IMG/VR virus record: IMGVR_UViG_3300037308_000134
Location: 1 to 64,000 of that record
Direction: 5' to 3' (one strand)
DNA length: 64,000 nucleotides
Source of the DNA: a virus
The notes beneath the pieces were generated by a model, which was given only the letters and a program-made list of their open reading frames with translations, was not told where the DNA came from and did not search any database. Made by a program: the position numbers and the translations under genes. Numbering within the stretch: position 1 is the stretch's first letter; each line of letters opens with the position of its first letter. This document shows positions 1-64,000 of the stretch, piece by piece.

Positions 1-847
1 TAAATGAATTTTGGTCAAAAATAGCATCCTGCGAAGAAGATGGAGCAGATGCTCCAGATGATCCACCAGAAGATGTAGACCAATGAGATGTATCATCCCA
101 ATATCCACCATTACCAACCCAATATCTAGCTGTAACTAAATTGGCTTTAATCGAATTAACTTTAGTTGTTGGAGCATTGATATACGCTTTGACTGAATTT
201 ACATTGGTATATGTTATGTAAGAATAAAACGTAGCTCCTAATGCAGAACAAACAACGGCAGAATATGTCCATGTCATTGTGGCAGAACCACCAGATGTTG
301 CAGCTGTTGCACAACTAGCAGTTTGCGAACCCATATCAACTTCTGATCCAGATATTTCTGATCCTGCTGAAACACTTAATGAAGAAGCTGTTCCACCAAC
401 TGCTACTCCACCACCAACTGCATAAGAACCAGGTCTTGCTGGACTAATTACTGCTGAAGCTGAACCAGTTCCTGTTCCTGTATCATAACTATCATAAGTA
501 ATAGCTGTTGCAGAAGCATCAATAAGTCCAATAGCAGTAGCTTGTACATCTGTACATGTTCCTGCCATTGTTACTACTACGTTTGCAGTAGTAATTGAAG
601 GATTAGATAAATACCAAATAGATTCAAATGCTGATCCGACACGATATCTCCCTCCTGCTATTTCAGTTAGACTTTCCGTTGTATTAAATACAACAGAATT
701 AACAACTGAATCAGTAGCAGATGAATCATATCCAGTTACTACAACAACTAAACATTTTGTATTAGCAGCAGTTGTATGAGAAAATGTACGACTAGATACA
801 TTTGCTCCATTTCCTGAATTGGTAGGTGTTCCTAATGATATTGCCAT
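1..847 (-). CDS. Ser/Thr/Gly/Ala-rich virion (fibre-like) structural protein, partial; C-terminus lies beyond window start
   Basis: ATG at 845-847 (MAISLGTPTNSGNGANVSSRTF...). Hand translation stays open to position 1. Missing from the ORF track only because no stop lies in the window. Composition resembles 11502..12020. Confidence 0.6.
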   Translation of the reverse strand, partial: MAISLGTPTNSGNGANVSSRTFSHTTAANTKCLVVVVTGYDSSATDSVVNSVVFNTTESLTEIAGGRYRVGSAFESIWYLSNPSITTANVVVTMAGTCTDVQATAIGLIDASATAITYDSYDTGTGTGSASAVISPARPGSYAVGGGVAVGGTASSLSVSAGSEISGSEVDMGSQTASCATAATSGGSATMTWTYSAVVCSALGATFYSYITYTNVNSVKAYINAPTTKVNSIKANLVTARYWVGNGGYWDDTSHWSTSSGGSSGASAPSSSQDAIFDQNSF

Positions 848-857
848 AAATTTCCAC

Positions 858-886
858 AAAAAAAGACAGCCTATGTAGCTGTCTTC
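858..886 (-). terminator. Intrinsic terminator hairpin (AAGACAGC-N7-GCUGUCUU + U7) 11 nt upstream of the ATG at 847
   Basis: 8-bp perfect stem 863-870/878-885. The A7 run at 858-864 reads as U7 on the minus strand. Same stem sequence as 5297-5317. Confidence 0.75.
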
Positions 887-938
887 CAAAAACTCTTCGC
901 CTCACGGATAAGGCTAGTCTGCGGATAGACCTATGTAT

Positions 939-967
939 ATAATAAAACCCTTGATCATCCTTGTCAA
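939..967 (-). promoter_or_regulatory. Sigma70-type promoter TTGACA-17-TATTAT
   Basis: Minus-strand TTGACA at 967-962 (it contains the TGA stop of the upstream ORF), 17-nt spacer, TATTAT at 944-939. Confidence 0.6.
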
Positions 968-1426
968 TCAAACTCCCTTGAAAAAATCATGATCTTTGCT
1001 TTTGTTCCACTCTTGCTTCAGCTTTAAACGTGCTTCACGTGCAGATAATCCTTCTTCCTCTTCAAGCCTTTTAATTTCTGCTGGATTATATTTGTGGAAA
1101 TTTCTGTCTATCTTACGACTTACTGCATCACTCACGTCTATACCATAATATGAAGCTACTTGTGTAGAAAATAAAATAACATCTGCTAATTCATTGGCTA
1201 TGATTTCCCTGTCACCAGTAGCTAACGCATCTTGAAGTTCAGTTACTTCATCTTGAAGCATGCAAAACAATTCTTTTTCGTTTTCCTCTGGATTTAATAC
1301 CGCTGACAAAAAACCGTGAGCTTCTTGCATGCCACGTAATGTTTCAATATGTGGAGAGTGGTATATTTCTACTTCTCGCTCTGCCATTTCTTGCTTTCGT
1401 TGTACAGTACAATGCAAAGCAGACAA
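968..1426 (-). CDS. MazG-like all-alpha nucleoside triphosphate pyrophosphohydrolase
   Basis: Motifs EVTELQDA...ELADVILF are typical of MazG/dCTPase-like NTP-PPases. The true start may be the internal MAEREVE Met. Confidence 0.65.
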   Translation of the reverse strand: MSALHCTVQRKQEMAEREVEIYHSPHIETLRGMQEAHGFLSAVLNPEENEKELFCMLQDEVTELQDALATGDREIIANELADVILFSTQVASYYGIDVSDAVSRKIDRNFHKYNPAEIKRLEEEEGLSAREARLKLKQEWNKSKDHDFFKGV

Positions 1427-1683
1427 TATACAGATAAGTCTAATAACGTATCTGTAATAGTTTCATCCTTCACATTAGCTGTTTTAGTGGATAGTTGTTT
1501 AATACGTGAAAACTTATCAGACATGCGTATCAGAACGCCTTTCCAAGCTGGAATCCCAATATCTTCACATGCTCTTAAATTAATCAACGGGTCTTTCTCA
1601 CCACTATAATCCGTATTCTTCGCATCATACAGCTCTGCCGCTTTCTCCATTAATTTATAAACTTCTGGATGTCCTCTTTTCAT
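1369..1683 (-). CDS. DUF1599-like (nucleotide modification associated domain 1) protein
   Basis: KNTDYSG...IRMSDKFSRIKQL...DTLLDLSVYCLL matches my recollection of the DUF1599 pattern. Start trimmed to MKRGHPE, which forms an ATGA overlap with the upstream stop. Confidence 0.55.
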   Translation of the reverse strand: MKRGHPEVYKLMEKAAELYDAKNTDYSGEKDPLINLRACEDIGIPAWKGVLIRMSDKFSRIKQLSTKTANVKDETITDTLLDLSVYCLLCIVLYNESKKWQSEK

Positions 1684-2645
1684 GATCGCTCCTGTTGTAA
1701 ACGATGAATACCAGTTTCTACATCCCACAAAACTTCTACACGCTTCTGATTCGGCCAAAGTAAAAGTGACTGCGCTCCCATCTGATCATATTGCTGTCTG
1801 GAAAATCCTTTCTTACGTGCATATTCATCTGTACTTTTATATGTACCGACTGATATAAAATTTCCAAGAAATGCTTCACCACCAAACGCTTTAACTGGTT
1901 GAGTAATATGAGCTTTCTGATGTGTATGAGCTGTCAACGCTATATCTGATCCTTCTGCTGAATCCCTATATAATCTAAGTGCTGGATGGGCTTTATTATA
2001 TATACTAAATCCATTATGTCTATGACAACCAGAAATTCTATATTCTTGTTTACCAACCCCAAGTGTAATATATGAAACACCCTCTAAATAATACGCTCCA
2101 GTAGTAGTAATAAAATCATCATAAACTGTATCTCCAAAATTCATTACCCAACCATCATGATCCCCAAGCCAAGCTGCTAACAATTTTTTACGTTCACCAA
2201 GTAACATTAGTCCAGTTCGTAAATATTCATTTTGCTCTGCGTATGATGCTATGTCGCTGTCTTGGGCTGCTCCACCCCAAAAAAATGAATCAGTCATATC
2301 ACCCATTGAAAGAGCATATGCTCCCTTTGTTTCAGCCACTAATGCTACTTCTTTTGCCCATCTCTTGTAATCAGTGTCCAATGCTCCAGCGTGAACATCT
2401 CCAAAAGGGACAAGCAATATTGGTTCTTCTGTATCTATCTGAATGTGTACATGCTCTGGTATGCCAAACGCTTCATGTCTTTCTTCTTGCCGTCTAGAAA
2501 ATATAGTTGTCCAGTTTGAAAATGGTCTAGAACTTCTTCCATTTGGTGTTAAAAAATGTACAACATCTTCATCTCCTATCATTTCTTCTCGTGACTTAAA
2601 ACTTCCATCGGGATAAAATAATCCCATTTCAGCTGGCGCTGGCAT
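1680..2645 (-). CDS. Calcineurin-like metallophosphoesterase
   Basis: Motifs GDVHAG, MGDMTD, LGDHDGW and AHTHQ. SD GGAGGA upstream. Confidence 0.8.
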   Translation of the reverse strand: MPAPAEMGLFYPDGSFKSREEMIGDEDVVHFLTPNGRSSRPFSNWTTIFSRRQEERHEAFGIPEHVHIQIDTEEPILLVPFGDVHAGALDTDYKRWAKEVALVAETKGAYALSMGDMTDSFFWGGAAQDSDIASYAEQNEYLRTGLMLLGERKKLLAAWLGDHDGWVMNFGDTVYDDFITTTGAYYLEGVSYITLGVGKQEYRISGCHRHNGFSIYNKAHPALRLYRDSAEGSDIALTAHTHQKAHITQPVKAFGGEAFLGNFISVGTYKSTDEYARKKGFSRQQYDQMGAQSLLLWPNQKRVEVLWDVETGIHRLQQERS

Positions 2646-2725
2646 AGTATTTTCCTCCTATATACTACAAGAAAGAGAGCATACCATCTGCTCTCTCTCT
2701 TTTAATAGTCAAAATAAAATTTATA

Positions 2726-3031
2726 TTATTGTGTCAATCGTGTATATAACTTTGCCACTGGTTCTTGAACTTTCTTCTGAATAAACTGATATACCGTTGA
2801 AGATACTCCTAGAACCAACACAAAGGATTGGAATATTGCTGCTGGATCAGTCCAAGAGAATTTCCCTTGAAAAAATACCACACCAAGTGAAATCAAAAAC
2901 GATACCACCATGCTAAGTGCTAAAGCTTTCTTACCATCTGGTGTACCAAAAAACTTTTTGATTATTTCAATTAACCAAGGTGCTACAAATCCAGCAATTG
3001 TCAACGCTAGAACTGTTATATCTGCTTCCAT
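2726..3031 (-). CDS. Holin-like small membrane protein
   Basis: 101 aa with three hydrophobic segments and a charged C-terminus. Sits next to the muralytic gene. SD AAGGGGGTGA. Confidence 0.6.
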   Translation of the reverse strand: MEADITVLALTIAGFVAPWLIEIIKKFFGTPDGKKALALSMVVSFLISLGVVFFQGKFSWTDPAAIFQSFVLVLGVSSTVYQFIQKKVQEPVAKLYTRLTQ

Positions 3032-3033
3032 GT

Positions 3034-3303
3034 TTACTCACCCCCTTTGTGTTTATGTGAACATGCGTTTACTGTAATTTTCCCACCATCATTTCCACAA
3101 GTTGATCCGAACTTATAGTCTCCAGTGGTAGTTGTAGAACCATCATATGTCCACGTTATGTACGGTTGTACATATGGATATGTCCATGGATAGTAATAGT
3201 GTTTCCCCCATGTTTCTCCACATTTGCAACAATACACTTCGTTGCAACAACCACAATGATGCAAACAATGGTTACAACATCCATGTGTATGTGTATGACT
3301 CAT
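3034..3303 (-). CDS. Cys/His-rich small protein (13 Cys, about 9 His), function unknown
   Basis: N-terminus HTHTHGCCNHCLHHCGCCNEVYCCKCGE. SD AAAGGGGTGA. Lies between the lysin and the holin. Confidence 0.7.
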   Translation of the reverse strand: MSHTHTHGCCNHCLHHCGCCNEVYCCKCGETWGKHYYYPWTYPYVQPYITWTYDGSTTTTGDYKFGSTCGNDGGKITVNACSHKHKGGE

Positions 3304-3307
3304 ATAA

Positions 3308-4396
3308 TCACCCCTTTCTTTTTAATTTATTAATTACTTCATTAATAAATGTAGCGATACCAGCTAAAAACTTAAACCATATTGTAAACTTAAAACCAAC
3401 AGGTGTTCCAGTAAGCTTTAATTCACATGCCTGAAGCTTCTGAGCCAGCTCTCCCTTCTCTTTTCCCATAGCGTCTATCTGCCCTTGAAGTTCTTTTATG
3501 CGGGCTTCATATACCCCACTTACTCCAGGTAGTCCAGATAGTGCTTGTTTCAGCTTATTCTGAAGCTCTTCTCTTAATTTTTGCTCGTCTAGCACTTGCT
3601 GTTTTAGTCTGCTAACTTGCTCTTCACGGTTCCTAATCTCAGCTTGTGCAGTTCCTAATTGATTCTGAAGATCAGTAAGTCTGGATTTAAGCCCTGCAAC
3701 AACACTTTTGACTGTTTCAAGGGGGGTAGTGTTTGGGTCTCCGCCAATTTCTAGATACTGCACTGTGCCTGTCCATTTTTCACTATTAGATTGATATGAC
3801 GCTCCAACTGACTTTGGATAGCAAATTTGCTCTTCTACACCATCAAATGGAAGAGGTTTTCCATATGTACGATAGCAGAATAAAACCCTTTTAACGTCAC
3901 CATATGCACTCAAAAGCATCGTCTGTGTGCCAGTCCAAGGATCAAAGATTAAAAAATCACCTGAATCATTATAACCATATACCAATACCCAATGCATATC
4001 TTCATCTACTGTATTTGGATAAAAATCAACTTCAGTTATTAATGCTTGCCCCTTATCTATTAATTGACGCATTTTAGTAATTGCGCTATCTGGAGCTGGA
4101 TCAAGCCATTTTGGAGAAACATAATCCATTACTATGTCAGGCCATATCTTACGAAGTGAATCAAACACAAATATTCCACCATTAATAAAGCCAGCAACAT
4201 TCTTATCTTTTAGTCTGTTATTTAGTGTAAGTGGGGTTTCATTGATTCCTAGGGCATTGAGGTATGCACAGACAGAAGTAATCATGCAGCCATAATTACC
4301 TATTGTATATTGCTTATCAGTATTATAACCAAGCAATATATCTTTCCAACGAGGGTCTCTTTGTGAATATAGAGTTGCTAGTTTTAATTTTTTCAT
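3308..4396 (-). CDS. Putative endolysin: C39-like cysteine peptidase domain, coiled coil and C-terminal hydrophobic helix
   Basis: YSQRDPRW...GNYGCMITS Cys motif and downstream MHWVLVYGY. Residues ~225-330 are heptad-rich. The tail is FKFTIWFKFLAGIATFI. SD AAAGGAGGA. Confidence 0.6.
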   Translation of the reverse strand: MKKLKLATLYSQRDPRWKDILLGYNTDKQYTIGNYGCMITSVCAYLNALGINETPLTLNNRLKDKNVAGFINGGIFVFDSLRKIWPDIVMDYVSPKWLDPAPDSAITKMRQLIDKGQALITEVDFYPNTVDEDMHWVLVYGYNDSGDFLIFDPWTGTQTMLLSAYGDVKRVLFCYRTYGKPLPFDGVEEQICYPKSVGASYQSNSEKWTGTVQYLEIGGDPNTTPLETVKSVVAGLKSRLTDLQNQLGTAQAEIRNREEQVSRLKQQVLDEQKLREELQNKLKQALSGLPGVSGVYEARIKELQGQIDAMGKEKGELAQKLQACELKLTGTPVGFKFTIWFKFLAGIATFINEVINKLKRKG

Positions 4397-4572
4397 GATC
4401 CTCCTTTTGGTTTCTGTATCTTCCCATCTCTTGGCATCCGTGGCATATCACGTCTTATAAGCCATGATTGCTCTCTTGGCACTTTTGGTATCTTAATTTT
4501 TGGCTCTTTAGGCAATGGTTGCTGGGGAGCCTTAAACTCCACAGCCTCAATAGGCAATGGAATCTCATTCAT
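4393..4572 (-). CDS. Small Pro/Lys-rich protein (59 aa)
   Basis: Hand-translated MNEIPLPIEAVEFKAPQQPLPKEPKIKIPKVPREQ.... Fills the gap exactly and its stop overlaps the next ATG (ATGA). Just below the track length cutoff. Confidence 0.45.
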   Translation of the reverse strand: MNEIPLPIEAVEFKAPQQPLPKEPKIKIPKVPREQSWLIRRDMPRMPRDGKIQKPKGGS

Positions 4573-4574
4573 AT

Positions 4575-5015
4575 TTAATCAGCTACAATTCTAAATGAAT
4601 TTGTTTTAACAGTTTTAACAATCTTACGAATTGGATTAACTTCAAAAGAAATCGTTGTGCTTATATAATAATCTCCAGGCGGAAGAGCTTTAGGAACATA
4701 TACATATTCAATCTTCTTATGACAACCCAATGGTCTACGATTTAAGCTTTCTGGAACCTGATAAATAATTGTATCTATAAATTGTCTATTAACATATGAC
4801 ACTAAATCTTTATATTTACAAAAATCTTGCTGCATTTCTAGATACTCTCCAGACCTAACAGTTGTATTCAAAATTACACCATTATCTTTTCCAAACTCTA
4901 ATATCTTATATGGATAAATAGCCCAATATGTAAGTAAAAAAATAAAACCAAGAGATAAAAGAATTGTAAAAGCTGATATATAATAAAATGATCTTTGAAT
5001 AGTTGGAGTAACCAT
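4575..5015 (-). CDS. Membrane-anchored protein (N-terminal TM), unknown function
   Basis: ISAFTILLSLGFIFLLTYWAIY hydrophobic segment. Packed in the operon. Confidence 0.6.
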   Translation of the reverse strand: MVTPTIQRSFYYISAFTILLSLGFIFLLTYWAIYPYKILEFGKDNGVILNTTVRSGEYLEMQQDFCKYKDLVSYVNRQFIDTIIYQVPESLNRRPLGCHKKIEYVYVPKALPPGDYYISTTISFEVNPIRKIVKTVKTNSFRIVAD

Positions 5016-5019
5016 ATAT

Positions 5020-5274
5020 TTATTTATTTGAGTTTATAACTAATGCTAGTAATGCACCACAGACACCAGTTAAAACTAATGTAACAATACCGTAAATAAT
5101 TTTTAATCCAGGACTAAATTTATCATCTATAGCCTTACATCTGGATTCAAATTCCAATCTTGTTACAAATTGACCATCTAATCTTTTTTTAATTTCCTCT
5201 ATCTCTTGTTTGATATACTGTATATCAGTCGCTATGATGGCTACTTCTGTATTTGTTGCCTGTTTTTTTGCCAT
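5020..5274 (-). CDS. Tail-anchored small membrane protein with coiled-coil N-terminus
   Basis: C-terminal TM IIYGIVTLVLTGVCGALLALVI. First gene after the promoter/terminator cassette. Confidence 0.6.
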   Translation of the reverse strand: MAKKQATNTEVAIIATDIQYIKQEIEEIKKRLDGQFVTRLEFESRCKAIDDKFSPGLKIIYGIVTLVLTGVCGALLALVINSNK

Positions 5275-5290
5275 ATGATAATTATTCCAT

Positions 5291-5317
5291 AAAAAAAGAC
5301 AGCAATAAAAGCTGTCT
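5291..5317 (-). terminator. Intrinsic terminator hairpin (AGACAGC-N7-GCUGUCU + U7) in the leader of 5020..5274
   Basis: Stem 5297-5303/5311-5317. A7 at 5291-5297 reads as U7 on minus. A T6 run on the other side makes it bidirectional. Confidence 0.75.
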
Positions 5318-5353
5318 GACGTTTTTTCCCAAAACTGTCGTTGACCTATTATA

Positions 5354-5382
5354 ATTATCCGACGTTATGAAATATCTGTCAA
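5354..5382 (-). promoter_or_regulatory. Sigma70-type promoter TTGACA-17-GATAAT
   Basis: TTGACA at 5382-5377 (contains the TGA stop of 5379..5828), 17-nt spacer, GATAAT at 5359-5354. Confidence 0.6.
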
Positions 5383-5828
5383 GTTAGTGTTATGCTTCCA
5401 TCTGGATACAGATATATGACTTTTTCGTATGTTTTCCCGACAACCTCTCTTTTATATCCACAGAAATAGAGCGTTGCATCAATATTATCACCCTTAAACA
5501 TACGTCTACCAACTATCGGGAAATATGGCGAACCGTTATAAATATTCCACGGTGATTCAGCAAACCAACGCTGAGGCTGATTCATCATGGTTATTCTACC
5601 ACCGTCTGGCGTGCCTGGGTGAATAATTAGGTTATTAACGTTAAATATGCCATTCTGGAAATTAACTCTAATCTTTATTCCATTATCTGACTCTAATTCA
5701 TATACAACCCATTTCTGATCTTTGTTTGGTGGCAAAAAATGACTATGATCAAATTTTTGCACCCAATTTTCATCATGACTACTTACACTTTGACCATCTT
5801 CAAATGTAATATTAAATTTAACTCGCAT
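5379..5828 (-). CDS. Hypothetical protein
   Basis: 149-aa ORF with SD GAAAGGAG. Overlaps the upstream gene end by 11 nt. Confidence 0.65.
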   Translation of the reverse strand: MRVKFNITFEDGQSVSSHDENWVQKFDHSHFLPPNKDQKWVVYELESDNGIKIRVNFQNGIFNVNNLIIHPGTPDGGRITMMNQPQRWFAESPWNIYNGSPYFPIVGRRMFKGDNIDATLYFCGYKREVVGKTYEKVIYLYPDGSITLT

Positions 5829-7536
5829 GTTTAGCTCCTTTCTTTCTGAATTTATTGACTGAATCTATTACTTGTTTTTCTGTCATCTTTAGCTTTTCAT
5901 TTATTTTATCACCAATCTTAAAAACTTTCTCCATGCTATTTTTCTTTTTAGACTTATTACCTTTAGACTCTGGCTTACTCATATCTGTCCACGTATGAAT
6001 ATGAACTTCTTTCGCTCTTTCGCCAACAAACTTCTTCGCTTCTTCTTGCATGGCTATTGGAAGCTTAAAGCTGATTGCTGATTCGTGCTTAACTTTCTTT
6101 GATATTGTAATTATATTATAACCTAAACCATCTTTATTAATGAAATCTTTATAATAACCATATACACCTTCTGATGTTGTTTGTTCTACAACTTCAAACA
6201 TCTTAGTTGCTTTCATCAATTCTTTTACGCTTTCTGGCGTATATCCAGACATATGGTAATCTGTGTATGCTGTTTGAAGCGTGCCACGTTGACCAGAATA
6301 AAACATATAAGTTGCACGTATCGCTCCATCAGAATGAAGTGTCGGGTCTTTCTGTATTTCTTTGGCTGCCCACTTCAAATTTGGAACAATCAGAATCATC
6401 TTTCCACCAATCTTTAACACTCTACCCCATTCTTTCAACACACTTATAATCTCTTTACCAGCAAAATGTTCTAAAATATGACTTGCAAATACAACATCCA
6501 CAGAACAATCTTCAAAAGGAAGATATCTTACATCACAACAAATATCTGGTTTGACAGTTGGATCATTATCTATTCTGACACGCTGACCCTCTGGAATCCA
6601 ATATTGTGCATCGCCAGAACCAAGATCAAGCACTAATGCTTCCCCTGGCTTACGTCTTCCTATCCATGCTGGATTTGCCTGTGGCATATCTGCGGTCAAA
6701 TTCCAACATCTACCAGTTTTTTTATCTTGATGTAAACACTGAATAGAACAATCCATCCACAAATCCAAACCAAGCTCTTCTTTAGCTTTTTTGAAGAAAT
6801 ACAAATCTTCAGTTGTTGAAGAGTCACGTGGTTTATTTTTCATCAAATTAGGATCAAATTCACCCTTATCTGCTCTACGAATCTGATCACCTAAATCTTT
6901 AATCTGTTTTTGAAGCTCTACTACTGCTTTTTTATCCCCACCATCTGGCTTTAACAATTCTTCTTTTAATAAATTAGACAAATCATTTTTTCTAATATCA
7001 TATTCTGTGCGTGGGTCTTCAAAATAATATTCACACGAAAACCACGGCTTACTCATTTTCTTCAGTATTTCTGTATCAATAAACAAAAATCCAGCACCAG
7101 CGCCATCTACTGGAATTAAATCTTGAACGCTCCAATCCCAAAAACTACTCTCAAGATTACCTTTAAAAATAAGTGGCATTGTTGGATCAGACTTAGACCA
7201 ATAAACACCAGAAATAATTTTATACTTTGGATGTGATTTCCATAACCTAAGCATTTTCATAAGCCCATCTGAAGGTGGAACTACATCATCATCTATTAAA
7301 AGAAGAAAGTGGCAACCGTTTTTAATAGCTGCTTCTGCAATCATATTCTTAGCTATATCAACACGCCTGTTACGCATCTGGATGCGCATGGTGGTAATAG
7401 CTAAACCTCCACCAAGAGAAGCTACTGCATTTGCCCAATCATGTGTTACGTGTGATGCTGTTCCGTCAGCTGCATCAAGCGTTGGAACACCTATTGCACC
7501 AAAATACGATCTAAATGTACCATCATAGAACGACAT
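5818..7536 (-). CDS. Fusion protein: GT2-family glycosyltransferase (N) and class I SAM methyltransferase (C)
   Basis: HFLLLIDDDVVPP (DxD) in the N half. LVLDLGSGD, ASHILEHF and GGKMILIVPN in the C half. SD AAGGAGG. Confidence 0.75.
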   Translation of the reverse strand: MSFYDGTFRSYFGAIGVPTLDAADGTASHVTHDWANAVASLGGGLAITTMRIQMRNRRVDIAKNMIAEAAIKNGCHFLLLIDDDVVPPSDGLMKMLRLWKSHPKYKIISGVYWSKSDPTMPLIFKGNLESSFWDWSVQDLIPVDGAGAGFLFIDTEILKKMSKPWFSCEYYFEDPRTEYDIRKNDLSNLLKEELLKPDGGDKKAVVELQKQIKDLGDQIRRADKGEFDPNLMKNKPRDSSTTEDLYFFKKAKEELGLDLWMDCSIQCLHQDKKTGRCWNLTADMPQANPAWIGRRKPGEALVLDLGSGDAQYWIPEGQRVRIDNDPTVKPDICCDVRYLPFEDCSVDVVFASHILEHFAGKEIISVLKEWGRVLKIGGKMILIVPNLKWAAKEIQKDPTLHSDGAIRATYMFYSGQRGTLQTAYTDYHMSGYTPESVKELMKATKMFEVVEQTTSEGVYGYYKDFINKDGLGYNIITISKKVKHESAISFKLPIAMQEEAKKFVGERAKEVHIHTWTDMSKPESKGNKSKKKNSMEKVFKIGDKINEKLKMTEKQVIDSVNKFRKKGAKHAS

Positions 7537-7545
7537 ATAGCCTCC

Positions 7546-8295
7546 TTATTGTAGAAACTCCTTAACCGTAAAGTTTTGTAATGTTTTATTTTTCTTCATC
7601 CAATATGCATTAGCTTCAAAAAGCGTATCAAACGTACCAGCGTCTGACCAGTAACCATTTAATTCTGACCATGTAAGCTCATTTCTTGCTAAATACATAT
7701 TATTTAAATCTGTAACTTCAAGTTCATTTCTATCTGATGGCTTCAACTGTCTGATTGCATCATATACTTTAGTATCGTATAGATATAAGCCAGTTACAGC
7801 ATAATCAGATGGAGGCTCTTGTGGTTTTTCTATAATTTCAATAATCTTACCAGCTTCAATTTTAGGAACACCAAATCGCTGAGGGTCTGGAACTTTTTTG
7901 AGGAATATCTTTGCTCCATTTTCAAAAGAAGAAACATCAGCTGAAATATCAGCATCAGTTGTATTATCACCAAGTATAACAGCTACACTTTCACGATCTG
8001 CAAAATCTTCTGTGATTTTTAATGCGTCAGCAATACCACCTTTTGGATTATCTTGATATGCATATTCCAAATGAGATAAACCAAGTTCTTTGCCATTCTT
8101 CAAAACACTTAAAAAATGTCCAGCGTGAGGTCCTGAAACCACGATAATTACTTCTTTGATACCAGCACGAACCAACGTATCAATTGGATAGAAAATCATT
8201 GGTTTATTATAAACGGGGAGCAAATGCTTATTAGTAGCCCAAGTTAATGGGTAAAGTCGTGTAGCTAAACCGCCTGCAAGAATTACGCCTTTCAT
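7546..8295 (-). CDS. Sugar-1-phosphate nucleotidylyltransferase (RmlA/RfbA-like)
   Basis: MKGVILAGGLATRLYPLT...NKHLLPVYNKPMIFYPI signature. Confidence 0.85.
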   Translation of the reverse strand: MKGVILAGGLATRLYPLTWATNKHLLPVYNKPMIFYPIDTLVRAGIKEVIIVVSGPHAGHFLSVLKNGKELGLSHLEYAYQDNPKGGIADALKITEDFADRESVAVILGDNTTDADISADVSSFENGAKIFLKKVPDPQRFGVPKIEAGKIIEIIEKPQEPPSDYAVTGLYLYDTKVYDAIRQLKPSDRNELEVTDLNNMYLARNELTWSELNGYWSDAGTFDTLFEANAYWMKKNKTLQNFTVKEFLQ

Positions 8296-8316
8296 ATGTG
8301 ATACACTATGTCAACA

Positions 8317-8345
8317 ACTATATCAAGATTATCACTGATTGTCAA
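8317..8345 (-). promoter_or_regulatory. Sigma70-type promoter TTGACA-17-TATAGT
   Basis: TTGACA at 8345-8340 and TATAGT at 8322-8317. This leaves a leader of only ~15 nt without SD before the ATG at 8295. Confidence 0.55.
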
Positions 8346-8350
8346 TGAAG

Positions 8351-11332
8351 TCAACAAGAAGCAAAGCCACAGGAGTAACACTTAGAACATCCTTCTTCTC
8401 TGACAAATGACATATCTCCACAAGCTGGACAAATATCTTTATTCTTATACGTAGATGGATCATGTTCTTCGTGTGAAGCGTGCTTCACATCTGCATCTAC
8501 TACACCACCGTTAACTTTAAATCCAAAATGATCTGCAAGAACTTTAGAGATGGCATCTGGCAAGCTTCTAATTCTATTCGGTCCAAATCCAACACTCTTT
8601 GATCCGCCTATACCATTAAGCTGAGCAACCAAGTGACGAACCCGATCTCTTGGTGTTGTACTATCTTCTAATCTTAAAACCAAAGACAACATTCTTCCGA
8701 GAGCATCTGCTAAAGCAGCAATATCATATCCAGGCTTACCAACGTTAACAAATATCTCATATGGATTTTCGTTAGCATCATTATTAATTGTTATATACGC
8801 ATCTCCAGTTGGTGTTTCTGTTTTATATGTGAAACCTTTCATTACGACATTACGCTTTTTACTTTGAACTTCTTTTTTAGGCTCTTCTTTTACTCTTTCT
8901 AAAACACCCTGACGACTACCCTCTCTCATATATGTAATACCCTTAAGACCAAGTTTGTACGCTTGCGTGTAAAGCTTTTTAACATCTTCTACTGTATGAT
9001 TATTTGGAGCATTAACAGTCTTTGAGATTGAAGCGTCAACATATTTTTGAATTACAGCTTGAACTTTTACATGATCTTCTGGAATTAAGTCTGAAGCAGA
9101 AGCAAGCCAATCTGGCTTTTCGTTTGGATGTTTTTCTTGCCATAATGCATAAAGATAATGACTCATCAAATGTTCTCCAATACGATCTCTACGCACAAAT
9201 TCAAACTCAAATACGGGTTCAATTCCAGAAGTTGTATTTGCCATTAAACTGGTTGATCCAGTTGGGGCTTGCATAAGAGTAAGTGAATTTCTAATACCGT
9301 TTTCTGCTATAAGTTGTTGAAGTTTTTCTGGAAGCTGTTTAATGAAGAGTCCTTGAGGATATTTTTCTTTATCAAATTTATTAAATGCGCCTTTTTCTAT
9401 TGCTATTTCTACTCCAGCTGTATATGCTACATCTCTGATTTCACGATATAGCTTATCTATGAAATCTAATGACTCTTGAGAACCGTATCGTAGATGCATC
9501 TTGATAAGTAAATCACCAAGACCCATTGTACCAAGACCAATTCTACGCTCTCCATTTAACTGTGTTTCTTTAATTGTTGGAAATACATACGGGTCCATAT
9601 CAACAACATTATCTAAAAATCTGACAGCGATTGGAACTATTTTCCTTAACAATTGCCAATCAAATGTAGCTGGAGTATCTATTGAATCCCACTTTGCTAA
9701 ATGTGATAAATTGATTGATCCAAGATTACAAACCCCATAAGGTGGAAGTGGTTCTTCACCGCAATTTGAAATAACCATATCATTGGCTATAAAATTATGC
9801 ACCACTGGTACAGTCATATCATATACATCATGTAATCCATCAATTATTTTTACAGACTTAACAAACCAATTCTTGCCAATTGGTTTCTGTAATGTATATG
9901 ATTGTTTTTTCTTATGTTTGGATTTTTTAACATATCTACCAAAACTATCTCTGTCACACCAATTAGAATGATTTAAATTACTCACAATACTATGCTGACC
10001 GTGTTCTATAACCTCTAAATTAGATAAAACATTATTTAAAGCGTTTCCATCTTTATGATGCACATCATCTTTATTAGAAACATGAAAGAATTTTGAAGCC
10101 AAAAATCTATGTTCATTATGATATTTATTACCAACTAATCCGATAGCACTATATTGTTCATTTTTCATCATTCTGTTTAATCCAATAATTTTATCTCCAT
10201 GCTCTAAATTTTTTGCTTCTTTCCATCCTTTAGTAGTTAGAATTTCATGATCTGGAGTACACGTCAGTGATCCTTTATAAGTATCAACTTTAACTACAGT
10301 AACTTGTTTACGTGTTAACCATACTTTTTCTGCTTGTCTCAATCCTAAATCACCATTTTCTTCACGACAATAAACATATGGTTTTTTACCAACTAAATCT
10401 TTAATAGACACATAACCTTCAGAAGTAAATATTTTTGTATCACCAATTACACATGGATTTACACAATTTACCTGGTTCCAGTACCAGTTGTTGTAATACT
10501 TCTGACAGCGCCCCATAAACACAACGCCTGGCTCAGCACTTTTCCACGCTGCATCTGCTATCTTATCCCATATATATCTGGCTTTGATTGTTTTATGAAC
10601 GATTACTTTCTTACCAAGCGCTTTCCATACTTTCAAATCACCATTCCATTTCTCATCATATTCTGGATCGCTTGTATCTGGAAATACTAAATTCCACTCT
10701 AAATCTTTATCTACAGCTTCCATGAAATCGTCTGAGATACATACAGATAGATTAGCGCCATTTAATTTAGTCAAATTCTGCTTAACAGTAATAAACTCTT
10801 CTATGTCTGGATGCCAATCCCACAACATTTCCATTAAAGCACCCCTTCTTGAACCGCCTTGTTGAATAATATCTTTCGTAGCTACTGAAAAGAGTTCTGC
10901 CCAATTAATCGGTCCAGAAGAAAAACCATTGACTTTTTTTACTCTAAATCCACGCGGGCGTAGACTTGATAAATTAATTCCCACACCACCGCCACGTGAC
11001 ATAATCTCTACCATCTCTTTTAATGAATCTATAATACCGCCCCTAGAATCTTTTGGGCTGGGGATGACAAAACAGTTATAGAAAGTTACAGCATAACCAG
11101 TTCCAGCTCCAGCTAAAATACGACCACCTGGAATAAACTTAAAATCTGTCATTGCATCATTAAAAAGAGCTTCCCATTTTTGGCGAAGCTCTGGAGTTTT
11201 TTCTATTGATGCTACTGCTGTTGCAACTCTTTTCCACATTTCTTCTGGAGTCTTTTCCATTGGAGAACCGTCAGGATTTTTCGCTGCATAGCGATCTAAA
11301 AACACCTTTTCTGATAAGCCCGTGAGTTGCAT
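8351..11332 (-). CDS. nrdJ: Class II (adenosylcobalamin-dependent) ribonucleotide reductase interrupted by an intein
   Basis: GGGVGINLSSLRPRG, split NPC/CGE active-site motif and C-terminal CPACG...CSKCYSCG zinc module. 993 aa including a 230-aa insert. Confidence 0.9.
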   Translation of the reverse strand: MQLTGLSEKVFLDRYAAKNPDGSPMEKTPEEMWKRVATAVASIEKTPELRQKWEALFNDAMTDFKFIPGGRILAGAGTGYAVTFYNCFVIPSPKDSRGGIIDSLKEMVEIMSRGGGVGINLSSLRPRGFRVKKVNGFSSGPINWAELFSVATKDIIQQGGSRRGALMEMLWDWHPDIEEFITVKQNLTKLNGANLSVCISDDFMEAVDKDLEWNLVFPDTSDPEYDEKWNGDLKVWKALGKKVIVHKTIKARYIWDKIADAAWKSAEPGVVFMGRCQKYYNNWYWNQVNCVNPCVIGDTKIFTSEGYVSIKDLVGKKPYVYCREENGDLGLRQAEKVWLTRKQVTVVKVDTYKGSLTCTPDHEILTTKGWKEAKNLEHGDKIIGLNRMMKNEQYSAIGLVGNKYHNEHRFLASKFFHVSNKDDVHHKDGNALNNVLSNLEVIEHGQHSIVSNLNHSNWCDRDSFGRYVKKSKHKKKQSYTLQKPIGKNWFVKSVKIIDGLHDVYDMTVPVVHNFIANDMVISNCGEEPLPPYGVCNLGSINLSHLAKWDSIDTPATFDWQLLRKIVPIAVRFLDNVVDMDPYVFPTIKETQLNGERRIGLGTMGLGDLLIKMHLRYGSQESLDFIDKLYREIRDVAYTAGVEIAIEKGAFNKFDKEKYPQGLFIKQLPEKLQQLIAENGIRNSLTLMQAPTGSTSLMANTTSGIEPVFEFEFVRRDRIGEHLMSHYLYALWQEKHPNEKPDWLASASDLIPEDHVKVQAVIQKYVDASISKTVNAPNNHTVEDVKKLYTQAYKLGLKGITYMREGSRQGVLERVKEEPKKEVQSKKRNVVMKGFTYKTETPTGDAYITINNDANENPYEIFVNVGKPGYDIAALADALGRMLSLVLRLEDSTTPRDRVRHLVAQLNGIGGSKSVGFGPNRIRSLPDAISKVLADHFGFKVNGGVVDADVKHASHEEHDPSTYKNKDICPACGDMSFVREEGCSKCYSCGFASC
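9764..10453 (-). mobile_element. Intein (aa 294-523 of NrdJ) carrying an HNH homing-endonuclease domain
   Basis: Begins at Cys (CVIGDTKI), has TCTPDHEILT block B, internal HHKDGNALNN...EHGQH, and ends VVHNFIANDMVISN followed by +1 Cys of CGEEP. Codons checked at both junctions. Confidence 0.85.
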
Positions 11333-11358
11333 AATTTAAAAAATAAGGGGTTACAACA

Positions 11359-11387
11359 ATTACACTATTTATTTAATACATTGTCAA
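11359..11387 (-). promoter_or_regulatory. Sigma70-type promoter TTGACA-17-TGTAAT upstream of nrdJ
   Basis: TTGACA at 11387-11382 and TGTAAT at 11364-11359. Confidence 0.5.
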
Positions 11388-11424
11388 TATAGACAAACTA
11401 TATCTTTTGATGACATAGTTAAAC

Positions 11425-11457
11425 AAAATAGCACACCCTTGCGAGCGTGCTATTTTT
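11425..11457 (-). terminator. Intrinsic (bidirectional) terminator after 11502..12020
   Basis: AAAATAGCAC...GTGCTATTTT inverted repeat flanked by A and T runs. Confidence 0.7.
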
Positions 11458-11501
11458 ATTTCCAACATGCTGGAAACAAAAGCCCTATCTACAAACTCTT
11501 C

Positions 11502-12020
11502 TTACGATTCGTCATAAACCCAAGTAAACTGTCCAAAATCGGTGTCACCAGCTGGTGCATCACTTGACGTAGTTAGCTGAACACGAAGATATGAAGGACC
11601 ATATCCAGTTGTGTTGCCAAGAGTCAATGAACCAAGAGCAATTGCTGAAGCAGTTGCAGATGATGTTGGAACCGCTGCGTTAGAAGCTCCACCGTCTGCG
11701 ATTGCTGTAGACGAATTGGTTGCTTGCGTATAGCCGTTAGTAACTGTTCCAACAGCTCCATACTTAGTATTGGTGAACGAAGACGACATGTAAAAACGAA
11801 TGTTGGAAAACGTATTAGTTGCTGTCGTAGAGAAATACGGTCTCATATGCACTCCGTAGGAGTTTTGTCCTGCTGGAATGTTAGAGCCTGCTGTATTGTA
11901 ATCAGCAGTTCCCGCTGTAGTTCCCTGTTTAAAATACCAAAGAGAGCCAGTAGCTCCTAAAAGAGACACTGTTCCTGATCCTGTGCTGTATTGCTGTGCG
12001 ACTGAAAATGTAGCTGCCAT
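11502..12020 (-). CDS. Ser/Thr/Gly/Ala-rich small structural protein (likely abundant virion component)
   Basis: Strong SD AAAGGAGGTGA and a terminator immediately downstream. Lies in the head-gene neighbourhood. Composition resembles the partial ORF at 1..847. Confidence 0.6.
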   Translation of the reverse strand: MAATFSVAQQYSTGSGTVSLLGATGSLWYFKQGTTAGTADYNTAGSNIPAGQNSYGVHMRPYFSTTATNTFSNIRFYMSSSFTNTKYGAVGTVTNGYTQATNSSTAIADGGASNAAVPTSSATASAIALGSLTLGNTTGYGPSYLRVQLTTSSDAPAGDTDFGQFTWVYDES

Positions 12021-12054
12021 ATAACCTATTCACCTCCTTTCAAAGCATAAACTC

Positions 12055-12420
12055 TTACGCTATGACATCATCTACGCTAGACGTAAATGGTTTCTTTTTA
12101 TTATCTTTGTTGTAATATTTCGGCATCTTATCTTTAATTTTGTTGCTTTCTGCTGTAGTTAAGCTTTCGTGTTTATTGCCATAAAAAATTCTCTTTTGTT
12201 TTAGAATTAATTCCTCTTCTTCAAATGTCACACCATCTTCTTTAGCGTATGCTCCAATAATGTCTTCTGGAGCAAAATAACCTTCTGGAATCCCTTCTGC
12301 ACTCAAACAACGAAGAGCGTATCCATTATCAATAAGCCATTGACCAGCAGATTTATTAGTTGACCACACAACTTGATCTTTTTTCGTACCTGGATAATCA
12401 TTGATAAATTTAATCCACAT
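12055..12420 (-). CDS. Hypothetical protein
   Basis: Start trimmed to MWIKFINDYPG, preceded by SD AAAGGAGGTG. Confidence 0.65.
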   Translation of the reverse strand: MWIKFINDYPGTKKDQVVWSTNKSAGQWLIDNGYALRCLSAEGIPEGYFAPEDIIGAYAKEDGVTFEEEELILKQKRIFYGNKHESLTTAESNKIKDKMPKYYNKDNKKKPFTSSVDDVIA

Positions 12421-12440
12421 ATGCACCTCCTTTTCTCCAC

Positions 12441-12467
12441 AAAAAAAGCTCACGCAAAGGTGAGCTT
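12441..12467 (-). terminator. Intrinsic terminator hairpin (AAGCUCAC-N6-GUGAGCUU + U7) inside the leader of 12055..12420
   Basis: 8-bp stem 12446-12453/12460-12467 with a U-run followed by GUGGA. Confidence 0.7.
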
Positions 12468-12519
12468 AAGCAACGAATTGCTAACGGGACCTGAATATCC
12501 CTTTAATTCTCCTGAAACA

Positions 12520-12549
12520 ATTGTATAGTACTATATCAAACTATGTCAA
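12520..12549 (-). promoter_or_regulatory. Sigma70-type promoter TTGACA-18-TACAAT
   Basis: TTGACA at 12549-12544, 3 nt after the stop of 12552..13334. TACAAT at 12525-12520. Confidence 0.55.
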
Positions 12550-12551
12550 GT

Positions 12552-13334
12552 CTATCCAGGCACAATAAAACATCTACAACCAATATGGATTGGTGTGGTC
12601 TTATTTCCACTTGGAAATTCATCTTCTAAAGATATTGAGCCAGCAGCTTCATCTGCTGTGCAAATTGGACAAACCAACTCATCTCTAGATGTAATTAAAC
12701 GCTTCATCATAATTCCCTTTTCTTCAAATGCAGACAATGTAATCATGCCCAAAAGCATAGCTGCTTCTTGTTCAGCTATTACATCTGATCTATATTGGAC
12801 TATCTTTTCCAAACCAGAACGAAGATTTTTGGAGATATCATAATGTGACTGACCGATATTTACAGACTGATAAATAACTTTAGCCATCCATTCTTTGGTT
12901 GTATCTTCAACTGATTCTAATGTTGTTTTCTGTTGTTTTTTGATAGCACGAAGCAACTTCTTACTAATTTCAAACTCACCATCTAAACCAACATCTCTGT
13001 ATGCAAATTCACCAGCTGTTTGGGCAACATATTTAAGATAAGATTCATAATCTTCTATAGCTAAGATGGTAGTTAATGGAAGCCAAACACTATCTAAATT
13101 ACTTCTAATCTCTTTATATGGAATTTCATCAGCTTTAAATACACCGACTATTGTATTAATAGTTTGGATGGAAGATATTTTATCTATCTGTTTAGACAAA
13201 GAAGAATATAGCTCGTTTCTAAACTTTCTGTATTCCTCAGAACGCAGAATAGTCTCAAGAGCTACGTTATATCGGGATTGCTTGAAAAATCCCTCAATCG
13301 TCTGGAGTAATTTGATTACTGTTTGGCGTTTCAT
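12552..13334 (-). CDS. Minor head (head morphogenesis) protein, SPP1 gp7 / Mu F-like
   Basis: C-terminal CPICTADE...TPIHIGCRCFIVP motif. Lies directly downstream of the portal gene. Confidence 0.7.
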   Translation of the reverse strand: MKRQTVIKLLQTIEGFFKQSRYNVALETILRSEEYRKFRNELYSSLSKQIDKISSIQTINTIVGVFKADEIPYKEIRSNLDSVWLPLTTILAIEDYESYLKYVAQTAGEFAYRDVGLDGEFEISKKLLRAIKKQQKTTLESVEDTTKEWMAKVIYQSVNIGQSHYDISKNLRSGLEKIVQYRSDVIAEQEAAMLLGMITLSAFEEKGIMMKRLITSRDELVCPICTADEAAGSISLEDEFPSGNKTTPIHIGCRCFIVPG

Positions 13335-15126
13335 GCTTAACTATTTCTGATAACTGTTCGTGCAATTTCAGCACGCTTTCCATAATATCATTCTCTTTAG
13401 AGATAAGTGGATTAAATAATCCATCTAAGTCTTCTTTTGTACGAGCGCTTCTTACGCCATCTTTAATAACTTTTTGTGTTCGTAAGTCTATAATATCACT
13501 CTTAAAATCACGTGGAACAATACCAGATTTCATATCTTTAATTGCAACTTTTTTCCATCTCTTCAACTCTTCAATAACATCTTCACGACTGTATTTCTGT
13601 ATCTCAGATTCAACATCAGTTTTTTGACCTGGAGTTTTTTCTGGAGGTGGAGTTGAGTTTGGATCATAACCAGTTGGTTTCTGATTATTGCTTGGTGTTT
13701 CTGATTCTGGAACTTTTGGTTTCTTACCACCAGAAATTGTTGAATTAGCACCCTGCCTCTGATAATTATATGGAATAAGCGGAGTGCCACGTTCTGATGC
13801 TCCAACAAAGTCTTTAACCATAATAGGTCCAACTGGAGTCATAATATAATGCGATAAACCAAGAGGCGTCATACCCTCTCCGACACGCCATTCATCAATA
13901 GACACAGCTCCAGTGGTTACAAGTTTTGCAAATACATCTGCTTCTTCTTTCTTATTAGTTGGATTAATATTTGTCCACACAAATTCATAATCTGGTTGCT
14001 TCAAATCTTCTTGAATAATCTGATCCATGATCTCTTTAATAAAATGAGCTAATGGATATAAACCTCTTTCTTTACCAATCTCCCATTCAGCTTCAGTTGC
14101 TCCTTTGCCACGCTCAAATTGAAATCCAATAGCCTGTGGTGGAACTTCCATTACGCTGCATGTCTGAAGCAAAAGCCACTTATCAAACTTCTCAAACTCC
14201 ATATCTTCTGATTTCCGAAGTGGAGTATACTTCATACCTTCTGGTAAGAATTTAATCTTGCGTGTGAATTTTGCATTACCAGAAAACATAGCATCCCAAG
14301 CCTCTTGCCACAATCTAAGCTGATCTTGATTGCTTGCAATTTCTTTTGGAAGTTCTACGAATCCCTCTGGAACGTTACCTTCTGTTAAGAAGTTCAAGTT
14401 GTACGTAGAAAGTTTTAACGCAGTGGATACGGTAATAATCAATGTTTCAACTGGAGAAAGACCATATGGAGTGTTAGTACGTGGATTCATCATCCTATAA
14501 ATCATTTCTTCTATAGTAAATTGACCAGTAGTTTCACCTTTTATCTTTTGGATATATGCTGGATTTGGAGGTTGAGGAACTGTGCCATCTTCACTGAGCA
14601 ACATTTCTATTGTTGTTGCATCTATTGGAAGAAAACCGTATAAACCACCTTTTAAATTTTTTCGTCTATAAATAGATACACCATCCAACACCAATATATC
14701 TTCTAATATACGATTTAAAAATGTTCTGAATGTGGTTGCCTTATCTCCAGTTGGATAACGGAAAAACTCTTTAATCTGTTTAGCTTCTTTATCAGCTTTA
14801 TCAACATCTTCTTTTTTAAATTTAACTTCTGTTGGAGTTATATCCCACTCTAATTGCGTAATCTGTCTTTTACGATAATTTACACAAGAACGAAGTATTG
14901 GATAATATAATGAAAAATCACGCAATGTTTTAAAGTTATAACCACGAGGATATAGTCTTGAATTAGACGAAGAAGACCTGCCAACTCCAGCAGGTGGATA
15001 ATAATAAAAATTAGAAGGCTCTTGGACCTGTAGACTCTTTTCTACAGTTTCTTTTTTAAATTCGTCTATTGATTCCTTAATTATTGGACTAATTGCCTTC
15101 TTTAGCAATGTGTCCCAAATTGACAT
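13294..15126 (-). CDS. Portal protein
   Basis: 610 aa, located between TerL and the gp7-like head protein. No diagnostic motif recognised; call is from synteny and size. Confidence 0.65.
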   Translation of the reverse strand: MSIWDTLLKKAISPIIKESIDEFKKETVEKSLQVQEPSNFYYYPPAGVGRSSSSNSRLYPRGYNFKTLRDFSLYYPILRSCVNYRKRQITQLEWDITPTEVKFKKEDVDKADKEAKQIKEFFRYPTGDKATTFRTFLNRILEDILVLDGVSIYRRKNLKGGLYGFLPIDATTIEMLLSEDGTVPQPPNPAYIQKIKGETTGQFTIEEMIYRMMNPRTNTPYGLSPVETLIITVSTALKLSTYNLNFLTEGNVPEGFVELPKEIASNQDQLRLWQEAWDAMFSGNAKFTRKIKFLPEGMKYTPLRKSEDMEFEKFDKWLLLQTCSVMEVPPQAIGFQFERGKGATEAEWEIGKERGLYPLAHFIKEIMDQIIQEDLKQPDYEFVWTNINPTNKKEEADVFAKLVTTGAVSIDEWRVGEGMTPLGLSHYIMTPVGPIMVKDFVGASERGTPLIPYNYQRQGANSTISGGKKPKVPESETPSNNQKPTGYDPNSTPPPEKTPGQKTDVESEIQKYSREDVIEELKRWKKVAIKDMKSGIVPRDFKSDIIDLRTQKVIKDGVRSARTKEDLDGLFNPLISKENDIMESVLKLHEQLSEIVKHETPNSNQITPDD

Positions 15127-15127
15127 A

Positions 15128-16825
15128 TTAATTAATAGGCTTTGCTCTTTGTCTAAACCATTGCAACAAATCCATTCTTGGTTGTTGTTCAGGTTCTATA
15201 TAATACTTTAGCAACGCCTCTCCAGTAACATCACGCATAGCTGCTATTCTAGCGTAATTTAAAGCATGCAAATAATGATCTGCACCTTTCTCTATCCATT
15301 TAGCTACGTCAACCCCTGTATTTTTTTGCTTCTCCGTCACCCTCACTGATGACTGAAGATGATCATAGAATCCTTCAACTTGTTCTATATTCACTGGCAA
15401 CTCTATACGTTGACCTTGGATATCACTTATAAGATAATCTATTGACACCGTTCTGTCAAGTGTGGCTTCTTTTTTAATTTCATCCCATCGTATATATTCT
15501 TGACCATAAAATTTAGCATTGGAGTATTCTGCTGCGAAAACTTTATTTGGAAATGCTTCAATTACTTCATTAACCTTTGTCACTTCTGGTCGTTTATCAA
15601 TTACCAATATCTTTACATCAAAGTTTTTCATAATTGCTTCAACCGTTCCAATCGGTCCAAAAAAACCATTTAACGTTCCAGCCCAAACAATTCTTGGTAC
15701 ACCAGATTCTGTTTTTTTAAAAACTACACAATGTAAATATTTCACACCAACATCAACTCCAGCGTAACAACCTCTTGCATTATTATCTGGAAATAAATAA
15801 TTACGCTTACATCTGTCTAAATCAGAAGTATTTAATTGTTGACCAGTAATATCATATGCTAATCCTAAAACTTGATTATAAAATTGTTGTAAATCAGCAA
15901 AACCACTATAGCTTGCATCATTATATGCTTTAACTAATTCCTCAACAGTTCTTTGTGGATTATATAAACCATTAATTTTATATCCATGAACAGTAGACTC
16001 TGGATTTAAAGCTTCCCATCTACCATCTTTTAATCTATCTATTTTTTTACCACATTGCGTACAATGCACTATACATTTCTCCATATCTATATTTTTAAAG
16101 AAATCTAATTCTTGCCACGTTTTACATTCATCACACATAATTTGCCATACCATTTGGTTGCTTTCATTATAAGCAGCATCTATGCCAAGACCTGGAAGAG
16201 TTGGAGTAGATATTTCTCTACGCCATTTTAAATCAGAAGCTAATAAACGTTTGTCTATAAATGGAACGCTGGATTGTAAAAATCTATCACGCTCATCCAG
16301 TACAATCATATCTGCGTCTATTGTGATTATTTGCTTTTCATTTTGTGAACCACGTAAGTATAAATGACCTTTACCAATTCTTTTAAGCGCAATCTTTTGA
16401 ATAGTTTTATCAGCAGTTTCTATTTTGTCACGAAGATAGTCAGAATTTAATAAAACTGGATCAAGACGGGCTTGAACAAAATCTTGAAGATGAGCTTGGG
16501 TAGGAAACGTATAAAGTACGTTCATTCCTTTTTGTTCACATACCCACACAGATTCTGCAAGCTGACGCTCTGAAAGACCCATCTGAGCAGCTTTTTTATA
16601 AACTATGTTTGGATATTGGTCTTGATAAACCTGAACTAAATATTTACGCTTAGTGAAGTCTAATGGATTGCCACGAGCTGTTGTCCAAACAGCCATACAC
16701 CAAGTGAAGAAATCATTCAGATTCTCCTTCTTCAACTTCTGGCTCGCTAACGTCAGAAGCTTCAGATATAGTGCGTCTTGCTCTTGATCGCTTAAGGACT
16801 GCAATAAGCTCAAGTAATTCTTCAT
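15128..16825 (-). CDS. terL: Terminase large subunit (GpA-like)
   Basis: Walker B-like ADMIVLDERDRF and zinc module CDECK...CTQCGK between the ATPase and nuclease halves. Next to the portal gene. Start uncertain because of a 113-nt overlap with the upstream ORF. Confidence 0.8.
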   Translation of the reverse strand: MKNYLSLLQSLSDQEQDALYLKLLTLASQKLKKENLNDFFTWCMAVWTTARGNPLDFTKRKYLVQVYQDQYPNIVYKKAAQMGLSERQLAESVWVCEQKGMNVLYTFPTQAHLQDFVQARLDPVLLNSDYLRDKIETADKTIQKIALKRIGKGHLYLRGSQNEKQIITIDADMIVLDERDRFLQSSVPFIDKRLLASDLKWRREISTPTLPGLGIDAAYNESNQMVWQIMCDECKTWQELDFFKNIDMEKCIVHCTQCGKKIDRLKDGRWEALNPESTVHGYKINGLYNPQRTVEELVKAYNDASYSGFADLQQFYNQVLGLAYDITGQQLNTSDLDRCKRNYLFPDNNARGCYAGVDVGVKYLHCVVFKKTESGVPRIVWAGTLNGFFGPIGTVEAIMKNFDVKILVIDKRPEVTKVNEVIEAFPNKVFAAEYSNAKFYGQEYIRWDEIKKEATLDRTVSIDYLISDIQGQRIELPVNIEQVEGFYDHLQSSVRVTEKQKNTGVDVAKWIEKGADHYLHALNYARIAAMRDVTGEALLKYYIEPEQQPRMDLLQWFRQRAKPIN

Positions 16826-17297
16826 ATGATAGCTCCTCTACCATTCTATCTAAATTGGTTTTAGGTCCTCCTTGTATATTTATTTGTGTCAGATTAGACG
16901 GTTGGTTATCTAATCCAAGAGCTTTACGCTCTTGTTCCATTCCGCTTACAACTAACTTTCTCGCTTCATTCACACCAAGACTTTGTGATTCAACTGTTTT
17001 AAGTTTCTCTGCCCCTTTTAACTGTAAAAATCGTGATAATCTTGCCTGTCGCTCACGAGCTTCAACTAGATTAGTTGCTTCTTTTTGTACGCCAACCTCT
17101 TCTACTTTAGCTAATACCTTATCACGATATTGACGCTTCTCTCTCGCCCAACCAGCAGTGTAATTGTTAAAGAATTTAGTAATGCCTTTAGAAGCTAAAA
17201 AATCTTTAATAGTTAAAATATCACTTGTTAAAAATTCTGCTTTTAGCTTTTTCCAGTCATTACGTTGCTTAACTGGTTTATCTGTTTCATTGTCCAT
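16713..17297 (-). CDS. terS: Putative terminase small subunit
   Basis: 194-aa charged protein directly upstream of terL. Call from position only. Confidence 0.5.
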   Translation of the reverse strand: MDNETDKPVKQRNDWKKLKAEFLTSDILTIKDFLASKGITKFFNNYTAGWAREKRQYRDKVLAKVEEVGVQKEATNLVEARERQARLSRFLQLKGAEKLKTVESQSLGVNEARKLVVSGMEQERKALGLDNQPSNLTQINIQGGPKTNLDRMVEELSYEELLELIAVLKRSRARRTISEASDVSEPEVEEGESE

Positions 17298-17298
17298 A

Positions 17299-18762
17299 TC
17301 ATGCTGTTTCTATTTTAGATTTGGCGATAGGTTTAATTTCATCCATCTTCAAATCTGTTGGTGGTTTATATTCAGCTCTTTCTTTTTCCAATTGGGTATG
17401 AAGATTGGTAAAAACATCATCCCATTGTTTTACGATATTACTCCATTCGTACTGTTTAACCCAATCATATGCACGATCTGTAATAGCTTTAACTTTATCT
17501 GGATTATCATATACCCAAACAAGCTTTTTAACAGCATCATCCACATTTACCAATGGGCGTGGTCTTTCTAAATCTTGAACCCCAAATGTTGCCCACTCAG
17601 AACTTGTAGAAGCACACTTAATTGGCACTCCACGAACTTTTTCCCACAACTTATCCATATCGCTAATATCTTCTTTAGCATCATATCCATGTAGCTCAGG
17701 ATGACACGTATTATTTGGAGCAACAACCACTGTTTTGGTAGCCATTCCTTCAAAATTATAAAAACCAAATCCTTCGCCAAGCGTTGTGGATAATACACAA
17801 TTAGAAACGTTATATAAAAGATTAACAGCTTCAACTGGAAATCCAGTATTTGCACTAAATGAAGCTGGATATCCCCAATCTTTTCCAAGCTCTAAGTGCC
17901 AATTGCTTGCATACCCCTTTAATGAACCCCACACATCAGACTCTTGGGCATGAATATATAAGAAAGAATCTGGTCTACGCTTTTGGAATTCTTTAAAAAT
18001 TGCCATCGCACGTGGAATATCTTTGCGCATTTGGTTTCGTGCTATAACAGTTACAATAAACGTATCATCGGTTAATCTGTTTTCAAAATATTGTTTTCTA
18101 AAACCACTTTTAGTTTTTTCATCTAATGGTTTAAATTGATCTGGATTATAACCATGATAGATAACTTTCATTCTGCTTGTTACATTTGTTTTATTTTCAT
18201 TTAAAGTTCTATCTCCAAATTCAATCTCTTTAATTCCATAATTTGTATATGCTATTGTTTCATCAAACTTATTAATAGCGTGTTGTACCCAATTACCCTT
18301 AATAACACTATCTATCGGCCAATAAGCAACTGTTTTAAACCAAGCTTTTGGATTAACTTTCTTTTTATATGTTTCCTGTATCGTTGCCATCACATCTGCT
18401 GTTGATTGATTAAACACTGGCAATGTTTCTTCTAAGATAAATGGGTCATTTAAACAAAAAACAATATCCCACGGTGGTTTTATCTCAGGGTCTTTACCAG
18501 CAAGTGCAGCAATTAAACGTGGTCTCCCATGAAAATCTTCTGCCGTGCTAAGTGGATTTTTAGCTGGATAAATTCTGAAAGGATATTTATTTGGGTCTTT
18601 CCATCCGCCACGATCATTAATACCAATAATATCTATTTCATATTTTCCACTATTAGCTAATGGTGTAAAAACATTTTTAATAACAGTGGAAAATCCAGTG
18701 GCACAATCTGGAGTATCCCCCCACACCAACATGTAAATTGGTTTCTTTTTTTCTTCGTTCAT
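17299..18762 (-). CDS. GT-B fold glycosyltransferase (GT4-like)
   Basis: EX7E motif EGFGFYNFEGMA in the C-terminal half. Confidence 0.65.
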   Translation of the reverse strand: MNEEKKKPIYMLVWGDTPDCATGFSTVIKNVFTPLANSGKYEIDIIGINDRGGWKDPNKYPFRIYPAKNPLSTAEDFHGRPRLIAALAGKDPEIKPPWDIVFCLNDPFILEETLPVFNQSTADVMATIQETYKKKVNPKAWFKTVAYWPIDSVIKGNWVQHAINKFDETIAYTNYGIKEIEFGDRTLNENKTNVTSRMKVIYHGYNPDQFKPLDEKTKSGFRKQYFENRLTDDTFIVTVIARNQMRKDIPRAMAIFKEFQKRRPDSFLYIHAQESDVWGSLKGYASNWHLELGKDWGYPASFSANTGFPVEAVNLLYNVSNCVLSTTLGEGFGFYNFEGMATKTVVVAPNNTCHPELHGYDAKEDISDMDKLWEKVRGVPIKCASTSSEWATFGVQDLERPRPLVNVDDAVKKLVWVYDNPDKVKAITDRAYDWVKQYEWSNIVKQWDDVFTNLHTQLEKERAEYKPPTDLKMDEIKPIAKSKIETA

Positions 18763-19598
18763 ATTCCTCCTTTTGGTTCTGGTTGTGGACCGAATGATTC
18801 AACTGGCTCAAATGGACCTTTATATTCATATCGTAAAGGATCGTCATTTGTTAATGGTTTATATTGCGGGTCCCATCCCCATTTTCTTACAAAATACATA
18901 CGATTATTCTCATAAGAAAATCCATTTTTATAATTTAACTCATTATCTGTTTTGATTGTTCTTGATCCAAAATGATAAAATAAAGCTGATGCTGTCTTTC
19001 CAGCTTTAAATCCAGCCCGCAAGATACGATTATGCATATCATTATCTTCAAAGTATGCCATTTGGAATTGATCATCAAATAATCCTGGCACTGGCTCTTT
19101 AGTTCCAAGCTCTTTTTCCCTAAATCTATTAATAAAATCATTCTTAACCATAAAACATGAGAAGTGTGGCGCTTCGTCAAATGAATCATTAATTTCCACT
19201 TCCTCTAACTTATTTTTTACTGCATACGAATTAGCTGTCCACATAATAAATTCTGGATGAGTTTCTGCAAATTGAACAAGATTATCTATACAGTCTGATC
19301 TGAAAATAATGTCATTATTTGGAATTAAAATATAATCAAAACCATTCATTGTGCCATGAATAATTGCTTGATTCCACGCCTTAGAAACACTATTTCTATC
19401 GCTCTTAAAATAAATATACTTTAACTTTTGTTCTTCTAAAAATTCTTGCAGTTTATTTTGTTGTTCTTCTTCTGCATAAGTTTGCACAATACACACAAGC
19501 ACTTCATGTTTAGTCTGAATTGATTTAATAGTCATTTCAGTAAACTCACGTTGAATGTCATTAGATATGTATGTTGCTATTCCAATACAAATTTTCAT
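18759..19598 (-). CDS. GT2-like glycosyltransferase
   Basis: MKICIGIATY... N-terminus and ILIPNNDIIF acidic motif. Start trimmed to the ATG after SD GGGAG (TAAtATG junction). Confidence 0.55.
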   Translation of the reverse strand: MKICIGIATYISNDIQREFTEMTIKSIQTKHEVLVCIVQTYAEEEQQNKLQEFLEEQKLKYIYFKSDRNSVSKAWNQAIIHGTMNGFDYILIPNNDIIFRSDCIDNLVQFAETHPEFIMWTANSYAVKNKLEEVEINDSFDEAPHFSCFMVKNDFINRFREKELGTKEPVPGLFDDQFQMAYFEDNDMHNRILRAGFKAGKTASALFYHFGSRTIKTDNELNYKNGFSYENNRMYFVRKWGWDPQYKPLTNDDPLRYEYKGPFEPVESFGPQPEPKGGI

Positions 19599-19599
19599 A

Positions 19600-20196
19600 T
19601 TATCTCCCAATAATTAAATGTGGTCTATCTTCAAAAACAGATTTACTAAATTTAAAATGCTTCAAGTTATATTTAGACTTAAGTCTATTATATATCTCTT
19701 CAAAATCAGACTTAGAATATCCAAATACTTCAGAGTCTTTTGGTGCTACTTCTACAATGTCACCTATAAGTAGTTTACCACCTTCTGCTGTTACTCTTAA
19801 AAGCTCAGAGATAGTTGCTTCAAACATATTACGTGGAACATATTGAATCAAAGCCATTGTAATCACTTTATCAAATTGCTCATCATAAAACATAGTTAAG
19901 TTATTGGCAGCAGAATGTACAATATGAACTTGATGTCTTTTATATGCAAGACTAACCATTTCTCTAGACCAATCAACTCCAACAATAAATTTACATTTAT
20001 CTTTTAAATATGGATAAAACTCAAAAGACCCACAACCAACTTCAAGCACGTTATCGTATTTACTGAACTTCATTAACTGATCAACTTGATCAAAAGCTTG
20101 TTCATAATCATATCTATCTGGTCGTAAATTTTTCCACAATAAACTATTTTCTTCTTTCTTGGGGTGATCTTCCCAAAATAAAGCCCAATTAAACAT
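19600..20196 (-). CDS. Class I SAM-dependent methyltransferase
   Basis: Motif I VLEVGCGSFEF plus downstream acidic and hydrophobic motifs. Confidence 0.7.
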   Translation of the reverse strand: MFNWALFWEDHPKKEENSLLWKNLRPDRYDYEQAFDQVDQLMKFSKYDNVLEVGCGSFEFYPYLKDKCKFIVGVDWSREMVSLAYKRHQVHIVHSAANNLTMFYDEQFDKVITMALIQYVPRNMFEATISELLRVTAEGGKLLIGDIVEVAPKDSEVFGYSKSDFEEIYNRLKSKYNLKHFKFSKSVFEDRPHLIIGR

Positions 20197-20638
20197 ACGC
20201 CCTCCTTTTCATGACAATTACTTGTCCATATTGTGTAATATCTTCAGACCATTTTCTGAAACCAAGTTTTCTATAAATTCTTAAAGCTGCTGTATTTGTT
20301 TTAAAAACATCAAGCCACAACTCACTATTCATCTGACCAATTAACATCTTAAATAATTGTGAACCGAAATGTTTTCCCCTAAACATTTTTATAACGCCAC
20401 CGCTTATCCAATTCTTTCCATCCTCTTTCTTTTGAATAAAACCATATCCAATCGGAATAATTCCATTCCAAAATAAATATGCTGATCCAGGATGATTTGG
20501 ATATATTTCATTAAACCATTTTATCTGCTTTGATATTGTTAACTTAGATTGATCGTGCGTCAAAAATGTACGACAATCATTTCTGATAAACATTAAGATA
20601 ATCGCTTGCCACAACTTTTCAACTTTGGTCATTTTCAT
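20189..20638 (-). CDS. GNAT-family N-acetyltransferase
   Basis: RGKHFGSQLFKMLI (R/Q-x-x-G-x-G/A) acetyl-CoA motif. 149 aa. Confidence 0.65.
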   Translation of the reverse strand: MKMTKVEKLWQAIILMFIRNDCRTFLTHDQSKLTISKQIKWFNEIYPNHPGSAYLFWNGIIPIGYGFIQKKEDGKNWISGGVIKMFRGKHFGSQLFKMLIGQMNSELWLDVFKTNTAALRIYRKLGFRKWSEDITQYGQVIVMKRRAYV

Positions 20639-21582
20639 GCGTATCCATACTTCTTGACATGCTCCATATACTCTGCAACTCCACTCTCCAGAGTATATCT
20701 AGGCTGCCAGTTTAGCATCCTCTTGGCTTTTTCATTACTCAATGATCCACGTTTTGGTCTATCAAAAACAGATTTCACTTCATAACGCATATTTGGATAA
20801 TACTTCTGTACAACTTGAACATATTCCAGAAGTGAAGCAGGCTTCCCACCACTAATATGAAACGCTTCGCCAACTGGAGCTTCTAAAATAACTTTTGCTA
20901 ATCCTTCAACAAAATCTTTAATATATATATAGTCTAATACAGCTTCTTTGTTTACCCAAAACGGTTCATCATTAATTGCTTTATTAATAAATATCTGTGT
21001 GGCACGATTGTTTATATCGCCAAATCCATATACAGATGTTGTTCTTACGACATTCCAATTAGTTAACTGTGACTTAGCAAGTAGTTCACCAACCATCTTA
21101 GAAATTCCATATGGCGTTTTAGGATTGAGCAATTGATCTTCTGTAGCAGTTCCCTCAAAATCACCATACGCAAAAAGAGATGACATATATACATACTTAT
21201 CTATTTTATATTTTTTAGCCAAAGAAACAGCATCATAAGAAATCATAATATCGCCACTTAATTGTATTTGTGATTCATCACTTTCAAATGGCTTCTCAAG
21301 AGGTGTAGCTGCTAAGTTAACAATAATATTTGGTTTCTCATTTTCCATTAGATATGTTCCAGCACGTGCAAAGTTTTGAGCATAATATGGTATTTCATGC
21401 AAATGAAGCAACTCTGAAGCCCTAAAATCCCTTACTTTTTCATTGTAAACACCATCAACTTCATAACTACGAACATTAGAATCTACAACTATAATAGATT
21501 GTCCAAGTTCATATAAATGATGTGTTAACCATGAGCCAATAAAACCAGCTCCGCCAATAATTAAGATTCTATTTTCTTTCAT
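20635..21582 (-). CDS. NAD-dependent sugar epimerase/dehydratase (extended SDR)
   Basis: IIGGAGFIGSWL Rossmann motif and YGISK catalytic YxxxK. Confidence 0.85.
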   Translation of the reverse strand: MKENRILIIGGAGFIGSWLTHHLYELGQSIIVVDSNVRSYEVDGVYNEKVRDFRASELLHLHEIPYYAQNFARAGTYLMENEKPNIIVNLAATPLEKPFESDESQIQLSGDIMISYDAVSLAKKYKIDKYVYMSSLFAYGDFEGTATEDQLLNPKTPYGISKMVGELLAKSQLTNWNVVRTTSVYGFGDINNRATQIFINKAINDEPFWVNKEAVLDYIYIKDFVEGLAKVILEAPVGEAFHISGGKPASLLEYVQVVQKYYPNMRYEVKSVFDRPKRGSLSNEKAKRMLNWQPRYTLESGVAEYMEHVKKYGYA

Positions 21583-22337
21583 GATTTTGTCTCCTCTACT
21601 ACAAACTGAGCTGTTGCTCCGCTATCTAAAACGACAGAGCCTGGCTCAGCTCCACCATACTTTAAAGATTGCCATCTACCAGCACCTGTCCAACTGCCTT
21701 CGTGGTAAATGTGAACATCAAGCACTTTTTTAATTGGATAAAACAGAAAACCAGCTTTTGCAAGCTTCTCCCAATATGCCCCATCAGCTGCTCCCCACAG
21801 TCCTTTATCATTCGGCCAGTTACCACATACTTTAATACAACTTGCTCTATGCATCACAGAAGAATGGTCTACAAGAGTATTTGGATTATCCAAAACATGT
21901 TCAGCATCACGGGTAGAAGATGCTATTTCACGATCATCAAATATACGAATCATTCTCTGTCTTCCATATACAACGCTTACATCTGGATGTTCATCTAAAT
22001 AATCAACCATTGTTTTTAATCTATAATCAAAAAAATAATCATCATCACAAAGATAAGTAACAAATTCCCCATGAAGCATGGTAAAAGCTATGTTAACCAA
22101 ATCTGCATATCTTACTGTTTTTACTCTATCTTCATCTTTAACATCTGACTGATAAAATATTACTTTAGGGTGATTTTTATACTTATCTAAAATCGCCAGT
22201 TGTTGTGGCATTTTAGAATTATCATCCATCAGTAATATCTCAAAATCTTGATACGTCTGATTCAACACGCTTTGTATAGCTTTCTCAAGCATGTCTGGTC
22301 TATGATATGTTGTGATTATGACAGAAACTCTTGGCAT
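21579..22337 (-). CDS. GT2-family glycosyltransferase
   Basis: MPRVSVIITTYHRPDMLEKAIQSVLNQTYQDFEILLMDDNS. Start trimmed to this Met (TAAtATG junction). Confidence 0.85.
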   Translation of the reverse strand: MPRVSVIITTYHRPDMLEKAIQSVLNQTYQDFEILLMDDNSKMPQQLAILDKYKNHPKVIFYQSDVKDEDRVKTVRYADLVNIAFTMLHGEFVTYLCDDDYFFDYRLKTMVDYLDEHPDVSVVYGRQRMIRIFDDREIASSTRDAEHVLDNPNTLVDHSSVMHRASCIKVCGNWPNDKGLWGAADGAYWEKLAKAGFLFYPIKKVLDVHIYHEGSWTGAGRWQSLKYGGAEPGSVVLDSGATAQFVVEETKS

Positions 22338-22338
22338 A

Positions 22339-23553
22339 TTAAAAATAAGACTGATCAAAAAATTCTTTAAATGACGCTATTACATAATCAATCATCTCAT
22401 CAGTGACACTTGGATGCGTACTGACAAAAAACGCTTGTCGCAAAATCATGTCTGACTCTTTAAGATTTGTAACAACACTATAATGATAACCAGTCCTATA
22501 TGCTGGTTGTTTAGTAATATTTCCAGCAAATATGACACGTGTTTCTATATTCTTCTTCTCTAGAAACCTCCGCAACTCTGGTCGCTGATCTGGTGTTTTC
22601 ACTATAATTGGAAATGCAAACCAACTTACATCTGCATCTGGTAATGTATATGGAAGCTGTAAAAATGACTCTAATGGCATTAATCCTTCTAATAAACGGT
22701 CATGATTATGCTTTCTCGCTGCTTTAATTGCATCTAATTTAGTCAACTGTACTCTTCCCATAGCCGCCTGGAGTTCAATTGGTTTCAGATTAAATCCTTT
22801 TGTTATGTATGTATAACGAGCTGGATAATCTTCTGGCAAACCTTCATATTGCTGATCTAAATCTGAATCACCAACTCTTCCCCATTCCCTAAGAGACCTA
22901 GCAATTTTATTCACACGCTCATGATTGCAAAACATTGCTCCGCCTTCTCCAGTGGTTATAATATGAGCTGCGTGAAAAGATGTTGCTGACACATCTGCCC
23001 AAGCTTCTACTGATTTCCCTTTATACATCGTTCCAAATCCATCACAATTATCAACAATCACTTTCCACCCTTTAGATTTTGCAAAATTAATCACTTCCTC
23101 ATAATCACCAATATTTCCAGCAATATTCACAAGCGCTATTGCTCCAACATCAGCCATCATTTCTGGTGGCATCGCATTTAGTGTTTTAATATCTATAAAC
23201 AGCGTGCGTGGATCAACATCTACAAACACAGGTTCATACCGATTAACAATTGCGGCGCTAACAATCGTTGGAAAGTTAACGGCTGGAATCAAAATCTTAG
23301 TACCTGGCGTCATATCAAGTGCAGACATTCCAAGTAATAAAGCTGAAGAACCTGAATTTGTGTATATTGCATACTTAGCGCCAACATGCGCAGCTAATTC
23401 TTCTTCAAACAATCGTGCCTCTTCATCAATAGTCCACCAATTTCTATCTAACACACTCTGGATAGCTTTAATTTCCCTCTCATCTATTACTGCTCCACCA
23501 TATTTTATTCTGGTTTTGCCTGGTATAAATTCTTCATGAGTATCAGCTTGCAT
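22339..23553 (-). CDS. DegT/DnrJ/EryC1-family PLP/PMP enzyme with His replacing the Schiff-base Lys; candidate sugar 3-dehydratase (ColD/E1-like)
   Basis: The family motif SFH-x-x-K-x-ITTGEGG reads SFHAAHIITTGEGG here. Confidence 0.6.
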   Translation of the reverse strand: MQADTHEEFIPGKTRIKYGGAVIDEREIKAIQSVLDRNWWTIDEEARLFEEELAAHVGAKYAIYTNSGSSALLLGMSALDMTPGTKILIPAVNFPTIVSAAIVNRYEPVFVDVDPRTLFIDIKTLNAMPPEMMADVGAIALVNIAGNIGDYEEVINFAKSKGWKVIVDNCDGFGTMYKGKSVEAWADVSATSFHAAHIITTGEGGAMFCNHERVNKIARSLREWGRVGDSDLDQQYEGLPEDYPARYTYITKGFNLKPIELQAAMGRVQLTKLDAIKAARKHNHDRLLEGLMPLESFLQLPYTLPDADVSWFAFPIIVKTPDQRPELRRFLEKKNIETRVIFAGNITKQPAYRTGYHYSVVTNLKESDMILRQAFFVSTHPSVTDEMIDYVIASFKEFFDQSYF

Positions 23554-23555
23554 AT

Positions 23556-24404
23556 TTATCTCCTTTCATACTTCCAATCTTTTGTAACGGTCATTGGAAT
23601 AAAATGTTTTTGATCACGATATTCACCTAAAAATCTTTTTTCGGCTTCTAGATAAATATAATGATCTCCTTTATTAATCTCATATGCGAGATTATGCTTA
23701 TCACACCATTGCATTGATGCTTTTTGATATTCTGGTTCGGCACACGAAGTAATACCACCCATATGATCTATTTCTGTACCAAGAACAGCCACAGACCAAC
23801 CACTCTCTATTGTTCTAATTGACCAGATTCTGTCATAGAAATGACATGGAGTAATACTGTTATCTATCTTTAAAAATGGAACAACTGTTGCTCTGAAAAG
23901 CATAAATAAGCTATCTAAAACAACTGCTGGCTCAACTCCAGTCACTCTCAATCCAGCTGCCTGAGACTGTCCTTTGCTACCATTGAAGAAACACATTGTT
24001 CCACCACCTCTTCCACCATTTTCATCTGCTTCATATGAACCAACTAAACCAATAACACCTATATGATTGAAATCTTGAAAAGCTTTAACTGCTCTTTCAT
24101 CCCAACCATGCTCGTAAAAAATAACATCATTATGAATAAGACCAACATGATCAGTTTCTGGATTTTTAACATACTGCATCAATTGAAGTAGTGGATAATA
24201 ATATCCTTTATTTTCATCGTTCCTGATAATTTTTATTTTAAATGGAACATCTGGAAACTCGTCTAATGAATACTTATCAGAGGAATTGTTATCTATAATT
24301 ACAAATAGAAAGTCATCCGTATTCTTAACGGTATTCTTCAAGCTTTCTACCAACGATTTGGTGAATTGCTTCTGATTAATAACTGGACATCCTAAAATAA
24401 TCAT
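23556..24404 (-). CDS. GT2-like glycosyltransferase
   Basis: FLFVIIDNNSSDKY motif near the N-terminus. Start trimmed to the ATG at a TAAtATG junction. Confidence 0.55.
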   Translation of the reverse strand: MIILGCPVINQKQFTKSLVESLKNTVKNTDDFLFVIIDNNSSDKYSLDEFPDVPFKIKIIRNDENKGYYYPLLQLMQYVKNPETDHVGLIHNDVIFYEHGWDERAVKAFQDFNHIGVIGLVGSYEADENGGRGGGTMCFFNGSKGQSQAAGLRVTGVEPAVVLDSLFMLFRATVVPFLKIDNSITPCHFYDRIWSIRTIESGWSVAVLGTEIDHMGGITSCAEPEYQKASMQWCDKHNLAYEINKGDHYIYLEAEKRFLGEYRDQKHFIPMTVTKDWKYERR

Positions 24405-24405
24405 A

Positions 24406-25593
24406 TTATCCACACGTACATAATATATCTTTACCTTTGGTTATATTAATGTTTTCACATTGACTAATAAAGTTTTTACACAAAGTCACAATTCTTTCTT
24501 TATCTTCTTGCGTTAAACTCCAATTCACTGGAATACATACCATGCGATTATTATATTCTGTAACATTCGGTAACACACACTTAGATGACTTAAAAGCAGA
24601 GTGAGTGTCATTGCGGGCATGTACACGAGATACTTGTACACCATTTTGCTTCATATATTCCACAAAACGATCTCTATACTCAGCTTTGGGCAAAACAACC
24701 GTGTAAAGCCAATAAGATGGCTCACAGCTATATTGTAAGTACTTTGTGTGAGGAACATAAAAATCAGCTGGAAGCGAAGCTTGATAGTATTTAGCATTAT
24801 CACGATGCATCTTTAAAATCCTGTCAATGTGATCCATTTGCACAATTCCAATAGTAGCAGCCACATCATTCATATGAAACTTATATCCCCAATCTACGAT
24901 ATCTTCTTCTATACGTGAATCTTTTCTATCTGTTTCTCTATCAATACCATACCAACGAAGCAATTTTCCACGCCGATAATCTTCCGTAGACTTACACATT
25001 AATAAACCGCCATCTACAGTAGTGATATGTTTAATCGCTTGTAAACTGAACATTGTAAAATCAGCTAACGTTCCAACTTTGCGATTTTTATATGTAGTAC
25101 CAAACGCATGTGCAGCATCTTCAATAACTTTAATATGATACTTTTCTCCAAGCTGCATAAGCGCATCTATATCACATGGAGTTCCCCCCCAATCAACACA
25201 TACAATCGCTTTAGTACGTGGAGTAATTTTACGCTCTACATCTAAAACATCAATTAAACCACTTCTCTTATCTACATCAGCCCACACAACTTTTCCATTA
25301 TTTGCAAGTATTGGCAAATTTGTCGCAGCACAAGTCATTGGAGTAGTAATCACTTCATCTTCTGGAGATTGTATACCAGATAATCTGTAAGCAAGATGAA
25401 GACCAGCTGTTCCATTATTTAATGTGAGAATGTTTCGTGTACCGAAGTATTTTGAGAGAATTTGTTCAAACTCGTCAACCTTTGGACCCTGACCTATATA
25501 ACCCGAATGAAGCACATCCAAGAGCGGTTTATCAACCTCTTTTGGCACATGTACAGCAAATAAAGGTATAAATTTCTGTGCTTTTGTGTCCAT
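24406..25593 (-). CDS. DegT/DnrJ/EryC1-family sugar aminotransferase
   Basis: FSLQAIKHITTVDGG with the canonical Lys retained. Confidence 0.8.
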   Translation of the reverse strand: MDTKAQKFIPLFAVHVPKEVDKPLLDVLHSGYIGQGPKVDEFEQILSKYFGTRNILTLNNGTAGLHLAYRLSGIQSPEDEVITTPMTCAATNLPILANNGKVVWADVDKRSGLIDVLDVERKITPRTKAIVCVDWGGTPCDIDALMQLGEKYHIKVIEDAAHAFGTTYKNRKVGTLADFTMFSLQAIKHITTVDGGLLMCKSTEDYRRGKLLRWYGIDRETDRKDSRIEEDIVDWGYKFHMNDVAATIGIVQMDHIDRILKMHRDNAKYYQASLPADFYVPHTKYLQYSCEPSYWLYTVVLPKAEYRDRFVEYMKQNGVQVSRVHARNDTHSAFKSSKCVLPNVTEYNNRMVCIPVNWSLTQEDKERIVTLCKNFISQCENINITKGKDILCTCG

Positions 25594-25636
25594 ACTATGA
25601 CTTATTTATACACCCAAATACCGTAAAAGGCAAGTG

Positions 25637-26539
25637 TTAAAGTTTATAGCCTCTAATCTTGTCTTTTTGATATTCACCAAATGTATATTTAATACTATTA
25701 TCCCTAAAGCTAAAATCTTCCAAAACATATAAAGGCGTAACTTCTTTCCATTTATTAAAAAACAACTCTGCGTTTGTATCGTGTGTCCATTTATCTCCAG
25801 TACGCCCCTTCTCATCACCTTCACGACTTTGAGCCGTTTGAGAGTCTATCCATGTCTGATATTGACCACGATTGGCTGTTAATCCAGACAAATGATGACA
25901 CGAAACACCAATCACAATATTGTTATACCCATGCCTTAATGATTCTAAGCAAATATCTCTATCATAGTAATGATGATATTTATATCTCTGATCAAATCCA
26001 CCAGTCTTACGCAACAACTCCATATCTATAATCATAGTAAAACCATCTACAGTGGCACATGGATGCCAATCTGTTTTTAACCTCATACCATGTTTTTCAG
26101 CTTCAAGCATATTTGACATGCCTGGAGCTTGACCAGACTTATCTACATCTTGAATTCGCTCACCAACTTTACCAATCCCTTGAACTCCAAAAAATCCAGC
26201 AACGCCTATATTTCCCATACTTTTGATTAATTGCAAAACAGTAACATCCCAATCTTTCTCATATATAAACACATCATCATGCATAATGGCTAAATATTCC
26301 GTTTGACAGTTCTCATACGCTTGCTGCATTGTTTTAACCAATCCAATATTTTGTTCATTACGTATATAATTAAGCTTACTTGGTTTAATATAATTACGAA
26401 AAACATCTTCTACTGGATCAGTAGAACCATTATCTATAATTAGAAATTCGGTAGCACGTGAAGTATTATCACGAAGGAGCTTCAGTATTCCGATAGCATC
26501 GGATAACTGATCCATAATCGGTATAGCAATAGTTAACAT
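25637..26539 (-). CDS. GT2-family glycosyltransferase
   Basis: EFLIIDNGSTDP and AIMHDDVFI motifs. Confidence 0.7.
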   Translation of the reverse strand: MLTIAIPIMDQLSDAIGILKLLRDNTSRATEFLIIDNGSTDPVEDVFRNYIKPSKLNYIRNEQNIGLVKTMQQAYENCQTEYLAIMHDDVFIYEKDWDVTVLQLIKSMGNIGVAGFFGVQGIGKVGERIQDVDKSGQAPGMSNMLEAEKHGMRLKTDWHPCATVDGFTMIIDMELLRKTGGFDQRYKYHHYYDRDICLESLRHGYNNIVIGVSCHHLSGLTANRGQYQTWIDSQTAQSREGDEKGRTGDKWTHDTNAELFFNKWKEVTPLYVLEDFSFRDNSIKYTFGEYQKDKIRGYKL

Positions 26540-27399
26540 ATTGTTTTATATTCTTCATTACTATTAATGATCGCTTCTAATATCTTTGTTAAAGATTTTG
26601 ACTTTTTCTTTAATACCCAATACATTCCATTAACATCTTTTGGTAAACACGCTCCAGAATATGGACCCTTATCTTTTAAACCATATATCGGGTTATAGAT
26701 ACCTTCACAACTTTTAGCGACCAACGGAAAGATAACTTCTGCTTTTGCATTAAAAATGTTACACGCAACCCTCATTTCATTAAAAAATGCTATTTTACAA
26801 GCGTTGTATATATTGTGAACATATTTTTCCATTTCTGCATCTTGTAACGAAACTCTAACTATTGGAGCGTCAAAATATTTAAAAACACTTTCTAAATAAT
26901 CACCAGATTGCTTATCTAACTGACCAATTAATGTTAATCGTGGATTTAAAGCGTCTTCCAGCGCACGATCTTGTCTAAGAAACTCTGGATTCATGCATAC
27001 TCCAAAATCTTTCTTTGGTTTTTTATTACTATGAATAGATATGTGTCTTTTAATTTTATGTGACGTACCTGGTGGAACTGTGCTTTTAATTGTAACAACA
27101 AAATATTTTTTAGTTCTTTTAAGTTGATAAGCCAATTTAAGCGTAGCTTTCATTAAATATTCCAAATTAATTGCACCATTTACAGTTGGCGTTTGAACTG
27201 TCAAAAAATAAATGTCACACAATAATTTTGCATAATTAACATCTTTTTCCAGATATGTTTCACATTTATATTTTTGTTTTAAGCTTATAAGCACATCTTT
27301 ATCTCTACCAACAAAAATAACTTCAAAGCCACGATGAATTAAAGCTATTCCAACAGCTTGTCCAACAACTCCAGCTCCAATGATGCATATTTTTTTCAT
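26533..27399 (-). CDS. UDP-glucose/GDP-mannose dehydrogenase family protein (short form)
   Basis: MKKICIIGAGVVGQAVG Rossmann motif, NPEFLRQ motif and catalytic Cys context YSGACLPKD. Appears to lack the C-terminal domain. Confidence 0.7.
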   Translation of the reverse strand: MKKICIIGAGVVGQAVGIALIHRGFEVIFVGRDKDVLISLKQKYKCETYLEKDVNYAKLLCDIYFLTVQTPTVNGAINLEYLMKATLKLAYQLKRTKKYFVVTIKSTVPPGTSHKIKRHISIHSNKKPKKDFGVCMNPEFLRQDRALEDALNPRLTLIGQLDKQSGDYLESVFKYFDAPIVRVSLQDAEMEKYVHNIYNACKIAFFNEMRVACNIFNAKAEVIFPLVAKSCEGIYNPIYGLKDKGPYSGACLPKDVNGMYWVLKKKSKSLTKILEAIINSNEEYKTIC

Positions 27400-28769
27400 A
27401 TTGTCTCCCTAACAAAGTATAGATTATCTCCGATAAGCTTATCTTTAAATCCATATGCATTAATGATACTTTTTAATTTTTTAAATGGAAACGCTTGATC
27501 TCCACCTATCCATGTTCTCATATTTTTAAACAATAATAATGCGGGAATTTTATCTGGAATTTTTTTGAAATATTCCTCAGCTTTATCTTTCTTTTTTAAT
27601 TTATGCTTAACAACCTCTAAACTATCAACATTACGCTCTATTAGCTTTATCCAGTTTTGTGCAAAAACATCTTCTGAAAACTTTTCAGAAACATGCTTTT
27701 TCAGCGTTAATCCAATTTGTTTTGTTTTTTGTAAATCTAAAATTAACTCTCTAGCCATTAAATATTGTGTCTTTTTCTCTGTAAAAATATATGGATAATT
27801 CGCTGGTAACAATTCTGGAAACGTTGCTTTATTTGGAGCTATAACCGCATGCCCAAGCAACATACTTTCAGCAATGCTTTGACAAAAAGTTTCATGCTGT
27901 GAATTAATCATATTAATATGAGCTGGAGCAATAAAATCTAAATATTGATCATGATCCAAGATGGAAGTTGGATAAATAACATACGGCTTACTTAGTGTTT
28001 CATTATTTTTATCTATGGAAGAAACAATTACTTTAAATGGAATTTTATCTGAATATAACTTATCAAATACTTCAAACGTATCTTGCCAATTCTTATATGT
28101 TTGAAGTCTATGATTATAAACAAATGTTGGTTCAGAATTGCTCTCTTTTATATGTTTATCATAATCTTCTGTTCTAAAACCATAATAGATAACATCACCT
28201 TTATATTTTGGAGTACTGCTAAAATGTCTTCTAAAGTTATCATCAAGCATACGCTTACAATTTAAACTATTAAAAATATTCATATGTGCTGACATTGAAC
28301 CAGCAATTTGAAGCATAATTATTCCACGATCACCAAAGTCTGTCATTGCATATGGCAAATCATTATGAATAACATAATGATGCTGATTTACAACAAATGG
28401 TGTTCCCTCTGGAGTAACTGCCTGAAAAAGCGGAATAAATTGAGATGTTATTTCTGGAGTATTATTAATAAACACATCATATGCATATTTTTGATTGATT
28501 CTTTGCCAATCGTCAACATTAAAATGAGTTACCATCTCCTTTTTATTAACAGAGATATAAAATGGTATTCGTAAAACATTTTCTTTATGTTCTTCAAAAA
28601 ATCCATCATTTTTATATTTCCAACCAATGTTAGACGGAAAAAGATATAAAAAAATCCAGTCTTTTCTAAACTTTAATATTGCATTAATTAGTCTTTTGTT
28701 AAAAACATAAGTGCTATCAGCATTTAAATTATAACTATTGCTAAACATCGGATATATTAAAATTACCAT
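27396..28769 (-). CDS. Probable GT-B fold glycosyltransferase
   Basis: The C-terminal segment QSIAESMLLGHAVIAPNKATFPELL resembles the GT1/GT4 donor-binding region. Weak call. Confidence 0.4.
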   Translation of the reverse strand: MVILIYPMFSNSYNLNADSTYVFNKRLINAILKFRKDWIFLYLFPSNIGWKYKNDGFFEEHKENVLRIPFYISVNKKEMVTHFNVDDWQRINQKYAYDVFINNTPEITSQFIPLFQAVTPEGTPFVVNQHHYVIHNDLPYAMTDFGDRGIIMLQIAGSMSAHMNIFNSLNCKRMLDDNFRRHFSSTPKYKGDVIYYGFRTEDYDKHIKESNSEPTFVYNHRLQTYKNWQDTFEVFDKLYSDKIPFKVIVSSIDKNNETLSKPYVIYPTSILDHDQYLDFIAPAHINMINSQHETFCQSIAESMLLGHAVIAPNKATFPELLPANYPYIFTEKKTQYLMARELILDLQKTKQIGLTLKKHVSEKFSEDVFAQNWIKLIERNVDSLEVVKHKLKKKDKAEEYFKKIPDKIPALLLFKNMRTWIGGDQAFPFKKLKSIINAYGFKDKLIGDNLYFVRETI

Positions 28770-28772
28770 ATG

Positions 28773-29348
28773 TCATAATTCACCAGCTAATTTTAAGATT
28801 TTAATCAAATCATAATTCAACTTGTGACAAACAGCTTTTACTTGCTCTTCATTAACTTTATCTATACGAAAAGTAATTGCAATTCTATCACTATTAGCTT
28901 CTCCAGCAGCTTTATCAAGCTGATCTTCTAAATCACTAAAATCAAGACGTTCTAACGCTTCACTAGCTAATGTTGGCTCTTCTAAATCAATAGAATAATC
29001 TTCCCAATTAATATCTTCCGTTTCTTTTGCTAAATCTGCAAGCATTGTATCAACATAATATCCAGCTCTATCATTATCAGATAAAGAATATTCCAATTTT
29101 TCAGATTCATTTTTAGGTTTAACTATGCTAACCCAAATCTGAGTTAAACCAAGCTCTTTCATAGCTTTTAAACGCATATTTCCACCAATTACTTCACCAG
29201 TTTCTGTAATAAGTAATGGTTTATACTGTCCAAAACGTTTAATTTGTTTTTTTAATCTTTCTAAACCTTCCTGTGTAATATCACGTGGGTTTTTGTCCCA
29301 TGTGTGTAATTTTTCTATATCCCAAAATAATTTTTGTTCTTCTGCCAT
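28773..29348 (-). CDS. ParB-like nuclease domain protein
   Basis: NPRDI...YKPLLITETGEVIGGNMRLKA matches ParB/Srx N-terminal domain motifs. Start trimmed to MAEEQ after SD AAAGGAG. Confidence 0.7.
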   Translation of the reverse strand: MAEEQKLFWDIEKLHTWDKNPRDITQEGLERLKKQIKRFGQYKPLLITETGEVIGGNMRLKAMKELGLTQIWVSIVKPKNESEKLEYSLSDNDRAGYYVDTMLADLAKETEDINWEDYSIDLEEPTLASEALERLDFSDLEDQLDKAAGEANSDRIAITFRIDKVNEEQVKAVCHKLNYDLIKILKLAGEL

Positions 29349-29349
29349 A

Positions 29350-29670
29350 TTATCTCCTTTCAAATCCTTTTACTTTATGTCCAGTTGATTTCCAACCAAA
29401 CTCATCATCTTTTAAATTATATCGTGTTTCTCTTGGATCAACACGTGTACCTTTGGTAGTTATACCAACAGTTCTTCCATGTTCATCAGTGCCAAAAGCT
29501 GTAACATCTTTATATTTATTAAACACAATATTCTTTTTATGAATAGTGCTTACCATTCGTGCTACATCTCCACAAACAGAACATTGTGTTGTTGTATGCC
29601 AACCACGATATTTTAACTCAAATATATGAGAACACTTTTCACACTGATATTTAATTTTCCACGGTTTCAT
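29350..29670 (-). CDS. Zinc-ribbon protein, unknown function
   Basis: CEKC...CSVCG pairs. 106 aa. Confidence 0.6.
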   Translation of the reverse strand: MKPWKIKYQCEKCSHIFELKYRGWHTTTQCSVCGDVARMVSTIHKKNIVFNKYKDVTAFGTDEHGRTVGITTKGTRVDPRETRYNLKDDEFGWKSTGHKVKGFERR

Positions 29671-29733
29671 ACCATCTTAACTGTGCGCTTGATCCAGCTT
29701 CTTTTATATTATCAAATATTGGCTGCAAGTTAA

Positions 29734-30204
29734 TTAAGATCGTAATTGCACTAAATAAGCATACCATAAAGCATCGCATAGTTCCTCTGAGCTTTCTAAG
29801 CGCATAGATTTATTGATTGACGATATTGAATCTGTTTCTGGAGGTTCACCCATAAACGTAACTTCATAGCTAGATGGATTAGATTTAATAATAGTAAACT
29901 TTCCAAGCCTGTAAATAAGATTAGTGACAGATGGTAGTGGATATATTTCAGCTTTAACTAAAATAGTTCCATCTTTATCAACATCAACTTTCTTGGCAAT
30001 ATTAACACCTTCACCATATTCTCCAGCGCATGCGTTATGAATTATGTCTATGTCTTCATGTGTTTCATATTTTCCGTCTGGAAGCTTAACAGTCGTAACA
30101 CGATAATACATATCACCCTCTTCTGGTATCCAAGAATCTTGTAAATACTTTCGTTCTTTTTCTGTTAACTCTTTAAACTGATCAACTGTTATATTTAATT
30201 TCAT
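29734..30204 (-). CDS. Hypothetical protein
   Basis: 156-aa ORF with an ATGA overlap to the upstream gene. Confidence 0.6.
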   Translation of the reverse strand: MKLNITVDQFKELTEKERKYLQDSWIPEEGDMYYRVTTVKLPDGKYETHEDIDIIHNACAGEYGEGVNIAKKVDVDKDGTILVKAEIYPLPSVTNLIYRLGKFTIIKSNPSSYEVTFMGEPPETDSISSINKSMRLESSEELCDALWYAYLVQLRS

Positions 30205-30767
30205 AGATTATAAATATTAACCATATTATTAGACTGTAAAATTGACCATTCTATATTTAACGACAATGCAGACTTTTTAAATTTCGTACCAAGATAAATA
30301 GATGATTTACCGCCACTCTGAAGAAGTCCAGACAAACCGCTACGCATCTTATCTAAATTAATAATATAAATCTTATTTGGTTGTGAAGCAGAAAACATTC
30401 CATCTGATGAGGAACAAATAACATGAACTAATCTATTTATGTGTTTATCAAAAAACAATCCAGCAGCTTGTTCAATTGGAAGCACGAGGTCTTTTAATAT
30501 CTCTATATTTAAATTTTGTGAATCTACTGTCTTGTATTTTTCTACAGCTAATAATTTCTTATCTCCATATGTTAATGTAATATGCTGTTTATATCTATTA
30601 TCACGCATTACTGCACATTTGAGCTGTTCAGCATAAAAATTATCCATGAAAGGCATGTGGAAATGCGCAAAAGAACGCTGGATTTTCATTTGAAAATCAA
30701 ATGTTAATCCTTTATAAACTTGCGTTTGATCCCACTTCGCCAATTGTCTAATTTCGTTAAATTCCAT
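30201..30767 (-). CDS. Hypothetical protein
   Basis: 188-aa ORF packed in the operon. Confidence 0.6.
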   Translation of the reverse strand: MEFNEIRQLAKWDQTQVYKGLTFDFQMKIQRSFAHFHMPFMDNFYAEQLKCAVMRDNRYKQHITLTYGDKKLLAVEKYKTVDSQNLNIEILKDLVLPIEQAAGLFFDKHINRLVHVICSSSDGMFSASQPNKIYIINLDKMRSGLSGLLQSGGKSSIYLGTKFKKSALSLNIEWSILQSNNMVNIYNL

Positions 30768-30771
30768 ATTA

Positions 30772-31857
30772 TCATATTTTACTGGTCAATCTGGTTTTGG
30801 TCAGGGTAAACCAGTACTCATCCTCTTCTATACCTATAATACTTCTATCTAATTTTCGTGCTTCGTCAAGAATTGTTCCAACTCCACAAAATGGATCAAG
30901 AACAACATCTTTTACATTGGTGGATATAGATATTAATTTATTAGCAACAAACTGAGGAACATCTCTTTCATGACTGGAAGATGCGTCAAAATCCATCTCA
31001 AATACATCCTTAGTATAGTCAATTAAGTTATTTGTATATTTATCAGACTTACTTGCCCATATAATCGTCTTATGAGCTGGAATTAACGTAGAAATAGCTG
31101 TTACCTTACCAGCTGTTTTGTAATACCAAATTAAATCACGAATAACAGTAAGACCATGATACATGCATAGTGGAGCTAAACTAAAAATAGAATTATAATC
31201 TCCAAATAACATAACAGAACCAGTTGGTTTTAGTTTTCTGGATACCATTTCAAACCAAGAATAATCTCCAGATGGCGGATAACTAATAATAGCGTCAACA
31301 GATGCTTCAGCTATATCATCTAAATGTTTCATTGATGGATATATAAAAACACTTCCAGCTGGAACTATCGGTGTAGACGTAGCAACTGTTTCTGATTCAA
31401 CTGGAACAGCTTCAACAGCTTTTTTAATCTCATCTTGTCGTTTAGACACAGTATATGCACGAATTTCTCTCTCCAAATCAGGTCTACGCAATGTTTTTGC
31501 TTTTTCAATCCACTCATCTGCTATTTCTGGCTCTTTTCTGACGATTGGAAGTATCTTCCATAATTTTGTATAGTCTGTACCAACAAGTGAAGCGTGCTTC
31601 ATTTTACGCTCTACAATATACGTTTTATATAAATCAACAAATAAATATCCTAAACGTTTAGAGATATCAACATCTGGAGAACTTAACCAAAGAGGAAATG
31701 ATTCGTAGCCCAACTCTTTATAATATGCGTTATCGTGGATTTCAGAAAGAAGTTCTGCCATTACCCATGTATTTTCACCTATATTTCGCTTTAGCTCTAT
31801 AATCTTCTGCTCAAATTCGTGAGCAGTATTAGCACGTTTTTCAATAGCTTTAGACAT
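30772..31857 (-). CDS. DNA methyltransferase (beta-class N4/N6 type) with an N-terminal extra domain
   Basis: Motif IV-like IISYPPSG precedes motif I VLDPFCGVGTILDEARKLDRSIIGIEEDE. Confidence 0.75.
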   Translation of the reverse strand: MSKAIEKRANTAHEFEQKIIELKRNIGENTWVMAELLSEIHDNAYYKELGYESFPLWLSSPDVDISKRLGYLFVDLYKTYIVERKMKHASLVGTDYTKLWKILPIVRKEPEIADEWIEKAKTLRRPDLEREIRAYTVSKRQDEIKKAVEAVPVESETVATSTPIVPAGSVFIYPSMKHLDDIAEASVDAIISYPPSGDYSWFEMVSRKLKPTGSVMLFGDYNSIFSLAPLCMYHGLTVIRDLIWYYKTAGKVTAISTLIPAHKTIIWASKSDKYTNNLIDYTKDVFEMDFDASSSHERDVPQFVANKLISISTNVKDVVLDPFCGVGTILDEARKLDRSIIGIEEDEYWFTLTKTRLTSKI

Positions 31858-31862
31858 ATATA

Positions 31863-32030
31863 TTATTTGGCTTGAATACGCTCATACTCTGATGCTGGTA
31901 TGCGGTATTCTCCGCCTTTAACCACTTGACTTGCTTTTAATACTCCAAGTTTAATCCATCTATAAACAGTGCGTTCTGTCACCCGCATCTTCTCAGCGAA
32001 TTCCCTGACTGTAAAAGTTTCTATGTCCAT
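31863..32030 (-). CDS. Excisionase/MerR-like helix-turn-helix DNA-binding protein (55 aa)
   Basis: Hand-translated MDIETFTVREFAEKMRVTERTVYRWIKLGVLKASQVVKGGEYRIPASEYERIQAK. Below the track size cutoff. Confidence 0.65.
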   Translation of the reverse strand: MDIETFTVREFAEKMRVTERTVYRWIKLGVLKASQVVKGGEYRIPASEYERIQAK

Positions 32031-32039
32031 ATGTGACAT

Positions 32040-32069
32040 ATTGTATCATCATATAAACAGAGATGTCAA
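32040..32069 (-). promoter_or_regulatory. Sigma70-type promoter TTGACA-18-TACAAT giving a near-leaderless mRNA
   Basis: TTGACA at 32069-32064 and TACAAT at 32045-32040. Only 9 nt separate the -10 from the ATG at 32030. Confidence 0.5.
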
Positions 32070-32074
32070 ACTTT

Positions 32075-32497
32075 CTACAAAGAACGCAAATACTCTGCCC
32101 ATTGAGATGAATTAAAAAGCCTCCATTTCTTTTTGTTTAAACTATATACATATAACCAACGCATATCTTTCTGATATACGACCAGATAGACAGGAGCATG
32201 AAGCAATTGTCCAAGACGCTCACATACTGCTGCTTGTTTATCTCTGTTGTACCAGCGATCAATGATCGCATTAAGATAGTTTTGAGTAACTGCTTCACTA
32301 TCACAACGTGTTATCTCTGTTATAGCGATTGGTGTTAGAACACCATTTTTATTTCGCCATTTTATCAGATCAACATCAAGATAAAATCCATTTGTTTCAA
32401 CGCTTCGCAGCCAATTCTTATACCTCAAACTCCTGTCTTCTGTATCTTCTCGCTGATATGCTTTCTGATGATTAGAATTGTATTTTTTCATCAACAT
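32075..32497 (-). CDS. Hypothetical protein
   Basis: 140-aa ORF. Confidence 0.6.
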   Translation of the reverse strand: MLMKKYNSNHQKAYQREDTEDRSLRYKNWLRSVETNGFYLDVDLIKWRNKNGVLTPIAITEITRCDSEAVTQNYLNAIIDRWYNRDKQAAVCERLGQLLHAPVYLVVYQKDMRWLYVYSLNKKKWRLFNSSQWAEYLRSL

Positions 32498-32517
32498 ATC
32501 ATCTAGGCTACATACAC

Positions 32518-32925
32518 TTAAAAAGGCATATCTGTTCCAGTCTGAGTTTCTACATGCTCCTTCGGTATTGAATCATCAAAATCAGCTTCAGTTTTACTAT
32601 TAGGAGATAGCGTAATCATATCTTCCATAACTATTTCAGTCATGAAGCGCTTTTCGCCATCTTTCTCATATGTTCTGGTAGAAATTCTTCCAGAAACATA
32701 AACCTTAGTTCCTTTTTTAAGAAACTTAGCACAAATCTCAGCTAATTTAGACCATGCTATAACACGATGAAACTCTGTTTCTGTTTTCTTTTCAGTACCA
32801 ACAGTCCATTGTCTATCGGTTGCAACAACAATATTGCAAATTGGAGTATTGCTCGGAGTAAAACGAAGCTCAGGGTCTTTTACCAGATTACCAATCAATG
32901 TTACACGATTTAAGCTTTTTGCCAC
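32518..32925 (-). CDS. ssb: Single-stranded DNA-binding protein
   Basis: LNRVTLIGNLVKDPELRFTPSN OB-fold N-terminus and acidic tail ending DMPF. GTG start after SD AAAGGGGGTGA. Confidence 0.9.
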   Translation of the reverse strand: MAKSLNRVTLIGNLVKDPELRFTPSNTPICNIVVATDRQWTVGTEKKTETEFHRVIAWSKLAEICAKFLKKGTKVYVSGRISTRTYEKDGEKRFMTEIVMEDMITLSPNSKTEADFDDSIPKEHVETQTGTDMPF

Positions 32926-32946
32926 ATTATCACCCCCTTTCTACAC

Positions 32947-33186
32947 TTATTTACTACCCATATTAGCAACTGGAAGAGTAACTGGTTGTTCACCAGTTGG
33001 TGATGCTCCAGGCTCATCACTCAATATAATTTTTTCTACTTCAGCTTTCTTCTCATCAGCTGGAGTTGGTTTATACCAGTTATTAGCTTTAGCATCGTAA
33101 TGCCAACCAGCATCCAGATTCATATGACACTTCTTATATTTTTGACCGCTTCCACAATAACACAAATCATTTCTTTTCATTTTCAT
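32947..33186 (-). CDS. SEC-C motif metal-binding protein
   Basis: NDLCYCGSGQKYKKCH. Start trimmed to MKMKRND after SD AGGAGGG. Confidence 0.7.
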   Translation of the reverse strand: MKMKRNDLCYCGSGQKYKKCHMNLDAGWHYDAKANNWYKPTPADEKKAEVEKIILSDEPGASPTGEQPVTLPVANMGSK

Positions 33187-33327
33187 AAACCCTCCTGCGT
33201 TAAGAGCAGCGTGAACCACTTATCAGGGCAACAACAGGCCACAATGATGTGGTGATGACGTGTTCTTGCTTTCCCTACTTAACAACAGAAGGGCATATGA
33301 AAGCCCGCTGTTGATCAGCGTTTGCTA

Positions 33328-33356
33328 CTCTTTTTCTTTTTTTTCTTTTCTTTCTT
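33328..33356. repeat. 29-nt pure polypyrimidine tract on plus strand (polypurine on minus)
   Basis: CTCTTTTTCTTTTTTTTCTTTTCTTTCTT read directly from the sequence. Confidence 0.9.
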
Positions 33357-33366
33357 ACGAAAATCT

Positions 33367-33570
33367 TTATTTGCCATAGACAAATTCGTATAACTGATTA
33401 TATCTGGTAAGAGCTTGTTTATCGTTTGGATTATGCTTCATGTACGTTTCCAGTCTGCGCATCTTATTCTTTTCTCTGCGCTTTTGGCTGCGATATCTTG
33501 CACATTTTACTTCCATACGATGGTATTTTTTAGTACCACTCTTTCCTTTTTTTCCTCTAATAGCACCCAT
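33367..33570 (-). CDS. Small highly basic protein (67 aa, Lys/Arg-rich)
   Basis: MGAIRGKKGKSGTKKYHRMEVKCARYRSQKRREKNKMRR.... SD AAGGGGGTGA. Confidence 0.7.
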   Translation of the reverse strand: MGAIRGKKGKSGTKKYHRMEVKCARYRSQKRREKNKMRRLETYMKHNPNDKQALTRYNQLYEFVYGK

Positions 33571-33637
33571 GACTATTCACCCCCTTGCGAGGGTCATCAA
33601 ATTACTGGTGATGACCTAGATAGTCATAGTGCCTCCT

Positions 33638-33775
33638 TTAAGTTTTGTGTGTTAATACATCTATCAAAAAACATAATGTCAAAGCGATACCCCAATTATT
33701 CCAGTTGGAAAATATCTGAACTGGCGGTGTATGATTTATTAACCATACAATTAACCAAATAATAGTTAAACTCAT
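33638..33775 (-). CDS. Small membrane protein (45 aa)
   Basis: Hand-translated MSLTIIWLIVWLINHTPPVQIFSNWNNWGIALTLCFLIDVLTHKT. ATGA overlap with the upstream stop. Confidence 0.45.
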   Translation of the reverse strand: MSLTIIWLIVWLINHTPPVQIFSNWNNWGIALTLCFLIDVLTHKT

Positions 33776-34020
33776 AGCTGTGTCCTTTTTGCATCAAAAA
33801 TCATATCCTTAAGTAATCGGTAGTTTTTAAATAGTTCAATGGGATTTACACGCGCTTTGCCTGAATAATATTGGGAGTTTACTGCTGTTTCAGCTTTCTC
33901 TTGAGGATCAAACATAAAAAATACACTTGTCGGGTTAGTTTTATCAACACCCTTAAATGTTATCTCTTCTAAAGTCAATAAATATGACGCTATCTGAATT
34001 GAATTAGTTTTATACTGCAT
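33772..34020 (-). CDS. Hypothetical protein (possibly DUF5659-like)
   Basis: 82-aa ORF. The N-terminal IQIASYLLT...FKGV pattern gives a weak family recollection. Confidence 0.5.
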   Translation of the reverse strand: MQYKTNSIQIASYLLTLEEITFKGVDKTNPTSVFFMFDPQEKAETAVNSQYYSGKARVNPIELFKNYRLLKDMIFDAKRTQL

Positions 34021-34050
34021 ATATCATGACATCTGTTATCTTATATGCTA

Positions 34051-34078
34051 ATAATACATCATTTATTTAAATTGTCAA
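34051..34078 (-). promoter_or_regulatory. Sigma70-type promoter TTGACA-16-TATTAT
   Basis: TTGACA at 34078-34073, immediately downstream of tRNA-Gly. TATTAT at 34056-34051. Confidence 0.45.
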
Positions 34079-34081
34079 TTG

Positions 34082-34152
34082 AGCATCTGAGGGGATTCGG
34101 ACCCCTATTTCCTCATTGGAAGTGAGGGCGATTTCCTTTATCGTACAGATGC
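34082..34152 (-). tRNA. tRNA-Gly (anticodon UCC)
   Basis: Hand-folded. 7-bp acceptor GCATCTG/CAGATGC, D stem CGAT/ATCG, anticodon stem CCTCA/TGAGG with loop CTTCCAA, T arm AGGGG-TCCGAAT-CCCCT, discriminator U. No encoded CCA. The T-loop has C at position 55, which is atypical. Confidence 0.75.
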
Positions 34153-34269
34153 ATCGCAAGCGAGAAACATTCAACACGTAAGCACTGCTCATCAAGTTGG
34201 CTCGCTTGCGTTACTTTTGATCTTTGCAGATCAACAAAGTGTATGTGCTTGATTTTAACGCACTTACGC

Positions 34270-34345
34270 TGGTCAGCGTGGCAGGACTTGAACCTGCAAC
34301 CTCACGATCCCAAATCGTGCGCTCTGCCAATTGAGCTACGCACTG
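34270..34345 (-). tRNA. tRNA-Pro (anticodon UGG)
   Basis: Hand-folded cloverleaf. C1-G72 pair, D arm GCTC-AATTGGCA-GAGC, anticodon stem CACGA/TCGTG with loop TTTGGGA (G37), T arm GCAGG-TTCAAGT-CCTGC, discriminator A, encoded CCA. One C-A mismatch in the acceptor stem. Confidence 0.85.
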
Positions 34346-34355
34346 TATACTTCCA

Positions 34356-34862
34356 TTATACCTTTGGAAACTCGTGAGTCAAGTTTTCCACAGCAGTATT
34401 TTCATCAATTTTAGGCTCAGTTTCAGCAATCTCATCAAGCATTGTGTCTACTTTTTGAGTGTGTTCATCCATACGCATAACTTCTTCCATTTGCGCTTGT
34501 TCTATGGCTTTTCTAGTAGCTGCTGCTTCTCTATCTAAACGTGTACGTTCTGAAAGATATGCCATATGTTTATTCATATCTTCAACAATCCACTCTTTAT
34601 TTTTATAAACCAAACCAGTTCTTCCTAAATCTGTACGCTTAAACCAACCCCATCTACCACACTTTACAAGTCCACGAACAGACAATCTTGCACGTGCTTC
34701 TTCTGCTATCGCTTGAACATACTTCATTTGACCTTTATGCAAAAACTTATTTTGACATCTAAATAATGTATAAGAATGAAACTTTTTCAAATCTGCACCT
34801 TTTTCTATTTCCATCATTGTCATTGCTATATCTTGATCCATATTATCTATGATCTCCATCAC
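34356..34862 (-). CDS. Hypothetical protein
   Basis: 168-aa ORF ending 10 nt upstream of tRNA-Pro. Confidence 0.6.
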   Translation of the reverse strand: MMEIIDNMDQDIAMTMMEIEKGADLKKFHSYTLFRCQNKFLHKGQMKYVQAIAEEARARLSVRGLVKCGRWGWFKRTDLGRTGLVYKNKEWIVEDMNKHMAYLSERTRLDREAAATRKAIEQAQMEEVMRMDEHTQKVDTMLDEIAETEPKIDENTAVENLTHEFPKV

Positions 34863-35178
34863 CGTGGAGAACTCCTCTTTTATATCTATCTTTTAATTTT
34901 TTAATATTATATTCTGCTATCTTACTTAATGGTATACCAAGCTCTTTTGATAAAGCTGCTATATACCAAAGCACGTCTCCAAGCTCTGTGGCAATTTCAA
35001 CTTTTTGCTCTGGTGTTAACTCACCATTAAAATCACGAAACACTTTCTTAACCCTCTCTGCCACTTCTCCAGCTTCCCCAGTTAGACCAAGAGCTGGGTA
35101 GGCGATATTATGCCCTTGGTCTGGATAGAGAGCTGTTTTTAACGCTTTATCTTGATACGTGTCAAAATCTAGAGCCAT
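34843..35178 (-). CDS. mazG: MazG-like nucleotide pyrophosphohydrolase
   Basis: LGLTGEAGEVAERVKK...ELGDVLWYIAAL canonical MazG motifs. Confidence 0.85.
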   Translation of the reverse strand: MALDFDTYQDKALKTALYPDQGHNIAYPALGLTGEAGEVAERVKKVFRDFNGELTPEQKVEIATELGDVLWYIAALSKELGIPLSKIAEYNIKKLKDRYKRGVLHGDGDHR

Positions 35179-35630
35179 AAATACCAGAAATACTTAATAA
35201 ACAACATTGAACCACGTTCCCACTCTCTCTTCAATCGTGCATTTTTCTTTTCATTACCATAAAGCATAAAATTACGCTCTTGCAACTCTCTGGATGCTTT
35301 AAATCCTCTTCGTATATGAGCGAGAACATTTAACCAATCTTGATATGTTTTAACTGATTTTGTTTGCGGAAAGCCAATTGTACTTTCCCTGAAACTTCCA
35401 ATTGCTTTTTCCAGCATATTGGAAAGATAAAAATCAAAATCAATCAAATCAACATCAGCGTATCCCCTTCTTCCACGCTGTACAAAACTGTACAAGTTAC
35501 GAAAAGGTGAACGAATAGTTTCGCCAATCGTTATCAAAAAATCTTCCACTCTTTCCAGTAATGTAATTTTATAATCTCCAAAAATATCAGCTGTCGTATA
35601 TCTTCCAGTTTTTGGATTGCGTATATTCAT
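35169..35630 (-). CDS. Hypothetical protein
   Basis: 153-aa ORF with SD AAAGGAGGTGA. Confidence 0.65.
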   Translation of the reverse strand: MNIRNPKTGRYTTADIFGDYKITLLERVEDFLITIGETIRSPFRNLYSFVQRGRRGYADVDLIDFDFYLSNMLEKAIGSFRESTIGFPQTKSVKTYQDWLNVLAHIRRGFKASRELQERNFMLYGNEKKNARLKREWERGSMLFIKYFWYLWL

Positions 35631-35788
35631 AGTTCACCTCCTTTTTTACGATTATACTTACTCTTTTTTTTAAATAAGTTTCCCATATCTTTTCTATAAT
35701 ATTCACGATAGCACTCATTGTGCCATAATCGCTTTTTACCATTTTTCATAACACCAGCATCTTTACCACAACCTAGACAAATTGCCAT
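35627..35788 (-). CDS. Small zinc-binding protein (53 aa)
   Basis: Hand-translated MAICLGCGKDAGVMKNGKKRLWHNECYREYYRK.... SD GGAGG, TAAtATG junction upstream and ATGA junction downstream. Confidence 0.55.
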   Translation of the reverse strand: MAICLGCGKDAGVMKNGKKRLWHNECYREYYRKDMGNLFKKKSKYNRKKGGEL

Positions 35789-35789
35789 A

Positions 35790-36494
35790 TTAAACCTCCA
35801 TTTCTTTTACTCTATCTTTATGCCATTGTATTTGTTTTTTATGATATGCAATTGCATCTGTACGAATCTTTTTCCTAAGCTCTGGATATTTTTTATCCAA
35901 CTTCTTTATCTGTTTAATTACATCAGCTTGCTCATCCATTAACCCGTTCATTATGTCGGAAATAATCATATCTAAATCCCAACCATATACCATATAAGAC
36001 TCAGCCATTGGAGAAAGTTCAGCTTTGACAATCACTTTATCTTTTACATTAAAACACAACTCTACATACGCTGGTTCTTTTCTACCCATTAATCCTTCAG
36101 AAATATCACGTGGACTTAAACTAAAATCAATATAACAATCGTCTTTTCCCCAAATGCTATCTACACACTTTTGAAACCAATCTTTTGGAAGCTCGCCTTC
36201 AGTTTCCTCATCTCTGCCAATATACTTATACCAGTGCATTTTAAAACCAGTCGGTTTATACAAAAAGTTTTCTCTATGTTCAGCACACCATGGACAATCG
36301 TAACTTTCACACCAGCAATATGGATGCATCATAAACACATCATTTTCAAAATCCACTCCATATCCATTTTCTCCACCTAATCCATTACCACCGCTTTTAC
36401 CAGTCTTCAAGCTAAGCTGACGAATAAGCTCAACAAATAAATCACCTTTATCAGCACCTTTTGGAATTACTATTTCTGCTGTTACTTTTTTCAT
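35790..36494 (-). CDS. Hypothetical protein
   Basis: 234-aa ORF in the operon. Confidence 0.6.
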   Translation of the reverse strand: MKKVTAEIVIPKGADKGDLFVELIRQLSLKTGKSGGNGLGGENGYGVDFENDVFMMHPYCWCESYDCPWCAEHRENFLYKPTGFKMHWYKYIGRDEETEGELPKDWFQKCVDSIWGKDDCYIDFSLSPRDISEGLMGRKEPAYVELCFNVKDKVIVKAELSPMAESYMVYGWDLDMIISDIMNGLMDEQADVIKQIKKLDKKYPELRKKIRTDAIAYHKKQIQWHKDRVKEMEV

Positions 36495-36808
36495 ATTGCT
36501 CCCTTCTTTATTTCTATCTTAACTTGTTGACCACGAAGTGATCTGTAATATTCTTCTTTTTGTTTTGTCCACGGCCTTACAGTTTGCCATCTGTGACCAC
36601 CATTTATCGTATCAGACCATAGTTCTATGATCAGCAATTTAGTTTTTGGCAAATCATAATATCCACCAGCATATTCTGTATCTAGTCTAATAAACTCTTC
36701 AGACAAATCATCATAATGTGTTGCCAAAACTTCTGTCACATATGTCTGTAAATATGTCACATGTTCTGGCATTTTCTTATAAACATGACTAAATTTAATT
36801 GTTTGCAT
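36491..36808 (-). CDS. Hypothetical protein
   Basis: Start trimmed to MQTIKFSH at a TAAtATG junction with the rtcB stop. Confidence 0.6.
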   Translation of the reverse strand: MQTIKFSHVYKKMPEHVTYLQTYVTEVLATHYDDLSEEFIRLDTEYAGGYYDLPKTKLLIIELWSDTINGGHRWQTVRPWTKQKEEYYRSLRGQQVKIEIKKGAI

Positions 36809-36809
36809 A

Positions 36810-38012
36810 TTACGCTTTAATAACTGCAAGTGGAGTTAATTCCACTTTAATATCAATCAGATCAGCTTGATTACGCATCACAATGTCTATATCTTTATAT
36901 GCGCCAGGTGCTTCATCTAAATCTTTTTCATTTCTAATTGCATGCACAATTCCAAGATCATCCAATCTTTTCTTCTCATCTTCTAAACTCAAAGTTTTTC
37001 TGGCTACATTTCTACCCATCTTTCTTCCAGCACCATGTGAACATGATTGGAAACTATCTGGATTTCCTTTGCCTTGAACAATATAACTGTGTGTTCCTTG
37101 TGAGCCTGGAATGATTCCAACAGTATCTACACGTGCGAGCGTAGCGCCTTTACGATGTACCCATACATCTTTTCCAAAATGATTCTCTATTGCTGCATAA
37201 TTATGTGCGATATTAATAAATCTATCATCTTCTAAACGCATAAAACTACAACCAGCAATCATAGAAAAATCCAGCATGATACGTTTCATCATTAATCTAC
37301 GATTAGCTAAAGCAAAATCCACACAATATTTCATTTCTTTGAGATACATGTGTCCCTCTTTACTGTCTATTGGCAAAAAAGCTAATTCCCATTCTGGAGG
37401 AATCTTAGAGTGCCATTTAGCGTTTAGTTCTACAGCTTGTTTGTTATAGTAATCAGCTACCTGTTTTCCTAAGTTACGTGAACCAGAATGAATCATCAAC
37501 CAAATATAACCATCTGATCCTTTTTGAATCTCTATAAAGTGATTTCCACCACCAAGCGTTCCAACCTGATGAAGTGCAGCTTCCCATTGACGTTCTATAA
37601 TTCCTTTGTGTATTTCTTCACCATATTCTTCTCTGTCTGGAAGAAGCTTAATGTTCTGTGACTCTTTATGATGTTCAAATCCAACTGGAACTGAAATACG
37701 AATTGCGCCCATTATTTTTTTAATCTGTTCAACTGTAATTTCTTTAACTGGAGTTTTATACGCACACATACCACAACCGATGTCTACACCAACAGCATTT
37801 GGAATGACTACATCTTTTGTAGCAATCACTCCACCGATTGGCATACCATAACCAACATGTCCATCTGGAGATAATGATATGTGATGAAAAGTAAATGGTA
37901 ATTTTGCTAAATTTTCACACTGCTCAACCATTGACATATCAGAATAATATTGTTCTTCTGGTATCCAACTTTTAATTGGAACATTAAAATTATCTTTTTT
38001 ATAAGTAAACAT
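36810..38012 (-). CDS. rtcB: RNA-splicing ligase RtcB (3-prime-phosphate/5-prime-OH RNA ligase)
   Basis: PDGHVGYGMPIGG, GGGNHFIE, HSGSRNLG, HRKGAT and CSHGAGR motifs. Confidence 0.9.
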   Translation of the reverse strand: MFTYKKDNFNVPIKSWIPEEQYYSDMSMVEQCENLAKLPFTFHHISLSPDGHVGYGMPIGGVIATKDVVIPNAVGVDIGCGMCAYKTPVKEITVEQIKKIMGAIRISVPVGFEHHKESQNIKLLPDREEYGEEIHKGIIERQWEAALHQVGTLGGGNHFIEIQKGSDGYIWLMIHSGSRNLGKQVADYYNKQAVELNAKWHSKIPPEWELAFLPIDSKEGHMYLKEMKYCVDFALANRRLMMKRIMLDFSMIAGCSFMRLEDDRFINIAHNYAAIENHFGKDVWVHRKGATLARVDTVGIIPGSQGTHSYIVQGKGNPDSFQSCSHGAGRKMGRNVARKTLSLEDEKKRLDDLGIVHAIRNEKDLDEAPGAYKDIDIVMRNQADLIDIKVELTPLAVIKA

Positions 38013-38013
38013 A

Positions 38014-38517
38014 TTATTTATTCAATTCTTCATGTAATTCCATATGACAATTAAAACATAATAAATCACACTTCTTTAATTCTTTAATAATTCTATCTAT
38101 CTGCCAATCCATCATTTGCCCTATTTCATATTCTTTTTCATCAGGATTTTTATGATGAAAGGTTAAAGCAGAAAGACATTTATCATAATTACATTTTTTA
38201 CATTTTCCACCTAAATAATTTACTGCCCACTGCTTTCTTCTTAATAATTCTTTTTTTCTCCTAATATTTCTTAATTTTTTATAATTATCGCTTGTTCTAA
38301 TTTTGTGTAAATATATTTTTTGACATTTATCACATCTTGCCCTATATTCAGGTTTACCAGTTTGTGTAAAAGAACTTTGCCATTCACACAATTTTAATTG
38401 TTTACAATCTTTACAAACTTTTTTAATTTTATGTGCGAAAGAATTTGGATCAATTTCTTTTTTCCATTTCCTTTTAAGTTCATTTCTTTTTTTTAATGTT
38501 TTTGGACTATTTTTCAT
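38014..38517 (-). CDS. Free-standing HNH homing endonuclease
   Basis: LTFHHKNPDEKE...CDLLCFNCHMELHEE HNH core plus CxxC zinc pairs. Wedged 1 nt from the rtcB start. Confidence 0.8.
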   Translation of the reverse strand: MKNSPKTLKKRNELKRKWKKEIDPNSFAHKIKKVCKDCKQLKLCEWQSSFTQTGKPEYRARCDKCQKIYLHKIRTSDNYKKLRNIRRKKELLRRKQWAVNYLGGKCKKCNYDKCLSALTFHHKNPDEKEYEIGQMMDWQIDRIIKELKKCDLLCFNCHMELHEELNK

Positions 38518-38535
38518 ATTATGATTATATCACAA

Positions 38536-38697
38536 TTATGATTGTGTATCAATCATAACATGGCTATCTGGCATAATTGCTACGTGCTTATATACAAACG
38601 GAAGATTAGCTAAGTGTTTTGTCTGCTCCATAGCTCCATCTTCTATATCATCTAGCCACATTTTTATTGGTAATTGTTCTGTGTCTACTACTTTCAT
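38536..38697 (-). pseudogene. Orphan 5-prime fragment of a second rtcB allele (53 codons)
   Basis: Hand-translated MKVVDTEQLPIKMWLDDIEDGAMEQTKHLANLPFVYKHVAIMPDSH then VMIDTQS-stop. Matches the RtcB N-terminus up to the MPDxH metal site. Confidence 0.7.
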
Positions 38698-38858
38698 ATA
38701 TTACTTTCCAAATAAAAATAAAAAGCTGAATCTAAATGCATATTTCAACGAATCTAATTGATTCATAGTGTTTAAAAACATTTTATAATGTAAATAGAAT
38801 ATCTTATGCACTCTAACTAATCTTCCCAAAAATCCTCTCTTTTTTAAAATAATCTCTG

Positions 38859-39140
38859 TCATAGTTTTCCTTTTTTTAAAGATTTGATCGCATCTTGAAA
38901 TGCTTTTAACGTTAAAGCATCACTAGATGCGCCAATGTGTTTATACATATTTTCTTCTTCAGTCTTAGCATATTCTGACATCCATAGTAAAAAATCAGAT
39001 AAATTTTTTGTGCGTCTATATACTTCACGTGCTACTTTTTCAAACTGACTTTCTTTATGCTGCATAATCTCAACTTCTGGTAATTCTATTGTGATAACTT
39101 GAGATAATGCATCTACTCTCTTAATTTTAGTTATTTTCAT
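38859..39140 (-). CDS. Hypothetical protein
   Basis: 93-aa ORF with no obvious SD. Confidence 0.55.
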   Translation of the reverse strand: MKITKIKRVDALSQVITIELPEVEIMQHKESQFEKVAREVYRRTKNLSDFLLWMSEYAKTEEENMYKHIGASSDALTLKAFQDAIKSLKKGKL

Positions 39141-39257
39141 AAATATGTATAAATATGTCTTGATATGTACACGTATATCTTACGTCAGAAGTATATGAAG
39201 CGTCAAGAGAGTCAATCTATATCAAACTATAGCAAATGTGTCGTTTTGTGAAGACCA

Positions 39258-39581
39258 CAAAAAAAGCACACCAATATGTAGGGGAGAAAGACCGTTCAAC
39301 TACCGCCATTCCAAGCAGAGGCTTCAACAGGTTTCCCCATATTCGCTTGCAAGGTCAAACAAATAATTGCCCTTACTTTCTAATTGCTAGAGCCTCCGCA
39401 CTAATTACTTAAGTCATGCTTTAAAGCAAAGCTGGAGCTTTAATTGTAATAGTTATGGCTCTGAAACACTGCCTTTTTACCTCATCACTTGACGTTGGCA
39501 ATCTAATTCATCATTAGACAGACAGCTACCTTACTCGTGCGTAGCGAGTTAGTTCAGTCACCCCTACATATCAATGTGCTT
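39258..39581 (-). ncRNA. Unclassified ~320-nt highly structured RNA with a 21-bp terminal helix and U-tail
   Basis: Own promoter 7 nt upstream. 5-prime 21 nt (39581-39561) pair with 3-prime 21 nt (39284-39264), including 3 G-U pairs valid only on minus. Followed by a U-run. Several internal helices. No ORF. Confidence 0.7.
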
Positions 39582-39588
39582 AATAACA

Positions 39589-39617
39589 AGTATATATACT
39601 CTACTATGTCATGTCAA
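39589..39617 (-). promoter_or_regulatory. Near-consensus sigma70 promoter TTGACA-17-TATACT driving the structured RNA
   Basis: TTGACA at 39617-39612 and TATACT at 39594-39589. Confidence 0.65.
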
Positions 39618-39750
39618 GTGTTGGTTTTGCGGGGGTAGGGATTTGCCGAGAACACTTCTACCAGTCGAATGAAAGTAGTCTCAGGCCAAGACCAATGCGC
39701 TCGTATAGTCACCCTACATGATTGTAATCGTAAACGGATATATTACAATC

Positions 39751-40698
39751 TTACATTTGGCTAGTGTCTACCTTTTCCACCACCCCGCTATCTCCAACGC
39801 TCTCCAGCAGTTTGTTTTTATACCATTCTGGTAAACCGCGAACTGCTGCTCTAAGTATTTGATCTTTATATGACTTATAAAGAAACTCTTTTATGTTTTG
39901 TTCTTCTTCTTCTGTAATATCTGTTTGAACTTCTTTCATGAGTGGACCGATGTCTTTTGGTGATTGTGTAATCTGATCTTTCTCTTTCAAGTGTAAAAAT
40001 GCTTTTTGCCAACGTGCATCAGACTTGAAACTTTCTACATACTGATCTACTCCACCTTTTGTTGTTTTTACCTTCCATTCTGTTGCATGACGCTCTTTAA
40101 ACGCTTCACGTACATATTTTGTAAACATCGGAAACACGCTTCCACGAAATATCATCTTCTCCACATAGTTTTTAATGACTACACCTTCAACTGTTTCACC
40201 ACCTAAATAACTTTTTGTTTCCAAAAGCTCTTTAATTTTGTCTACATCAGCTTCACCGTAATACAGCTCTGGAATTACATCTATATCAAAAGCTTCTGCT
40301 GCTGATTGTAGCTCTTCACGTGTCATCCATTGACCATTTGCCATTGCGTCAAAAAGAACTAAACCATTTTTAGGGCGATTTTCATACTTTAATGTATTAT
40401 GCTTAGGTTTAGATAAGTATTCACAGTAAAAATACGTATCTGGTTTAAACGTCTGTAGAATGTGAAGCATGCTTCTTACATAATCAGCTGCCTGAATAAA
40501 CATTTTATCTACTTCACGCTCACCATCACGAAAGACTACACTCTTGGAACGCATAGAAAGCTCTCCAGTATCTGTTTTACCAAAACCAAACAGTGATCCA
40601 TCAACTTTTTCTTGGATGGAAACTTTGCCAAGTAGAGCGTTCTCTGTCATAGACGAGCCAAGAGTTAATATTTTAGGATATGATGTAATATGATTCAT
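39751..40698 (-). CDS. ATP-dependent RNA ligase (nucleotidyltransferase superfamily)
   Basis: Motif I EKVDGS (KxDG), motif IV EGVVIK and downstream FTKYVRE. 315 aa. Confidence 0.75.
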   Translation of the reverse strand: MNHITSYPKILTLGSSMTENALLGKVSIQEKVDGSLFGFGKTDTGELSMRSKSVVFRDGEREVDKMFIQAADYVRSMLHILQTFKPDTYFYCEYLSKPKHNTLKYENRPKNGLVLFDAMANGQWMTREELQSAAEAFDIDVIPELYYGEADVDKIKELLETKSYLGGETVEGVVIKNYVEKMIFRGSVFPMFTKYVREAFKERHATEWKVKTTKGGVDQYVESFKSDARWQKAFLHLKEKDQITQSPKDIGPLMKEVQTDITEEEEQNIKEFLYKSYKDQILRAAVRGLPEWYKNKLLESVGDSGVVEKVDTSQM

Positions 40699-40699
40699 A

Positions 40700-40771
40700 T
40701 TAATAAAATAATGCTGAACTTATAAATCCAGCTATTAATCCTATAAATGCTGCAAAAATTATTTTCTTCAT
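40700..40771 (-). CDS. Hydrophobic micro-ORF (23 aa)
   Basis: MKKIIFAAFIGLIAGFISSALFY. Its stop forms a TAAtATG junction with the ligase start. Confidence 0.4.
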   Translation of the reverse strand: MKKIIFAAFIGLIAGFISSALFY

Positions 40772-40929
40772 ATTAAAACCTCAAGTGTGGTTGGATAGAA
40801 GTCTATTATCGGGCTTCTTAAACACAGGAGTTTCCGATATTAGTATCTGTGATCCTAAGCTTTCGTCTTAGACTCCTCATTTCTTACAGCCAACCTCACC
40901 GACTGGAATGACCAGCCACACTTCAAGCT
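40772..40929 (-). other. Structured RNA element (leader or sRNA) with alternative pairings
   Basis: Two 5-prime segments (AAGUGUGGCUGG and GUGAGGUUGG) can each pair with one 3-prime segment, CCAACCACACUU. Internal hairpins CTAAG/CTTAG, AGGAGT/ACTCCT and GGCUGG/CCAGUC. Confidence 0.4.
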
Positions 40930-41040
40930 TTAATGATTCATCTTTTTATCAAACTTAATGTACTGCGCTATATATAACAATAATAAAGGCCAGCCAATTA
41001 ATAAAAACGCCAATACTATAATTTTATCACGTGTTTTCAT
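40930..41040 (-). CDS. Hydrophobic micro-ORF (36 aa)
   Basis: MKTRDKIIVLAFLLIGWPLLLLYIAQYIKFDKKMNH. ATGA overlap with the upstream stop. Confidence 0.4.
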   Translation of the reverse strand: MKTRDKIIVLAFLLIGWPLLLLYIAQYIKFDKKMNH

Positions 41041-41270
41041 AATTTTATTTTTTTATTACCACATTTTCCACACTCTCCATCTATTGTCTTTGTCATGCAC
41101 ATACAGAAAGAACACAAACTAAGACTGCTTTCTTCTTGCGCATCATTTAAAACATCAAATATTTCCAGTAAATGCGTTTTACAAGCACGTATCTCTATAT
41201 TAGCGTTTTTCCAACGATAATATGATGTTTGATTTAAATTTTGAAAATCTTCACAATCTTGACAGCTCAT
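41037..41270 (-). CDS. Cys-rich zinc-binding small protein (paralog of 42047..42217)
   Basis: Start trimmed to MSCQDCEDF after SD AAAGGA. YYRWKNANIEIRAC motif and C-terminal CxxC pairs. Confidence 0.6.
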   Translation of the reverse strand: MSCQDCEDFQNLNQTSYYRWKNANIEIRACKTHLLEIFDVLNDAQEESSLSLCSFCMCMTKTIDGECGKCGNKKIKL

Positions 41271-41488
41271 ATATTTCCTTTCACATATGTATCTATCCAC
41301 CACTTACCACAACGTGTGCATTTGTTTAATAAATAATCAGTATATTTATCTCCATAATTTTCTGAAACAGTAAAATCTACTTCTTCTCCAGTTCCAATAA
41401 CAGCTTGGATAGGAATCATACCTTTTTTAGCACGTTTCGCTTTCTGTTTAATAATTTTATGTCCAAACAACCAACATTTCCAATTCAT
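41267..41488 (-). CDS. Small zinc-ribbon-like protein
   Basis: 73-aa ORF with a CTRCGKWW tail. Confidence 0.55.
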   Translation of the reverse strand: MNWKCWLFGHKIIKQKAKRAKKGMIPIQAVIGTGEEVDFTVSENYGDKYTDYLLNKCTRCGKWWIDTYVKGNI

Positions 41489-41489
41489 A

Positions 41490-41882
41490 TTATTTCTCCA
41501 GTTTTTTCTTCCACTTTTTATCTGTCTGTGTAAAATAATGCATCAAAATCAACGCTTTACCATCATCACTGATTTCTTTCATAAAATTAAACCAGTCTTT
41601 CTGTAATTGACGCTGTTCCGCTTCAGTTAATTTCGTATAGTTTGGTAGACCTTTCTGGAACTGATTCTCTGAATATGGACTACCAGCCCAATTCAATTGC
41701 AATCCAACTCCATATTTAATAGCAAACTCATCATATGGAAACGAACATAACCAATCCCACACTTGTTTCTTCGCTTCTATTGGTGCTTTCGGAAATCCAT
41801 GCTCATCCCAAAACGTACATTTTAATGTATCTTTAAATTCTTCTGGAAAATGAATACCACACTTACTGCATTGAAATTTCAT
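41490..41882 (-). CDS. Hypothetical protein with N-terminal CxxC
   Basis: Start trimmed to MKFQCSKCG after SD AAAAGGAG. Confidence 0.6.
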   Translation of the reverse strand: MKFQCSKCGIHFPEEFKDTLKCTFWDEHGFPKAPIEAKKQVWDWLCSFPYDEFAIKYGVGLQLNWAGSPYSENQFQKGLPNYTKLTEAEQRQLQKDWFNFMKEISDDGKALILMHYFTQTDKKWKKKLEK

Positions 41883-41886
41883 ACAG

Positions 41887-42075
41887 TTACTCCTTTTCAT
41901 AATCCAATAAATCTAATAATGCATATAAATGTCCAATTAATATCTGACCCTGACAGTTGGCACAATCTGGATGATATCCTTTGCACTTATCTCTGCCAAA
42001 GCCTTTTTCCATCAGCTTAATCATACGCTTAGTAAGTTCAATTTCCTCAAGCTGCTTTTTGGTTGGCTTTTTCAC
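41887..42075 (-). CDS. Small Cys-rich protein
   Basis: GTG start preceded by SD AGGAGG. CKGYHPDCANCQG. Confidence 0.5.
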   Translation of the reverse strand: MKKPTKKQLEEIELTKRMIKLMEKGFGRDKCKGYHPDCANCQGQILIGHLYALLDLLDYEKE

Positions 42076-42217
42076 GTTCCTCCTGAACTTTGTTTAATGC
42101 ATCAAATATCTCCCTTAGATGAATCTCACACGCACGAACTTCTACATTGGCGTTCTTCCAACGATAATACGCATGCTTATCAGAATCTTGTCATTCATCA
42201 CAATCTTGACAACTCAT
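42047..42217 (-). pseudogene. Paralog of 41037..41270 with an in-frame TGA at codon 9
   Basis: MSCQDCDE-TGA-QDSDKHAYYRWKNANVEVRACEIHLREIFDALNKVQEE.... SD AAAGGAGAA and TAAtATG junction are intact. Confidence 0.5.
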
Positions 42218-42218
42218 A

Positions 42219-42476
42219 TTATTCTCCTTTCAAACAATAAATACTGACTCCCTGACCTTGTTTGTCAGCCAGATAACACACATTACTATCTTTCGTAAAT
42301 CTATACACCCGAACACTACCAGTCTGATATATCATATCTTTTGCTGTTACCACATCTTTGTTAAAATTTGTCATCAGACGATCCCATGTTCCTTTATTAA
42401 AAATATACAATATACTTCCAACTAACATTACAACCATTAACAAAATCATGACAATGCTATACCAATAATCTTTCAT
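42219..42476 (-). CDS. Small membrane protein
   Basis: Start trimmed to MKDYWYSIVMILLMVVMLVGSILYIF after SD AAAGGAGGA. Confidence 0.6.
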   Translation of the reverse strand: MKDYWYSIVMILLMVVMLVGSILYIFNKGTWDRLMTNFNKDVVTAKDMIYQTGSVRVYRFTKDSNVCYLADKQGQGVSIYCLKGE

Positions 42477-42538
42477 ATATATCCTCCTTTGCATTTAATA
42501 ATTGCTGTTTATCTTTTTTTGTCATTCTACGCATAGAA

Positions 42539-42784
42539 TTACCTAACCATCGAAGGTTGCTTCTGACGTTTTTTACTTGCTGTTTTGATCTTTTTCTTTT
42601 GTAATGCATAGCGTTTCCTTAAAATCTGTAAATCGTTTTTGTGTTTCTTAGCGTGTGCCAATTGTGCTTCCAACGAACATATCTCACACCACTCTTCATA
42701 CATACCATGTACAAAATCCAATACTCCACCTTCTCCAACCCAATGTACTGTCGCTTCACGTTTATGACAATGTTGACACTTCAT
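42539..42784 (-). CDS. Zinc-binding small basic protein
   Basis: CQHC...CEIC pairs and a Lys-rich tail. Confidence 0.6.
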   Translation of the reverse strand: MKCQHCHKREATVHWVGEGGVLDFVHGMYEEWCEICSLEAQLAHAKKHKNDLQILRKRYALQKKKIKTASKKRQKQPSMVR

Positions 42785-42882
42785 ATTTTAAACAGTTTTT
42801 TAATCATCCAATATGCAAGCCAAAATCCAACTCCAAAACAAAGCCCAAACCAAATAACTGATGATATAAATAAAATAGCCAT
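42781..42882 (-). CDS. Hydrophobic micro-ORF (33 aa)
   Basis: MAILFISSVIWFGLCFGVGFWLAYWMIKKLFKI. ATGA overlap with the next start. Confidence 0.35.
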   Translation of the reverse strand: MAILFISSVIWFGLCFGVGFWLAYWMIKKLFKI

Positions 42883-42905
42883 ATTATTTGTTCATATTTT
42901 ATAAG

Positions 42906-43024
42906 TGACGCATGAAGGATTTGAACCCTCTCTCCATCTGTCTTCGCTTACGACTCAGCTTAGATACCCCAGCTACGAGAGCTGAGTTTTAGACGGGTGC
43001 TTCCAATGTCTACACTAATGCGTC
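42906..43024 (-). ncRNA. tRNA-like RNA: canonical acceptor, D and T arms, with a 66-nt non-canonical domain in place of the anticodon arm
   Basis: 7-bp acceptor GACGCAT/ATGCGTC, UA, D arm GTGT-AGACATTGGAA-GCAC, T arm GAGGG-TTCAAAT-CCTTC, discriminator A. No 5-bp/7-nt anticodon hairpin could be drawn. Confidence 0.4.
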
Positions 43025-43320
43025 TGTCTGATCGTTCTTCTGCATACAGTACAGTTCTCTGGATAATACAAGTGATCACAGAAGCCTTTTGGATTCCTGA
43101 TCCTTATATCACCACCGCAATGCTTACAGATATAGTGCTTGCAAAAGTCTTTATGAGCTTGACCTGGAACCGCACCACAGACTGTGCATGCATATTCTTC
43201 CATCAAATCACGTTGTGCATCGTTACTTACTTTTGCAGCTGACTCTACAATCTGCTTCTGCTCTTTCTTAGTTAGATCAAAAAACGATTTAGTCTTCTTC
43301 ATACCAGTCATAATAATCAT
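43015..43320 (-). CDS. Cys-rich zinc-binding protein
   Basis: CTVCG...CKHYICKHCGG...CTVC. Start uncertain. Confidence 0.6.
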   Translation of the reverse strand: MIIMTGMKKTKSFFDLTKKEQKQIVESAAKVSNDAQRDLMEEYACTVCGAVPGQAHKDFCKHYICKHCGGDIRIRNPKGFCDHLYYPENCTVCRRTIRQTH

Positions 43321-43654
43321 TATCTTTTATATCATCCCATTCTTTCTCGTTTATCCAATCTCTACCATCTTGGTGTCCAACTTTCTTCCAATGATCTGGA
43401 CAACCACAAAAATCATGCTCGAATACTAAGCAGCCAAACTTTGACGACTTAGGATTAACTATTACTCCCCAATCACTTCCAAGCGGCCCTAATAATGGAA
43501 CGTAATATGGACATAACAACGCTTGAGTTTCAATATAATCTATAGCATTATGATAATCATCTTTAAGCCAGCGTTTACATAAAAGCTCGTGAATGTCGTG
43601 AGTTGTGTATTTAGTAATACCAGTTATTTGTTTGTGTTTTGTTTTTTGTTTCAT
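43289..43654 (-). CDS. Hypothetical protein
   Basis: Start trimmed to MKQKTKHK (ATGA overlap with the upstream micro-ORF). Confidence 0.6.
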   Translation of the reverse strand: MKQKTKHKQITGITKYTTHDIHELLCKRWLKDDYHNAIDYIETQALLCPYYVPLLGPLGSDWGVIVNPKSSKFGCLVFEHDFCGCPDHWKKVGHQDGRDWINEKEWDDIKDNDYYDWYEED

Positions 43655-43821
43655 CTTCCCTCCCAACTAAACCCACAGCTTTTACATACATATAAATCTT
43701 TAGAACGATTAAACAGTTCATGGAAGTACTGACCTCTGATTGCACTGGTTAGCCAGTTCTTCTTTTTTACTGTTCCAATCTTAAAGCTGTTGCATTTTGG
43801 ACACTGTTTAATTCCAAACAT
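43651..43821 (-). CDS. Zinc-ribbon protein (56 aa)
   Basis: Hand-translated MFGIKQCPKCNSFKIGT...YVCKSCGFSWEGR. TAAtATG junction upstream. Confidence 0.55.
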   Translation of the reverse strand: MFGIKQCPKCNSFKIGTVKKKNWLTSAIRGQYFHELFNRSKDLYVCKSCGFSWEGR

Positions 43822-43822
43822 A

Positions 43823-44029
43823 TTATTTTTCTATTTCACGATATTCAACTTTAGTAAATGTTTCTAAGTTATTTACAATATACTTATGTTCGTCACACGT
43901 TTTACAATGAAACTCTAACGTCTCTTTGAAAACGAAGACGTACCAGCTGCTTTGTTGACACTTTGGACATTTCAGCATCGTACAGCTGTCACGATTCGCT
44001 GATTTTTCTTCCATACTCCATTTTGGCAT
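43823..44029 (-). CDS. Zinc-ribbon protein (68 aa)
   Basis: Start trimmed to MPKWSMEEKS after SD GAAAGGAGAAG. CPKC...CKTC. Confidence 0.6.
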   Translation of the reverse strand: MPKWSMEEKSANRDSCTMLKCPKCQQSSWYVFVFKETLEFHCKTCDEHKYIVNNLETFTKVEYREIEK

Positions 44030-44075
44030 ATGTACACTTCTCCTTTCTATGACATAATTGTACAACTTATGACAT

Positions 44076-44103
44076 ATTATGACAAGAGATCAAACTAGAT
44101 CAA
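44076..44103 (-). promoter_or_regulatory. Candidate leftward promoter TTGATC-16-CATAAT
   Basis: TTGATC is directly repeated (TTGATCTAGTTTGATCT). Back-to-back with the rightward promoter 10 nt away. Confidence 0.4.
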
Positions 44104-44112
44104 TTTTAGTAC

Positions 44113-44142
44113 TTGACAAACACTTTTTGATAGTTCTATACT
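44113..44142 (+). promoter_or_regulatory. Sigma70-type promoter TTGACA-18-TATACT
   Basis: TTGACA at 44113-44118 and TATACT at 44137-44142. Confidence 0.55.
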
Positions 44143-44148
44143 TAACAT

Positions 44149-44241
44149 GCTTAGAATTAACTGGCAAGTCCGTTTTCACATGGTAGGAAGCCCTACCAGT
44201 TGGGTCTAAGCAAACCCTACCAGGTGAAAGCGGATTTTTTT
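44149..44241 (+). promoter_or_regulatory. ~93-nt structured leader or small RNA ending in an 11-bp terminator helix plus U7
   Basis: GCTTAGA/TCTAAGC, GGTAGG/CCTACC, duplicated CCCTACCAG (44191 and 44215). Long-range helix TCCGTTTTCAC/GTGAAAGCGGA has a plus-only G-U and is followed by T7. Confidence 0.5.
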
Positions 44242-44249
44242 AAAAAACT

Positions 44250-44441
44250 ATGAATACAATTGACACAATGTCTCAAACAGATCATAATGAACTCTGTATG
44301 TATCTAAACACATGGTTAGAACAATTTGACGTAGCTAGACATAAATTTACTTCTTCTAAACTTCCAGTTGCATACGCTAGATTAGCAAGCGAAACTCTCA
44401 GTGACTTATTAGTAATAGACGCACAAGAATTTGGCATATGA
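44250..44441 (+). CDS. Hypothetical protein (63 aa)
   Basis: ORF starts 9 nt after the leader U-run. No SD. Confidence 0.4.
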   Translation: MNTIDTMSQTDHNELCMYLNTWLEQFDVARHKFTSSKLPVAYARLASETLSDLLVIDAQEFGI

Positions 44442-44596
44442 GCGCAATCATAAATAAACTTTACTTTAAAGATAAACAAATCTGTCATTACTGTGGTTCT
44501 CAAGCAACATATAACTTAAAAGCAAATAGAGAGTTTTATTTCTGTAAAGACTGTTATCATAAAAAGTTAGAATTAACATATCGTACAGCACAATAG
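44438..44596 (+). CDS. Zinc-ribbon protein (52 aa)
   Basis: Hand-translated MSAIINKLYFKDKQICHYCGSQATYNLKANREFYFCKDCYHKKLELTYRTAQ. ATGA overlap with the previous ORF. Confidence 0.45.
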   Translation: MSAIINKLYFKDKQICHYCGSQATYNLKANREFYFCKDCYHKKLELTYRTAQ

Positions 44597-45089
44597 ACTA
44601 CAGACTAAAAACTGTAACAACAAACTGCTGTAAAAGTAAGTGTAGTAATAGTCGTGCAAACAAGGCTCACTTACTGGTTGCTACCTATGAAGCATAAGCT
44701 AAGCTATCAGAGCTAATGCTGGTTACTCTAAAAAGTAGCTCTTGCTGGAAACAGGTAAATAAATCAAGAAACGCAACACGTTACACTCGGAATGAACGAT
44801 ATCATTAACCGCTATTACTTCTTTTTTAAAAAATTAGCTTCAGTGCTAATGAACGACTGTTCATAAGCTCAGTTACGTAACGTAAACTTCTTTGCTAGAT
44901 GAATGACTGTAAAAATAAATAGAAGACAGGTTTTTTCATTCACTCGCTTTATAAGCTCGTTCATTCAAAAATTAAATTTAAAAAACTTTCAAGAACTATA
45001 TAGCGATTAATCTATGTATTAACTGTCACGGTCAGCATAGAGGTTCATAGGAATATGGCTTGGCTAAAAGATGACATCGTTACCACTGT

Positions 45090-45470
45090 GATACACTTTG
45101 ATATAGATTTATACAGTAGGGGAGGTAATGTTATAGTTTGATGTTATTTGTTATAGAACGAACTATATCTAATTTATTATATTTCAATCTTTTATATTCA
45201 AACTATATCAAACAACAATAATCAATCTCAATCTATTCTTATATATTATTATCTATTCTATAACTATATTTATTATATCAATCTATATACTTATATAACT
45301 ATATACTATCATTGTTATATAACTACAACATACTATATCAACTACTACTTACTGTATCATACTATATCAAGTATAGTAATTATACTATAAGATACTATAA
45401 CTATATCAATCTATATCAACTATATTCTTCTGTATCAAACTACTTTAACTATATCAAATTATATCACTTC
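45090..45470. repeat. Iteron-like array of the 8-mer TATATCAA (core of CTATATCAAAC) and variants
   Basis: 7 exact same-orientation copies counted between about 45204 and 45457, plus TGTATCAA and TATATCAC variants and inverted TTGATATA copies at the edges. Confidence 0.8.
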
Positions 45471-45629
45471 ATTGTTGTTATACTATAAGATATAATACTA
45501 TAACTATATTATACTATATACACTATATATAGTGTGTTGATACTATCTGATACACTACTGATCCTGTAGTGTCTGACTATGAATTGACACACTACATATA
45601 GCGTGTCTTATAGTAGTAATCCTGCGACC

Positions 45630-45658
45630 TTGACAATCTGATAATTATAGAGTATAAT
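45630..45658 (+). promoter_or_regulatory. Perfect sigma70 consensus promoter TTGACA-17-TATAAT
   Basis: TTGACA at 45630-45635, 17-nt spacer, TATAAT at 45653-45658. Points toward the plus-strand arm. Confidence 0.7.
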
Positions 45659-45682
45659 GGACATATACTATAAGATATTTAT

Positions 45683-45898
45683 ATGATATACATAATTATA
45701 TTATTATACTTGATAAGCCCGATAATTATCTATCAATTTATTTGGGCGATTGTAAAGAGATGGGAGTATGGTAACAAGCGTGATATATATTCTGGTCGTT
45801 ATATCAAGTCCTACAAGCCCAAACAACCTACTTATCATTATGTCAAACTCCGAGAAACTGACGGAACTATAAGTTATTTCCCCTTGGAAGATAAATAA
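45683..45898 (+). CDS. Doubtful ORF (71 aa, hydrophobic N-terminus)
   Basis: Starts 25 nt after the -10 with no SD. The Ile/Tyr/Leu-rich N-terminus could be an AT-richness artefact. Confidence 0.3.
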   Translation: MIYIIILLYLISPIIIYQFIWAIVKRWEYGNKRDIYSGRYIKSYKPKQPTYHYVKLRETDGTISYFPLEDK

Positions 45899-46178
45899 TC
45901 CCCGAAGCTAACCATATCAAACTGTATCATCTTTACGCTTGTTTAGACTATATCAAACTATATCATCATGTTTTGAGTTCGTGTAGTCAATTCCTAAGTA
46001 TGTTTATATCATTATAATATCATATAACTATTTTATAAAATGAGATACTAAGGAAACGATCCTATGACTTCAAAATTTTATGCGTAAAATTGTCAAGAGC
46101 AATAAGAAAAAAAACGAGCAAAAATTTTGGCTGGTTTAGTAGGAGATTTGATATAGTAATTGACATATTTAATGCCAG

Positions 46179-46241
46179 TTTGTTCTAGAAATTGATACAG
46201 TTTGAAGGAGGTCATGATACACTTTGTTCTAGAAAATGATA
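46179..46241. promoter_or_regulatory. Two copies of a ~19-nt operator-like repeat TTTGTTCTAGAAA(N)TGATA containing the palindrome TTCTAGAA
   Basis: Copies at about 46179-46197 and 46223-46241. They flank an SD GAAGGAGG plus a 10-codon mini-ORF. Confidence 0.5.
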
Positions 46242-46652
46242 TGTTTTGATATGGTCAATCAATTTGTGTTTTCTGATATAAGTATTTATAATGATATATA
46301 GATAATTGATAATATACTCAATTATGATTATATTATAATTGCTCGGGTATTATCAAGCGTAGTAAGAACGTCGGACGACTAACGGGCGATACCCGTCAAG
46401 TTTCCCTATCTTATAGTACCTTGATATACATAAGCCCCAAAAAATGACCCGTTATTTGGTCTTATAAGATACATCGGCGGGCCAGAATTATGGGATACTT
46501 ATAATATAACCTCCTACTATAAGATAATGTATTGGTCCGTCTTATAATTCCGAGACTCATAGTCCCGACGATTGTAAGACGGCACGGTAACAGTATCTTA
46601 TAATTCCGTAATAATGCCATAAGATATTTTACCGAGATAGGAGGGTATTGAT

Positions 46653-46979
46653 ATGAAAACTATCAATACTGATAATAAAACTTTGGCGCTTCAGGACGCC
46701 CTAAAGCAACTGAAGCAAGCCCAGGAAGCGGTAAAGGCAATGACCAAATCCGATCCTGAACTCGCCGAAGCGGTAAAAGCCGAAGCCAAAGCCCAAAAAA
46801 AGGCAGAAGCCAAAGCCCGTCGGGAAGCGACCAAAGATGAACGGAACGCCAAAAAGCGATCCGAGAGGGCCGAGCGTGTCCAAGCCCTAAACTACCTGAA
46901 CAATATCAAGTCCTTGGGCTTGTATGAACAGGTAGAAAAAATGGTAAAAGCCGCTCAAAACCAGTCAAAAAGCAAATAA
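46653..46979 (+). CDS. Lys/Ala/Glu-rich coiled-coil protein
   Basis: SD GGAGGG. 108 aa, AEAKAQKKAEAKARREATK low complexity. Confidence 0.7.
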   Translation: MKTINTDNKTLALQDALKQLKQAQEAVKAMTKSDPELAEAVKAEAKAQKKAEAKARREATKDERNAKKRSERAERVQALNYLNNIKSLGLYEQVEKMVKAAQNQSKSK

Positions 46980-46998
46980 CCATATCAGACTGATACAG

Positions 46999-47035
46999 AA
47001 CGGGTCAGAGTGTATCAAACTCTGGCCCGTTTTTA
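46999..47035 (+). terminator. Intrinsic terminator (12-bp stem with one plus-only G-U, then T5)
   Basis: AACGGGTCAGAG-TGTATCAAA-CTCTGGCCCGTT-TTT. The loop carries the TGTATCAAA motif. Confidence 0.75.
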
Positions 47036-47112
47036 TGAGTTTGATAACCATATCAAACCGCATCATTTCTTATAGCCAACTGTATCAAACTATATCAGAA
47101 AGGAGGCAAACC

Positions 47113-47325
47113 ATGCTCTATAAACTCGTAGGCTCGGTAGGCGGTGTTTATGCTTACTCACGAGTGCTGCCAAAGAGATACAGTAGGCAATCTGTTGCCT
47201 ATGCTTTGGCTCACCTTGTGCTACGCAACCGCCGAGTCCGTAAAATTGCTGGTGCTAAGGTAGATGTCTACCGTACTATGACACCAAAACAACCGTGGTT
47301 ATGGGTGCTGTCTATTGCCAATTGA
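47113..47325 (+). CDS. Hypothetical protein (70 aa)
   Basis: Start trimmed to MLYKLVG after SD AAAGGAGG. Confidence 0.65.
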   Translation: MLYKLVGSVGGVYAYSRVLPKRYSRQSVAYALAHLVLRNRRVRKIAGAKVDVYRTMTPKQPWLWVLSIAN

Positions 47326-47393
47326 TTGTAAGTAGATCGGCGGGTATCAAGCCCCGCCTATGTGCTTACAAGCACAGATAGGAGGAATACATT

Positions 47394-47690
47394 ATGAAAA
47401 CCGAAGCGCCTGAACTTCCTGACTATTTCAGGAATTATATCGGGGAAAATCTCAACCAAGTTGTCATCCTCAACGTGAAGATGATAACCGCAGTTGACCA
47501 TTATAAAAGTATGCTACCTGGTAGATTGCGCCGACAGCAGTTGCTAAAACTACACAATCGGTTCAATTCGCTTGATGAAATCGGGCAGCCATTTAGTTTT
47601 ACCTTATATCTACTTGCTCGTTTCGGCTTATCGTTGTCAATAGACGATACCCATGAGATTAGCCAAGCATATAATCTGCGGATTATGTGA
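47394..47690 (+). CDS. Hypothetical protein
   Basis: SD TAGGAGGA. 98 aa. Confidence 0.7.
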   Translation: MKTEAPELPDYFRNYIGENLNQVVILNVKMITAVDHYKSMLPGRLRRQQLLKLHNRFNSLDEIGQPFSFTLYLLARFGLSLSIDDTHEISQAYNLRIM

Positions 47691-47758
47691 TAAAGCCTCC
47701 TCATATCTCGGTATGAGGGGTCCTTGTTACATAAACCAACCAAAAGGAGGTGAGGGAT

Positions 47759-48028
47759 ATGAACAAAGCAGTAGCCGTATTATTCGTGCTAATGGTAGCC
47801 TATTTTATCTGGCATCTTGGCCGATATTACGAATATAAAACTAATCGTGCCGAAAGCGTTACTACATATAATGCTGGCTATCGTGCTGGCAGATTTGATG
47901 CCTTAGCACAGTTAGCCGAGTGTGATGATGTAGACCTAAAGCCTGTCATCAGAGATTATGAAATTATGCGGGAAACGCTAATACGCTTCGGTGAGTATGA
48001 CGATACACCTTATCCGTGTGAAGAATAG
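47759..48028 (+). CDS. Small membrane protein (N-terminal TM)
   Basis: Start trimmed to MNKAVAVLFVLMVAYFIW after SD AAAGGAGGTGA. Confidence 0.7.
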   Translation: MNKAVAVLFVLMVAYFIWHLGRYYEYKTNRAESVTTYNAGYRAGRFDALAQLAECDDVDLKPVIRDYEIMRETLIRFGEYDDTPYPCEE

Positions 48029-48112
48029 TTTGACATAGACCCTACCCACTACACTGGGCGGGGATGTGTGCCAAACCGCACACACAATATCATCAGAAAG
48101 GAGGTGATACGC

Positions 48113-48406
48113 ATGTTCAAGAAAATTGAATTACCGACGGGACCTTCACCCAAAAAAGGTGGAAAGTTCATGTTTACGGTAAAAGTTTTCTCGCTCGGTG
48201 CTATATTAGGCGCTGGTATTGCGTTCTCTTCCTGCGTATATTGGTATCTAAAACAGCCGAAACAATCCTTATCTAAAGTTCAGGAATGGGTAACTGCTCA
48301 TCCTGAAGAAGCCGATTGGGCTATGAAACGCTGGGAAAGATTCCAAGTGGCATCTAAAGAATTATATATGAAAGAGGATGCCATCATGCTGGACAGGGGA
48401 AACTAA
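48113..48406 (+). CDS. Small membrane protein
   Basis: Start trimmed to MFKKIELP after SD AAAGGAGGTGAT. TM segment VFSLGAILGAGIAFSSCVYWYL. Confidence 0.7.
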   Translation: MFKKIELPTGPSPKKGGKFMFTVKVFSLGAILGAGIAFSSCVYWYLKQPKQSLSKVQEWVTAHPEEADWAMKRWERFQVASKELYMKEDAIMLDRGN

Positions 48407-48435
48407 ATACTGGTGAAGCTGCTAAACCAGTCAAA

Positions 48436-48858
48436 ATGGTAGCAGTTCCTGATGGTGAAAAGCGTGTAGCAATGCTTCGGAGATTTTTCATAAAACACCA
48501 AAGCCCACTTGCTGACGCTGCCGAAGCGTTTATACTTGCTTCCCATAAATATAATATCCCCGAATGGATATTAGTGGGAATATCAAACGCCGAAAGCACA
48601 TTAGGTAAACGCATTGCCGAGAACAGTTATAATCCGTTTGGCTATAAATGCTATGATGGACAACCATGCTATAATTTTAAGTCGTGGGATGAAGCTGTTT
48701 ATTCATTAGCAGCCACCCTGCGATTTGAGCATTATTATGCCGATTATCGCAAAACTGGAAAGATAGAGGACATAGCCAAGCGTTACCTGACTGGTAATAA
48801 ACAACGCTGGATAGGCAATGTAACCAAATACCGAGATGAGTTAGTAATGAAGCCCTAA
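48436..48858 (+). CDS. Glucosaminidase/lysozyme-like muralytic domain protein
   Basis: ILVGISNAESTLGK...NPFGYK resembles the LytD/FlgJ-type glucosaminidase motifs E-S/T-x-x-G and N-x-FG-x-K. No SD. Confidence 0.5.
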   Translation: MVAVPDGEKRVAMLRRFFIKHQSPLADAAEAFILASHKYNIPEWILVGISNAESTLGKRIAENSYNPFGYKCYDGQPCYNFKSWDEAVYSLAATLRFEHYYADYRKTGKIEDIAKRYLTGNKQRWIGNVTKYRDELVMKP

Positions 48859-48925
48859 GCACATATTGTGCTTGGGCGCCTGGTTTGCTTATGAGCAAGC
48901 CAGATGCCCAATCATAATACATAAG

Positions 48926-48951
48926 ACACGCCGTAACTGGCGTGTTTTTTG
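48926..48951 (+). terminator. Intrinsic terminator ACACGCC-GTAACT-GGCGTGT-T6
   Basis: 7-bp GC-rich stem followed by a T-run. Confidence 0.75.
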
Positions 48952-48973
48952 ATGGGAAAAGGAGGTGATATTC

Positions 48974-49159
48974 ATGCAGAAAACCTGCGAACATTGTGGG
49001 TTCCCGATGTTATGCGAAGATACCCTTGATGATGACTTAGCCACACCAATTAGATTGTGGCTATGTACTAATTTAGAGTGTAGCGCCGATGAAATTGTTG
49101 AATATCTGGACAACCCAAAAGAAGTACCAGTGCCTGGTCAGTTAGCATTTATTGGCTGA
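48974..49159 (+). CDS. Small zinc-ribbon-like protein
   Basis: Start trimmed to MQKTCEHCG after SD AAAGGAGGTGAT. Confidence 0.65.
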   Translation: MQKTCEHCGFPMLCEDTLDDDLATPIRLWLCTNLECSADEIVEYLDNPKEVPVPGQLAFIG

Positions 49160-49246
49160 CAGAGTATGAAGGGTGCTACCCAAACTTATCCCATGTGGGT
49201 GAGATTGGGTAATAACTTTCATAATAAATGAAGGGAGGTGATTACA

Positions 49247-49432
49247 ATGACACGGAAAGATTACAAAGTAATTGCTACGGCACTTGCAAAAGCGTTTAAG
49301 CGCCTACAGATGCCATACCACGAACAAAAGGTGGTTATGGTGGCTGTAGAAGAAGCCTTCAAAGAAGATAATTCAGGCTTCAATGCTGACCGTTTTGAAT
49401 TATATGTAGACAAGGCTGCCGATAACAATTAA
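49247..49432 (+). CDS. Hypothetical protein (61 aa)
   Basis: Start trimmed to MTRKDYKV after SD AGGGAGGTGAT. Confidence 0.65.
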   Translation: MTRKDYKVIATALAKAFKRLQMPYHEQKVVMVAVEEAFKEDNSGFNADRFELYVDKAADNN

Positions 49433-49446
49433 AAAAGGAGAACAAT

Positions 49447-49692
49447 ATGAAAAATCCGTGTGCGAAAACTCGTAAGATTGATGACCCTTACGAAATATGG
49501 AAAGGGAAAGTCAATATCTGCGGTGATGAACTCAACATGGAATGGCGGGTATTGAAAAAGTGGCAAGTTGATGATGACAAGCCATATGCCCGCTGGTTCT
49601 GTGCTGTTCAATCAGAAGCGACTTTCGGGGGATGGGACTACGGTGACACATACGTAGCCGATATCAAACGCTTTGGAGTGCGGATAAAATAA
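49447..49692 (+). CDS. Hypothetical protein
   Basis: SD AAAGGAGAA. 81 aa. Confidence 0.65.
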   Translation: MKNPCAKTRKIDDPYEIWKGKVNICGDELNMEWRVLKKWQVDDDKPYARWFCAVQSEATFGGWDYGDTYVADIKRFGVRIK

Positions 49693-49808
49693 GTAGAGGG
49701 GAAACCCTCTATCGGCAACGCCCGTGGGGTATCTCTTACTCCTATCAGAGATAGTCAGTTCACTACTGACCGTTGCCACATATATCAATTCACAGAAAGG
49801 AGGTGAAT

Positions 49809-50336
49809 ATGAATTCTATTGAAGAGGTTGCGGCATATGCTAAAAATGTCTGCCTCAAAGATGGCTTTCACTCCCAAATGCTGATTGTTGATGGCACTGA
49901 AAAAGGTGCAATCATGCAATTAGCAAACGGATTGCCTGATGATTATAACCAAAAACAAGCAATCATGATAAAAATGGGCGCTGACCTATATCGTGCTAAA
50001 CATATAGGCAACTTGATGAAGGTCTACTTTATTTCAGAAGCAGACATGGTAAAAGCAGATGCGAATAAAGCAACCGATTTAAAAATACGACCACGTTTTC
50101 ATCCCAATCGTATTGACTGCCTGATAATCACAAGCCTAACACCATTAGGTGATAGCGAAATGATTACATATGAAGTCAAACGTGATGCCAATAATAAAAT
50201 TATTGATTTGAGAGAGGGCGTCAAAACTAAACAGGATGAAGCGAGTTCTGGATTTTCTCCCTTGCTTCAATCGTTTATTGTCGGATTTCTAAAAGCCGAT
50301 AAATATACAGATAAAGTGCTTGGGATAAAATCTTAA
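49809..50336 (+). CDS. Hypothetical protein
   Basis: Start trimmed to MNSIEEV after SD AAAGGAGGTGA. Confidence 0.7.
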   Translation: MNSIEEVAAYAKNVCLKDGFHSQMLIVDGTEKGAIMQLANGLPDDYNQKQAIMIKMGADLYRAKHIGNLMKVYFISEADMVKADANKATDLKIRPRFHPNRIDCLIITSLTPLGDSEMITYEVKRDANNKIIDLREGVKTKQDEASSGFSPLLQSFIVGFLKADKYTDKVLGIKS

Positions 50337-50463
50337 CCGAGGCTTATGCTTCGGTGAGATGGGTTAGTAGCTCAATATTAGGCGTTCCAATATCAACAAA
50401 CGCACCCAGCCATGCTAACCCATTCTCACAGGGGCATAATCCCCAAGAAAGGAGGTGACTATA

Positions 50464-50901
50464 ATGGCAAAACAAACCATAAAGATTACGAATAAGGGTT
50501 CTAAAACCATATCTGAATCATTTGGTGTGTCAGAAGCAGCCTTCAAACATGTTGTGGCTAAGATAGCCTCAAAACTTACTTTGTCAGCAATCAATCCGTT
50601 TGACGACAGTTCAAAGGATGAAGTTGCTATGAAGGTGATGGCTGAACTACCTAAAGACAAAGAGGCGTTTGTCGTAAAAGACATGAATACCGCTTTTGTT
50701 TTTGGTACGGCGTTTTTCTTGGCTATGAAAATGCGGAATGACCTGTTAGATGCGTTAGATAAAAAGGTCAAAGAAGAAGAAAAACCAGCAACCGAATTAG
50801 TTTCTCGCATGGCTCAAAAAGATTTTGAGGAAATCCAAAAGGGAATCGGGATGGTTGGTGAACAGGTAAAAACGCTTATACGCCAAAAAGTCATCAACTG
50901 A
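50464..50901 (+). CDS. Hypothetical protein
   Basis: Start trimmed to MAKQTIK after SD AAAGGAGGTGA. Confidence 0.7.
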   Translation: MAKQTIKITNKGSKTISESFGVSEAAFKHVVAKIASKLTLSAINPFDDSSKDEVAMKVMAELPKDKEAFVVKDMNTAFVFGTAFFLAMKMRNDLLDALDKKVKEEEKPATELVSRMAQKDFEEIQKGIGMVGEQVKTLIRQKVIN

Positions 50902-50972
50902 CAGTTGATCCTGCTCACAAGAAATTGTGGGCAGAGATGAGCTGTTAAGGCTCAACGAAAGGAGGTGTGTGT

Positions 50973-51311
50973 ATGGAAATCAATCCATCTAAAATGATGA
51001 CCGTTTCATATACTATGGAAGAAATTCAATACTTTATGAGTAAGGTTGATGATTTTTATAGAGATGAATACCCACACATGTCTGTTCCTAAAGAAATACG
51101 AACAGGAGCATATTTTTTATTCAACATGCTGTTGTATAACTCAATATTTCCAGGAGGTGTTGAAGATAAAATAAAAAATAATAACGAAAGGTTAGAAACC
51201 TTAAAAAGAAAATATAACTCAGTAGGATATCATCCTAAATCTAAAAAACCTTGCCCAAAATGTCATGGAGAAGGTTTTATAAAAACAACCAGACCAAAAC
51301 CTGGAGAATAA
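50973..51311 (+). CDS. Hypothetical protein with C-terminal CxxCxGxG zinc knuckle
   Basis: Start trimmed to MEINPSK after SD AAAGGAGGTG. CPKCHGEG. Confidence 0.7.
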   Translation: MEINPSKMMTVSYTMEEIQYFMSKVDDFYRDEYPHMSVPKEIRTGAYFLFNMLLYNSIFPGGVEDKIKNNNERLETLKRKYNSVGYHPKSKKPCPKCHGEGFIKTTRPKPGE

Positions 51312-51382
51312 ACTTTGATACTTTCCCACATAAAATTGTGGGATTGTACCAGCGTTTATGCTGGAAAAGGAGGTGATTAAAA

Positions 51383-52573
51383 ATGACAAAGGTTAAAACA
51401 ACCTTTAAATATGGCGGTGTAGAGTTGGATATTCTTAACCAAACCACTCCATATGTCCCTACGTTCACCAGTCCCATCTCATTGACGAAAGACTTTGAGA
51501 AGGCGTTGGCGATTGCTGTCAAAAACAATCTCCCAGCGTTACTGATGGGTGAAACAGGCACTGGTAAAACAAGTGCTGTCCGTGAAATAGCATATATGCG
51601 AAAGCAGGGCTATACACGCATCAACATGACGGGATATGTAACTCCAGATGAATTGATAGGCTCTAAGTCTGTCAAAAATGGTGCTACATATTACGAAGAT
51701 GGCATCTTGACCAAAGCCATGAAAGAGGGTCATATTGTAGTGCTTGACGAGATAAACGCCACTCCACCTGATTGTTTGTTCATCCTTCATGGTTTGATGG
51801 ATGATGACCATCGGGTAGCACTGCCAAACGGCGACTTAATCTTCCCACATCCAGATTTCAGAGTGTTTGCCACTATGAATCCTGATTATGAGGGAACACG
51901 CGGTCTCAACAGGGCTTTCTTAGATAGGTTCAGTATTATTCTGAACTTTAGTCTGCCAACTCCCAAAAAGGAGCAAGAAATTCTTGTTGCGAAGTCGGGC
52001 ATAACTGCTGATATAGCCGAAAAGATGGTTACATTAGCACATGCAGCCAGGCAATCATATGCCGAACAAAAGACGCTGACATTTATTTCTATCAGGTCGT
52101 TGCTTCAATGGGCAAATCTATTTGTCAATGGAGGTATGCCAATGAAAGAGGCATATATAACTTCCATAGCCAATAAAGCAAGAACTGAAGAACGCCCAGC
52201 GTTTGTTGACATGTATTCAGCCGTCTTCAAAGATAAACCAGAAGATGAGGCTGACGCATTGGTGCTGACTTCACGCAGACAGCTTGACGACTACGAACAG
52301 CAAGTTAGAACCTTGCAGGATCGTTGCCAATTGCTGGAAAGAACAGCAAAAGATAAGGAGAGTGAAAACTCTTCCCTTAAATCCGAGCTGGAAACGAAAG
52401 ATAAGTTAGCCAAGAAAATGGAAAAGGAGACGCTCAAACTCAGCGAAACCGTTGCAAAGATACAAAAAGCAATCGGGTTCAAGTTAGAGCCAATAGAAGC
52501 GGCTTCAGAAGCCACTACTGCTGGGTCAGACACGCCAGAGAAACAGGCGGATGCTCAAACCGAGCAAAAGTAG
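51383..52573 (+). CDS. AAA+ ATPase of the MoxR/CobS/dynein-related (AAA_5-like) type with a C-terminal coiled coil
   Basis: Walker A GETGTGKT, Walker B IVVLDEIN, FATMNP...GTRGLNRAFLDRF sensor region. SD AAAGGAGGTGAT. Confidence 0.8.
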   Translation: MTKVKTTFKYGGVELDILNQTTPYVPTFTSPISLTKDFEKALAIAVKNNLPALLMGETGTGKTSAVREIAYMRKQGYTRINMTGYVTPDELIGSKSVKNGATYYEDGILTKAMKEGHIVVLDEINATPPDCLFILHGLMDDDHRVALPNGDLIFPHPDFRVFATMNPDYEGTRGLNRAFLDRFSIILNFSLPTPKKEQEILVAKSGITADIAEKMVTLAHAARQSYAEQKTLTFISIRSLLQWANLFVNGGMPMKEAYITSIANKARTEERPAFVDMYSAVFKDKPEDEADALVLTSRRQLDDYEQQVRTLQDRCQLLERTAKDKESENSSLKSELETKDKLAKKMEKETLKLSETVAKIQKAIGFKLEPIEAASEATTAGSDTPEKQADAQTEQK

Positions 52574-52584
52574 TGTTGAAACAG

Positions 52585-52618
52585 ACAGGGTAATCCCTTT
52601 TGAGATTGCCCTGTTTTT
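52585..52618 (+). terminator. Terminator-like hairpin (11 bp with one plus-only G-U, then T5) between the AAA+ and VWA genes
   Basis: ACAGGGTAATC-CCTTTTGA-GATTGCCCTGT-TTTT. Confidence 0.6.
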
Positions 52619-52643
52619 CCAGCACTATCTGAAGGAGGAAACT

Positions 52644-54290
52644 ATGCAAGCAACAGAGGAATATATTCATGTCCTGACTTCTGCTTTATCCCAGGAAACT
52701 GGTGTAAAAATCAAACCAGGCAAATCGTGGATGGCAAATGTAAAGGATAAAGTGCTAATATATCCGCAAGACGACCTAAGATGTTTACCGTTTTATGCTG
52801 TCAGAGGATTACTTCTGCATGAACTATCCCACATTTTGTATTCCACAGATACGCCTAAACCATTAGACGCTATCAAAGAATATGGCGAAAAGATAATCTT
52901 TCATGCTTTTGACATGTTAGAGGACCAACGCTGTGAATCCTTGATTATGAAGCGATATGGCGGGTTTGCTATGAAAGCAATCTCGGATATGAATTATTAT
53001 GGTGTTGCCCGTATGATTGATAAATGTCATGGCGACTTTACCCAATATCCCAAGTATGAACAATACATGAGGATATCCCATCTATTATGTCTTTCGGACA
53101 GACACAATGAAATCAACGAACTCGTTGGATACCGTTGTAATCACTTTCTGGAAGAGCCTAATCAGTATAATATGATGGACTTGTATTGGGTTGATCCTAA
53201 AGTCCGTAAACATTTCAAGAAAACGATTGAACAGGTGGAAAAAATTTCATGGAAGGTAACAAATGCTAAAACCACGAAAGAGGTGTTAGATATTACCGTC
53301 AATGAATATCTGCCATTGTTGAAGCCGTTGATTGATAAAGACGACAAACAGGATCAAGACCAAAAACAAAACCAACAAGGTAAAAGTAAGTCAGACAATC
53401 AAAAGGGTCAGCAAAAGCAACAACCACCACAAAATAGTCAAAATGACCAAGGTGGTAATGATGGACAATCAGGCTCAATGCCTATCAGCATTAGCGACCA
53501 ACTCAAAAAAGACCTCAATGCCGAAGTTATTCTCGGCAAAGATGGTAATAATGGGAAGAAAACTCTTGCTGGTACGGCGCTTGCTCAACTGAAAAAGCGT
53601 CAACCACGCTTATCAGAGGCTGAAGCCGCTGCACTTTTGCGACCCTATATCACAACACTGGCAACACGATTGCGGTATATTCTGCAAGAAAAGGCTGCCA
53701 CTCGGTTTCGTGGTCTATACAAGCAGGGAAAACTGCTTGGTAAAAATACATACCGAGTATTGCTGCCAAATGAAGACAGGATATTTTCTCAAAAGTCTAC
53801 ACCCGACACTCCAAAACATGCCGTGTATATGGCTATAGATTGTAGTGGTTCAATGGATGGAGATAGAGAAACTTTTGCCTTTACTGGTGGTGTATTACTC
53901 AAACATGTATCAAAGGAACTCGGTTTTACTGTCCATATGTACGAATTTGATGGCGGTTGCAGAGAACTATATAGATTAGATGACTATTATGAAAAAGGTG
54001 GTGGAACTGCTGATGAAGCAGCCTTTGAGCAGATATACAAAGACGCAAGCCCATCTGAAGATAACTTGGTTTTTATCGTAACAGATGGCGAAACCAGAGA
54101 TAACAATAGAGGCAGAATAATGCGTAAGCTGGAAAAGGAGCGTAATGCTCAAATTTTTGGCATAGGCATTGGAAACGGAATTAGTTTTGAAACGGTGAAA
54201 CAAAACTATCCACGAGCCTTGAAAGTCAACGAACCAAAAGAACTCCCATCAGCTCTTATAAATCTGATGCGGAATATTATTCACCGATAA
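52644..54290 (+). CDS. Multidomain protein: HExxH metallopeptidase-like N-domain, Gln/Asn/Lys-rich linker and C-terminal von Willebrand A domain
   Basis: LLLHELSHILY; linker DKQDQDQKQNQQGKSKSDNQKGQQKQQPPQNSQ; MIDAS motif AIDCSGSMDGD. Start trimmed to MQATEE after SD GAAGGAGGA. Confidence 0.75.
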   Translation: MQATEEYIHVLTSALSQETGVKIKPGKSWMANVKDKVLIYPQDDLRCLPFYAVRGLLLHELSHILYSTDTPKPLDAIKEYGEKIIFHAFDMLEDQRCESLIMKRYGGFAMKAISDMNYYGVARMIDKCHGDFTQYPKYEQYMRISHLLCLSDRHNEINELVGYRCNHFLEEPNQYNMMDLYWVDPKVRKHFKKTIEQVEKISWKVTNAKTTKEVLDITVNEYLPLLKPLIDKDDKQDQDQKQNQQGKSKSDNQKGQQKQQPPQNSQNDQGGNDGQSGSMPISISDQLKKDLNAEVILGKDGNNGKKTLAGTALAQLKKRQPRLSEAEAAALLRPYITTLATRLRYILQEKAATRFRGLYKQGKLLGKNTYRVLLPNEDRIFSQKSTPDTPKHAVYMAIDCSGSMDGDRETFAFTGGVLLKHVSKELGFTVHMYEFDGGCRELYRLDDYYEKGGGTADEAAFEQIYKDASPSEDNLVFIVTDGETRDNNRGRIMRKLEKERNAQIFGIGIGNGISFETVKQNYPRALKVNEPKELPSALINLMRNIIHR

Positions 54291-54361
54291 ATATTGACTT
54301 TGCCCATACATTTGTGCTGGTGGGCAAAGATGAGTATTTATACTCAAAAGGAGGTGATGTT

Positions 54362-54577
54362 ATGACAGAGATATACGGAATATCACACTCCGTAAAAACG
54401 ACAACCATCAAACAAGAGTGCCTTTACTGCAAAAAAGAAATTGCTAAAGGCAATATTCGTGTAAAAATGGTTGGCGGTGCGTATTTCAATCATCCTACAT
54501 ATGATTACTACCATAAAGAGTGTTTCATAAAAGGGATGACAGAATTTTTAGCCGCTCTCAAAGTGGCTTACAAATAA
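54362..54577 (+). CDS. Small Cys/His protein
   Basis: Start trimmed to MTEIYG after SD AAAGGAGGTGAT. Confidence 0.65.
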   Translation: MTEIYGISHSVKTTTIKQECLYCKKEIAKGNIRVKMVGGAYFNHPTYDYYHKECFIKGMTEFLAALKVAYK

Positions 54578-54590
54578 GGAGGTGATAAAT

Positions 54591-55070
54591 ATGCCGAACT
54601 GGTGTTTCAACACCCTGAAAGTTAGGGGTAAAAAACATGCGGTAGATAATTTCAAAATCGCTGCAAAGGATGACACTATAAATCCTGCAACCGACTTGTC
54701 TTTGGCAAAGCTTTACCCTGAACCAGATTATAAAAAGGTGAAGGTGAAAGCAACTTTTCCAGGTATAACAAAACGGAAATATGCCAGAAAAGGCGAAGAG
54801 TGGTGGGATTGGCGTGTACAACATTGGGGAACAAAATGGGAGATAGAAGCAAGCATTGGGCAAGAAAAAGAATATAAAAACGGTTCAAAACTGCTGATAT
54901 ATTCTTTTGATAGTGCTTGGTCTCCCCCTATTGAGTGGTTGAATAAAATATCTGCCGATTATCCAGAATTGAAGTTTGAGTTGTATTACGAAGAAGAAGG
55001 TGTGGGATTCAAAGGAAAAACTACCGCTATTGGGGGTAGGGTTGATGATAATTGTCGCCAACTCTACTAG
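54591..55070 (+). CDS. Hypothetical protein, possibly DUF1281/Api92-like ferredoxin-like fold
   Basis: N-terminus MPNWCFNTLKVRG and WGTKWE...FDSAWSPP match my recollection of that family. SD AAGGAGGTGAT. Confidence 0.45.
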   Translation: MPNWCFNTLKVRGKKHAVDNFKIAAKDDTINPATDLSLAKLYPEPDYKKVKVKATFPGITKRKYARKGEEWWDWRVQHWGTKWEIEASIGQEKEYKNGSKLLIYSFDSAWSPPIEWLNKISADYPELKFELYYEEEGVGFKGKTTAIGGRVDDNCRQLY

Positions 55071-55145
55071 GGCTATGAGAGCCTATCAATGCTATATGCC
55101 TCTTGATAGGCACAAAGTCAACTATTTTACGAAAGGAGGTGAAAT

Positions 55146-55709
55146 ATGGCTGATAATGATAATTACATATTATCAAAAGAAGAAGCCGAGATTTTATTCG
55201 CAGATGTAAAGGTTCTCTTGAACATTGAAGATTTAGAGGGCTTAAAAATAGAAAAAATCATACACCAGCGAATAGAAACTGAGGGCGATGAAGATAGTGT
55301 CAGCGCCTGTCAAATTATCGTGCTTCGTGCTACCAATAAGAATAATAAAACATCTACCTATGTTTATTGTGATGATGTTTCATCTTGGGGTGGCTATGAA
55401 CTATGCGAGGGGTCGGCAATCAAATTGCGTTCAGTTGGAACATCGGCTCATCAAAAATATGAAGTCTATTGGGATGTCAAGAAGCATGACCCAACAGCCT
55501 TATATTTTTATAATTCCTTAAACTTGGCTGCTGTAAAAAAAGCTGCCGAATGGGGAATAGTGCGCTATGGCATTATATCAATTGCCGAAAACTATCTCAA
55601 CAAAATAAAGGAGATGGAAGAAAAAGTAAAAGTAAAGAGGCTACAAGAGCAGATAGTTTCTGCCCAAAAAGAACTTGATGAACTAAAGAAAATGGAGAAG
55701 GTCAAATAA
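55146..55709 (+). CDS. Hypothetical protein with C-terminal coiled coil
   Basis: SD AAAGGAGGTGA. 187 aa. Confidence 0.7.
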   Translation: MADNDNYILSKEEAEILFADVKVLLNIEDLEGLKIEKIIHQRIETEGDEDSVSACQIIVLRATNKNNKTSTYVYCDDVSSWGGYELCEGSAIKLRSVGTSAHQKYEVYWDVKKHDPTALYFYNSLNLAAVKKAAEWGIVRYGIISIAENYLNKIKEMEEKVKVKRLQEQIVSAQKELDELKKMEKVK

Positions 55710-55821
55710 GCGTCTGTATTGACTTGTGAAGCATGAAAAGTGTTCATCCTGAATACTATATCGTTGAAAAATGAAATAGTATTCGGGAGTGAGCATTTTT
55801 GCTCAGAAAGGAGGTGATTTT

Positions 55822-56640
55822 ATGTCGCACTTTTTAGTAGGCGTAATACTACCGAAAGGTAGTAAAGATGACAGTGAGGTTGAAGAACTGTTAGAGCCTT
55901 ATAGTGAGTCATTTGAAGTTGATCCTTATCAAGAAAAGTGCTGGTGTGTCGGTAGAGAAGCAGAAAGACAAGCCGAAGTTGACACAGAAATACAACTCGG
56001 TTCGTTTGATGCTATCAGGGAAAAATACAATAAACTACCAGAAAACATCAGACCAGAATGGGGAGACTGGACAAAGCCTTTTATGTCTTTGCGTAAAGCC
56101 ATACTGGAAAACCATCCCTTAAAAAACGCTGCCGATCCTTCATGTGAAGATTGCAAAGGCAGTGGAACACGAACAGTTACATACAATCCTGACTCAAAAT
56201 GGGATTGGTGGGAAGTTGGTGGAAGATGGACAGGAGCTTTTGGTGATTATGACCCTTATAAAGATAATGACAACTATGAACCATGTAATATGTGTAAAGG
56301 CACTGGAAAAAGAAACGACAAACTTGGGAAAGAAGCAAGAGCCAAAGACCCAAAATACACATGTAACGGTTGTAATGGAACAGGGAAATCTCTGAAGTTT
56401 CGCCTAAAAAATAAAGACAATATTGTAACCGTTGATTCTTTAATGAAGCGTGCCGATATTGACAAGCGAATTCCATTTGCCGTTGTAACTCCAGATGGAA
56501 AATGGCATGAAAAAGGGGAAATGGGATGGTTTGGCATAGCACACAATGAAAAAGATGAAAACGCTTGGGTAAAACAAATAAAGAAACTTATAGGCAAATA
56601 TAAAGGTCATTATATAGTAGCAGTTGATTGCCATATATAG
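55822..56640 (+). CDS. Hypothetical protein with three DnaJ-type CxxCxGxG zinc knuckles
   Basis: Start trimmed to MSHFLVG after SD AAAGGAGGTGAT. CEDCKGSG, CNMCKGTG, CNGCNGTG; WDWWEVGGRW motif. Confidence 0.7.
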   Translation: MSHFLVGVILPKGSKDDSEVEELLEPYSESFEVDPYQEKCWCVGREAERQAEVDTEIQLGSFDAIREKYNKLPENIRPEWGDWTKPFMSLRKAILENHPLKNAADPSCEDCKGSGTRTVTYNPDSKWDWWEVGGRWTGAFGDYDPYKDNDNYEPCNMCKGTGKRNDKLGKEARAKDPKYTCNGCNGTGKSLKFRLKNKDNIVTVDSLMKRADIDKRIPFAVVTPDGKWHEKGEMGWFGIAHNEKDENAWVKQIKKLIGKYKGHYIVAVDCHI

Positions 56641-56713
56641 TTGTCAATTTACACTGCCCAGCATTTGCTGGGTGGTGATAAGCTGACAAACAGCTTGAAA
56701 GGAGGTGATAAAA

Positions 56714-57163
56714 ATGAAATCCAAGTGGGTTTATATTGGCAGTTGTGGCGTAGATAGCGGTCAGTTAATGATAACCGATCCATGCTACGTCAAGGACTTT
56801 GTCAATAACAACATGCAGGATAAACGAGTTTTCACTGTAACTGCTACGGGTAAGAGATATAAACTATGGCAGAACTTCAAAAACTTTGAAGAGGTAATTC
56901 ACGATGGGAAAACAATGAACCAACTAATAGCAGAGGGAAAAGTCGTTGAAACTCTTGAACCAGGACTGGATAACACTTACTCATATAGCGGTGCTTGTGA
57001 CCAAACCCTTTATGACAAAAGGGGTGGTGGAACATTGTTCAATGGTATAGGTGCTGAAATGGGAGTAGCAGTTAGAACAGCCGATGGTGATGGATGCTAT
57101 CCTGTTTTTGTCAAACATGATACTGATGGGGCAGTAAAAGAAGTCCTCGTCAAGTTTAGATAA
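56714..57163 (+). CDS. Hypothetical protein (GDGCYPVF motif)
   Basis: Start trimmed to MKSKWVY after SD AAAGGAGGTGAT. Confidence 0.7.
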   Translation: MKSKWVYIGSCGVDSGQLMITDPCYVKDFVNNNMQDKRVFTVTATGKRYKLWQNFKNFEEVIHDGKTMNQLIAEGKVVETLEPGLDNTYSYSGACDQTLYDKRGGGTLFNGIGAEMGVAVRTADGDGCYPVFVKHDTDGAVKEVLVKFR

Positions 57164-57175
57164 GGAGGTGATTTT

Positions 57176-57412
57176 ATGACAAAAGCAGATAAAAAACTTC
57201 TGAATATAGTTGCCTTCTGTTGCTTGATGGAAAACACGGATGGCATTATGGGGAAATCCCCCGACTATATTTTAGAAAAATATCACCGCTATTGCGAAGG
57301 AACAGGGGAAGAATTCCGTTGGGGATTGCATCCTGTTCTTTATGAAGGTCTATTCAAAAAATGGGCTGAGCGATGGCGAAAAAAGATTGGGGGTGAAAAA
57401 AATGGGAGTTAA
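57176..57412 (+). CDS. Hypothetical protein
   Basis: SD AAGGAGGTGAT. 78 aa. Confidence 0.7.
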   Translation: MTKADKKLLNIVAFCCLMENTDGIMGKSPDYILEKYHRYCEGTGEEFRWGLHPVLYEGLFKKWAERWRKKIGGEKNGS

Positions 57413-57611
57413 AATCACGCTGCTAAACGGGCGAGATGTCCGTTGTGCAGATGAAGAATTGATATGGGATGACGAAGCAAAATCCCATACCATTACTAAA
57501 TCTATCAAGGATTCGGATGGTAAAGAATGGTCAACAATTATTGAAATTCCACACCATGCCGTAGCCACGATAGAACACTTTGAAAAAAAGGAGGTGAATC
57601 AAAATGGGTGA
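57402..57611 (+). CDS. Hypothetical protein (69 aa)
   Basis: Start trimmed to MGVKITLL after SD GGGGGTGA. Confidence 0.6.
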   Translation: MGVKITLLNGRDVRCADEELIWDDEAKSHTITKSIKDSDGKEWSTIIEIPHHAVATIEHFEKKEVNQNG

Positions 57612-57951
57612 TGACACATACGAAGCATTTAGCGGTCTAAAAAAAGCACAGGTGATGGACTTGTTGCGTCAATACGGCAATAATGAAAATATGGAAGATG
57701 CCCAAAACAACAGTCCTACATTTATGGAAATGGTAATGCTTGAACCGCTATTTGGTGATGAAATTGAATATGAGGGGTATGTCATTAAAAAGCCAAGAGA
57801 TGATTATCGGGTAAGTATAGATGGGTTTACTGTTAAGAATATATCAGCCGATGAGATACTGATGTTGATGAAACGGTGTCCAGCTGCTGATGAAGTTCAG
57901 TGGGATAAAAATCCAGATGATACTTACAATGCGAGATTTTGGTGGGATTGA
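57604..57951 (+). CDS. Hypothetical protein
   Basis: SD AAAGGAGGTGA. 115 aa. Confidence 0.7.
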   Translation: MGDDTYEAFSGLKKAQVMDLLRQYGNNENMEDAQNNSPTFMEMVMLEPLFGDEIEYEGYVIKKPRDDYRVSIDGFTVKNISADEILMLMKRCPAADEVQWDKNPDDTYNARFWWD

Positions 57952-58026
57952 ATTTGATTCTTATCTGCCTATCATATTTGGTAGGCAGAATTGAGTTAGA
58001 TTTCAATAAAAACAAAGGAGGTTTTT

Positions 58027-58410
58027 ATGATACTAAAAAACAATGGTCAGGTGGTAAAAATAGCCCAAAAGCTAATTACCGACTGGAATAAAGAACACGC
58101 TGTTGGCGTATATCTAACAGCAAATGGCGGACTAATACGTGCTGAAGTCTTAACGATGGGTACTCTAACTGTAAATCTGATTACCCCTAGAGAAGTATTC
58201 AAACCTGCGCTTGTAAACAATGCAGCATCCCTTGTGTTGTTGCATAATCATCCAAGCGGTAGTTTACTTCCATCTAAAGGGGATAAATCAACAACAAAAC
58301 AGTTATACGCTGCTGCGGATATTCTAATGATAACGTTGCAAGACCATCTCATCTTTGGATTTGGAAACTCGTATTATTCGTTTGCCGATAAAAAAATATA
58401 CACAATCTAA
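58027..58410 (+). CDS. radC: RadC-like JAB/MPN domain protein
   Basis: LVLLHNHPSGSLLPSKGD JAMM-type motif. SD AAAGGAGG. Confidence 0.85.
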   Translation: MILKNNGQVVKIAQKLITDWNKEHAVGVYLTANGGLIRAEVLTMGTLTVNLITPREVFKPALVNNAASLVLLHNHPSGSLLPSKGDKSTTKQLYAAADILMITLQDHLIFGFGNSYYSFADKKIYTI

Positions 58411-58422
58411 AGAGGGTTTATT

Positions 58423-58467
58423 CATGAGTTTAGGTAATCTTAAACTCATGTAGTAAGCCTTTTTTTA
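58423..58467 (+). terminator. 10-bp hairpin CATGAGTTTA/TAAACTCATG followed 10 nt later by T7
   Basis: Marks the right edge of the GC-richer gene run. The T-run is not adjacent to the stem, so terminator function is uncertain. Confidence 0.4.
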
Positions 58468-58489
58468 TTAACCGAGGGAATTAGCACTC

Positions 58490-58519
58490 TTGACAAGTGA
58501 TTGCTAACTATAATATAAT
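58490..58519 (+). promoter_or_regulatory. Sigma70-type promoter TTGACA-18-TATAAT
   Basis: TTGACA at 58490-58495 and TATAAT at 58514-58519, 20 nt before the ATG at 58540. Confidence 0.6.
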
Positions 58520-58539
58520 ATAAGCAACAATAATATAAT

Positions 58540-59442
58540 ATGAAAACACAAAGCAAACCGATAACACAAATAGAACCACAAGATACTCATAAAATATCTG
58601 TAGGCGTAACAGAAATAGATGAACTTCTGGCTGGTGGATTAACAAAAGGGCAAGTGATTATGCTCGCTGGTCAACCAGGCTGCGGTAAATCCACGTTAGT
58701 TACCCAAATCAGTAAAGCACTTTCAATCCAGGGTAATAAAGTTTTGTATGTTTCAGGTGAAGAAAGTCTGCCCCAAATCAGAAGCAGAGCCGATAGACTT
58801 AATGCTGTCAACGATAACATCATTTGTGCTGAAGCGGTTGGATTAGAACAAATTATACAAACTGCTAACTACTACAAACCCGTCTTCATGGTAGTGGACT
58901 CATTACAGATGATACACTCTGCCATGCTAAAACAAGCACCATCCTCGCCTACTCAAATGCGTTTCTGTTTGGATAAACTTATAGACTATGCTAAAACAAA
59001 CGGGATCATAATGCTTGTGATTGGTCACTCAACAAAAACTGGCATAATCGCTGGTCTACTGGCATTACAACACATGGTAGACACGGTGTTGTTCATGACA
59101 ACTGATATAACCAATGTCAGAAAACTACAGGTATATAAGAATAGATACGGAGAAGCAAATGTGGCAACAGAATTGACGATGGACACCAGCGGATTTCGTG
59201 AGTTCAATCATATTAAACCAACAACGATACCGATATCAATACCAGCGGCTCAATATATCAACCAAAATCTACAAGCTGCGGGAAAACAAATAAACATATA
59301 TAAAATGGTATATGACATAACCAGTGCGGTTTTGATTGCAACATTAGGGGTTACTTATGGAGTAGCCGTCTATTTATTGCGTGTAGGGGTAGCTTTGCCT
59401 GGTATTATATTTGCAAAGCCAAGTAGGGGTAGAAAAAGATAG
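58540..59442 (+). CDS. RadA/Sms-like RecA-superfamily ATPase with a hydrophobic C-terminus (no Lon domain)
   Basis: GVTEIDELLAGGLTKGQVIMLAGQPGCGKSTLVTQ...VLYVSGEESLPQIRSRADRL. Confidence 0.75.
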   Translation: MKTQSKPITQIEPQDTHKISVGVTEIDELLAGGLTKGQVIMLAGQPGCGKSTLVTQISKALSIQGNKVLYVSGEESLPQIRSRADRLNAVNDNIICAEAVGLEQIIQTANYYKPVFMVVDSLQMIHSAMLKQAPSSPTQMRFCLDKLIDYAKTNGIIMLVIGHSTKTGIIAGLLALQHMVDTVLFMTTDITNVRKLQVYKNRYGEANVATELTMDTSGFREFNHIKPTTIPISIPAAQYINQNLQAAGKQINIYKMVYDITSAVLIATLGVTYGVAVYLLRVGVALPGIIFAKPSRGRKR

Positions 59443-59463
59443 TCTTGAAAATAAGGGGAAAAT

Positions 59464-59625
59464 ATGATACAATATATACAAGAAACGACAGATATGAACA
59501 CCGAAGAGGTAGAATATTGTCCAGAGTGCGGTACACCACTTATTGTAAAGATTGAACAACGTGATGGTGGGTATACTGAAATAGTGGCATACTGCGAAGG
59601 GTGCGGATATACCGAGACATCTTAA
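59464..59625 (+). CDS. Zinc-ribbon protein (53 aa)
   Basis: Hand-translated ...EYCPECGTPLIVKIEQRDGGYTEIVAYCEGCGYTETS. SD AAGGGGA. Confidence 0.55.
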   Translation: MIQYIQETTDMNTEEVEYCPECGTPLIVKIEQRDGGYTEIVAYCEGCGYTETS

Positions 59626-59824
59626 ATCGGTTTTTATTTTTTTTATTGTGTGTGCCGATAGTTCTTTAAAATAACAATGCTAAGGCGTAAGTATTTCCCA
59701 TGTGTGCATATGTCAAGCACAGTGAAGCACGCTTCACGTTGTATGTTTGAGGGATTGGGCAGTGAACGAAAGTGGAGCTTCCCAATGCCTCAAGCATATA
59801 TAACAGAACGGGGGGTGATTAAGT

Positions 59825-60037
59825 ATGCGTAGCAAAATGTTCATGAGACCAAAGCATGGGTTATCAATGAAAATATTACGACTTATGCTAGGGGAAGAAC
59901 AATTAAAAATATTTGTAGATCATTACATGAAAACAAAACAGCGGATGATCTTAAATGAATTAGTAGAAAAAATTACAGGAAAGGAGGGGAAACAATTTTT
60001 AAAAACAGAGCCAATTTTAAAGATTAGGCTTAAATAG
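59825..60037 (+). CDS. Hypothetical protein
   Basis: SD GGGGGGTGAT. 70 aa. Confidence 0.6.
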   Translation: MRSKMFMRPKHGLSMKILRLMLGEEQLKIFVDHYMKTKQRMILNELVEKITGKEGKQFLKTEPILKIRLK

Positions 60038-60050
60038 TTTCTTTCACGCT

Positions 60051-60629
60051 ATGCGGGGTAACAAACAAAAATCAGTCAAAAAACAGAGGGGGAGGGGTTC
60101 TCCAAAACAAACTCTCAAATGGTTAATTTCACACACAGCCCAAGACGTTATGTGGCGGTTAAAAAATCAACCAACCCAGGGGATTGTTTATATCATGGGG
60201 TATTCTGAAATTCAGTATAGCCAACAGCGATTAACTTACACTGTTGATGTTCTTAAAGACAAGCCAGATGACCTGCCTATTCTGTTTAAAAAGATTTTAG
60301 AGAACATGCAGAACTTTAATCTCAAACCAGAGGCCATCTTTCTTATACACTCAGGGGGAAGAACAGACACTAATCAAGAAATGATCATTATACGTGGGGT
60401 TGAAATTGGTGGACAAAAAGCCATGATGACGTTTGATATTGAAAGAGTAGGGGATAGATTGTTACCAGCACAGCAGCTTAATTCTACACTTGCTTTTTCG
60501 CAAGATATAGACCTAGGGGAAATTAATGACTTTTTTAAAATCTATCACTATGAACAACAAAAGACAGTACAAAGTATATCCCCTGACTTGTCCAGAATGT
60601 CAGGCGCCAATGCGACTAATAAAGGGTAA
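60051..60629 (+). CDS. Hypothetical protein
   Basis: 192-aa ORF with no SD. Start uncertain. Overlaps the next ORF by ~100 nt. Confidence 0.45.
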   Translation: MRGNKQKSVKKQRGRGSPKQTLKWLISHTAQDVMWRLKNQPTQGIVYIMGYSEIQYSQQRLTYTVDVLKDKPDDLPILFKKILENMQNFNLKPEAIFLIHSGGRTDTNQEMIIIRGVEIGGQKAMMTFDIERVGDRLLPAQQLNSTLAFSQDIDLGEINDFFKIYHYEQQKTVQSISPDLSRMSGANATNKG

Positions 60630-60915
60630 ATATGGTCTTTTCTATGGGTGTACTAAATGGCCTAATTGCAGCGGTACACATAAAGCTCATCCAGATGGAA
60701 GACCATGTGGAGAACCTGGAACAAAAGATATTAAAGATGCGCGTGTGAGAGTACATGGATTATTAAACTTAATTTGGGATTATAGTAATAAAAAATCACG
60801 ATCAAAAATGTATGCTTGGCTTGCACACAATACAGTAACAGGACACATCTCACAATTAACAAGAGATGAACTACTAATGTTAGAAGCTAAGCTGCAAAGA
60901 ATGGTTAAAACATGA
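60526..60915 (+). CDS. Topoisomerase-type C4 zinc-finger protein
   Basis: CPECQAPMRLIKGKYGLFYGCTKWPNCSGTH motif. Confidence 0.65.
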   Translation: MTFLKSITMNNKRQYKVYPLTCPECQAPMRLIKGKYGLFYGCTKWPNCSGTHKAHPDGRPCGEPGTKDIKDARVRVHGLLNLIWDYSNKKSRSKMYAWLAHNTVTGHISQLTRDELLMLEAKLQRMVKT

Positions 60916-61472
60916 AAACTGACCCAAGCATATTAACACATCCAAACATACCAAAACCATTACATGGTCTTAGCCCAAGAGCTGTACTTGGTCAAACATG
61001 GTGGGATAAACAAAGAGAGTTAGCATATAAATCAACAAACTATACATGCTTAGCTTGTGGAACACCGAAAACAGAAGCCGAGTATCATAAATGGCTTGAG
61101 GCTCATGAATATTATCATTACGATTACAAACACGCAGTTTTAAGATTAAAGAAAATAGTACCTCTCTGTCACGCATGTCATAATTTTATTCACTCTGGCA
61201 GAATGTTTATTCTTTATCAAAAAGGTTCAATGAAAAAACAAAAGATAGTTGACATAATAAAAAGAGGCTTATTTATCTTAGAAAATAATAATCTAAATGC
61301 TTTCTACGGAACGCTTGAAGTTGCTAACGAGCTTGGTATTACAACAAACGTTAAAGCAGAGCCATTAGAAGTTTATGATACAGAATGGTCAGATTGGAGA
61401 ATGATTATCAAAAATAAAGTATATAGAACTAAGTTTAAAAATGAAGAAGAATGGGCAGAATACTATGCATAA
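60912..61472 (+). CDS. Zinc-binding HNH-like protein
   Basis: CLACG...LCHACHNFIHSG. ATGA overlap upstream. Confidence 0.5.
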   Translation: MKTDPSILTHPNIPKPLHGLSPRAVLGQTWWDKQRELAYKSTNYTCLACGTPKTEAEYHKWLEAHEYYHYDYKHAVLRLKKIVPLCHACHNFIHSGRMFILYQKGSMKKQKIVDIIKRGLFILENNNLNAFYGTLEVANELGITTNVKAEPLEVYDTEWSDWRMIIKNKVYRTKFKNEEEWAEYYA

Positions 61473-61947
61473 TAATATGACAAAAAAAGAAATACTATTT
61501 CTTAAAGAGTCCAACGCCATAGAAAGCGTATTTGATGACGATTCACTTCAACAAGCGATCTATGCGTGGGAATATCTCAAAGAACAAAAAAGAATTGATC
61601 CAGGTGTAATACTTAAAACACATAAAATTCTGATGCTTCATCAAAAACTTCTTCCAAACGAAAAAGGATATTGGCGAAACTGCGAAGTTATGATTGGCGG
61701 AAGAATGGGCAGACCACATTATGTTGTACCTATTTTAATAGCTGAATGGCTAAGACAAGCCAATAAATCAACTAAATGGTCTGAAATAAAAAGAGATCAT
61801 GTAGAATATGAAATTATCCATCCATTTATAGATGGAAATGGCAGAACTGGAAGAATGTTTATGAACTGGCAAAGATTAAAAAATAAGCTGCCACTTATGG
61901 TAATATATAATGATAAGAAGTATAAATATTATGAATGGTTTGTATGA
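61465..61947 (+). CDS. Fic/DOC family protein (putative AMPylase)
   Basis: Canonical Fic motif HPFIDGNGRTGR. Confidence 0.85.
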   Translation: MHNNMTKKEILFLKESNAIESVFDDDSLQQAIYAWEYLKEQKRIDPGVILKTHKILMLHQKLLPNEKGYWRNCEVMIGGRMGRPHYVVPILIAEWLRQANKSTKWSEIKRDHVEYEIIHPFIDGNGRTGRMFMNWQRLKNKLPLMVIYNDKKYKYYEWFV

Positions 61948-62252
61948 TACCAAATGATATATTTATAGCGTTTGACTTAGAATCATTAAGAAATGGCAAA
62001 GAGCCAAATAAAAGCACTGTTTTACTGTTAAAAGCATTAGCACGATATAAACCAAATAAAATTATTGTATGGTCAGATGGTAATGGAGAAGAAGCTGAAT
62101 CTTTTGGAAGAAAATATCATCTTGACGATCATGTTTGGTCATACTGGCCGAAGCTTAAACTGGAAGATCAAGATATAAAAATAGACATAGCAATAGAAAG
62201 TAAAAAAAATTCGTGTCAATGTGGGAGAAATAGAATATGCATAACCAAGTAG
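61944..62252 (+). CDS. Hypothetical protein
   Basis: Start trimmed to MIPNDIF at an ATGA junction. Confidence 0.6.
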   Translation: MIPNDIFIAFDLESLRNGKEPNKSTVLLLKALARYKPNKIIVWSDGNGEEAESFGRKYHLDDHVWSYWPKLKLEDQDIKIDIAIESKKNSCQCGRNRICITK

Positions 62253-62695
62253 AACCTATGTGTACATTAGAAGATTTAAAAGTTGTTACCACTATTGATC
62301 CCCATACTAAATCCCCAAATGGTAGACTAATAGAATGTATTAAAGAAAGCGATAAAACTCTTGCTTATATCACAATAATTGCTCCACACTCAATGAAAGG
62401 CTATCATTTGCACAATGAACGTACAGCAAGATATGTATGCTTAAAAGGAAAAGTACGTATCGTTTTATATAGCGGATCAAAAAAAGAAGAATATACCCTA
62501 GACGAATATAATCATCAAAGATTAATTATCCCTCCATTTATTGCTACTGGATTAATTAATGATTGTCCAGAAGAAGCATGGATACTTAATGTTCCAACCC
62601 CACCATATGATCCTAAAAAACACTGGGAGCAAGAAGAATTTACAGAAGCTGAACTTAAAGCAACGTATAAAGTATTAAACAAAGGGGGTGAATAG
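62237..62695 (+). CDS. Cupin-fold protein, WxcM/FdtA-like sugar isomerase candidate
   Basis: The MKGYHLHNERTARYVCLKGKVRIVLY beta-barrel motif resembles RG-x-H-x-H cupins. Weak call. Confidence 0.45.
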   Translation: MHNQVEPMCTLEDLKVVTTIDPHTKSPNGRLIECIKESDKTLAYITIIAPHSMKGYHLHNERTARYVCLKGKVRIVLYSGSKKEEYTLDEYNHQRLIIPPFIATGLINDCPEEAWILNVPTPPYDPKKHWEQEEFTEAELKATYKVLNKGGE

Positions 62696-62696
62696 T

Positions 62697-62858
62697 ATGA
62701 CAAATCTCAATACATTAGCCCGTGAAATAACTTTGGATGAAGGATTGAAAAAGAGTCTGTCAATTGCCCAGGTAAAAGAGGTTATAAGATTATTTATGCA
62801 TTACTTAAAGTATATGGAAATGCGTGAAATAGCAGATTTATTAAAAAAAGCCAAGTAA
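62697..62858 (+). CDS. Small protein (53 aa)
   Basis: Hand-translated MTNLNTLAREITLDEGLKKSLSIAQVKEVIRLFMHYLKYMEMREIADLLKKAK. SD AAAGGGGGTGA. Confidence 0.55.
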   Translation: MTNLNTLAREITLDEGLKKSLSIAQVKEVIRLFMHYLKYMEMREIADLLKKAK

Positions 62859-62871
62859 GGAGGTGATAAAT

Positions 62872-63099
62872 ATGTTAGCAGATGCAAATGGTCCCGTTCC
62901 AACAGAAGCACCAACAAGTCTAAACGATTTACTTGGAGCTACAGGAGCTACAGGTTTTAGTGAAACAATTTCTGTTGATCTTACACCAGAAATTATTAAT
63001 TTACCAGCACAAACTGGTGGAATTAACTGGTTGTGGATTGTTTCGGGATTGGTTATTTTAGTAGCAGTGTATTTTATTTGGAAGATAATAAAAAAATAA
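62872..63099 (+). CDS. Small tail-anchored membrane protein
   Basis: Start trimmed to MLADANG after SD AAGGAGGTGAT. C-terminal TM WLWIVSGLVILVAVYFIW. Confidence 0.65.
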   Translation: MLADANGPVPTEAPTSLNDLLGATGATGFSETISVDLTPEIINLPAQTGGINWLWIVSGLVILVAVYFIWKIIKK

Positions 63100-63114
63100 T
63101 AGGAGGTGATATAT

Positions 63115-63363
63115 ATGGAATCAGATTTAGCTATGACACATCGCTTTCGCAGAGAAGTTGATGCGATTATTCAGGAAGTTGGTCAAGCCAAAGAAGCTTT
63201 CCAAAAAGGTAAGCGTGAATTGTCTTTAGCATATACCAAACTTCAGGAGGCAAAAATGTGGCTAGGAAAAGTGTTAGAAGAACTAGGAAACGAGCTACCT
63301 GAACAATATCAAGACAAAGCTATGCCAAGCACCGCAACAACGGGAACAGCTGGTGTAGTGTAA
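63115..63363 (+). CDS. Hypothetical protein
   Basis: Start trimmed to MESDLAM after SD TAGGAGGTGAT. Confidence 0.65.
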   Translation: MESDLAMTHRFRREVDAIIQEVGQAKEAFQKGKRELSLAYTKLQEAKMWLGKVLEELGNELPEQYQDKAMPSTATTGTAGVV

Positions 63364-63394
63364 TAAAAATCTATAATGATGGGAGGTGAAAAAT

Positions 63395-64000
63395 ATGAAA
63401 AAATTTAATTTAATATGGTTTATTTTAGGTGTATTAATCGTTTTAGGATTCACATGGTTTTTAAGCTATGGAAACATGTCAAAAGCTGAAGCTAAAGCTT
63501 GCAAAAGTGTAAATGCAGAATGTAATGTTAATGATTCTAATAAATTATGTTGTGCAGGTTTAGTATGTATGGACAAAGGTGTTCCGTCAGATACTGGTAA
63601 ATGTCAAATACAACCAACGGCAACACCAACTCTTACACCAAAACCAACAGCTACTCCTACTCCAACTCCTAAACCACCAAAGGATTACTGTAAGAACTTT
63701 GAAAAAGATCAGAAGGAAATCCCATATGGAATGGAGTCGATAGAAGGAATTTGCGATTGTACTGAGGGTTATCATAGAGTTGAAGAACAGACAGAAGAAG
63801 TTTTAACTTTAAGAAAACCTGAAAAAGAGTGGGATACTTTCATTTGCGAAAAAGATGAAGAACCTGAGCCAGAACCCGAACCTGAACCACAACCAGAACC
63901 AGCTAAACCATCAGGATGCACTGGAGATTGTTCTGCTCCAGCTCCACAATGTGGAAGTCCAAATACCACTAATCAGCCAATAAATTTTCACGTTTACAGA
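63395..64000 (+). CDS. Secreted or membrane-anchored Cys-rich protein with Pro/Thr and Glu/Pro linkers, partial
   Basis: SD GGGAGGTGA. MKKFNLIWFILGVLIVLGFTWFL signal/anchor, CKSVNAECNVNDSNKLCCAGLVCMDKG...GKC module, TPTLTPKPTATPTPTPKPP and EPEPEPEPEPQPEP linkers. In frame to the window end, so absent from the track. Confidence 0.7.
   Translation, partial: MKKFNLIWFILGVLIVLGFTWFLSYGNMSKAEAKACKSVNAECNVNDSNKLCCAGLVCMDKGVPSDTGKCQIQPTATPTLTPKPTATPTPTPKPPKDYCKNFEKDQKEIPYGMESIEGICDCTEGYHRVEEQTEEVLTLRKPEKEWDTFICEKDEEPEPEPEPEPQPEPAKPSGCTGDCSAPAPQCGSPNTTNQPINFHVYR

Follow-up and report, generated by a model that had tools for sequence, protein, structure and literature searches.

A variable glycan cassette beside the packaging genes of uncultured tailed phages, with a conserved Ser/Thr-rich protein as candidate acceptor

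Thirteen glycosyltransferases are predicted in the cyanomyovirus S-SCSM2R, and LPS-type genes are numerous in pelagimyophages (PMC12801897, PMC7029224). The locus described here had been said to hold far more sugar genes than phages use, a statement to which these phages are counterexamples. It was studied in a window of 64 kb, the whole stretch of DNA that was analysed, and its features are collected in Table 1.

Table 1. Features of the window, in order of position
Feature	Position	Strand	Basis
Second Ser/Thr-rich protein, N-terminal 282 aa	1..847	-	S+T 29.8%; gene cut by window start
149-aa protein	5379..5828	-	after fusion gene throughout family; 38-75% identity
GT-A/SAM-methyltransferase fusion, 572 aa	5818..7536	-	Pfam Methyltransf_11 + Methyltransf_8
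RmlA-like sugar-1-phosphate nucleotidylyltransferase, 249 aa	7546..8295	-	Pfam NTP_transferase E 6e-52; NCBIfam rmlA 228 bits, below 360 cut-off
Intrinsic terminator straight after p172	11421..11457	-	14-bp stem, then U-rich tail; fold z-score -4.7
p172, Ser/Thr-rich, low-charge beta-sandwich protein, 172 aa	11502..12020	-	composition, conservation, AF2
Small protein, 121 aa from ATG at 12420	12055..12420	-	RBS + ATG read by eye
Leader of p132-p172 unit	12446..12549	-	promoter, hairpin, terminator-like hairpin
Mu F-like head morphogenesis protein	12552..13334	-	Pfam Phage_Mu_F E 1e-6
Portal protein	13294..15126	-	Pfam Phage_portal E 1e-26; phrog_2662 E 2e-63
Large terminase subunit (TerL)	15128..16696	-	Pfam GpA_ATPase + GpA_nuclease; phrog_675 E 8e-114
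Probable small terminase subunit (terS-like), 194 aa	16713..17297	-	position directly upstream of TerL
GT-B, retaining-type, GT4-like, 487 aa	17299..18762	-	phrog_2170 E 4e-39
GT2-like glycosyltransferase, 283 aa	18759..19610	-	Pfam Glycos_transf_2 E 2.9e-4, 21.2 bits, below 23.3 cut-off; phrog_29879 E 2e-13
SAM-dependent methyltransferase, 198 aa	19600..20196	-	Pfam Methyltransf_11 E 3e-14
GNAT acetyltransferase, 149 aa	20189..20638	-	Pfam Acetyltransf_1 E 2e-8
SDR NDP-sugar epimerase-type enzyme, 315 aa	20635..21582	-	Pfam Epimerase E 8e-28
GT2 glycosyltransferase, 259 aa	21579..22358	-	Pfam Glycos_transf_2 E 1e-20
DegT 3-dehydratase-like enzyme, 404 aa	22339..23553	-	His at catalytic-Lys position
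GT2 glycosyltransferase, 285 aa	23556..24413	-	Pfam Glycos_transf_2 E 6e-10, Glyco_tranf_2_5 E 8e-7
DegT-family NDP-sugar aminotransferase, 395 aa	24406..25593	-	Pfam DegT E 2e-86
GT2 glycosyltransferase, 300 aa	25637..26539	-	Pfam Glyco_tranf_2_5 E 2e-14, Glycos_transf_2 E 4e-13
UDP-sugar dehydrogenase-like, 288 aa	26533..27399	-	UDPG_MGDP_dh_N E 1e-28, central domain E 1e-13
Probable GT-B glycosyltransferase, 457 aa	27396..28769	-	weak Pfam Glycos_transf_1 (GT1) E 4.8e-5, 23.4 bits, below 26.4 cut-off; phrog_2170 E 1e-11
ParB N-terminal-domain protein	28773..29363	-	Pfam ParB_N E 5e-6; phrog_620 E 1e-22
FdtA/WxcM-like cupin, 152 aa	62237..62695	+	Pfam FdtA E 1.8e-8, 34.7 bits, above 23 cut-off

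The sugar cassette and its counterparts in related phages

The block consists of twelve back-to-back minus-strand ORFs (17299-28769), the ends of which overlap or almost touch, as the original prediction had it. They encode six glycosyltransferases (GTs), two DegT enzymes, an SDR enzyme, a truncated UDP-sugar dehydrogenase, a GNAT acetyltransferase and a methyltransferase (MT), and the gene-by-gene assignments, including a DegT enzyme with a Lys-to-His change, were borne out by profile searches (Pfam, PHROG, NCBIfam). On one side the block is flanked by the terS-like gene, TerL, portal and MuF, and on the other by the ParB_N gene. The 64-kb window contains neither a major capsid gene nor a tail gene; about 39 kb of the ~100-kb genome lie outside it. 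The terS-like gene has neither a Pfam nor a PHROG match, and it is kept in all relatives. The start of TerL was set at M44 of the ORF, in agreement with the 522-aa database protein P0001 (100% identity over 522 aa).

We compared the block with 18 related loci (L001-L018), and a sugar cassette is present at this same site in 18 of 18. Since every relative examined has one, this is a family-wide variable locus and not the inserted island that had been proposed. The 487-aa GT-B is 50-81% identical across the 18 loci, and every related locus long enough to include the position has a homolog of the 283-aa GT2-like enzyme (36-73% identity) directly upstream of the GT-B gene. The GT-B, adjoining the terS-like gene, is the conserved anchor of the cassette. 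Upstream of this pair the genes vary among the relatives: the cassette of L003 and L004 has a NeuB/CMP-transferase route, that of L002 three DegT genes and a split TPP enzyme, and that of L007 six genes only. Homologs of the 300-aa GT2 (50-55% identity) are seen at the cassette 5' end in L005, L007, L017 and L018, and the 457-aa probable GT-B has zero BLAST matches in the 18 loci. The local GC of the latter gene is 0.29-0.31. The ParB_N gene bounds the 5' side of the cassette; in L007, L008, L009 and L016 its homolog is found elsewhere, with terS on one side and the GT-B gene on the other. Judged by this comparison, the block is the form taken in this genome by a variable glycan cassette that a family of uncultured ~100-kb tailed phages has in common.

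Enzymes of the cassette and the sugar route

The 487-aa GT-B has the EX7E motif (E330-x7-E338), and its AF2 model (pLDDT 93.4) has a GT-B/GT4 fold, for which a fold search gave chlorovirus NY-2A B736L (3oy2, E 3.5e-19) as the best match, followed by BshA, MshA and PglA. In the 457-aa probable GT-B an EX7E-like 'ETFCQSIAE' could be read by eye.

The closest solved structure to the 404-aa DegT enzyme is E1, a CDP-6-deoxy-4-hexulose 3-dehydrase (3bcx, E 7e-68), with ColD next. Alignment to 3bcx and 3bb8 confirmed the Lys-to-His change: 'AAHII' pairs with 'PAHHI' of E1, and a K stands at that position in the H220K mutant 3bb8. Gaps face 'DCYCAPGCDNTCKK' of E1, i.e. the enzyme is without the Cys-rich insert of E1, and its score against NCBIfam RfbH is 326 bits, below the cut-off of 423. 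The 395-aa DegT enzyme keeps the catalytic Lys in 'SLQAIKHIT', and its closest solved structures are the putative aminotransferase 4xau/4zwv (E 2e-79) and CalS13 (4zas).

The SDR enzyme had been described as an epimerase or dehydratase, of which only the first stands. It has GxxGxxG and YxxxK, and UDP-GlcA 4-epimerase is its closest solved relative (6zl6, E 3e-22). For this reason, and because 'SSLFAYGD' replaces the T-D-E of dehydratases, a classical 4,6-dehydratase was rejected; the score against the dTDP-glucose 4,6-dehydratase model is 88 bits, with a cut-off of 365. The dehydrogenase-like protein has the N-terminal and central domains but not the C-terminal UDP-binding domain (Pfam), and it covers profile positions 1-297 of 413 of NCBIfam NDP-sugDHase with 169.7 bits, below the cut-off of 189.8. 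A catalytic-Cys motif, 'GACLPKD', was read by eye. A 4,6-dehydratase was not found within the 64-kb window, and together with the truncated dehydrogenase this makes the sugar route incomplete as encoded, so that the self-sufficient deoxy-amino sugar route of the original prediction is not borne out.

The satellite sugar genes outside the block are real by profile search. The RmlA-like gene is present in L001 and L002 and absent from the remaining relatives. The N-terminal domain of the fusion protein aligns with the STIV glycosyltransferase A197 (2c0n, E 0.004), the 'DDDVVP' motif included. The 149-aa protein that follows it has zero Pfam matches, and compared with the equivalent 157-158-aa gene of L044-L048 the hhalign probability is 12%. 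The cupin could possibly be an NDP-4-keto-sugar isomerase or epimerase.

p172 and its linkage to glycosyltransferase genes

The most conserved protein of the region is p172, with 70-94% identity across the family, whereas TerL and portal reach 53-85%. The protein is rich in Ser and Thr (29.7%), poor in charged residues (K+R+D+E 7%) and has no Cys, and in 31 alignment columns at least 80% of the residues are Ser or Thr. The AF2 model is all-beta (pLDDT 85.7). Both Ser/Thr-rich proteins had been called structural, which was a deduction: nothing significant came up for p172 in fold and profile searches of PDB, BFVD and Pfam-type libraries, and it has no homolog among GenBank phages, no cultured phage carrying one.

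The leader of the p132-p172 unit starts with a sigma-70-like promoter (12549-12520, 11/12 match), followed by a hairpin of 5 bp with the loop AUYCNG (12501-12486), in which all five pairs show compensatory changes, and a terminator-like hairpin (12467-12446) with a run of seven U. It has no Rfam match and occurs as a single full copy in the window, and the layout is repeated at the syntenic place in nine relatives. Hairpins with U-tracts similar to the p172 terminator are found after p172 in L001, L004, L005, L012 and L018. Such a dedicated and conserved set of promoter, leader and terminator is as expected for a strongly expressed, regulated gene. The 121-aa protein appears to be co-transcribed with p172; it has homologs of 32-67% identity in several relatives and no Pfam match.

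Seven other phage lineages were seen to have distant homologs of p172 (28-42% identity); they have essentially no further BLAST-detectable gene in common with the window except homologs of the GT-A/MT fusion. Such fusion homologs (phmmer E 1e-66 to 1e-74) are immediate neighbours of the p172 homologs in L007, L021 and L044-L048, the one in L048 matching Anp1 and Glycos_transf_2, and the fusion is the conserved partner of p172. In six of these seven lineages GT or MT genes flank the p172 homolog, a raw count with no background rate, and the flanking families are unrelated (GT4, GT2, Glyco_trans_1_4, RGP, GT9, FkbM). No GT was found among the ORFs tested in a weak p172-like lineage, L049/L050. 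The distant homologs are in or near structural modules, after capsid genes of SU10 type, Mu gpT type or Phage_capsid_3, and some come after a protein read as tape measure. The evidence in this linkage is one of association, gathered over a small number of lineages. It gives comparative support to the glycosylation of a virion protein that had been proposed, with p172 as a candidate target.

Proposed glycosylation of p172

Two alternatives have to be weighed. The glycans of the cassette may instead remodel the host surface, as rare sugars and a hypervariable locus are just as characteristic of the gene clusters for O-antigen and capsule. In favour of the soluble route preferred below, there is no polytopic membrane protein among the island proteins, and consequently no flippase, polymerase, phosphoglycosyl transferase or ligase. 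Hypermodification of DNA by the cassette enzymes is the other alternative, a DNA or nucleotide role being compatible with the ThyX that adjoins the p172 homolog in L044, L046 and L048, and with the ParB-like gene flanking the cassette.

The reading we prefer is a soluble, phage-encoded glycosylation of p172, probably a virion component, to which we give about an even chance. p172 is the best candidate for the glycan acceptor and would probably be located on the virion surface. The glycosylation would be cytoplasmic and act on a phage protein, and we infer the following order of steps. A hexose-1-phosphate would be activated by the RmlA-like enzyme and turned into an NDP-4-keto-6-deoxyhexose by a 4,6-dehydratase supplied by the host or encoded outside the window. 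The His-type DegT enzyme would then remove the 3-hydroxyl, in a ColD-like route independent of any iron-sulfur cluster, and the Lys-type DegT enzyme would aminate C4, after which the GNAT and the methyltransferase would decorate the amino sugar. A uronic acid may be supplied by the dehydrogenase-like protein together with the SDR of epimerase type. The GT-A/MT fusion, the 487-aa GT-B and the 283-aa GT2-like enzyme would build a conserved core on Ser/Thr, to which the variable GT2 enzymes would add lineage-specific sugars, and methylation would cap the chain.

The outcome would be a swappable glycan over a conserved protein scaffold, and the comparison with the relatives suggests a conserved Ser/Thr-rich phage protein coated by a glycan that differs between them. 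Such an arrangement would be analogous to flagellin glycosylation islands and to the fibrils of Megavirinae. A likeness to viral glycosyltransferases is also seen in the enzymes themselves, the 487-aa GT-B resembling a chlorovirus enzyme by structure and the GT-A domain of the fusion resembling STIV A197 by sequence.

A Ser/Thr-rich protein and its transferase neighbours

The best-conserved protein of the region is p172, a Ser/Thr-rich protein of 172 residues, with an identity across the phage family of 70-94% as compared to 53-85% for TerL and portal. Ser and Thr make up 29.7% of it, the residues S, T, A, G and N together 60%, and K, R, D and E 7%; it has no Cys, and a signal peptide is not apparent from the sequence. 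The predicted fold is a confident beta-sandwich (AlphaFold, pLDDT 85.7). Searches against PHROGs, the PDB sequences (profile), and the PDB and BFVD (Foldseek) gave nothing significant, and tblastn found no homolog in GenBank phages. A FimA-type pilin was considered and rejected, the top fold matches (TM about 0.35, E about 0.01) being too weak for use.

Homologs with 28-42% identity to p172 were found in other phage lineages, which by BLAST have practically no further gene in common with the window, apart from homologs of the GT-A/methyltransferase fusion. The Ser and Thr content of these homologs is 22-32% and the low charge is kept, with one outlier at 17.5% (L049), and in the alignment 31 columns have at least 80% Ser/Thr. 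Of the seven other lineages seen, six have GT or methyltransferase genes beside the p172 homolog, usually inside structural modules, in an uncontrolled count. In L019, L040 and L043 a SU10-type capsid gene is followed by GT4, GT2-like and Glyco_trans_1_4 genes upstream of the p172 homolog, and in L042 a Phage_capsid_3 capsid gene, a GT2+GT4 fusion, a methyltransferase, a GT2 and a GT-B-like gene are found immediately upstream. L022 and L041 have two Glyco_transf_9 genes immediately upstream, preceded by a 1241-aa protein read as tape measure, and fibre-like proteins after. Upstream in L021 are a Mu gpT-type capsid gene, an RGP-family GT and an SDR, and immediately downstream a homolog of the fusion. 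The same fusion homolog lies immediately downstream in L044-L048 (phmmer E 1e-66 to 1e-74), with GT1, FkbM methyltransferase and GT2 genes upstream, while the P0209 context has a SU10-type capsid gene upstream and a 451-aa Methyltransf_8/11 protein immediately downstream. In L049 and L050 the p172 homolog is weak and partial, and no GT was seen among the ORFs tested. Within the focal family, p172 and the fusion adjoin in L007.

It is the rule in bacterial protein glycosylation, as for flagellins, pilins and serine-rich adhesins, that the target genes stand beside dedicated transferases. That the linkage of p172 recurs with non-homologous GT families is, in our view, the strongest evidence for p172 as the acceptor of these enzymes, or at least as a partner that they require.

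The second Ser/Thr-rich protein, counted as structural by the original prediction, is an ORF cut at the start of the window with 29.8% Ser and Thr. It is rich in Ser, Thr, Gly and Ala and has short repeats, e.g. 'VNSVKAYI' and 'VNSIKANL', that recall repeat-rich fibre-like proteins 3' of the p172 homologs in L042 and L048. For the 149-aa protein, a comparison did not establish homology to the equivalent gene of L044-L048.

Judging from promoter and terminator signals, p172 shares its own transcription unit with the 121-aa gene upstream of it. In the leader of this unit a sigma-70-like promoter (11/12 match) lies directly 3' of the Mu F gene, followed by a short 5-bp stem with the loop AUYCNG and then by a terminator-like hairpin with a seven-U run. 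Nine relatives have this promoter, hairpin and leader terminator too, at the syntenic place; across 10 phages the hairpin has compensatory changes in 5/5 pairs, and the loop is kept. The leader has no Rfam match, and no second full copy was found in the window. In layout it is like the promoter-proximal leaders for antitermination or attenuation, such as lambda pR'-tR', and would fit a strongly expressed and tightly timed gene. A consensus scan for operon structure gave 91 promoter-like sites as compared to 88 in shuffles. As such sites are no commoner than in shuffles, we make no late-operon claim for the island, and keep only the comparative p172 leader.

A variable glycan locus beside the packaging genes

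No close DNA relatives of the window were found among GenBank phages, and its TerL is only 25-26% identical to that of any GenBank phage (Herelleviridae-type terminases), thus there is no cultured relative to lean on. In metagenomes, however, an entire family is present, whose TerL proteins are 50-85% identical and whose contigs are in many cases 76-104 kb long. A scan of IMG/VR with the single TerL sequence gave no match; alignments of GT-B and of p172 as queries did give matches. In all, 18 related loci were tabulated against the window. One 5-kb contig was placed in a Patescibacteria MAG by a genome-collection scan, and other relatives are binned as Actinomycetota or Elusimicrobia. These labels contradict one another, and therefore we claim no host.

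The cassette consists of 12 minus-strand ORFs, whose ends overlap or almost touch, with lengths in order of 487, 283, 198, 149, 315, 259, 404, 285, 395, 300, 288 and 457 aa. Across the family, a homolog of the 283-aa GT2-like protein, GT-B, terS, TerL, portal, Mu F, one or two small genes and p172 are kept, as are, further along, the GT-A/methyltransferase fusion and a gene of about 150 aa; a homolog of the 300-aa GT2 is often found at the far edge of the relatives' cassettes. Between the conserved genes the contents differ from relative to relative. The cassette of L001 (TerL 85%) has the gene set of the window and one extra methyltransferase, that of L007 has six genes only, and those of L003 and L004 would seem to encode a route to nonulosonic acids. 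LAGLIDADG homing endonucleases are scattered through the cassettes of L002, L003 and L004.

The original prediction described the block as an island inserted between the terminase genes and the ParB-like gene. Synteny rules out an insertion: the cassette is present family-wide at the same site (18 relatives compared), and ParB, which is 5' of the cassette in the window, lies between GT-B and terS in four relatives. From the conserved flanks, the variable interior and the differing position of ParB, we take the block to be one allele of a glycan locus that is hypervariable across the family. Within the cassette, a recent gain is conceivable for the two 5'-most genes (26533-28769) only; their GC content is 0.29-0.31 and they have no homolog in the relatives compared. 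The block was also said to be placed by head and packaging genes, and terS-like, TerL, portal and Mu F-like genes do adjoin it, but no major capsid or tail gene was found in the 64-kb window.

Profile searches backed all the gene classes that had been read from the sequence, including the GNAT and the SAM methyltransferase of the cassette and the three satellite sugar genes outside it. From profile, PHROG and structure matches, the virus-encoded GTs are six in the cassette plus the GT-A/methyltransferase fusion. The 487-aa GT-B has a predicted two-Rossmann GT-B fold (AF2, pLDDT 93.4). Its top Foldseek neighbour is B736L of chlorovirus NY-2A (E 3.5e-19), followed by the GT4 enzymes BshA, MshA, PglA and PimA, and in the C-terminal domain the motif E330-x7-E338 (EX7E) is unchanged in five family members. 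By fold and motif this protein is predicted to be a retaining GT4-like GT-B. For the GT-A domain of the fusion, the best alignment is to A197, a glycosyltransferase from the archaeal virus STIV (E 0.004).

Positions of the features discussed, in the window unless another locus is named
Feature	Locus	Position	Strand	Remarks
Ser/Thr-rich ORF, cut	window	1-847	(-)	
MazG-like pyrophosphohydrolase gene	window	968-1426	(-)	Pfam; region 968-1758
Candidate cell-wall hydrolase	window	3308-4396	(-)	Peptidase_C39_2 and long coiled-coil tail; adjoins small membrane proteins
GT-A/methyltransferase fusion	window	5818-7536	(-)	satellite gene
RmlA-like gene	window	7546-8295		satellite gene
Ribonucleotide reductase	window	8351-11332	(-)	
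Terminator 3' of p172 stop codon	window	11421-11457	(-)	strong; fold z = -4.7
p172	window	11502-12020	(-)	
Leader of the p132-p172 unit	window	12446-12549	(-)	sigma-70-like promoter, hairpin, terminator-like hairpin before RBS
Cassette	window	17299-28769	(-)	
GT-B, 487 aa	window	17299-18762	(-)	phrog_2170, E 4e-39; without Pfam match
Weak GT2-like	window	18759-19610	(-)	Pfam slightly under cut-off; phrog_29879, E 2e-13
SDR	window	20635-21582	(-)	
Clear GT2	window	21579-22358	(-)	profile match
Clear GT2	window	23556-24413	(-)	profile match
Clear GT2	window	25637-26539	(-)	profile match
Dehydrogenase-like gene	window	26533-27399	(-)	
Weaker GT-B, 457 aa	window	27396-28769	(-)	Glycos_transf_1 slightly under cut-off; phrog_2170, E 1e-11
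DNA methylase	window	30772-31857		N6_N4_Mtase type
RNA-repair-like set	window	34081-40698	(-)	includes tRNA-Gly(UCC), tRNA-Pro(UGG)
MazG-like pyrophosphohydrolase gene	window	34843-35178	(-)	by eye
RtcB-like ligase of the set	window	36810-38012	(-)	by eye
RNA ligase of the set	window	39751-40698	(-)	Pfam RNA_ligase
Minus-to-plus strand switch	window	about 44000-46650		gene-poor gaps at 44597-45311 and 45899-46461
Candidate cell-wall hydrolase	window	48436-48858	(+)	glucosaminidase-domain protein
FdtA-like cupin	window	62237-62695		satellite gene
Cassette	L002	1-3486		three DegT genes, split thiamine-diphosphate enzyme, NUDIX protein
Cassette	L003	1-7095		NeuB, CMP-sugar synthetase, WbqC, PIG-L deacetylase, two GNATs
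Cassette	L004	1-7096		same set as L003
ThyX/Thy1	L044	6317-7003		Pfam (E 1e-56 to 6e-60 in L044, L046)
ThyX/Thy1	L046	5936-6619		Pfam
ThyX/Thy1	L048	5420-6145		by sequence motif alone
Sugar genes and GT-B homolog	TJE1 (L051)	4929-10272		nucleotidyl transferase, guanylate kinase, sugar epimerase, methyltransferase, GT-B homolog; then terS, TerL, portal, head-morphogenesis gene

The nearest solved relative of the 404-aa DegT protein is E1, the CDP-6-deoxy-4-hexulose 3-dehydrase (3bcx). Its Lys-to-His change was correctly called, as the His aligns with the wild-type His of 3bcx, which is the Lys site of the H220K mutant 3bb8. Opposite the Cys-rich insert 'DCYCAPGCDNTCKK' of E1 the protein is gapped, and against the RfbH model it scores 326 bits, under the cut-off of 423. 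The Cys residues of the insert are the [2Fe-2S] ligands. From the missing insert and the low RfbH score, we infer a ColD-like 3-dehydratase, working by a mechanism without an iron-sulfur cluster. The 395-aa DegT protein keeps the catalytic Lys, and is closest to the putative aminotransferase 4xau/4zwv and to CalS13, which are TDP-sugar C4-aminotransferases.

The SDR was considered as the 4,6-dehydratase (RmlB type) of the pathway, and this was ruled out: it scores 88 bits against the dTDP-glucose 4,6-dehydratase model (cut-off 365), reads 'SSLFAYGD' at the T-D-E position of the dehydratases, and its best solved relative is 6zl6, deposited as 'epimerase domain-containing protein', a UDP-glucuronate 4-epimerase. 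No NDP-hexose 4,6-dehydratase was found in the 64-kb window, thus the genes present there leave a gap in the deoxy-amino sugar route. The dehydrogenase-like gene has the NAD and central domains and keeps the catalytic Cys, and the C-terminal UDP-binding domain is absent. The following gene begins 7 nt ahead of its stop codon, so the truncation is not a frameshift artefact. With two of the three domains of UDP-glucose 6-dehydrogenase, the protein is predicted not to be a canonical member.

Some other features of the region were observed. The ribonucleotide reductase has 993 aa, as compared to 765 in L001 and 673 aa in L002, and PHROG matches to HNH endonucleases at residues 390-483 point to an intein-like insert. 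The TerL and portal genes of several relatives are enlarged to 800-970 aa, several with intein or homing-endonuclease Pfam domains. At the strand switch the GC content steps from about 0.35 to roughly 0.40 and the GC skew is reversed, and the plus-strand block holds, by eye, MoxR-type AAA, vWA, RadC/JAB, RadA/KaiC-like and Fic-like proteins.

Possible targets of the glycan

It is conceivable, with a probability of roughly 0.4, that p172 represents a widespread and undescribed family of small Ser/Thr-rich phage proteins which form the scaffold of a glycan coat on the virion. The fusion would prime the scaffold and the swappable cassettes would diversify the glycan, giving tailed phages of uncultured hosts 'serotypes' of their own, with expression governed by the conserved hairpin-terminator leader. 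Such serotypes would be comparable to the variation of O-antigens or flagellin glycans in bacteria, and shielding, adhesion and the avoidance of decoys are candidate benefits of a variable glycan on a conserved scaffold. In the pathway we propose, the RmlA-like enzyme would activate hexose-1-phosphate, the 4,6-dehydration step would be supplied from elsewhere, and ColD-like 3-deoxygenation, C4 amination, N-acetylation and methylation would give a sugar of the 4-acetamido-3,4,6-trideoxyhexose type, possibly with a uronic-acid branch via the dehydrogenase-like protein and the epimerase. The conserved transferases would prime Ser/Thr residues of p172 and assemble a core, the variable GT2 enzymes would extend the glycan in a lineage-specific way, and methyl capping would end the chain.

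The nucleotide sugars and GTs could instead feed a lipid-carrier pathway of the host and alter its LPS, capsule, teichoic acid or S-layer glycans during infection, for example to block superinfection or to keep the progeny from sticking to lysed cells. Such remodelling is what large phage GT/NDP-sugar clusters are commonly taken to do (PMC7029224, PMC12801897, PMC12911398); dideoxy-amino sugars and the nonulosonic-acid route of L003 and L004 belong to classic O-antigen and capsule chemistry, the variability among close relatives resembles that of O-antigen loci, and the absent 4,6-dehydratase implies dependence on the sugar metabolism of the host. We nevertheless find it unlikely. In a hydropathy scan none of the 12 island proteins, which are soluble, came out as a polytopic membrane protein, and the cassettes of the 18 loci gave one candidate only. 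Pfam families for GtrA flippase, GtrC-type GT, acyltransferase_3 and polymerase were not found, and the island is without phosphoglycosyl transferase, ligase or any Gtr-type component, which suggests that the cassette works on soluble acceptors without lipid-carrier or membrane machinery. The cassette is moreover fixed by the packaging and head genes in all relatives examined, and remodelling of the host surface leaves the linkage of unrelated GT and methyltransferase genes to a cytoplasmically made Ser/Thr-rich phage protein without a role. Integrase or lysogeny genes were not noticed in the window, which makes seroconversion by a lysogen unlikely.

Still less probable, in our view, is a hypermodification of the DNA, where the GTs would add sugars to a modified base (e.g. 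5-hydroxymethyl-pyrimidine) near packaging and shield the DNA from host nucleases. In known DNA-glycan clusters, several enzymes of the GT-A and GT-B types come together with epimerases, often by ParB-like, methyltransferase and terminase genes (bioRxiv 10.1101/2023.12.21.572611). The cassette is flanked by ParB_N and the terminase genes, and there is an N6/N4 DNA methylase, the only DNA methylase seen. The window also has two MazG-like genes and a weak match to DUF1599 ('nucleotide modification associated domain 1'), which may reflect manipulation of the nucleotide pool and bear on this alternative, and the flavin-dependent thymidylate synthase ThyX is found by p172 homologs, a few genes 5' of them, in L044, L046 and L048. 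ThyX, however, is an ordinary dTMP synthase and no hydroxymethylase. Pfam searches of the larger ORFs of the window and the flanks of the relatives found no TET/JBP 5-methylpyrimidine dioxygenase, ThyA-type hydroxymethylase or C5-cytosine methyltransferase. Furthermore, 3-deoxygenation, C4 amination, N-acetylation, methylation, the nonulosonic acids of the relatives and six to seven GTs exceed the reported mono- to trisaccharides of hexose, HexNAc or heptose, and p172 is with its 7% charged residues an implausible partner for DNA.

Least probable of all is another target or a free glycoconjugate (a non-virion phage or host protein, a small molecule or a polysaccharide, with p172 as lectin-like or carrier partner): a beta-sandwich of no recognisable family might bind sugar, the GT4 fold neighbours of GT-B include the small-molecule transferases BshA and MshA, and the GNAT might acetylate a protein instead of a sugar, but the Ser/Thr-rich, low-charge composition kept over distant lineages is more like a glycosylated surface protein than a lectin, and the context of p172 in the other lineages is structural.

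If p172 is indeed the scaffold of a virion glycan coat, sugar clusters would, at least in the p172/GT-B phage family, be virion-building genes that combine a conserved scaffold with a fast-exchanging glycan. This would affect the adsorption of the virion and its avoidance of decoys, proteases, grazers and antibodies, as well as the tally of 'auxiliary metabolic genes' in viromes. To our knowledge, there is experimental proof of phage-particle glycosylation for a few actinobacteriophages only, and the multi-gene sugar clusters of environmental phages are, as far as we know, given the label of host 'LPS' auxiliary genes as a matter of routine, with no evidence for it. p172 and the fusion make a concrete, cloneable test pair, and the natural cassette variants making rare sugars could serve glyco-engineering of phage particles.

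Comparison with known glycosylation systems

In the flagellin and pilin glycosylation islands of bacteria, a conserved Ser/Thr structural protein stands beside variable sugar genes, often for pseudaminic or legionaminic acid, and soluble transferases, and the modification is cytoplasmic. Those proteins belong to cellular appendages that are exported once modified, whereas p172 shows only a weak, non-significant likeness to the FimA-type fold. Campylobacter and Clostridium provide examples (PMC3068675, PMC13317340).

In mycobacteriophages, glycans are found on capsid and tail-tube subunits, and phage GTs are proposed to act on cytoplasmically made virion proteins (Freeman et al. 2023, Cell Host Microbe, as cited in e.g. 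PMC12619734). The proposed likeness is one of function, phage GTs acting on virion proteins. In the mycobacteriophages a few GTs modify the C-termini of major capsid and tail-tube proteins, in contrast to six to seven GTs and a nucleotide-sugar pathway here, together with a small dedicated Ser/Thr-rich candidate acceptor and a cassette content that varies among relatives.

The Megavirinae (Mimivirus) have fibril glycosylation clusters of 6-33 genes, with rare bacterial-type amino-sugar pathways and GTs, that are clade-specific (PMC10117803). As in the chloroviruses, a surface layer of the virion is glycosylated without the secretory machinery of the host (PMC10117803), and the nearest fold to GT-B is that of chlorovirus B736L. 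These are eukaryotic giant viruses with unrelated virion proteins, whereas here we have a tailed phage of about 100 kb and a new candidate acceptor family, p172.

T4-like cyanophages and pelagimyophages, which are aquatic, carry multi-gene GT/NDP-sugar clusters of LPS type in hypervariable regions (PMC12801897, PMC7029224). Their clusters are situated in tail-fibre or host-recognition regions and have been read as host-surface modifiers without experiments (PMC12801897, PMC7029224). The phages are unrelated to ours, where the cassette is fixed by terS and TerL and tied to a conserved Ser/Thr-rich protein. The DNA-glycan clusters of Pyle et al. also combine GT-A, GT-B, epimerases and extra GTs by ParB-like, methyltransferase and terminase genes, but their defining 5mYOX/TET or ThyA-type hydroxymethylase was not found in the window, and the sugar chemistry here is richer.

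The only cultured phage with a clear GT-B homolog (32% identity) in a like setting is the actinobacteriophage TJE1 of Tetrasphaera (NC_019930, 49 kb), which has a small version of the arrangement in the window. It differs in that the GT alone is BLAST-detectably homologous, and a p172 homolog was not found. GT-B homologs are also present in the Synechococcus phages S-EIVl and S-CBS4, in S-EIVl in a different setting. Among the papers searched, none reports virion glycans in TJE1, and none describes the phage family, p172 or the leader. TJE1 would be well suited in practice to tests of virion glycosylation.

In function, the nearest parallels are the mycobacteriophage and Megavirinae systems, and in the genome, the LPS-type clusters of cyanophages and pelagiphages. 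Phage sugar clusters as such were already known; what appears to be new here is a testable candidate for the acceptor, together with a cassette architecture that resembles that of O-antigen loci.

Follow-up and report, generated by a model that had tools for sequence, protein, structure and literature searches.

We found that a 64,000-nt stretch of viral DNA (positions 1 to 64,000 of IMG/VR record IMGVR_UViG_3300037308_000134; hereafter the window) almost certainly contains, on its minus strand, a gene for an RNA of about 320 nt that belongs to a rare family absent from Rfam 15, folds into at least ten helices and a pseudoknot closed by a helix designated P1, and is provided with its own sigma-70-type promoter and a C-U7-GUGG terminator tail, such that a discrete transcript is expected. 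The RNA, designated B (∼318-324 nt; 39258..39581, minus strand), was delimited using nhmmer homologues and covariation, and RNA position p corresponds to window coordinate 39582-p. The letters at 39258-39617 read as they had been given in an earlier note on this locus. Our best guess is that RNA B functions as a factor-stabilized OFF switch in cis or as the RNA of an RNP, and the end-to-end closing helix appears to be an off-switch for the downstream element. Taken as one statement, the RNA gene together with the mechanism that we infer for P1 has an even chance of being correct.

The -35 hexamer TTGACA (39612..39617, minus strand), located by a consensus scan, is separated by a 17-nt spacer from the -10 hexamer TATACT (39589..39594, minus strand), which lies 7 nt 5′ of the first base of P1. 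This promoter, already proposed in the earlier note, scores 11/12 against the consensus, and only three such sites are present within 7 kb. Note that promoter-like matches are frequent in the AT-rich DNA found here (41 observed versus 32 expected in the same scan), and that a second promoter-like site (9/12) was located at 39206-39177, upstream of the next ORF. Strong equivalent promoters are found directly upstream of the B homologues in lineages L024 and L113/L115j.

The 5′ arm of P1 (RNA 1-21; 39561..39581, minus strand) pairs with the 3′ arm (RNA 298-318; 39264..39284, minus strand) to form 21 base pairs, of which three are G-U, as had been reported. The helix is unique in the window and, in this copy, extends to 23 pairs in 24 nt; a repeat like this terminal repeat was obtained in 0 of 100 shuffles. 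Directly 3′ of P1 is the U7-GUGG tail (39255..39265, minus strand), which together with P1 makes an intrinsic-terminator-like end. The claim that the same signature is used elsewhere in the genome was borne out: TTTTTTGTGG occurs three times on the minus strand versus 0.47 expected. Because the other two U7-GUGG sites (854-863 and 12437-12446) each follow a canonical GC-rich terminator hairpin, the tail is taken to be the genome's own terminator tail, and since the 3′ arm of P1 runs directly into C-U7-GUGG, a discrete transcript is the expected product. The longest ATG ORF on the RNA B strand is 14 codons, in agreement with the first reading, and the TTG-start ORFs of 20-36 aa on this strand are unconserved. 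Description of the locus as a self-contained promoter-to-terminator unit holds for the window copy but not for most relatives, which have no terminator, overlap ORF starts or stops, and are fused via P1 to the next or previous ORF.

RNA B is real and structured. Besides this lineage, nhmmer recovered homologues from 13 others, in every case on contigs of phages or metagenomes (E values of 1e-11 to 1e-89); all members of the family are from uncultured phages and are 291-359 nt long. When the homologous loci were tested for the terminal helix and for covariation, P1 was found to be kept in all 13 full-length members, with lengths of 14-29 bp and unrelated sequences, and covariation was strong. 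In the 11-sequence alignment used to compute covariation, pairing is maintained across double changes at 49 of the 67 predicted pairs. Paired cells amount to 91.4%, compared with 37-50% for slid controls, and the score for covariation is 0.603 versus at most 0.176, with 0 of 500 shuffles attaining the observed values. Searches of other collections were negative. GenBank phages gave zero matches by blastn and megablast with the locus and its 7-kb neighborhood, and zero matches with typical members of B and of a neighboring element, A, that is described below. Exact 20-mer and ligase-based searches of IMG/VR gave no match, and the exact protein sequence of the RNA ligase encoded beside B has no gene on record in the assembly collection. 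A scan of genome contigs for B returned five matches; all were assigned to chance by nhmmer, and thus provide no prophage or host link.

The fold of the RNA could be described in detail from these data. Hairpin P2 (RNA 33-49; 39533..39549, minus strand), which is the ACUCG/CGAGU hairpin noticed earlier, carries an invariant 7-nt loop, CUAYGCA. Three of its five pairs show compensatory changes, and 98% of cells are paired. An invariant block, AUUAGUGCGGAGG (RNA 177-189; 39393..39405, minus strand), contains the segment GUGCR that pairs with YGCAC of the P2 loop to form the pseudoknot; covariation between the Y of the loop and the R of the block holds for 10 of 11 sequences and includes two C-G switches that are independent of each other. 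Between these elements is a three-way-junction domain (RNA 56-114; 39468..39526, minus strand) composed of P3 (56-62/108-114), P3a (63-69/75-81) and P3b (82-85/101-104 and 88-91/96-99), where P3a is the conserved counterpart of the UCUAAU/AUUAGA hairpin in the earlier note. The same junction recurs in independent MFE folds of most members, with closing-helix sequences that differ between members, and its hairpins are also present in the alifold consensus.

A long-range helix, P5 (RNA 120-125/188-193; within 39389..39462, minus strand), shows compensatory changes in four of its six pairs and encloses a variable region (RNA 126-176) whose length and content differ between members. Both AAAGC/GCUUU and the 12-nt palindrome that had been listed among the internal structures sit in this variable region, and are therefore specific to the window copy rather than features of the family. 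Similarly, the proposed 8-bp helix GCGGAGGC/GCCUCUGC is present in the window sequence but is not conserved, as its 3′ partner is non-complementary in relatives; it also overlaps both the pseudoknot block and P5, which covariation supports. The conserved 3′ domain (RNA 201-297; 39285..39381, minus strand), defined by covariation, includes P6 (201-206/292-297), P7 (210-224/275-288), P8 (228-229/270-271) and P9 (242-246/251-255), the last capped by a GAAA tetraloop. For helices 8-11, which make up this domain, 91-96% of cells are paired and 21 pairs show compensatory changes. Of the consensus pairs, 53/63 are canonical in the window copy. RNA B thus folds into at least ten helices plus a pseudoknot, closed by P1 from its two ends.

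Strand specificity had been argued from the three G-U pairs of P1, and was also apparent in the fold z, which was -4.75 for the minus strand versus -2.82 for the plus strand. The interior of RNA B alone gave a fold z of only -1.76, so thermodynamics alone is insufficient to establish the ornate core, and the proof is supplied by the comparative data. The ends of RNA B form an inverted repeat at the DNA level, as would be expected for a MITE with 21-bp TIRs or a recombination site, and many homologues have a stop-free frame (...YLLDFAR..GGN...) that might point to a small protein-coding gene. There is next to no likelihood that the locus is either of these. The repeat is single-copy in the 64 kb and no multi-copy family was found, while the helices covary with many strand-specific G-U pairs; a MITE or transposon remnant was rejected on the unique TIR and this covariation. 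As for a small protein encoded by the 3′ domain, three stops interrupt the peptide frame in the window copy, the frame does not keep register with the invariant block upstream, and its start is not conserved; this reading was likewise discarded.

The phage RNA family of which RNA B is a member is rare, and Rfam 15 does not include it. No credible match was obtained with cmscan at gathering or permissive thresholds, whether the query was the window copy or another member, which upholds the earlier statement that the RNA could be assigned to no known class. The whole window was scanned with the 4227 models of Rfam 15 at gathering thresholds, and only two tRNAs passed. A 701-nt scan of the locus at E <= 10 gave only junk matches. 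Scans of L110, L111, L112 and L117 at E <= 5 gave only one marginal match, in which L117 aligned at full length, weakly, with drum RNA (RF02958; 20.6 bits, where the gathering score is 43; E = 0.13 for a search of 451 nt). This match would favor RNA B as a very divergent member, one that escapes scoring by the Rfam models, of a catalogued family (drum, ROOL, GOLLD, HEARO, YrlA/Y RNA, group I intron or RNase P), which we consider very improbable. Drum was absent from the window copy (E <= 10) and from L110, L111 and L112 (E <= 5), and the drum alignment of L117 pairs segments that covariation places in other helices, in conflict with P6/P7. ROOL, GOLLD, HEARO, YrlA, Intron_gpI and RNase P did not match RNA B at any threshold, and no IscB, Ro60 or RT is encoded nearby.

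Individual classes were also weighed on other grounds. ROOL and GOLLD (no match to RF03087 or RF01998 at E <= 10) were rejected in that members of 291-359 nt are too short. For HEARO/OMEGA RNA, there is no RF02033 match and the neighboring HNH ORF (38014-38517) is not IscB-type; it encodes a 167-aa protein of the homing-endonuclease type and is absent from other B loci. Y RNA and YrlA (RF00019, RF02553) have no match on B, and no TROVE domain is present in 19 neighboring ORFs. A group I intron was dismissed with no RF00028 match, an intergenic location with flanks that differ at every locus, and ends that pair with each other, not with exons. The only tRNA or tmRNA genes found by ARAGORN and Rfam are tRNA-Gly and tRNA-Pro (34081-34345). 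A retron msr-msd would account for the terminal repeat, but no RT is found among the neighbors in the window or at other loci. Literature searches by motif sequence and topic gave no description of this RNA; the 10,006 unnamed candidates of the IMG/VR csRNA survey lie outside this comparison.

The window locus is located between an RNA ligase (PF09414) and RtcB, the L024 copy of B lies 53 nt after RtcB, and the 5′ and 3′ ends are brought together by P1. All three would suit a substrate or partner of RNA repair that is cut and then re-joined or circularized by the flanking RtcB or Rnl-type ligase. We regard such a role as improbable. The RNA-repair and tRNA neighborhood mentioned earlier is not a trait of the family: RtcB is nearby in only 2/14 lineages and the ligase in 1/14, and tRNA proximity is inconsistent among B loci. 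Only one of 80 IMG/VR RtcB loci carries B. The closest relative of the ligase (86% identity) has an unrelated ORF downstream at the position of B, 57%-identical relatives have RlaP/PNKP cassettes with no RNA B, and a synteny search through RNA-ligase homologues recovered no B locus. In addition, Rfam scans of the locus found no self-cleaving ribozyme motif.

A second uncatalogued phage RNA, designated element A, is adjacent to B. This tRNA-like RNA (39629..39788, minus strand) is separate from B, and the final ∼37 nt of the RNA-ligase ORF lie within it. The partial duplicate of the 5′ arm of B that had been noted at 39719-39707 is present, but is the T-arm of element A and not part of B. An 18-mer of element A is found exactly in 16 IMG/VR contigs. 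At least 16 viral contigs carry the element, frequently within tRNA arrays, and it adjoins B only in this phage. Covariation of its own P1 is seen in every copy; other features are a tRNA-Leu-type D-arm block and a T-arm with a conserved insertion. ARAGORN found no tRNA in element A, either as it stands or with the T-loop insertion deleted in silico; at relaxed settings only the acceptor, D and T arms were recognized, with no consistent anticodon arm. Origin of B as a derivative or circular permutation of A was considered and rejected, in that the AUGUAGGG(G)UGACU common to both occurs in this phage only, the P1 arms of other B members are unrelated, and only a GGG-UGAC junction is shared.

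A basic zinc-ribbon protein of 49-61 aa is encoded by an ORF that overlaps or abuts P1 in 8/14 lineages. All eight loci retrieved via this protein carry B within a few nucleotides, including three where the B copies are too diverged for DNA patterns. Either its stop codon is in the P1 5′ arm or its start codon or SD is in the 3′ arm, and both gene orders occur. Pfam and PHROGs provide no annotation for the protein. No homologue was found in the window (64 kb) or in five other lineages, and an HMM search of six-frame translations was negative for the window and for the L024, L113, L107 and L108 loci. In L107, L109, L110, L111 and L113/L115j the P1 3′ arm contains the SD, the AUG or both of the ORF that follows, and in the window copy this arm is fused to the U-tract. 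Fusion to SD/AUG and fusion to a U-tract are two classical types of expression platform, and the presence of one in relatives and the other here was counted in favor of P1 as an output helix. A promoter-proximal position together with a candidate expression platform is found in the window, L024, L113, L109, L110, L111 and L107, but is absent in L105, L117, L125 and L129, where RNA B follows its partner ORF.

In the mechanism that we favor, a sensor or RNP core would use P1 as its output helix. Folding of the core, probably stabilized by a bound factor, would close P1, and closed P1 would shut off whatever element is fused to it. The likely factor in 8/14 lineages is the zinc-ribbon protein. 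The element to be shut off would be, in many relatives, the SD or initiation codon of the small ORF that follows and, in this phage, the intrinsic terminator ahead of a block that runs from a 93-aa ORF through HNH to RtcB. On this view RNA B would be a cis-acting OFF switch or autoregulatory RNP, and would in addition be released as a stable, end-protected RNA. Several observations weigh against a switch. At ∼320 nt and at least ten helices, RNA B is far above the size of known protein-binding operators and most riboswitch aptamers. In the four lineages where it lies 3′ of the zinc-ribbon ORF (L105, L117, L125 and L129), it could not control initiation of that ORF, and since the window and five lineages have no zinc-ribbon homologue, the proposed effector is missing in the copy under study. 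The terminator tail in the window is the same as that of ordinary terminators and so looks constitutive; given this and the promoter-like site at 39206-39177, a stand-alone RNA gene fits as well as an attenuator.

That RNA B is an ornate RNA or RNP subunit that stands alone and acts in trans, in the manner of ROOL/GOLLD-type phage RNAs or of a ribozyme that has a small basic protein as cofactor, is possible, although we lean against it. P1 would then be only end protection or an RNase III-type processing stalk, and overlap with ORFs would reflect genome compaction. Its size and complexity (at least ten helices, a pseudoknot and a GAAA hairpin), the promoter and genome-typical terminator in the window, and a P1 of at least 20 bp in most members, which suits an RNase III substrate, are all consistent with this, as is the association with a protein gene on either side, which has also been described for drum, skipping-rope and DUF3800 RNAs. 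However, compaction does not call for a P1 3′ arm that coincides, precisely and repeatedly, with SD/AUG or a U-tract; in L109 and L110 the partner ORF would lose its start region to an RNase III cut within P1; and the sequence suggests neither multimerization nor catalysis. A further reading is tentative and, as a whole, rather unlikely: that B is the RNA part of an unrecognized phage RNP, formed with the zinc-ribbon protein or, in lineages like this one, with another factor or small molecule. It would be either an unusually large switch class using transcriptional and translational platforms or an RNP with its own biochemical activity.

Large, highly structured RNAs are rare in bacteria and phages, and new classes of them have tended to reveal ribozymes, riboswitches, RNA-guided nucleases and RNA nanocages. 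The RNA B family offers a well-supported secondary structure, a tertiary pseudoknot, a candidate protein partner and a closing helix tied to three kinds of neighboring signal (SD/AUG, stop codon and terminator). RNA, protein and P1 fusions can all be synthesized and assayed without phage culture. Even with a modest function, the family fills a gap in Rfam, and it illustrates that phage intergenic “gaps” beside RNA-repair genes can harbor independent RNA genes.

Among known systems, ROOL (RF03087) and GOLLD (RF01998) resemble B in being large, multi-helix, pseudoknotted phage RNAs of unknown function that are sometimes near tRNAs and were recognized only by comparative analysis. They are ∼580 and ∼800 nt, respectively, versus ∼320 nt for B, and have no cmscan match to it at any threshold; tRNA proximity is inconsistent for B, and the 14-29-bp closing helix on expression signals and the zinc-ribbon partner gene set it apart. 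RNase P RNA and rRNA precursors with processing stalks have ends paired in a long P1, sizes of ∼300-350 nt, a small basic protein partner and a long terminal duplex that suits RNase III, as does B. Unlike RNase P RNA, B has none of the universally conserved regions and no Rfam RNase P match, and its sequence gives no hint of catalysis.

The drum, skipping-rope and DUF3800-I RNAs have highly conserved structures followed by intrinsic terminators, and show a “compelling association” with one nearby protein that can be on either side (Weinberg et al. 2017, PMC5737381). The window copy of B shares the terminator and the B family shares the linked protein gene, which encodes a zinc ribbon rather than a DUF3800-type protein. 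Most B members have no terminator and overlap ORF starts or stops, and with respect to drum, one member has a marginal score and the helices do not correspond. Compared with OFF riboswitches and autoregulatory leaders, such as ribosomal-protein leaders and the lambda N leader with its RNase III site, B shows both differences and likenesses. It far exceeds known operators in size and elaboration, it is 3′ of its partner ORF in four lineages, and no alternative anti-terminator or anti-sequestor structure was identified in it. As in such switches and leaders, B is often promoter-proximal, the ORF of its partner protein overlaps the helix, and on the 3′ strand of its closing helix lies an SD/AUG in some members and the U-tract of a terminator in another.

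The window is a tailed-phage genome of ~33% GC that encodes portal, large terminase and ribonucleotide reductase. B, the ~320-nt structured RNA on the minus strand (about 39581 to 39258), lies within the largest local intergenic gap (39141-39750), which is also the local GC maximum at about 40%. An RNA ligase gene (PF09414; 39751-40698) is located upstream of B, and the downstream side has ORFs of 93, 53, 53 and 167 aa and then RtcB (36810-38012); no Ro60/TROVE protein, reverse transcriptase or IscB was found among B's neighbours in the window. An independent assembly of 102.6 kb (Logan SRR12687343) is 100% identical across the gap, and its gene caller left the gap without a gene.

The product of the 167-aa ORF (38014-38517, minus strand) is an HNH homing endonuclease (PHROG E = 5e-26). 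A 53-aa ORF ahead of it (38536-38697) duplicates an N-terminal fragment of RtcB and shares 40% identity with the N-terminus of the intact copy, which comes afterwards. GC content falls to 23-29% over 37950-39150, and the 38014-38697 region appears to be an insertion of a mobile endonuclease, bringing with it part of another rtcB allele. The large subunit of ribonucleotide reductase (993 aa; 8351-11332, minus strand) matches HNH-endonuclease/terminase-type PHROGs rather than ribonucleotide reductase over residues about 288-525, pointing to an intein or the insertion of an endonuclease domain. Genes for tRNA-Gly(UCC) and tRNA-Pro(UGG) are present on the same strand as B (34081-34345), 5 kb downstream.

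On the minus strand, the sequence reads from promoter to RNA as the earlier note described: a -35 TTGACA (39617-39612), 17 nt, a -10 TATACT (39594-39589), then 7 nt to the adenosine at 39581. In a consensus scan this promoter scored 11/12, one of three such sites within 7 kb; note that weaker matches are frequent in this AT-rich DNA (41 versus 32 expected). The first 21 nt (39561-39581) pair with 39284-39264, including three G-U pairs, to form the closing helix P1. Directly 3' of the P1 3' arm is U7-GUGG (39255-39265, minus strand). The sequence TTTTTTGTGG is found three times on the minus strand (0.47 expected), and at 854-863 and 12437-12446 (minus strand) it directly follows canonical GC-rich hairpins of intrinsic terminators, which bears out the proposal that this is the genome's terminator tail. 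A generic terminator scan of 36000-43000 missed the terminator at 39255-39265 owing to its long-range stem, P1. At the sequence level, the window copy of B has both a promoter and a genome-typical terminator.

It is unlikely that B functions as a DNA element: the P1 repeat is single-copy across the 64-kb window. None of 100 shuffles yielded such a repeat, and the fold z of B is -4.75 for the minus strand versus -2.82 for the plus strand. Without the terminal helix, the z of the interior is only -1.76, so thermodynamics alone is insufficient to establish an ornate core. We also consider it improbable that B is a coding gene. Among ATG-start ORFs on the RNA strand, the longest has 14 codons, as in the earlier note; longer TTG-start ORFs are present on this strand and are not conserved. 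A stop-free frame in the 3' domain ("YLLDFAR..GGN") was rejected as coding and is a by-product of conserved RNA sequence, having three stops in the window copy, a frame shift relative to the upstream block and no conserved start.

Direct DNA searches for relatives of B found none, and synteny via the RNA ligase led to no homologue. The first homologue was reached through RtcB loci (L024:6241-6569) and lies 53 nt after RtcB. It has its own promoter (TTGACA-17-TATCTT), a closing helix of 25 pairs unrelated in sequence to that of the window, and a fold z of -4.55. A pattern made from the blocks kept in these two copies was used to search IMG/VR and JGI/ENA metagenomes; all members retrieved were confirmed by nhmmer (E 1e-11 to 1e-39), and an independent second pattern based on the 3' domain gave the identical IMG/VR set. 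Two further, more diverged members were gained via a neighbouring protein, for a total of 14 distinct lineages (13 full-length and one partial), all from phage or metagenome contigs. No member was found in GenBank phages, and the five pattern matches in 185,579 reference genomes were all due to chance.

An alignment of 11 sequences has 67 consensus pairs, 49 of which stay paired despite changes on both sides. Standard pairs occupy 91.4% of cells versus 37-50% in controls where 3' partners were slid by 1-3 columns, the covariation score is 0.603 versus at most 0.176 for the slid controls, and none of 500 shuffles matched the observed value on any measure. P1 measures 14-29 bp in all full-length members and differs greatly in sequence among them. 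P2 is a 5-bp hairpin whose invariant CUAYGCA loop forms a pseudoknot with the invariant block AUUAGUGCRGAGG; 10 of 11 sequences show covariation between the Y and R of this pseudoknot, and C-G switches occur twice independently among them. The helix closing a three-way junction varies by member (CUGUCU/AGGCAG, UUCUUC/GAAGAA, UCUAUCU/AGAUAGA), P5 is a long-range helix around a variable region, and P6-P9, with a GAAA-capped hairpin, make up the 3' domain. Canonical pairing holds for 53 of 63 consensus pairs in the window copy; a 1-nt register shift in P9 accounts for most of the exceptions. The 8-bp GCGGAGGC/GCCUCUGC helix of the earlier note is not conserved and overlaps P5 and the pseudoknot block, and the AAAGC/GCUUU hairpin and palindrome counted there as internal structure are now placed in the variable region. 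In one B copy (L105:1455-1792), the variable region inside P5 holds an insert resembling a tRNA 3' half, with a GGGTTCGATTCCCGT T-arm followed by CGGCCCCTCCA. As judged by comparative sequence analysis, B is a real and conserved gene for a highly structured RNA whose family Rfam lacks.

The RNA-repair and tRNA setting emphasized for the window does not hold across the family: of 14 lineages, two have RtcB near B, one the ligase and three tRNAs, and only 1 of 80 IMG/VR RtcB loci carries B. That B is a substrate for RNA repair is unlikely. A zinc-ribbon ORF (49-61 aa; CPxCGELxVKxYPxSS...PCxKC) adjoins B in 8/14 lineages, and B was within a few nt in all eight loci retrieved via this protein; it is not a universal partner, being undetectable in the window and five other lineages. 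Its stop codon is inside the P1 5' arm in L105, L117, L125 and L129. In L109 and L110 the 3' arm includes its start codon, and in L111 the ORF starts 7 nt beyond the 3' arm, which holds the SD. The 3' arm contains the SD and/or AUG of the next ORF in L107, L109, L110, L111 and L113/L115j, and in the window it continues into the terminator tail. Strong promoters are immediately 5' of B in the window, L024 and L113/L115j. In L024 (6585-6797; 70 aa) and L113/L115j (L113:3195-3359; 54 aa) the next ORF encodes a very small sigma-70-region-4 or Mor-like protein, and B therefore often heads operons starting with small transcription regulators.

From this arrangement we infer, at roughly even odds, that a sensor or RNP core uses P1 as its output helix and that P1 closure turns off the fused element. 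Closure would probably be stabilized by binding of a factor, which in lineages that have it would be the zinc-ribbon protein; closed P1 would block initiation of translation in many relatives and, in the window, read-through of transcription. The main rival, which we entertain tentatively, is that B is a stand-alone trans-acting RNA or RNP in which P1 merely protects or processes the ends.

The "partial duplicate" of the P1 5' arm (AUGUAGGGUGACU, 39719-39707) is present; it belongs to a separate element, A, and not to B. A (39788-39629, minus strand) overlaps the last ~37 nt of the RNA-ligase ORF, and its 18-mer GTAGGGTGACTATACGAG is exact in 16 IMG/VR contigs. Its P1, of 6-12 bp, covaries in every copy. 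All copies carry a UG-GCGGAAUAGGUAGACGC block, which we take to be tRNA-Leu-type U8/G9 plus D-arm as judged from E. coli tRNA-Leu, followed by a variable region; the tRNA-Leu-type D-arm block reads UGGCGGAAUAGGUAGACGC. The 3' part is GUAGGG-UGACUAUA-CGAG...CUCG-(G/U)CAAAU-CCCUAC in all copies, with a conserved insertion in the T-arm loop (UGACUAUA-CGAG...CUCG-(G/U)CAAAU) whose removal leaves a canonical GGGUUCAAAUCCC T-arm. A has no Rfam match and is not called by ARAGORN; once insertion-free, its acceptor, D and T arms are recognized by ARAGORN, and a consistent anticodon arm never is. A is a widespread tRNA-like phage RNA (window, L089-L104, L005), often within phage tRNA arrays or upstream of ORFs, and immediately upstream of RtcB in L005. 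It adjoins B only in the window phage. In L101 (6130-6600, minus strand), a skipping-rope RNA (RF02924, 58.7 bits) lies between two tRNAs and is followed by a copy of A; a single phage tRNA array therefore houses several structured RNAs other than tRNAs.

At gathering thresholds, cmscan of the whole window gave two tRNAs only, and scanning 701 nt permissively (E <= 10) gave only noise. Permissive scans of four other B members produced one marginal match, to drum RNA (RF02958) in L117, at 20.6 bits versus a gathering threshold of 43; it was rejected, as the alignment pairs segments that covariation in the B family puts in different helices. It is unlikely that B is a divergent member of a known family. 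No description of the B family was found in Rfam 15 or the searchable literature; it may be one of the unnamed candidates in the IMG/VR csRNA survey (PMC10690425). Conceptually, B is close to the drum, skipping-rope and DUF3800-I RNAs, which are conserved RNAs followed by terminators, each associated with a single protein gene located to one side or the other (PMC5737381).
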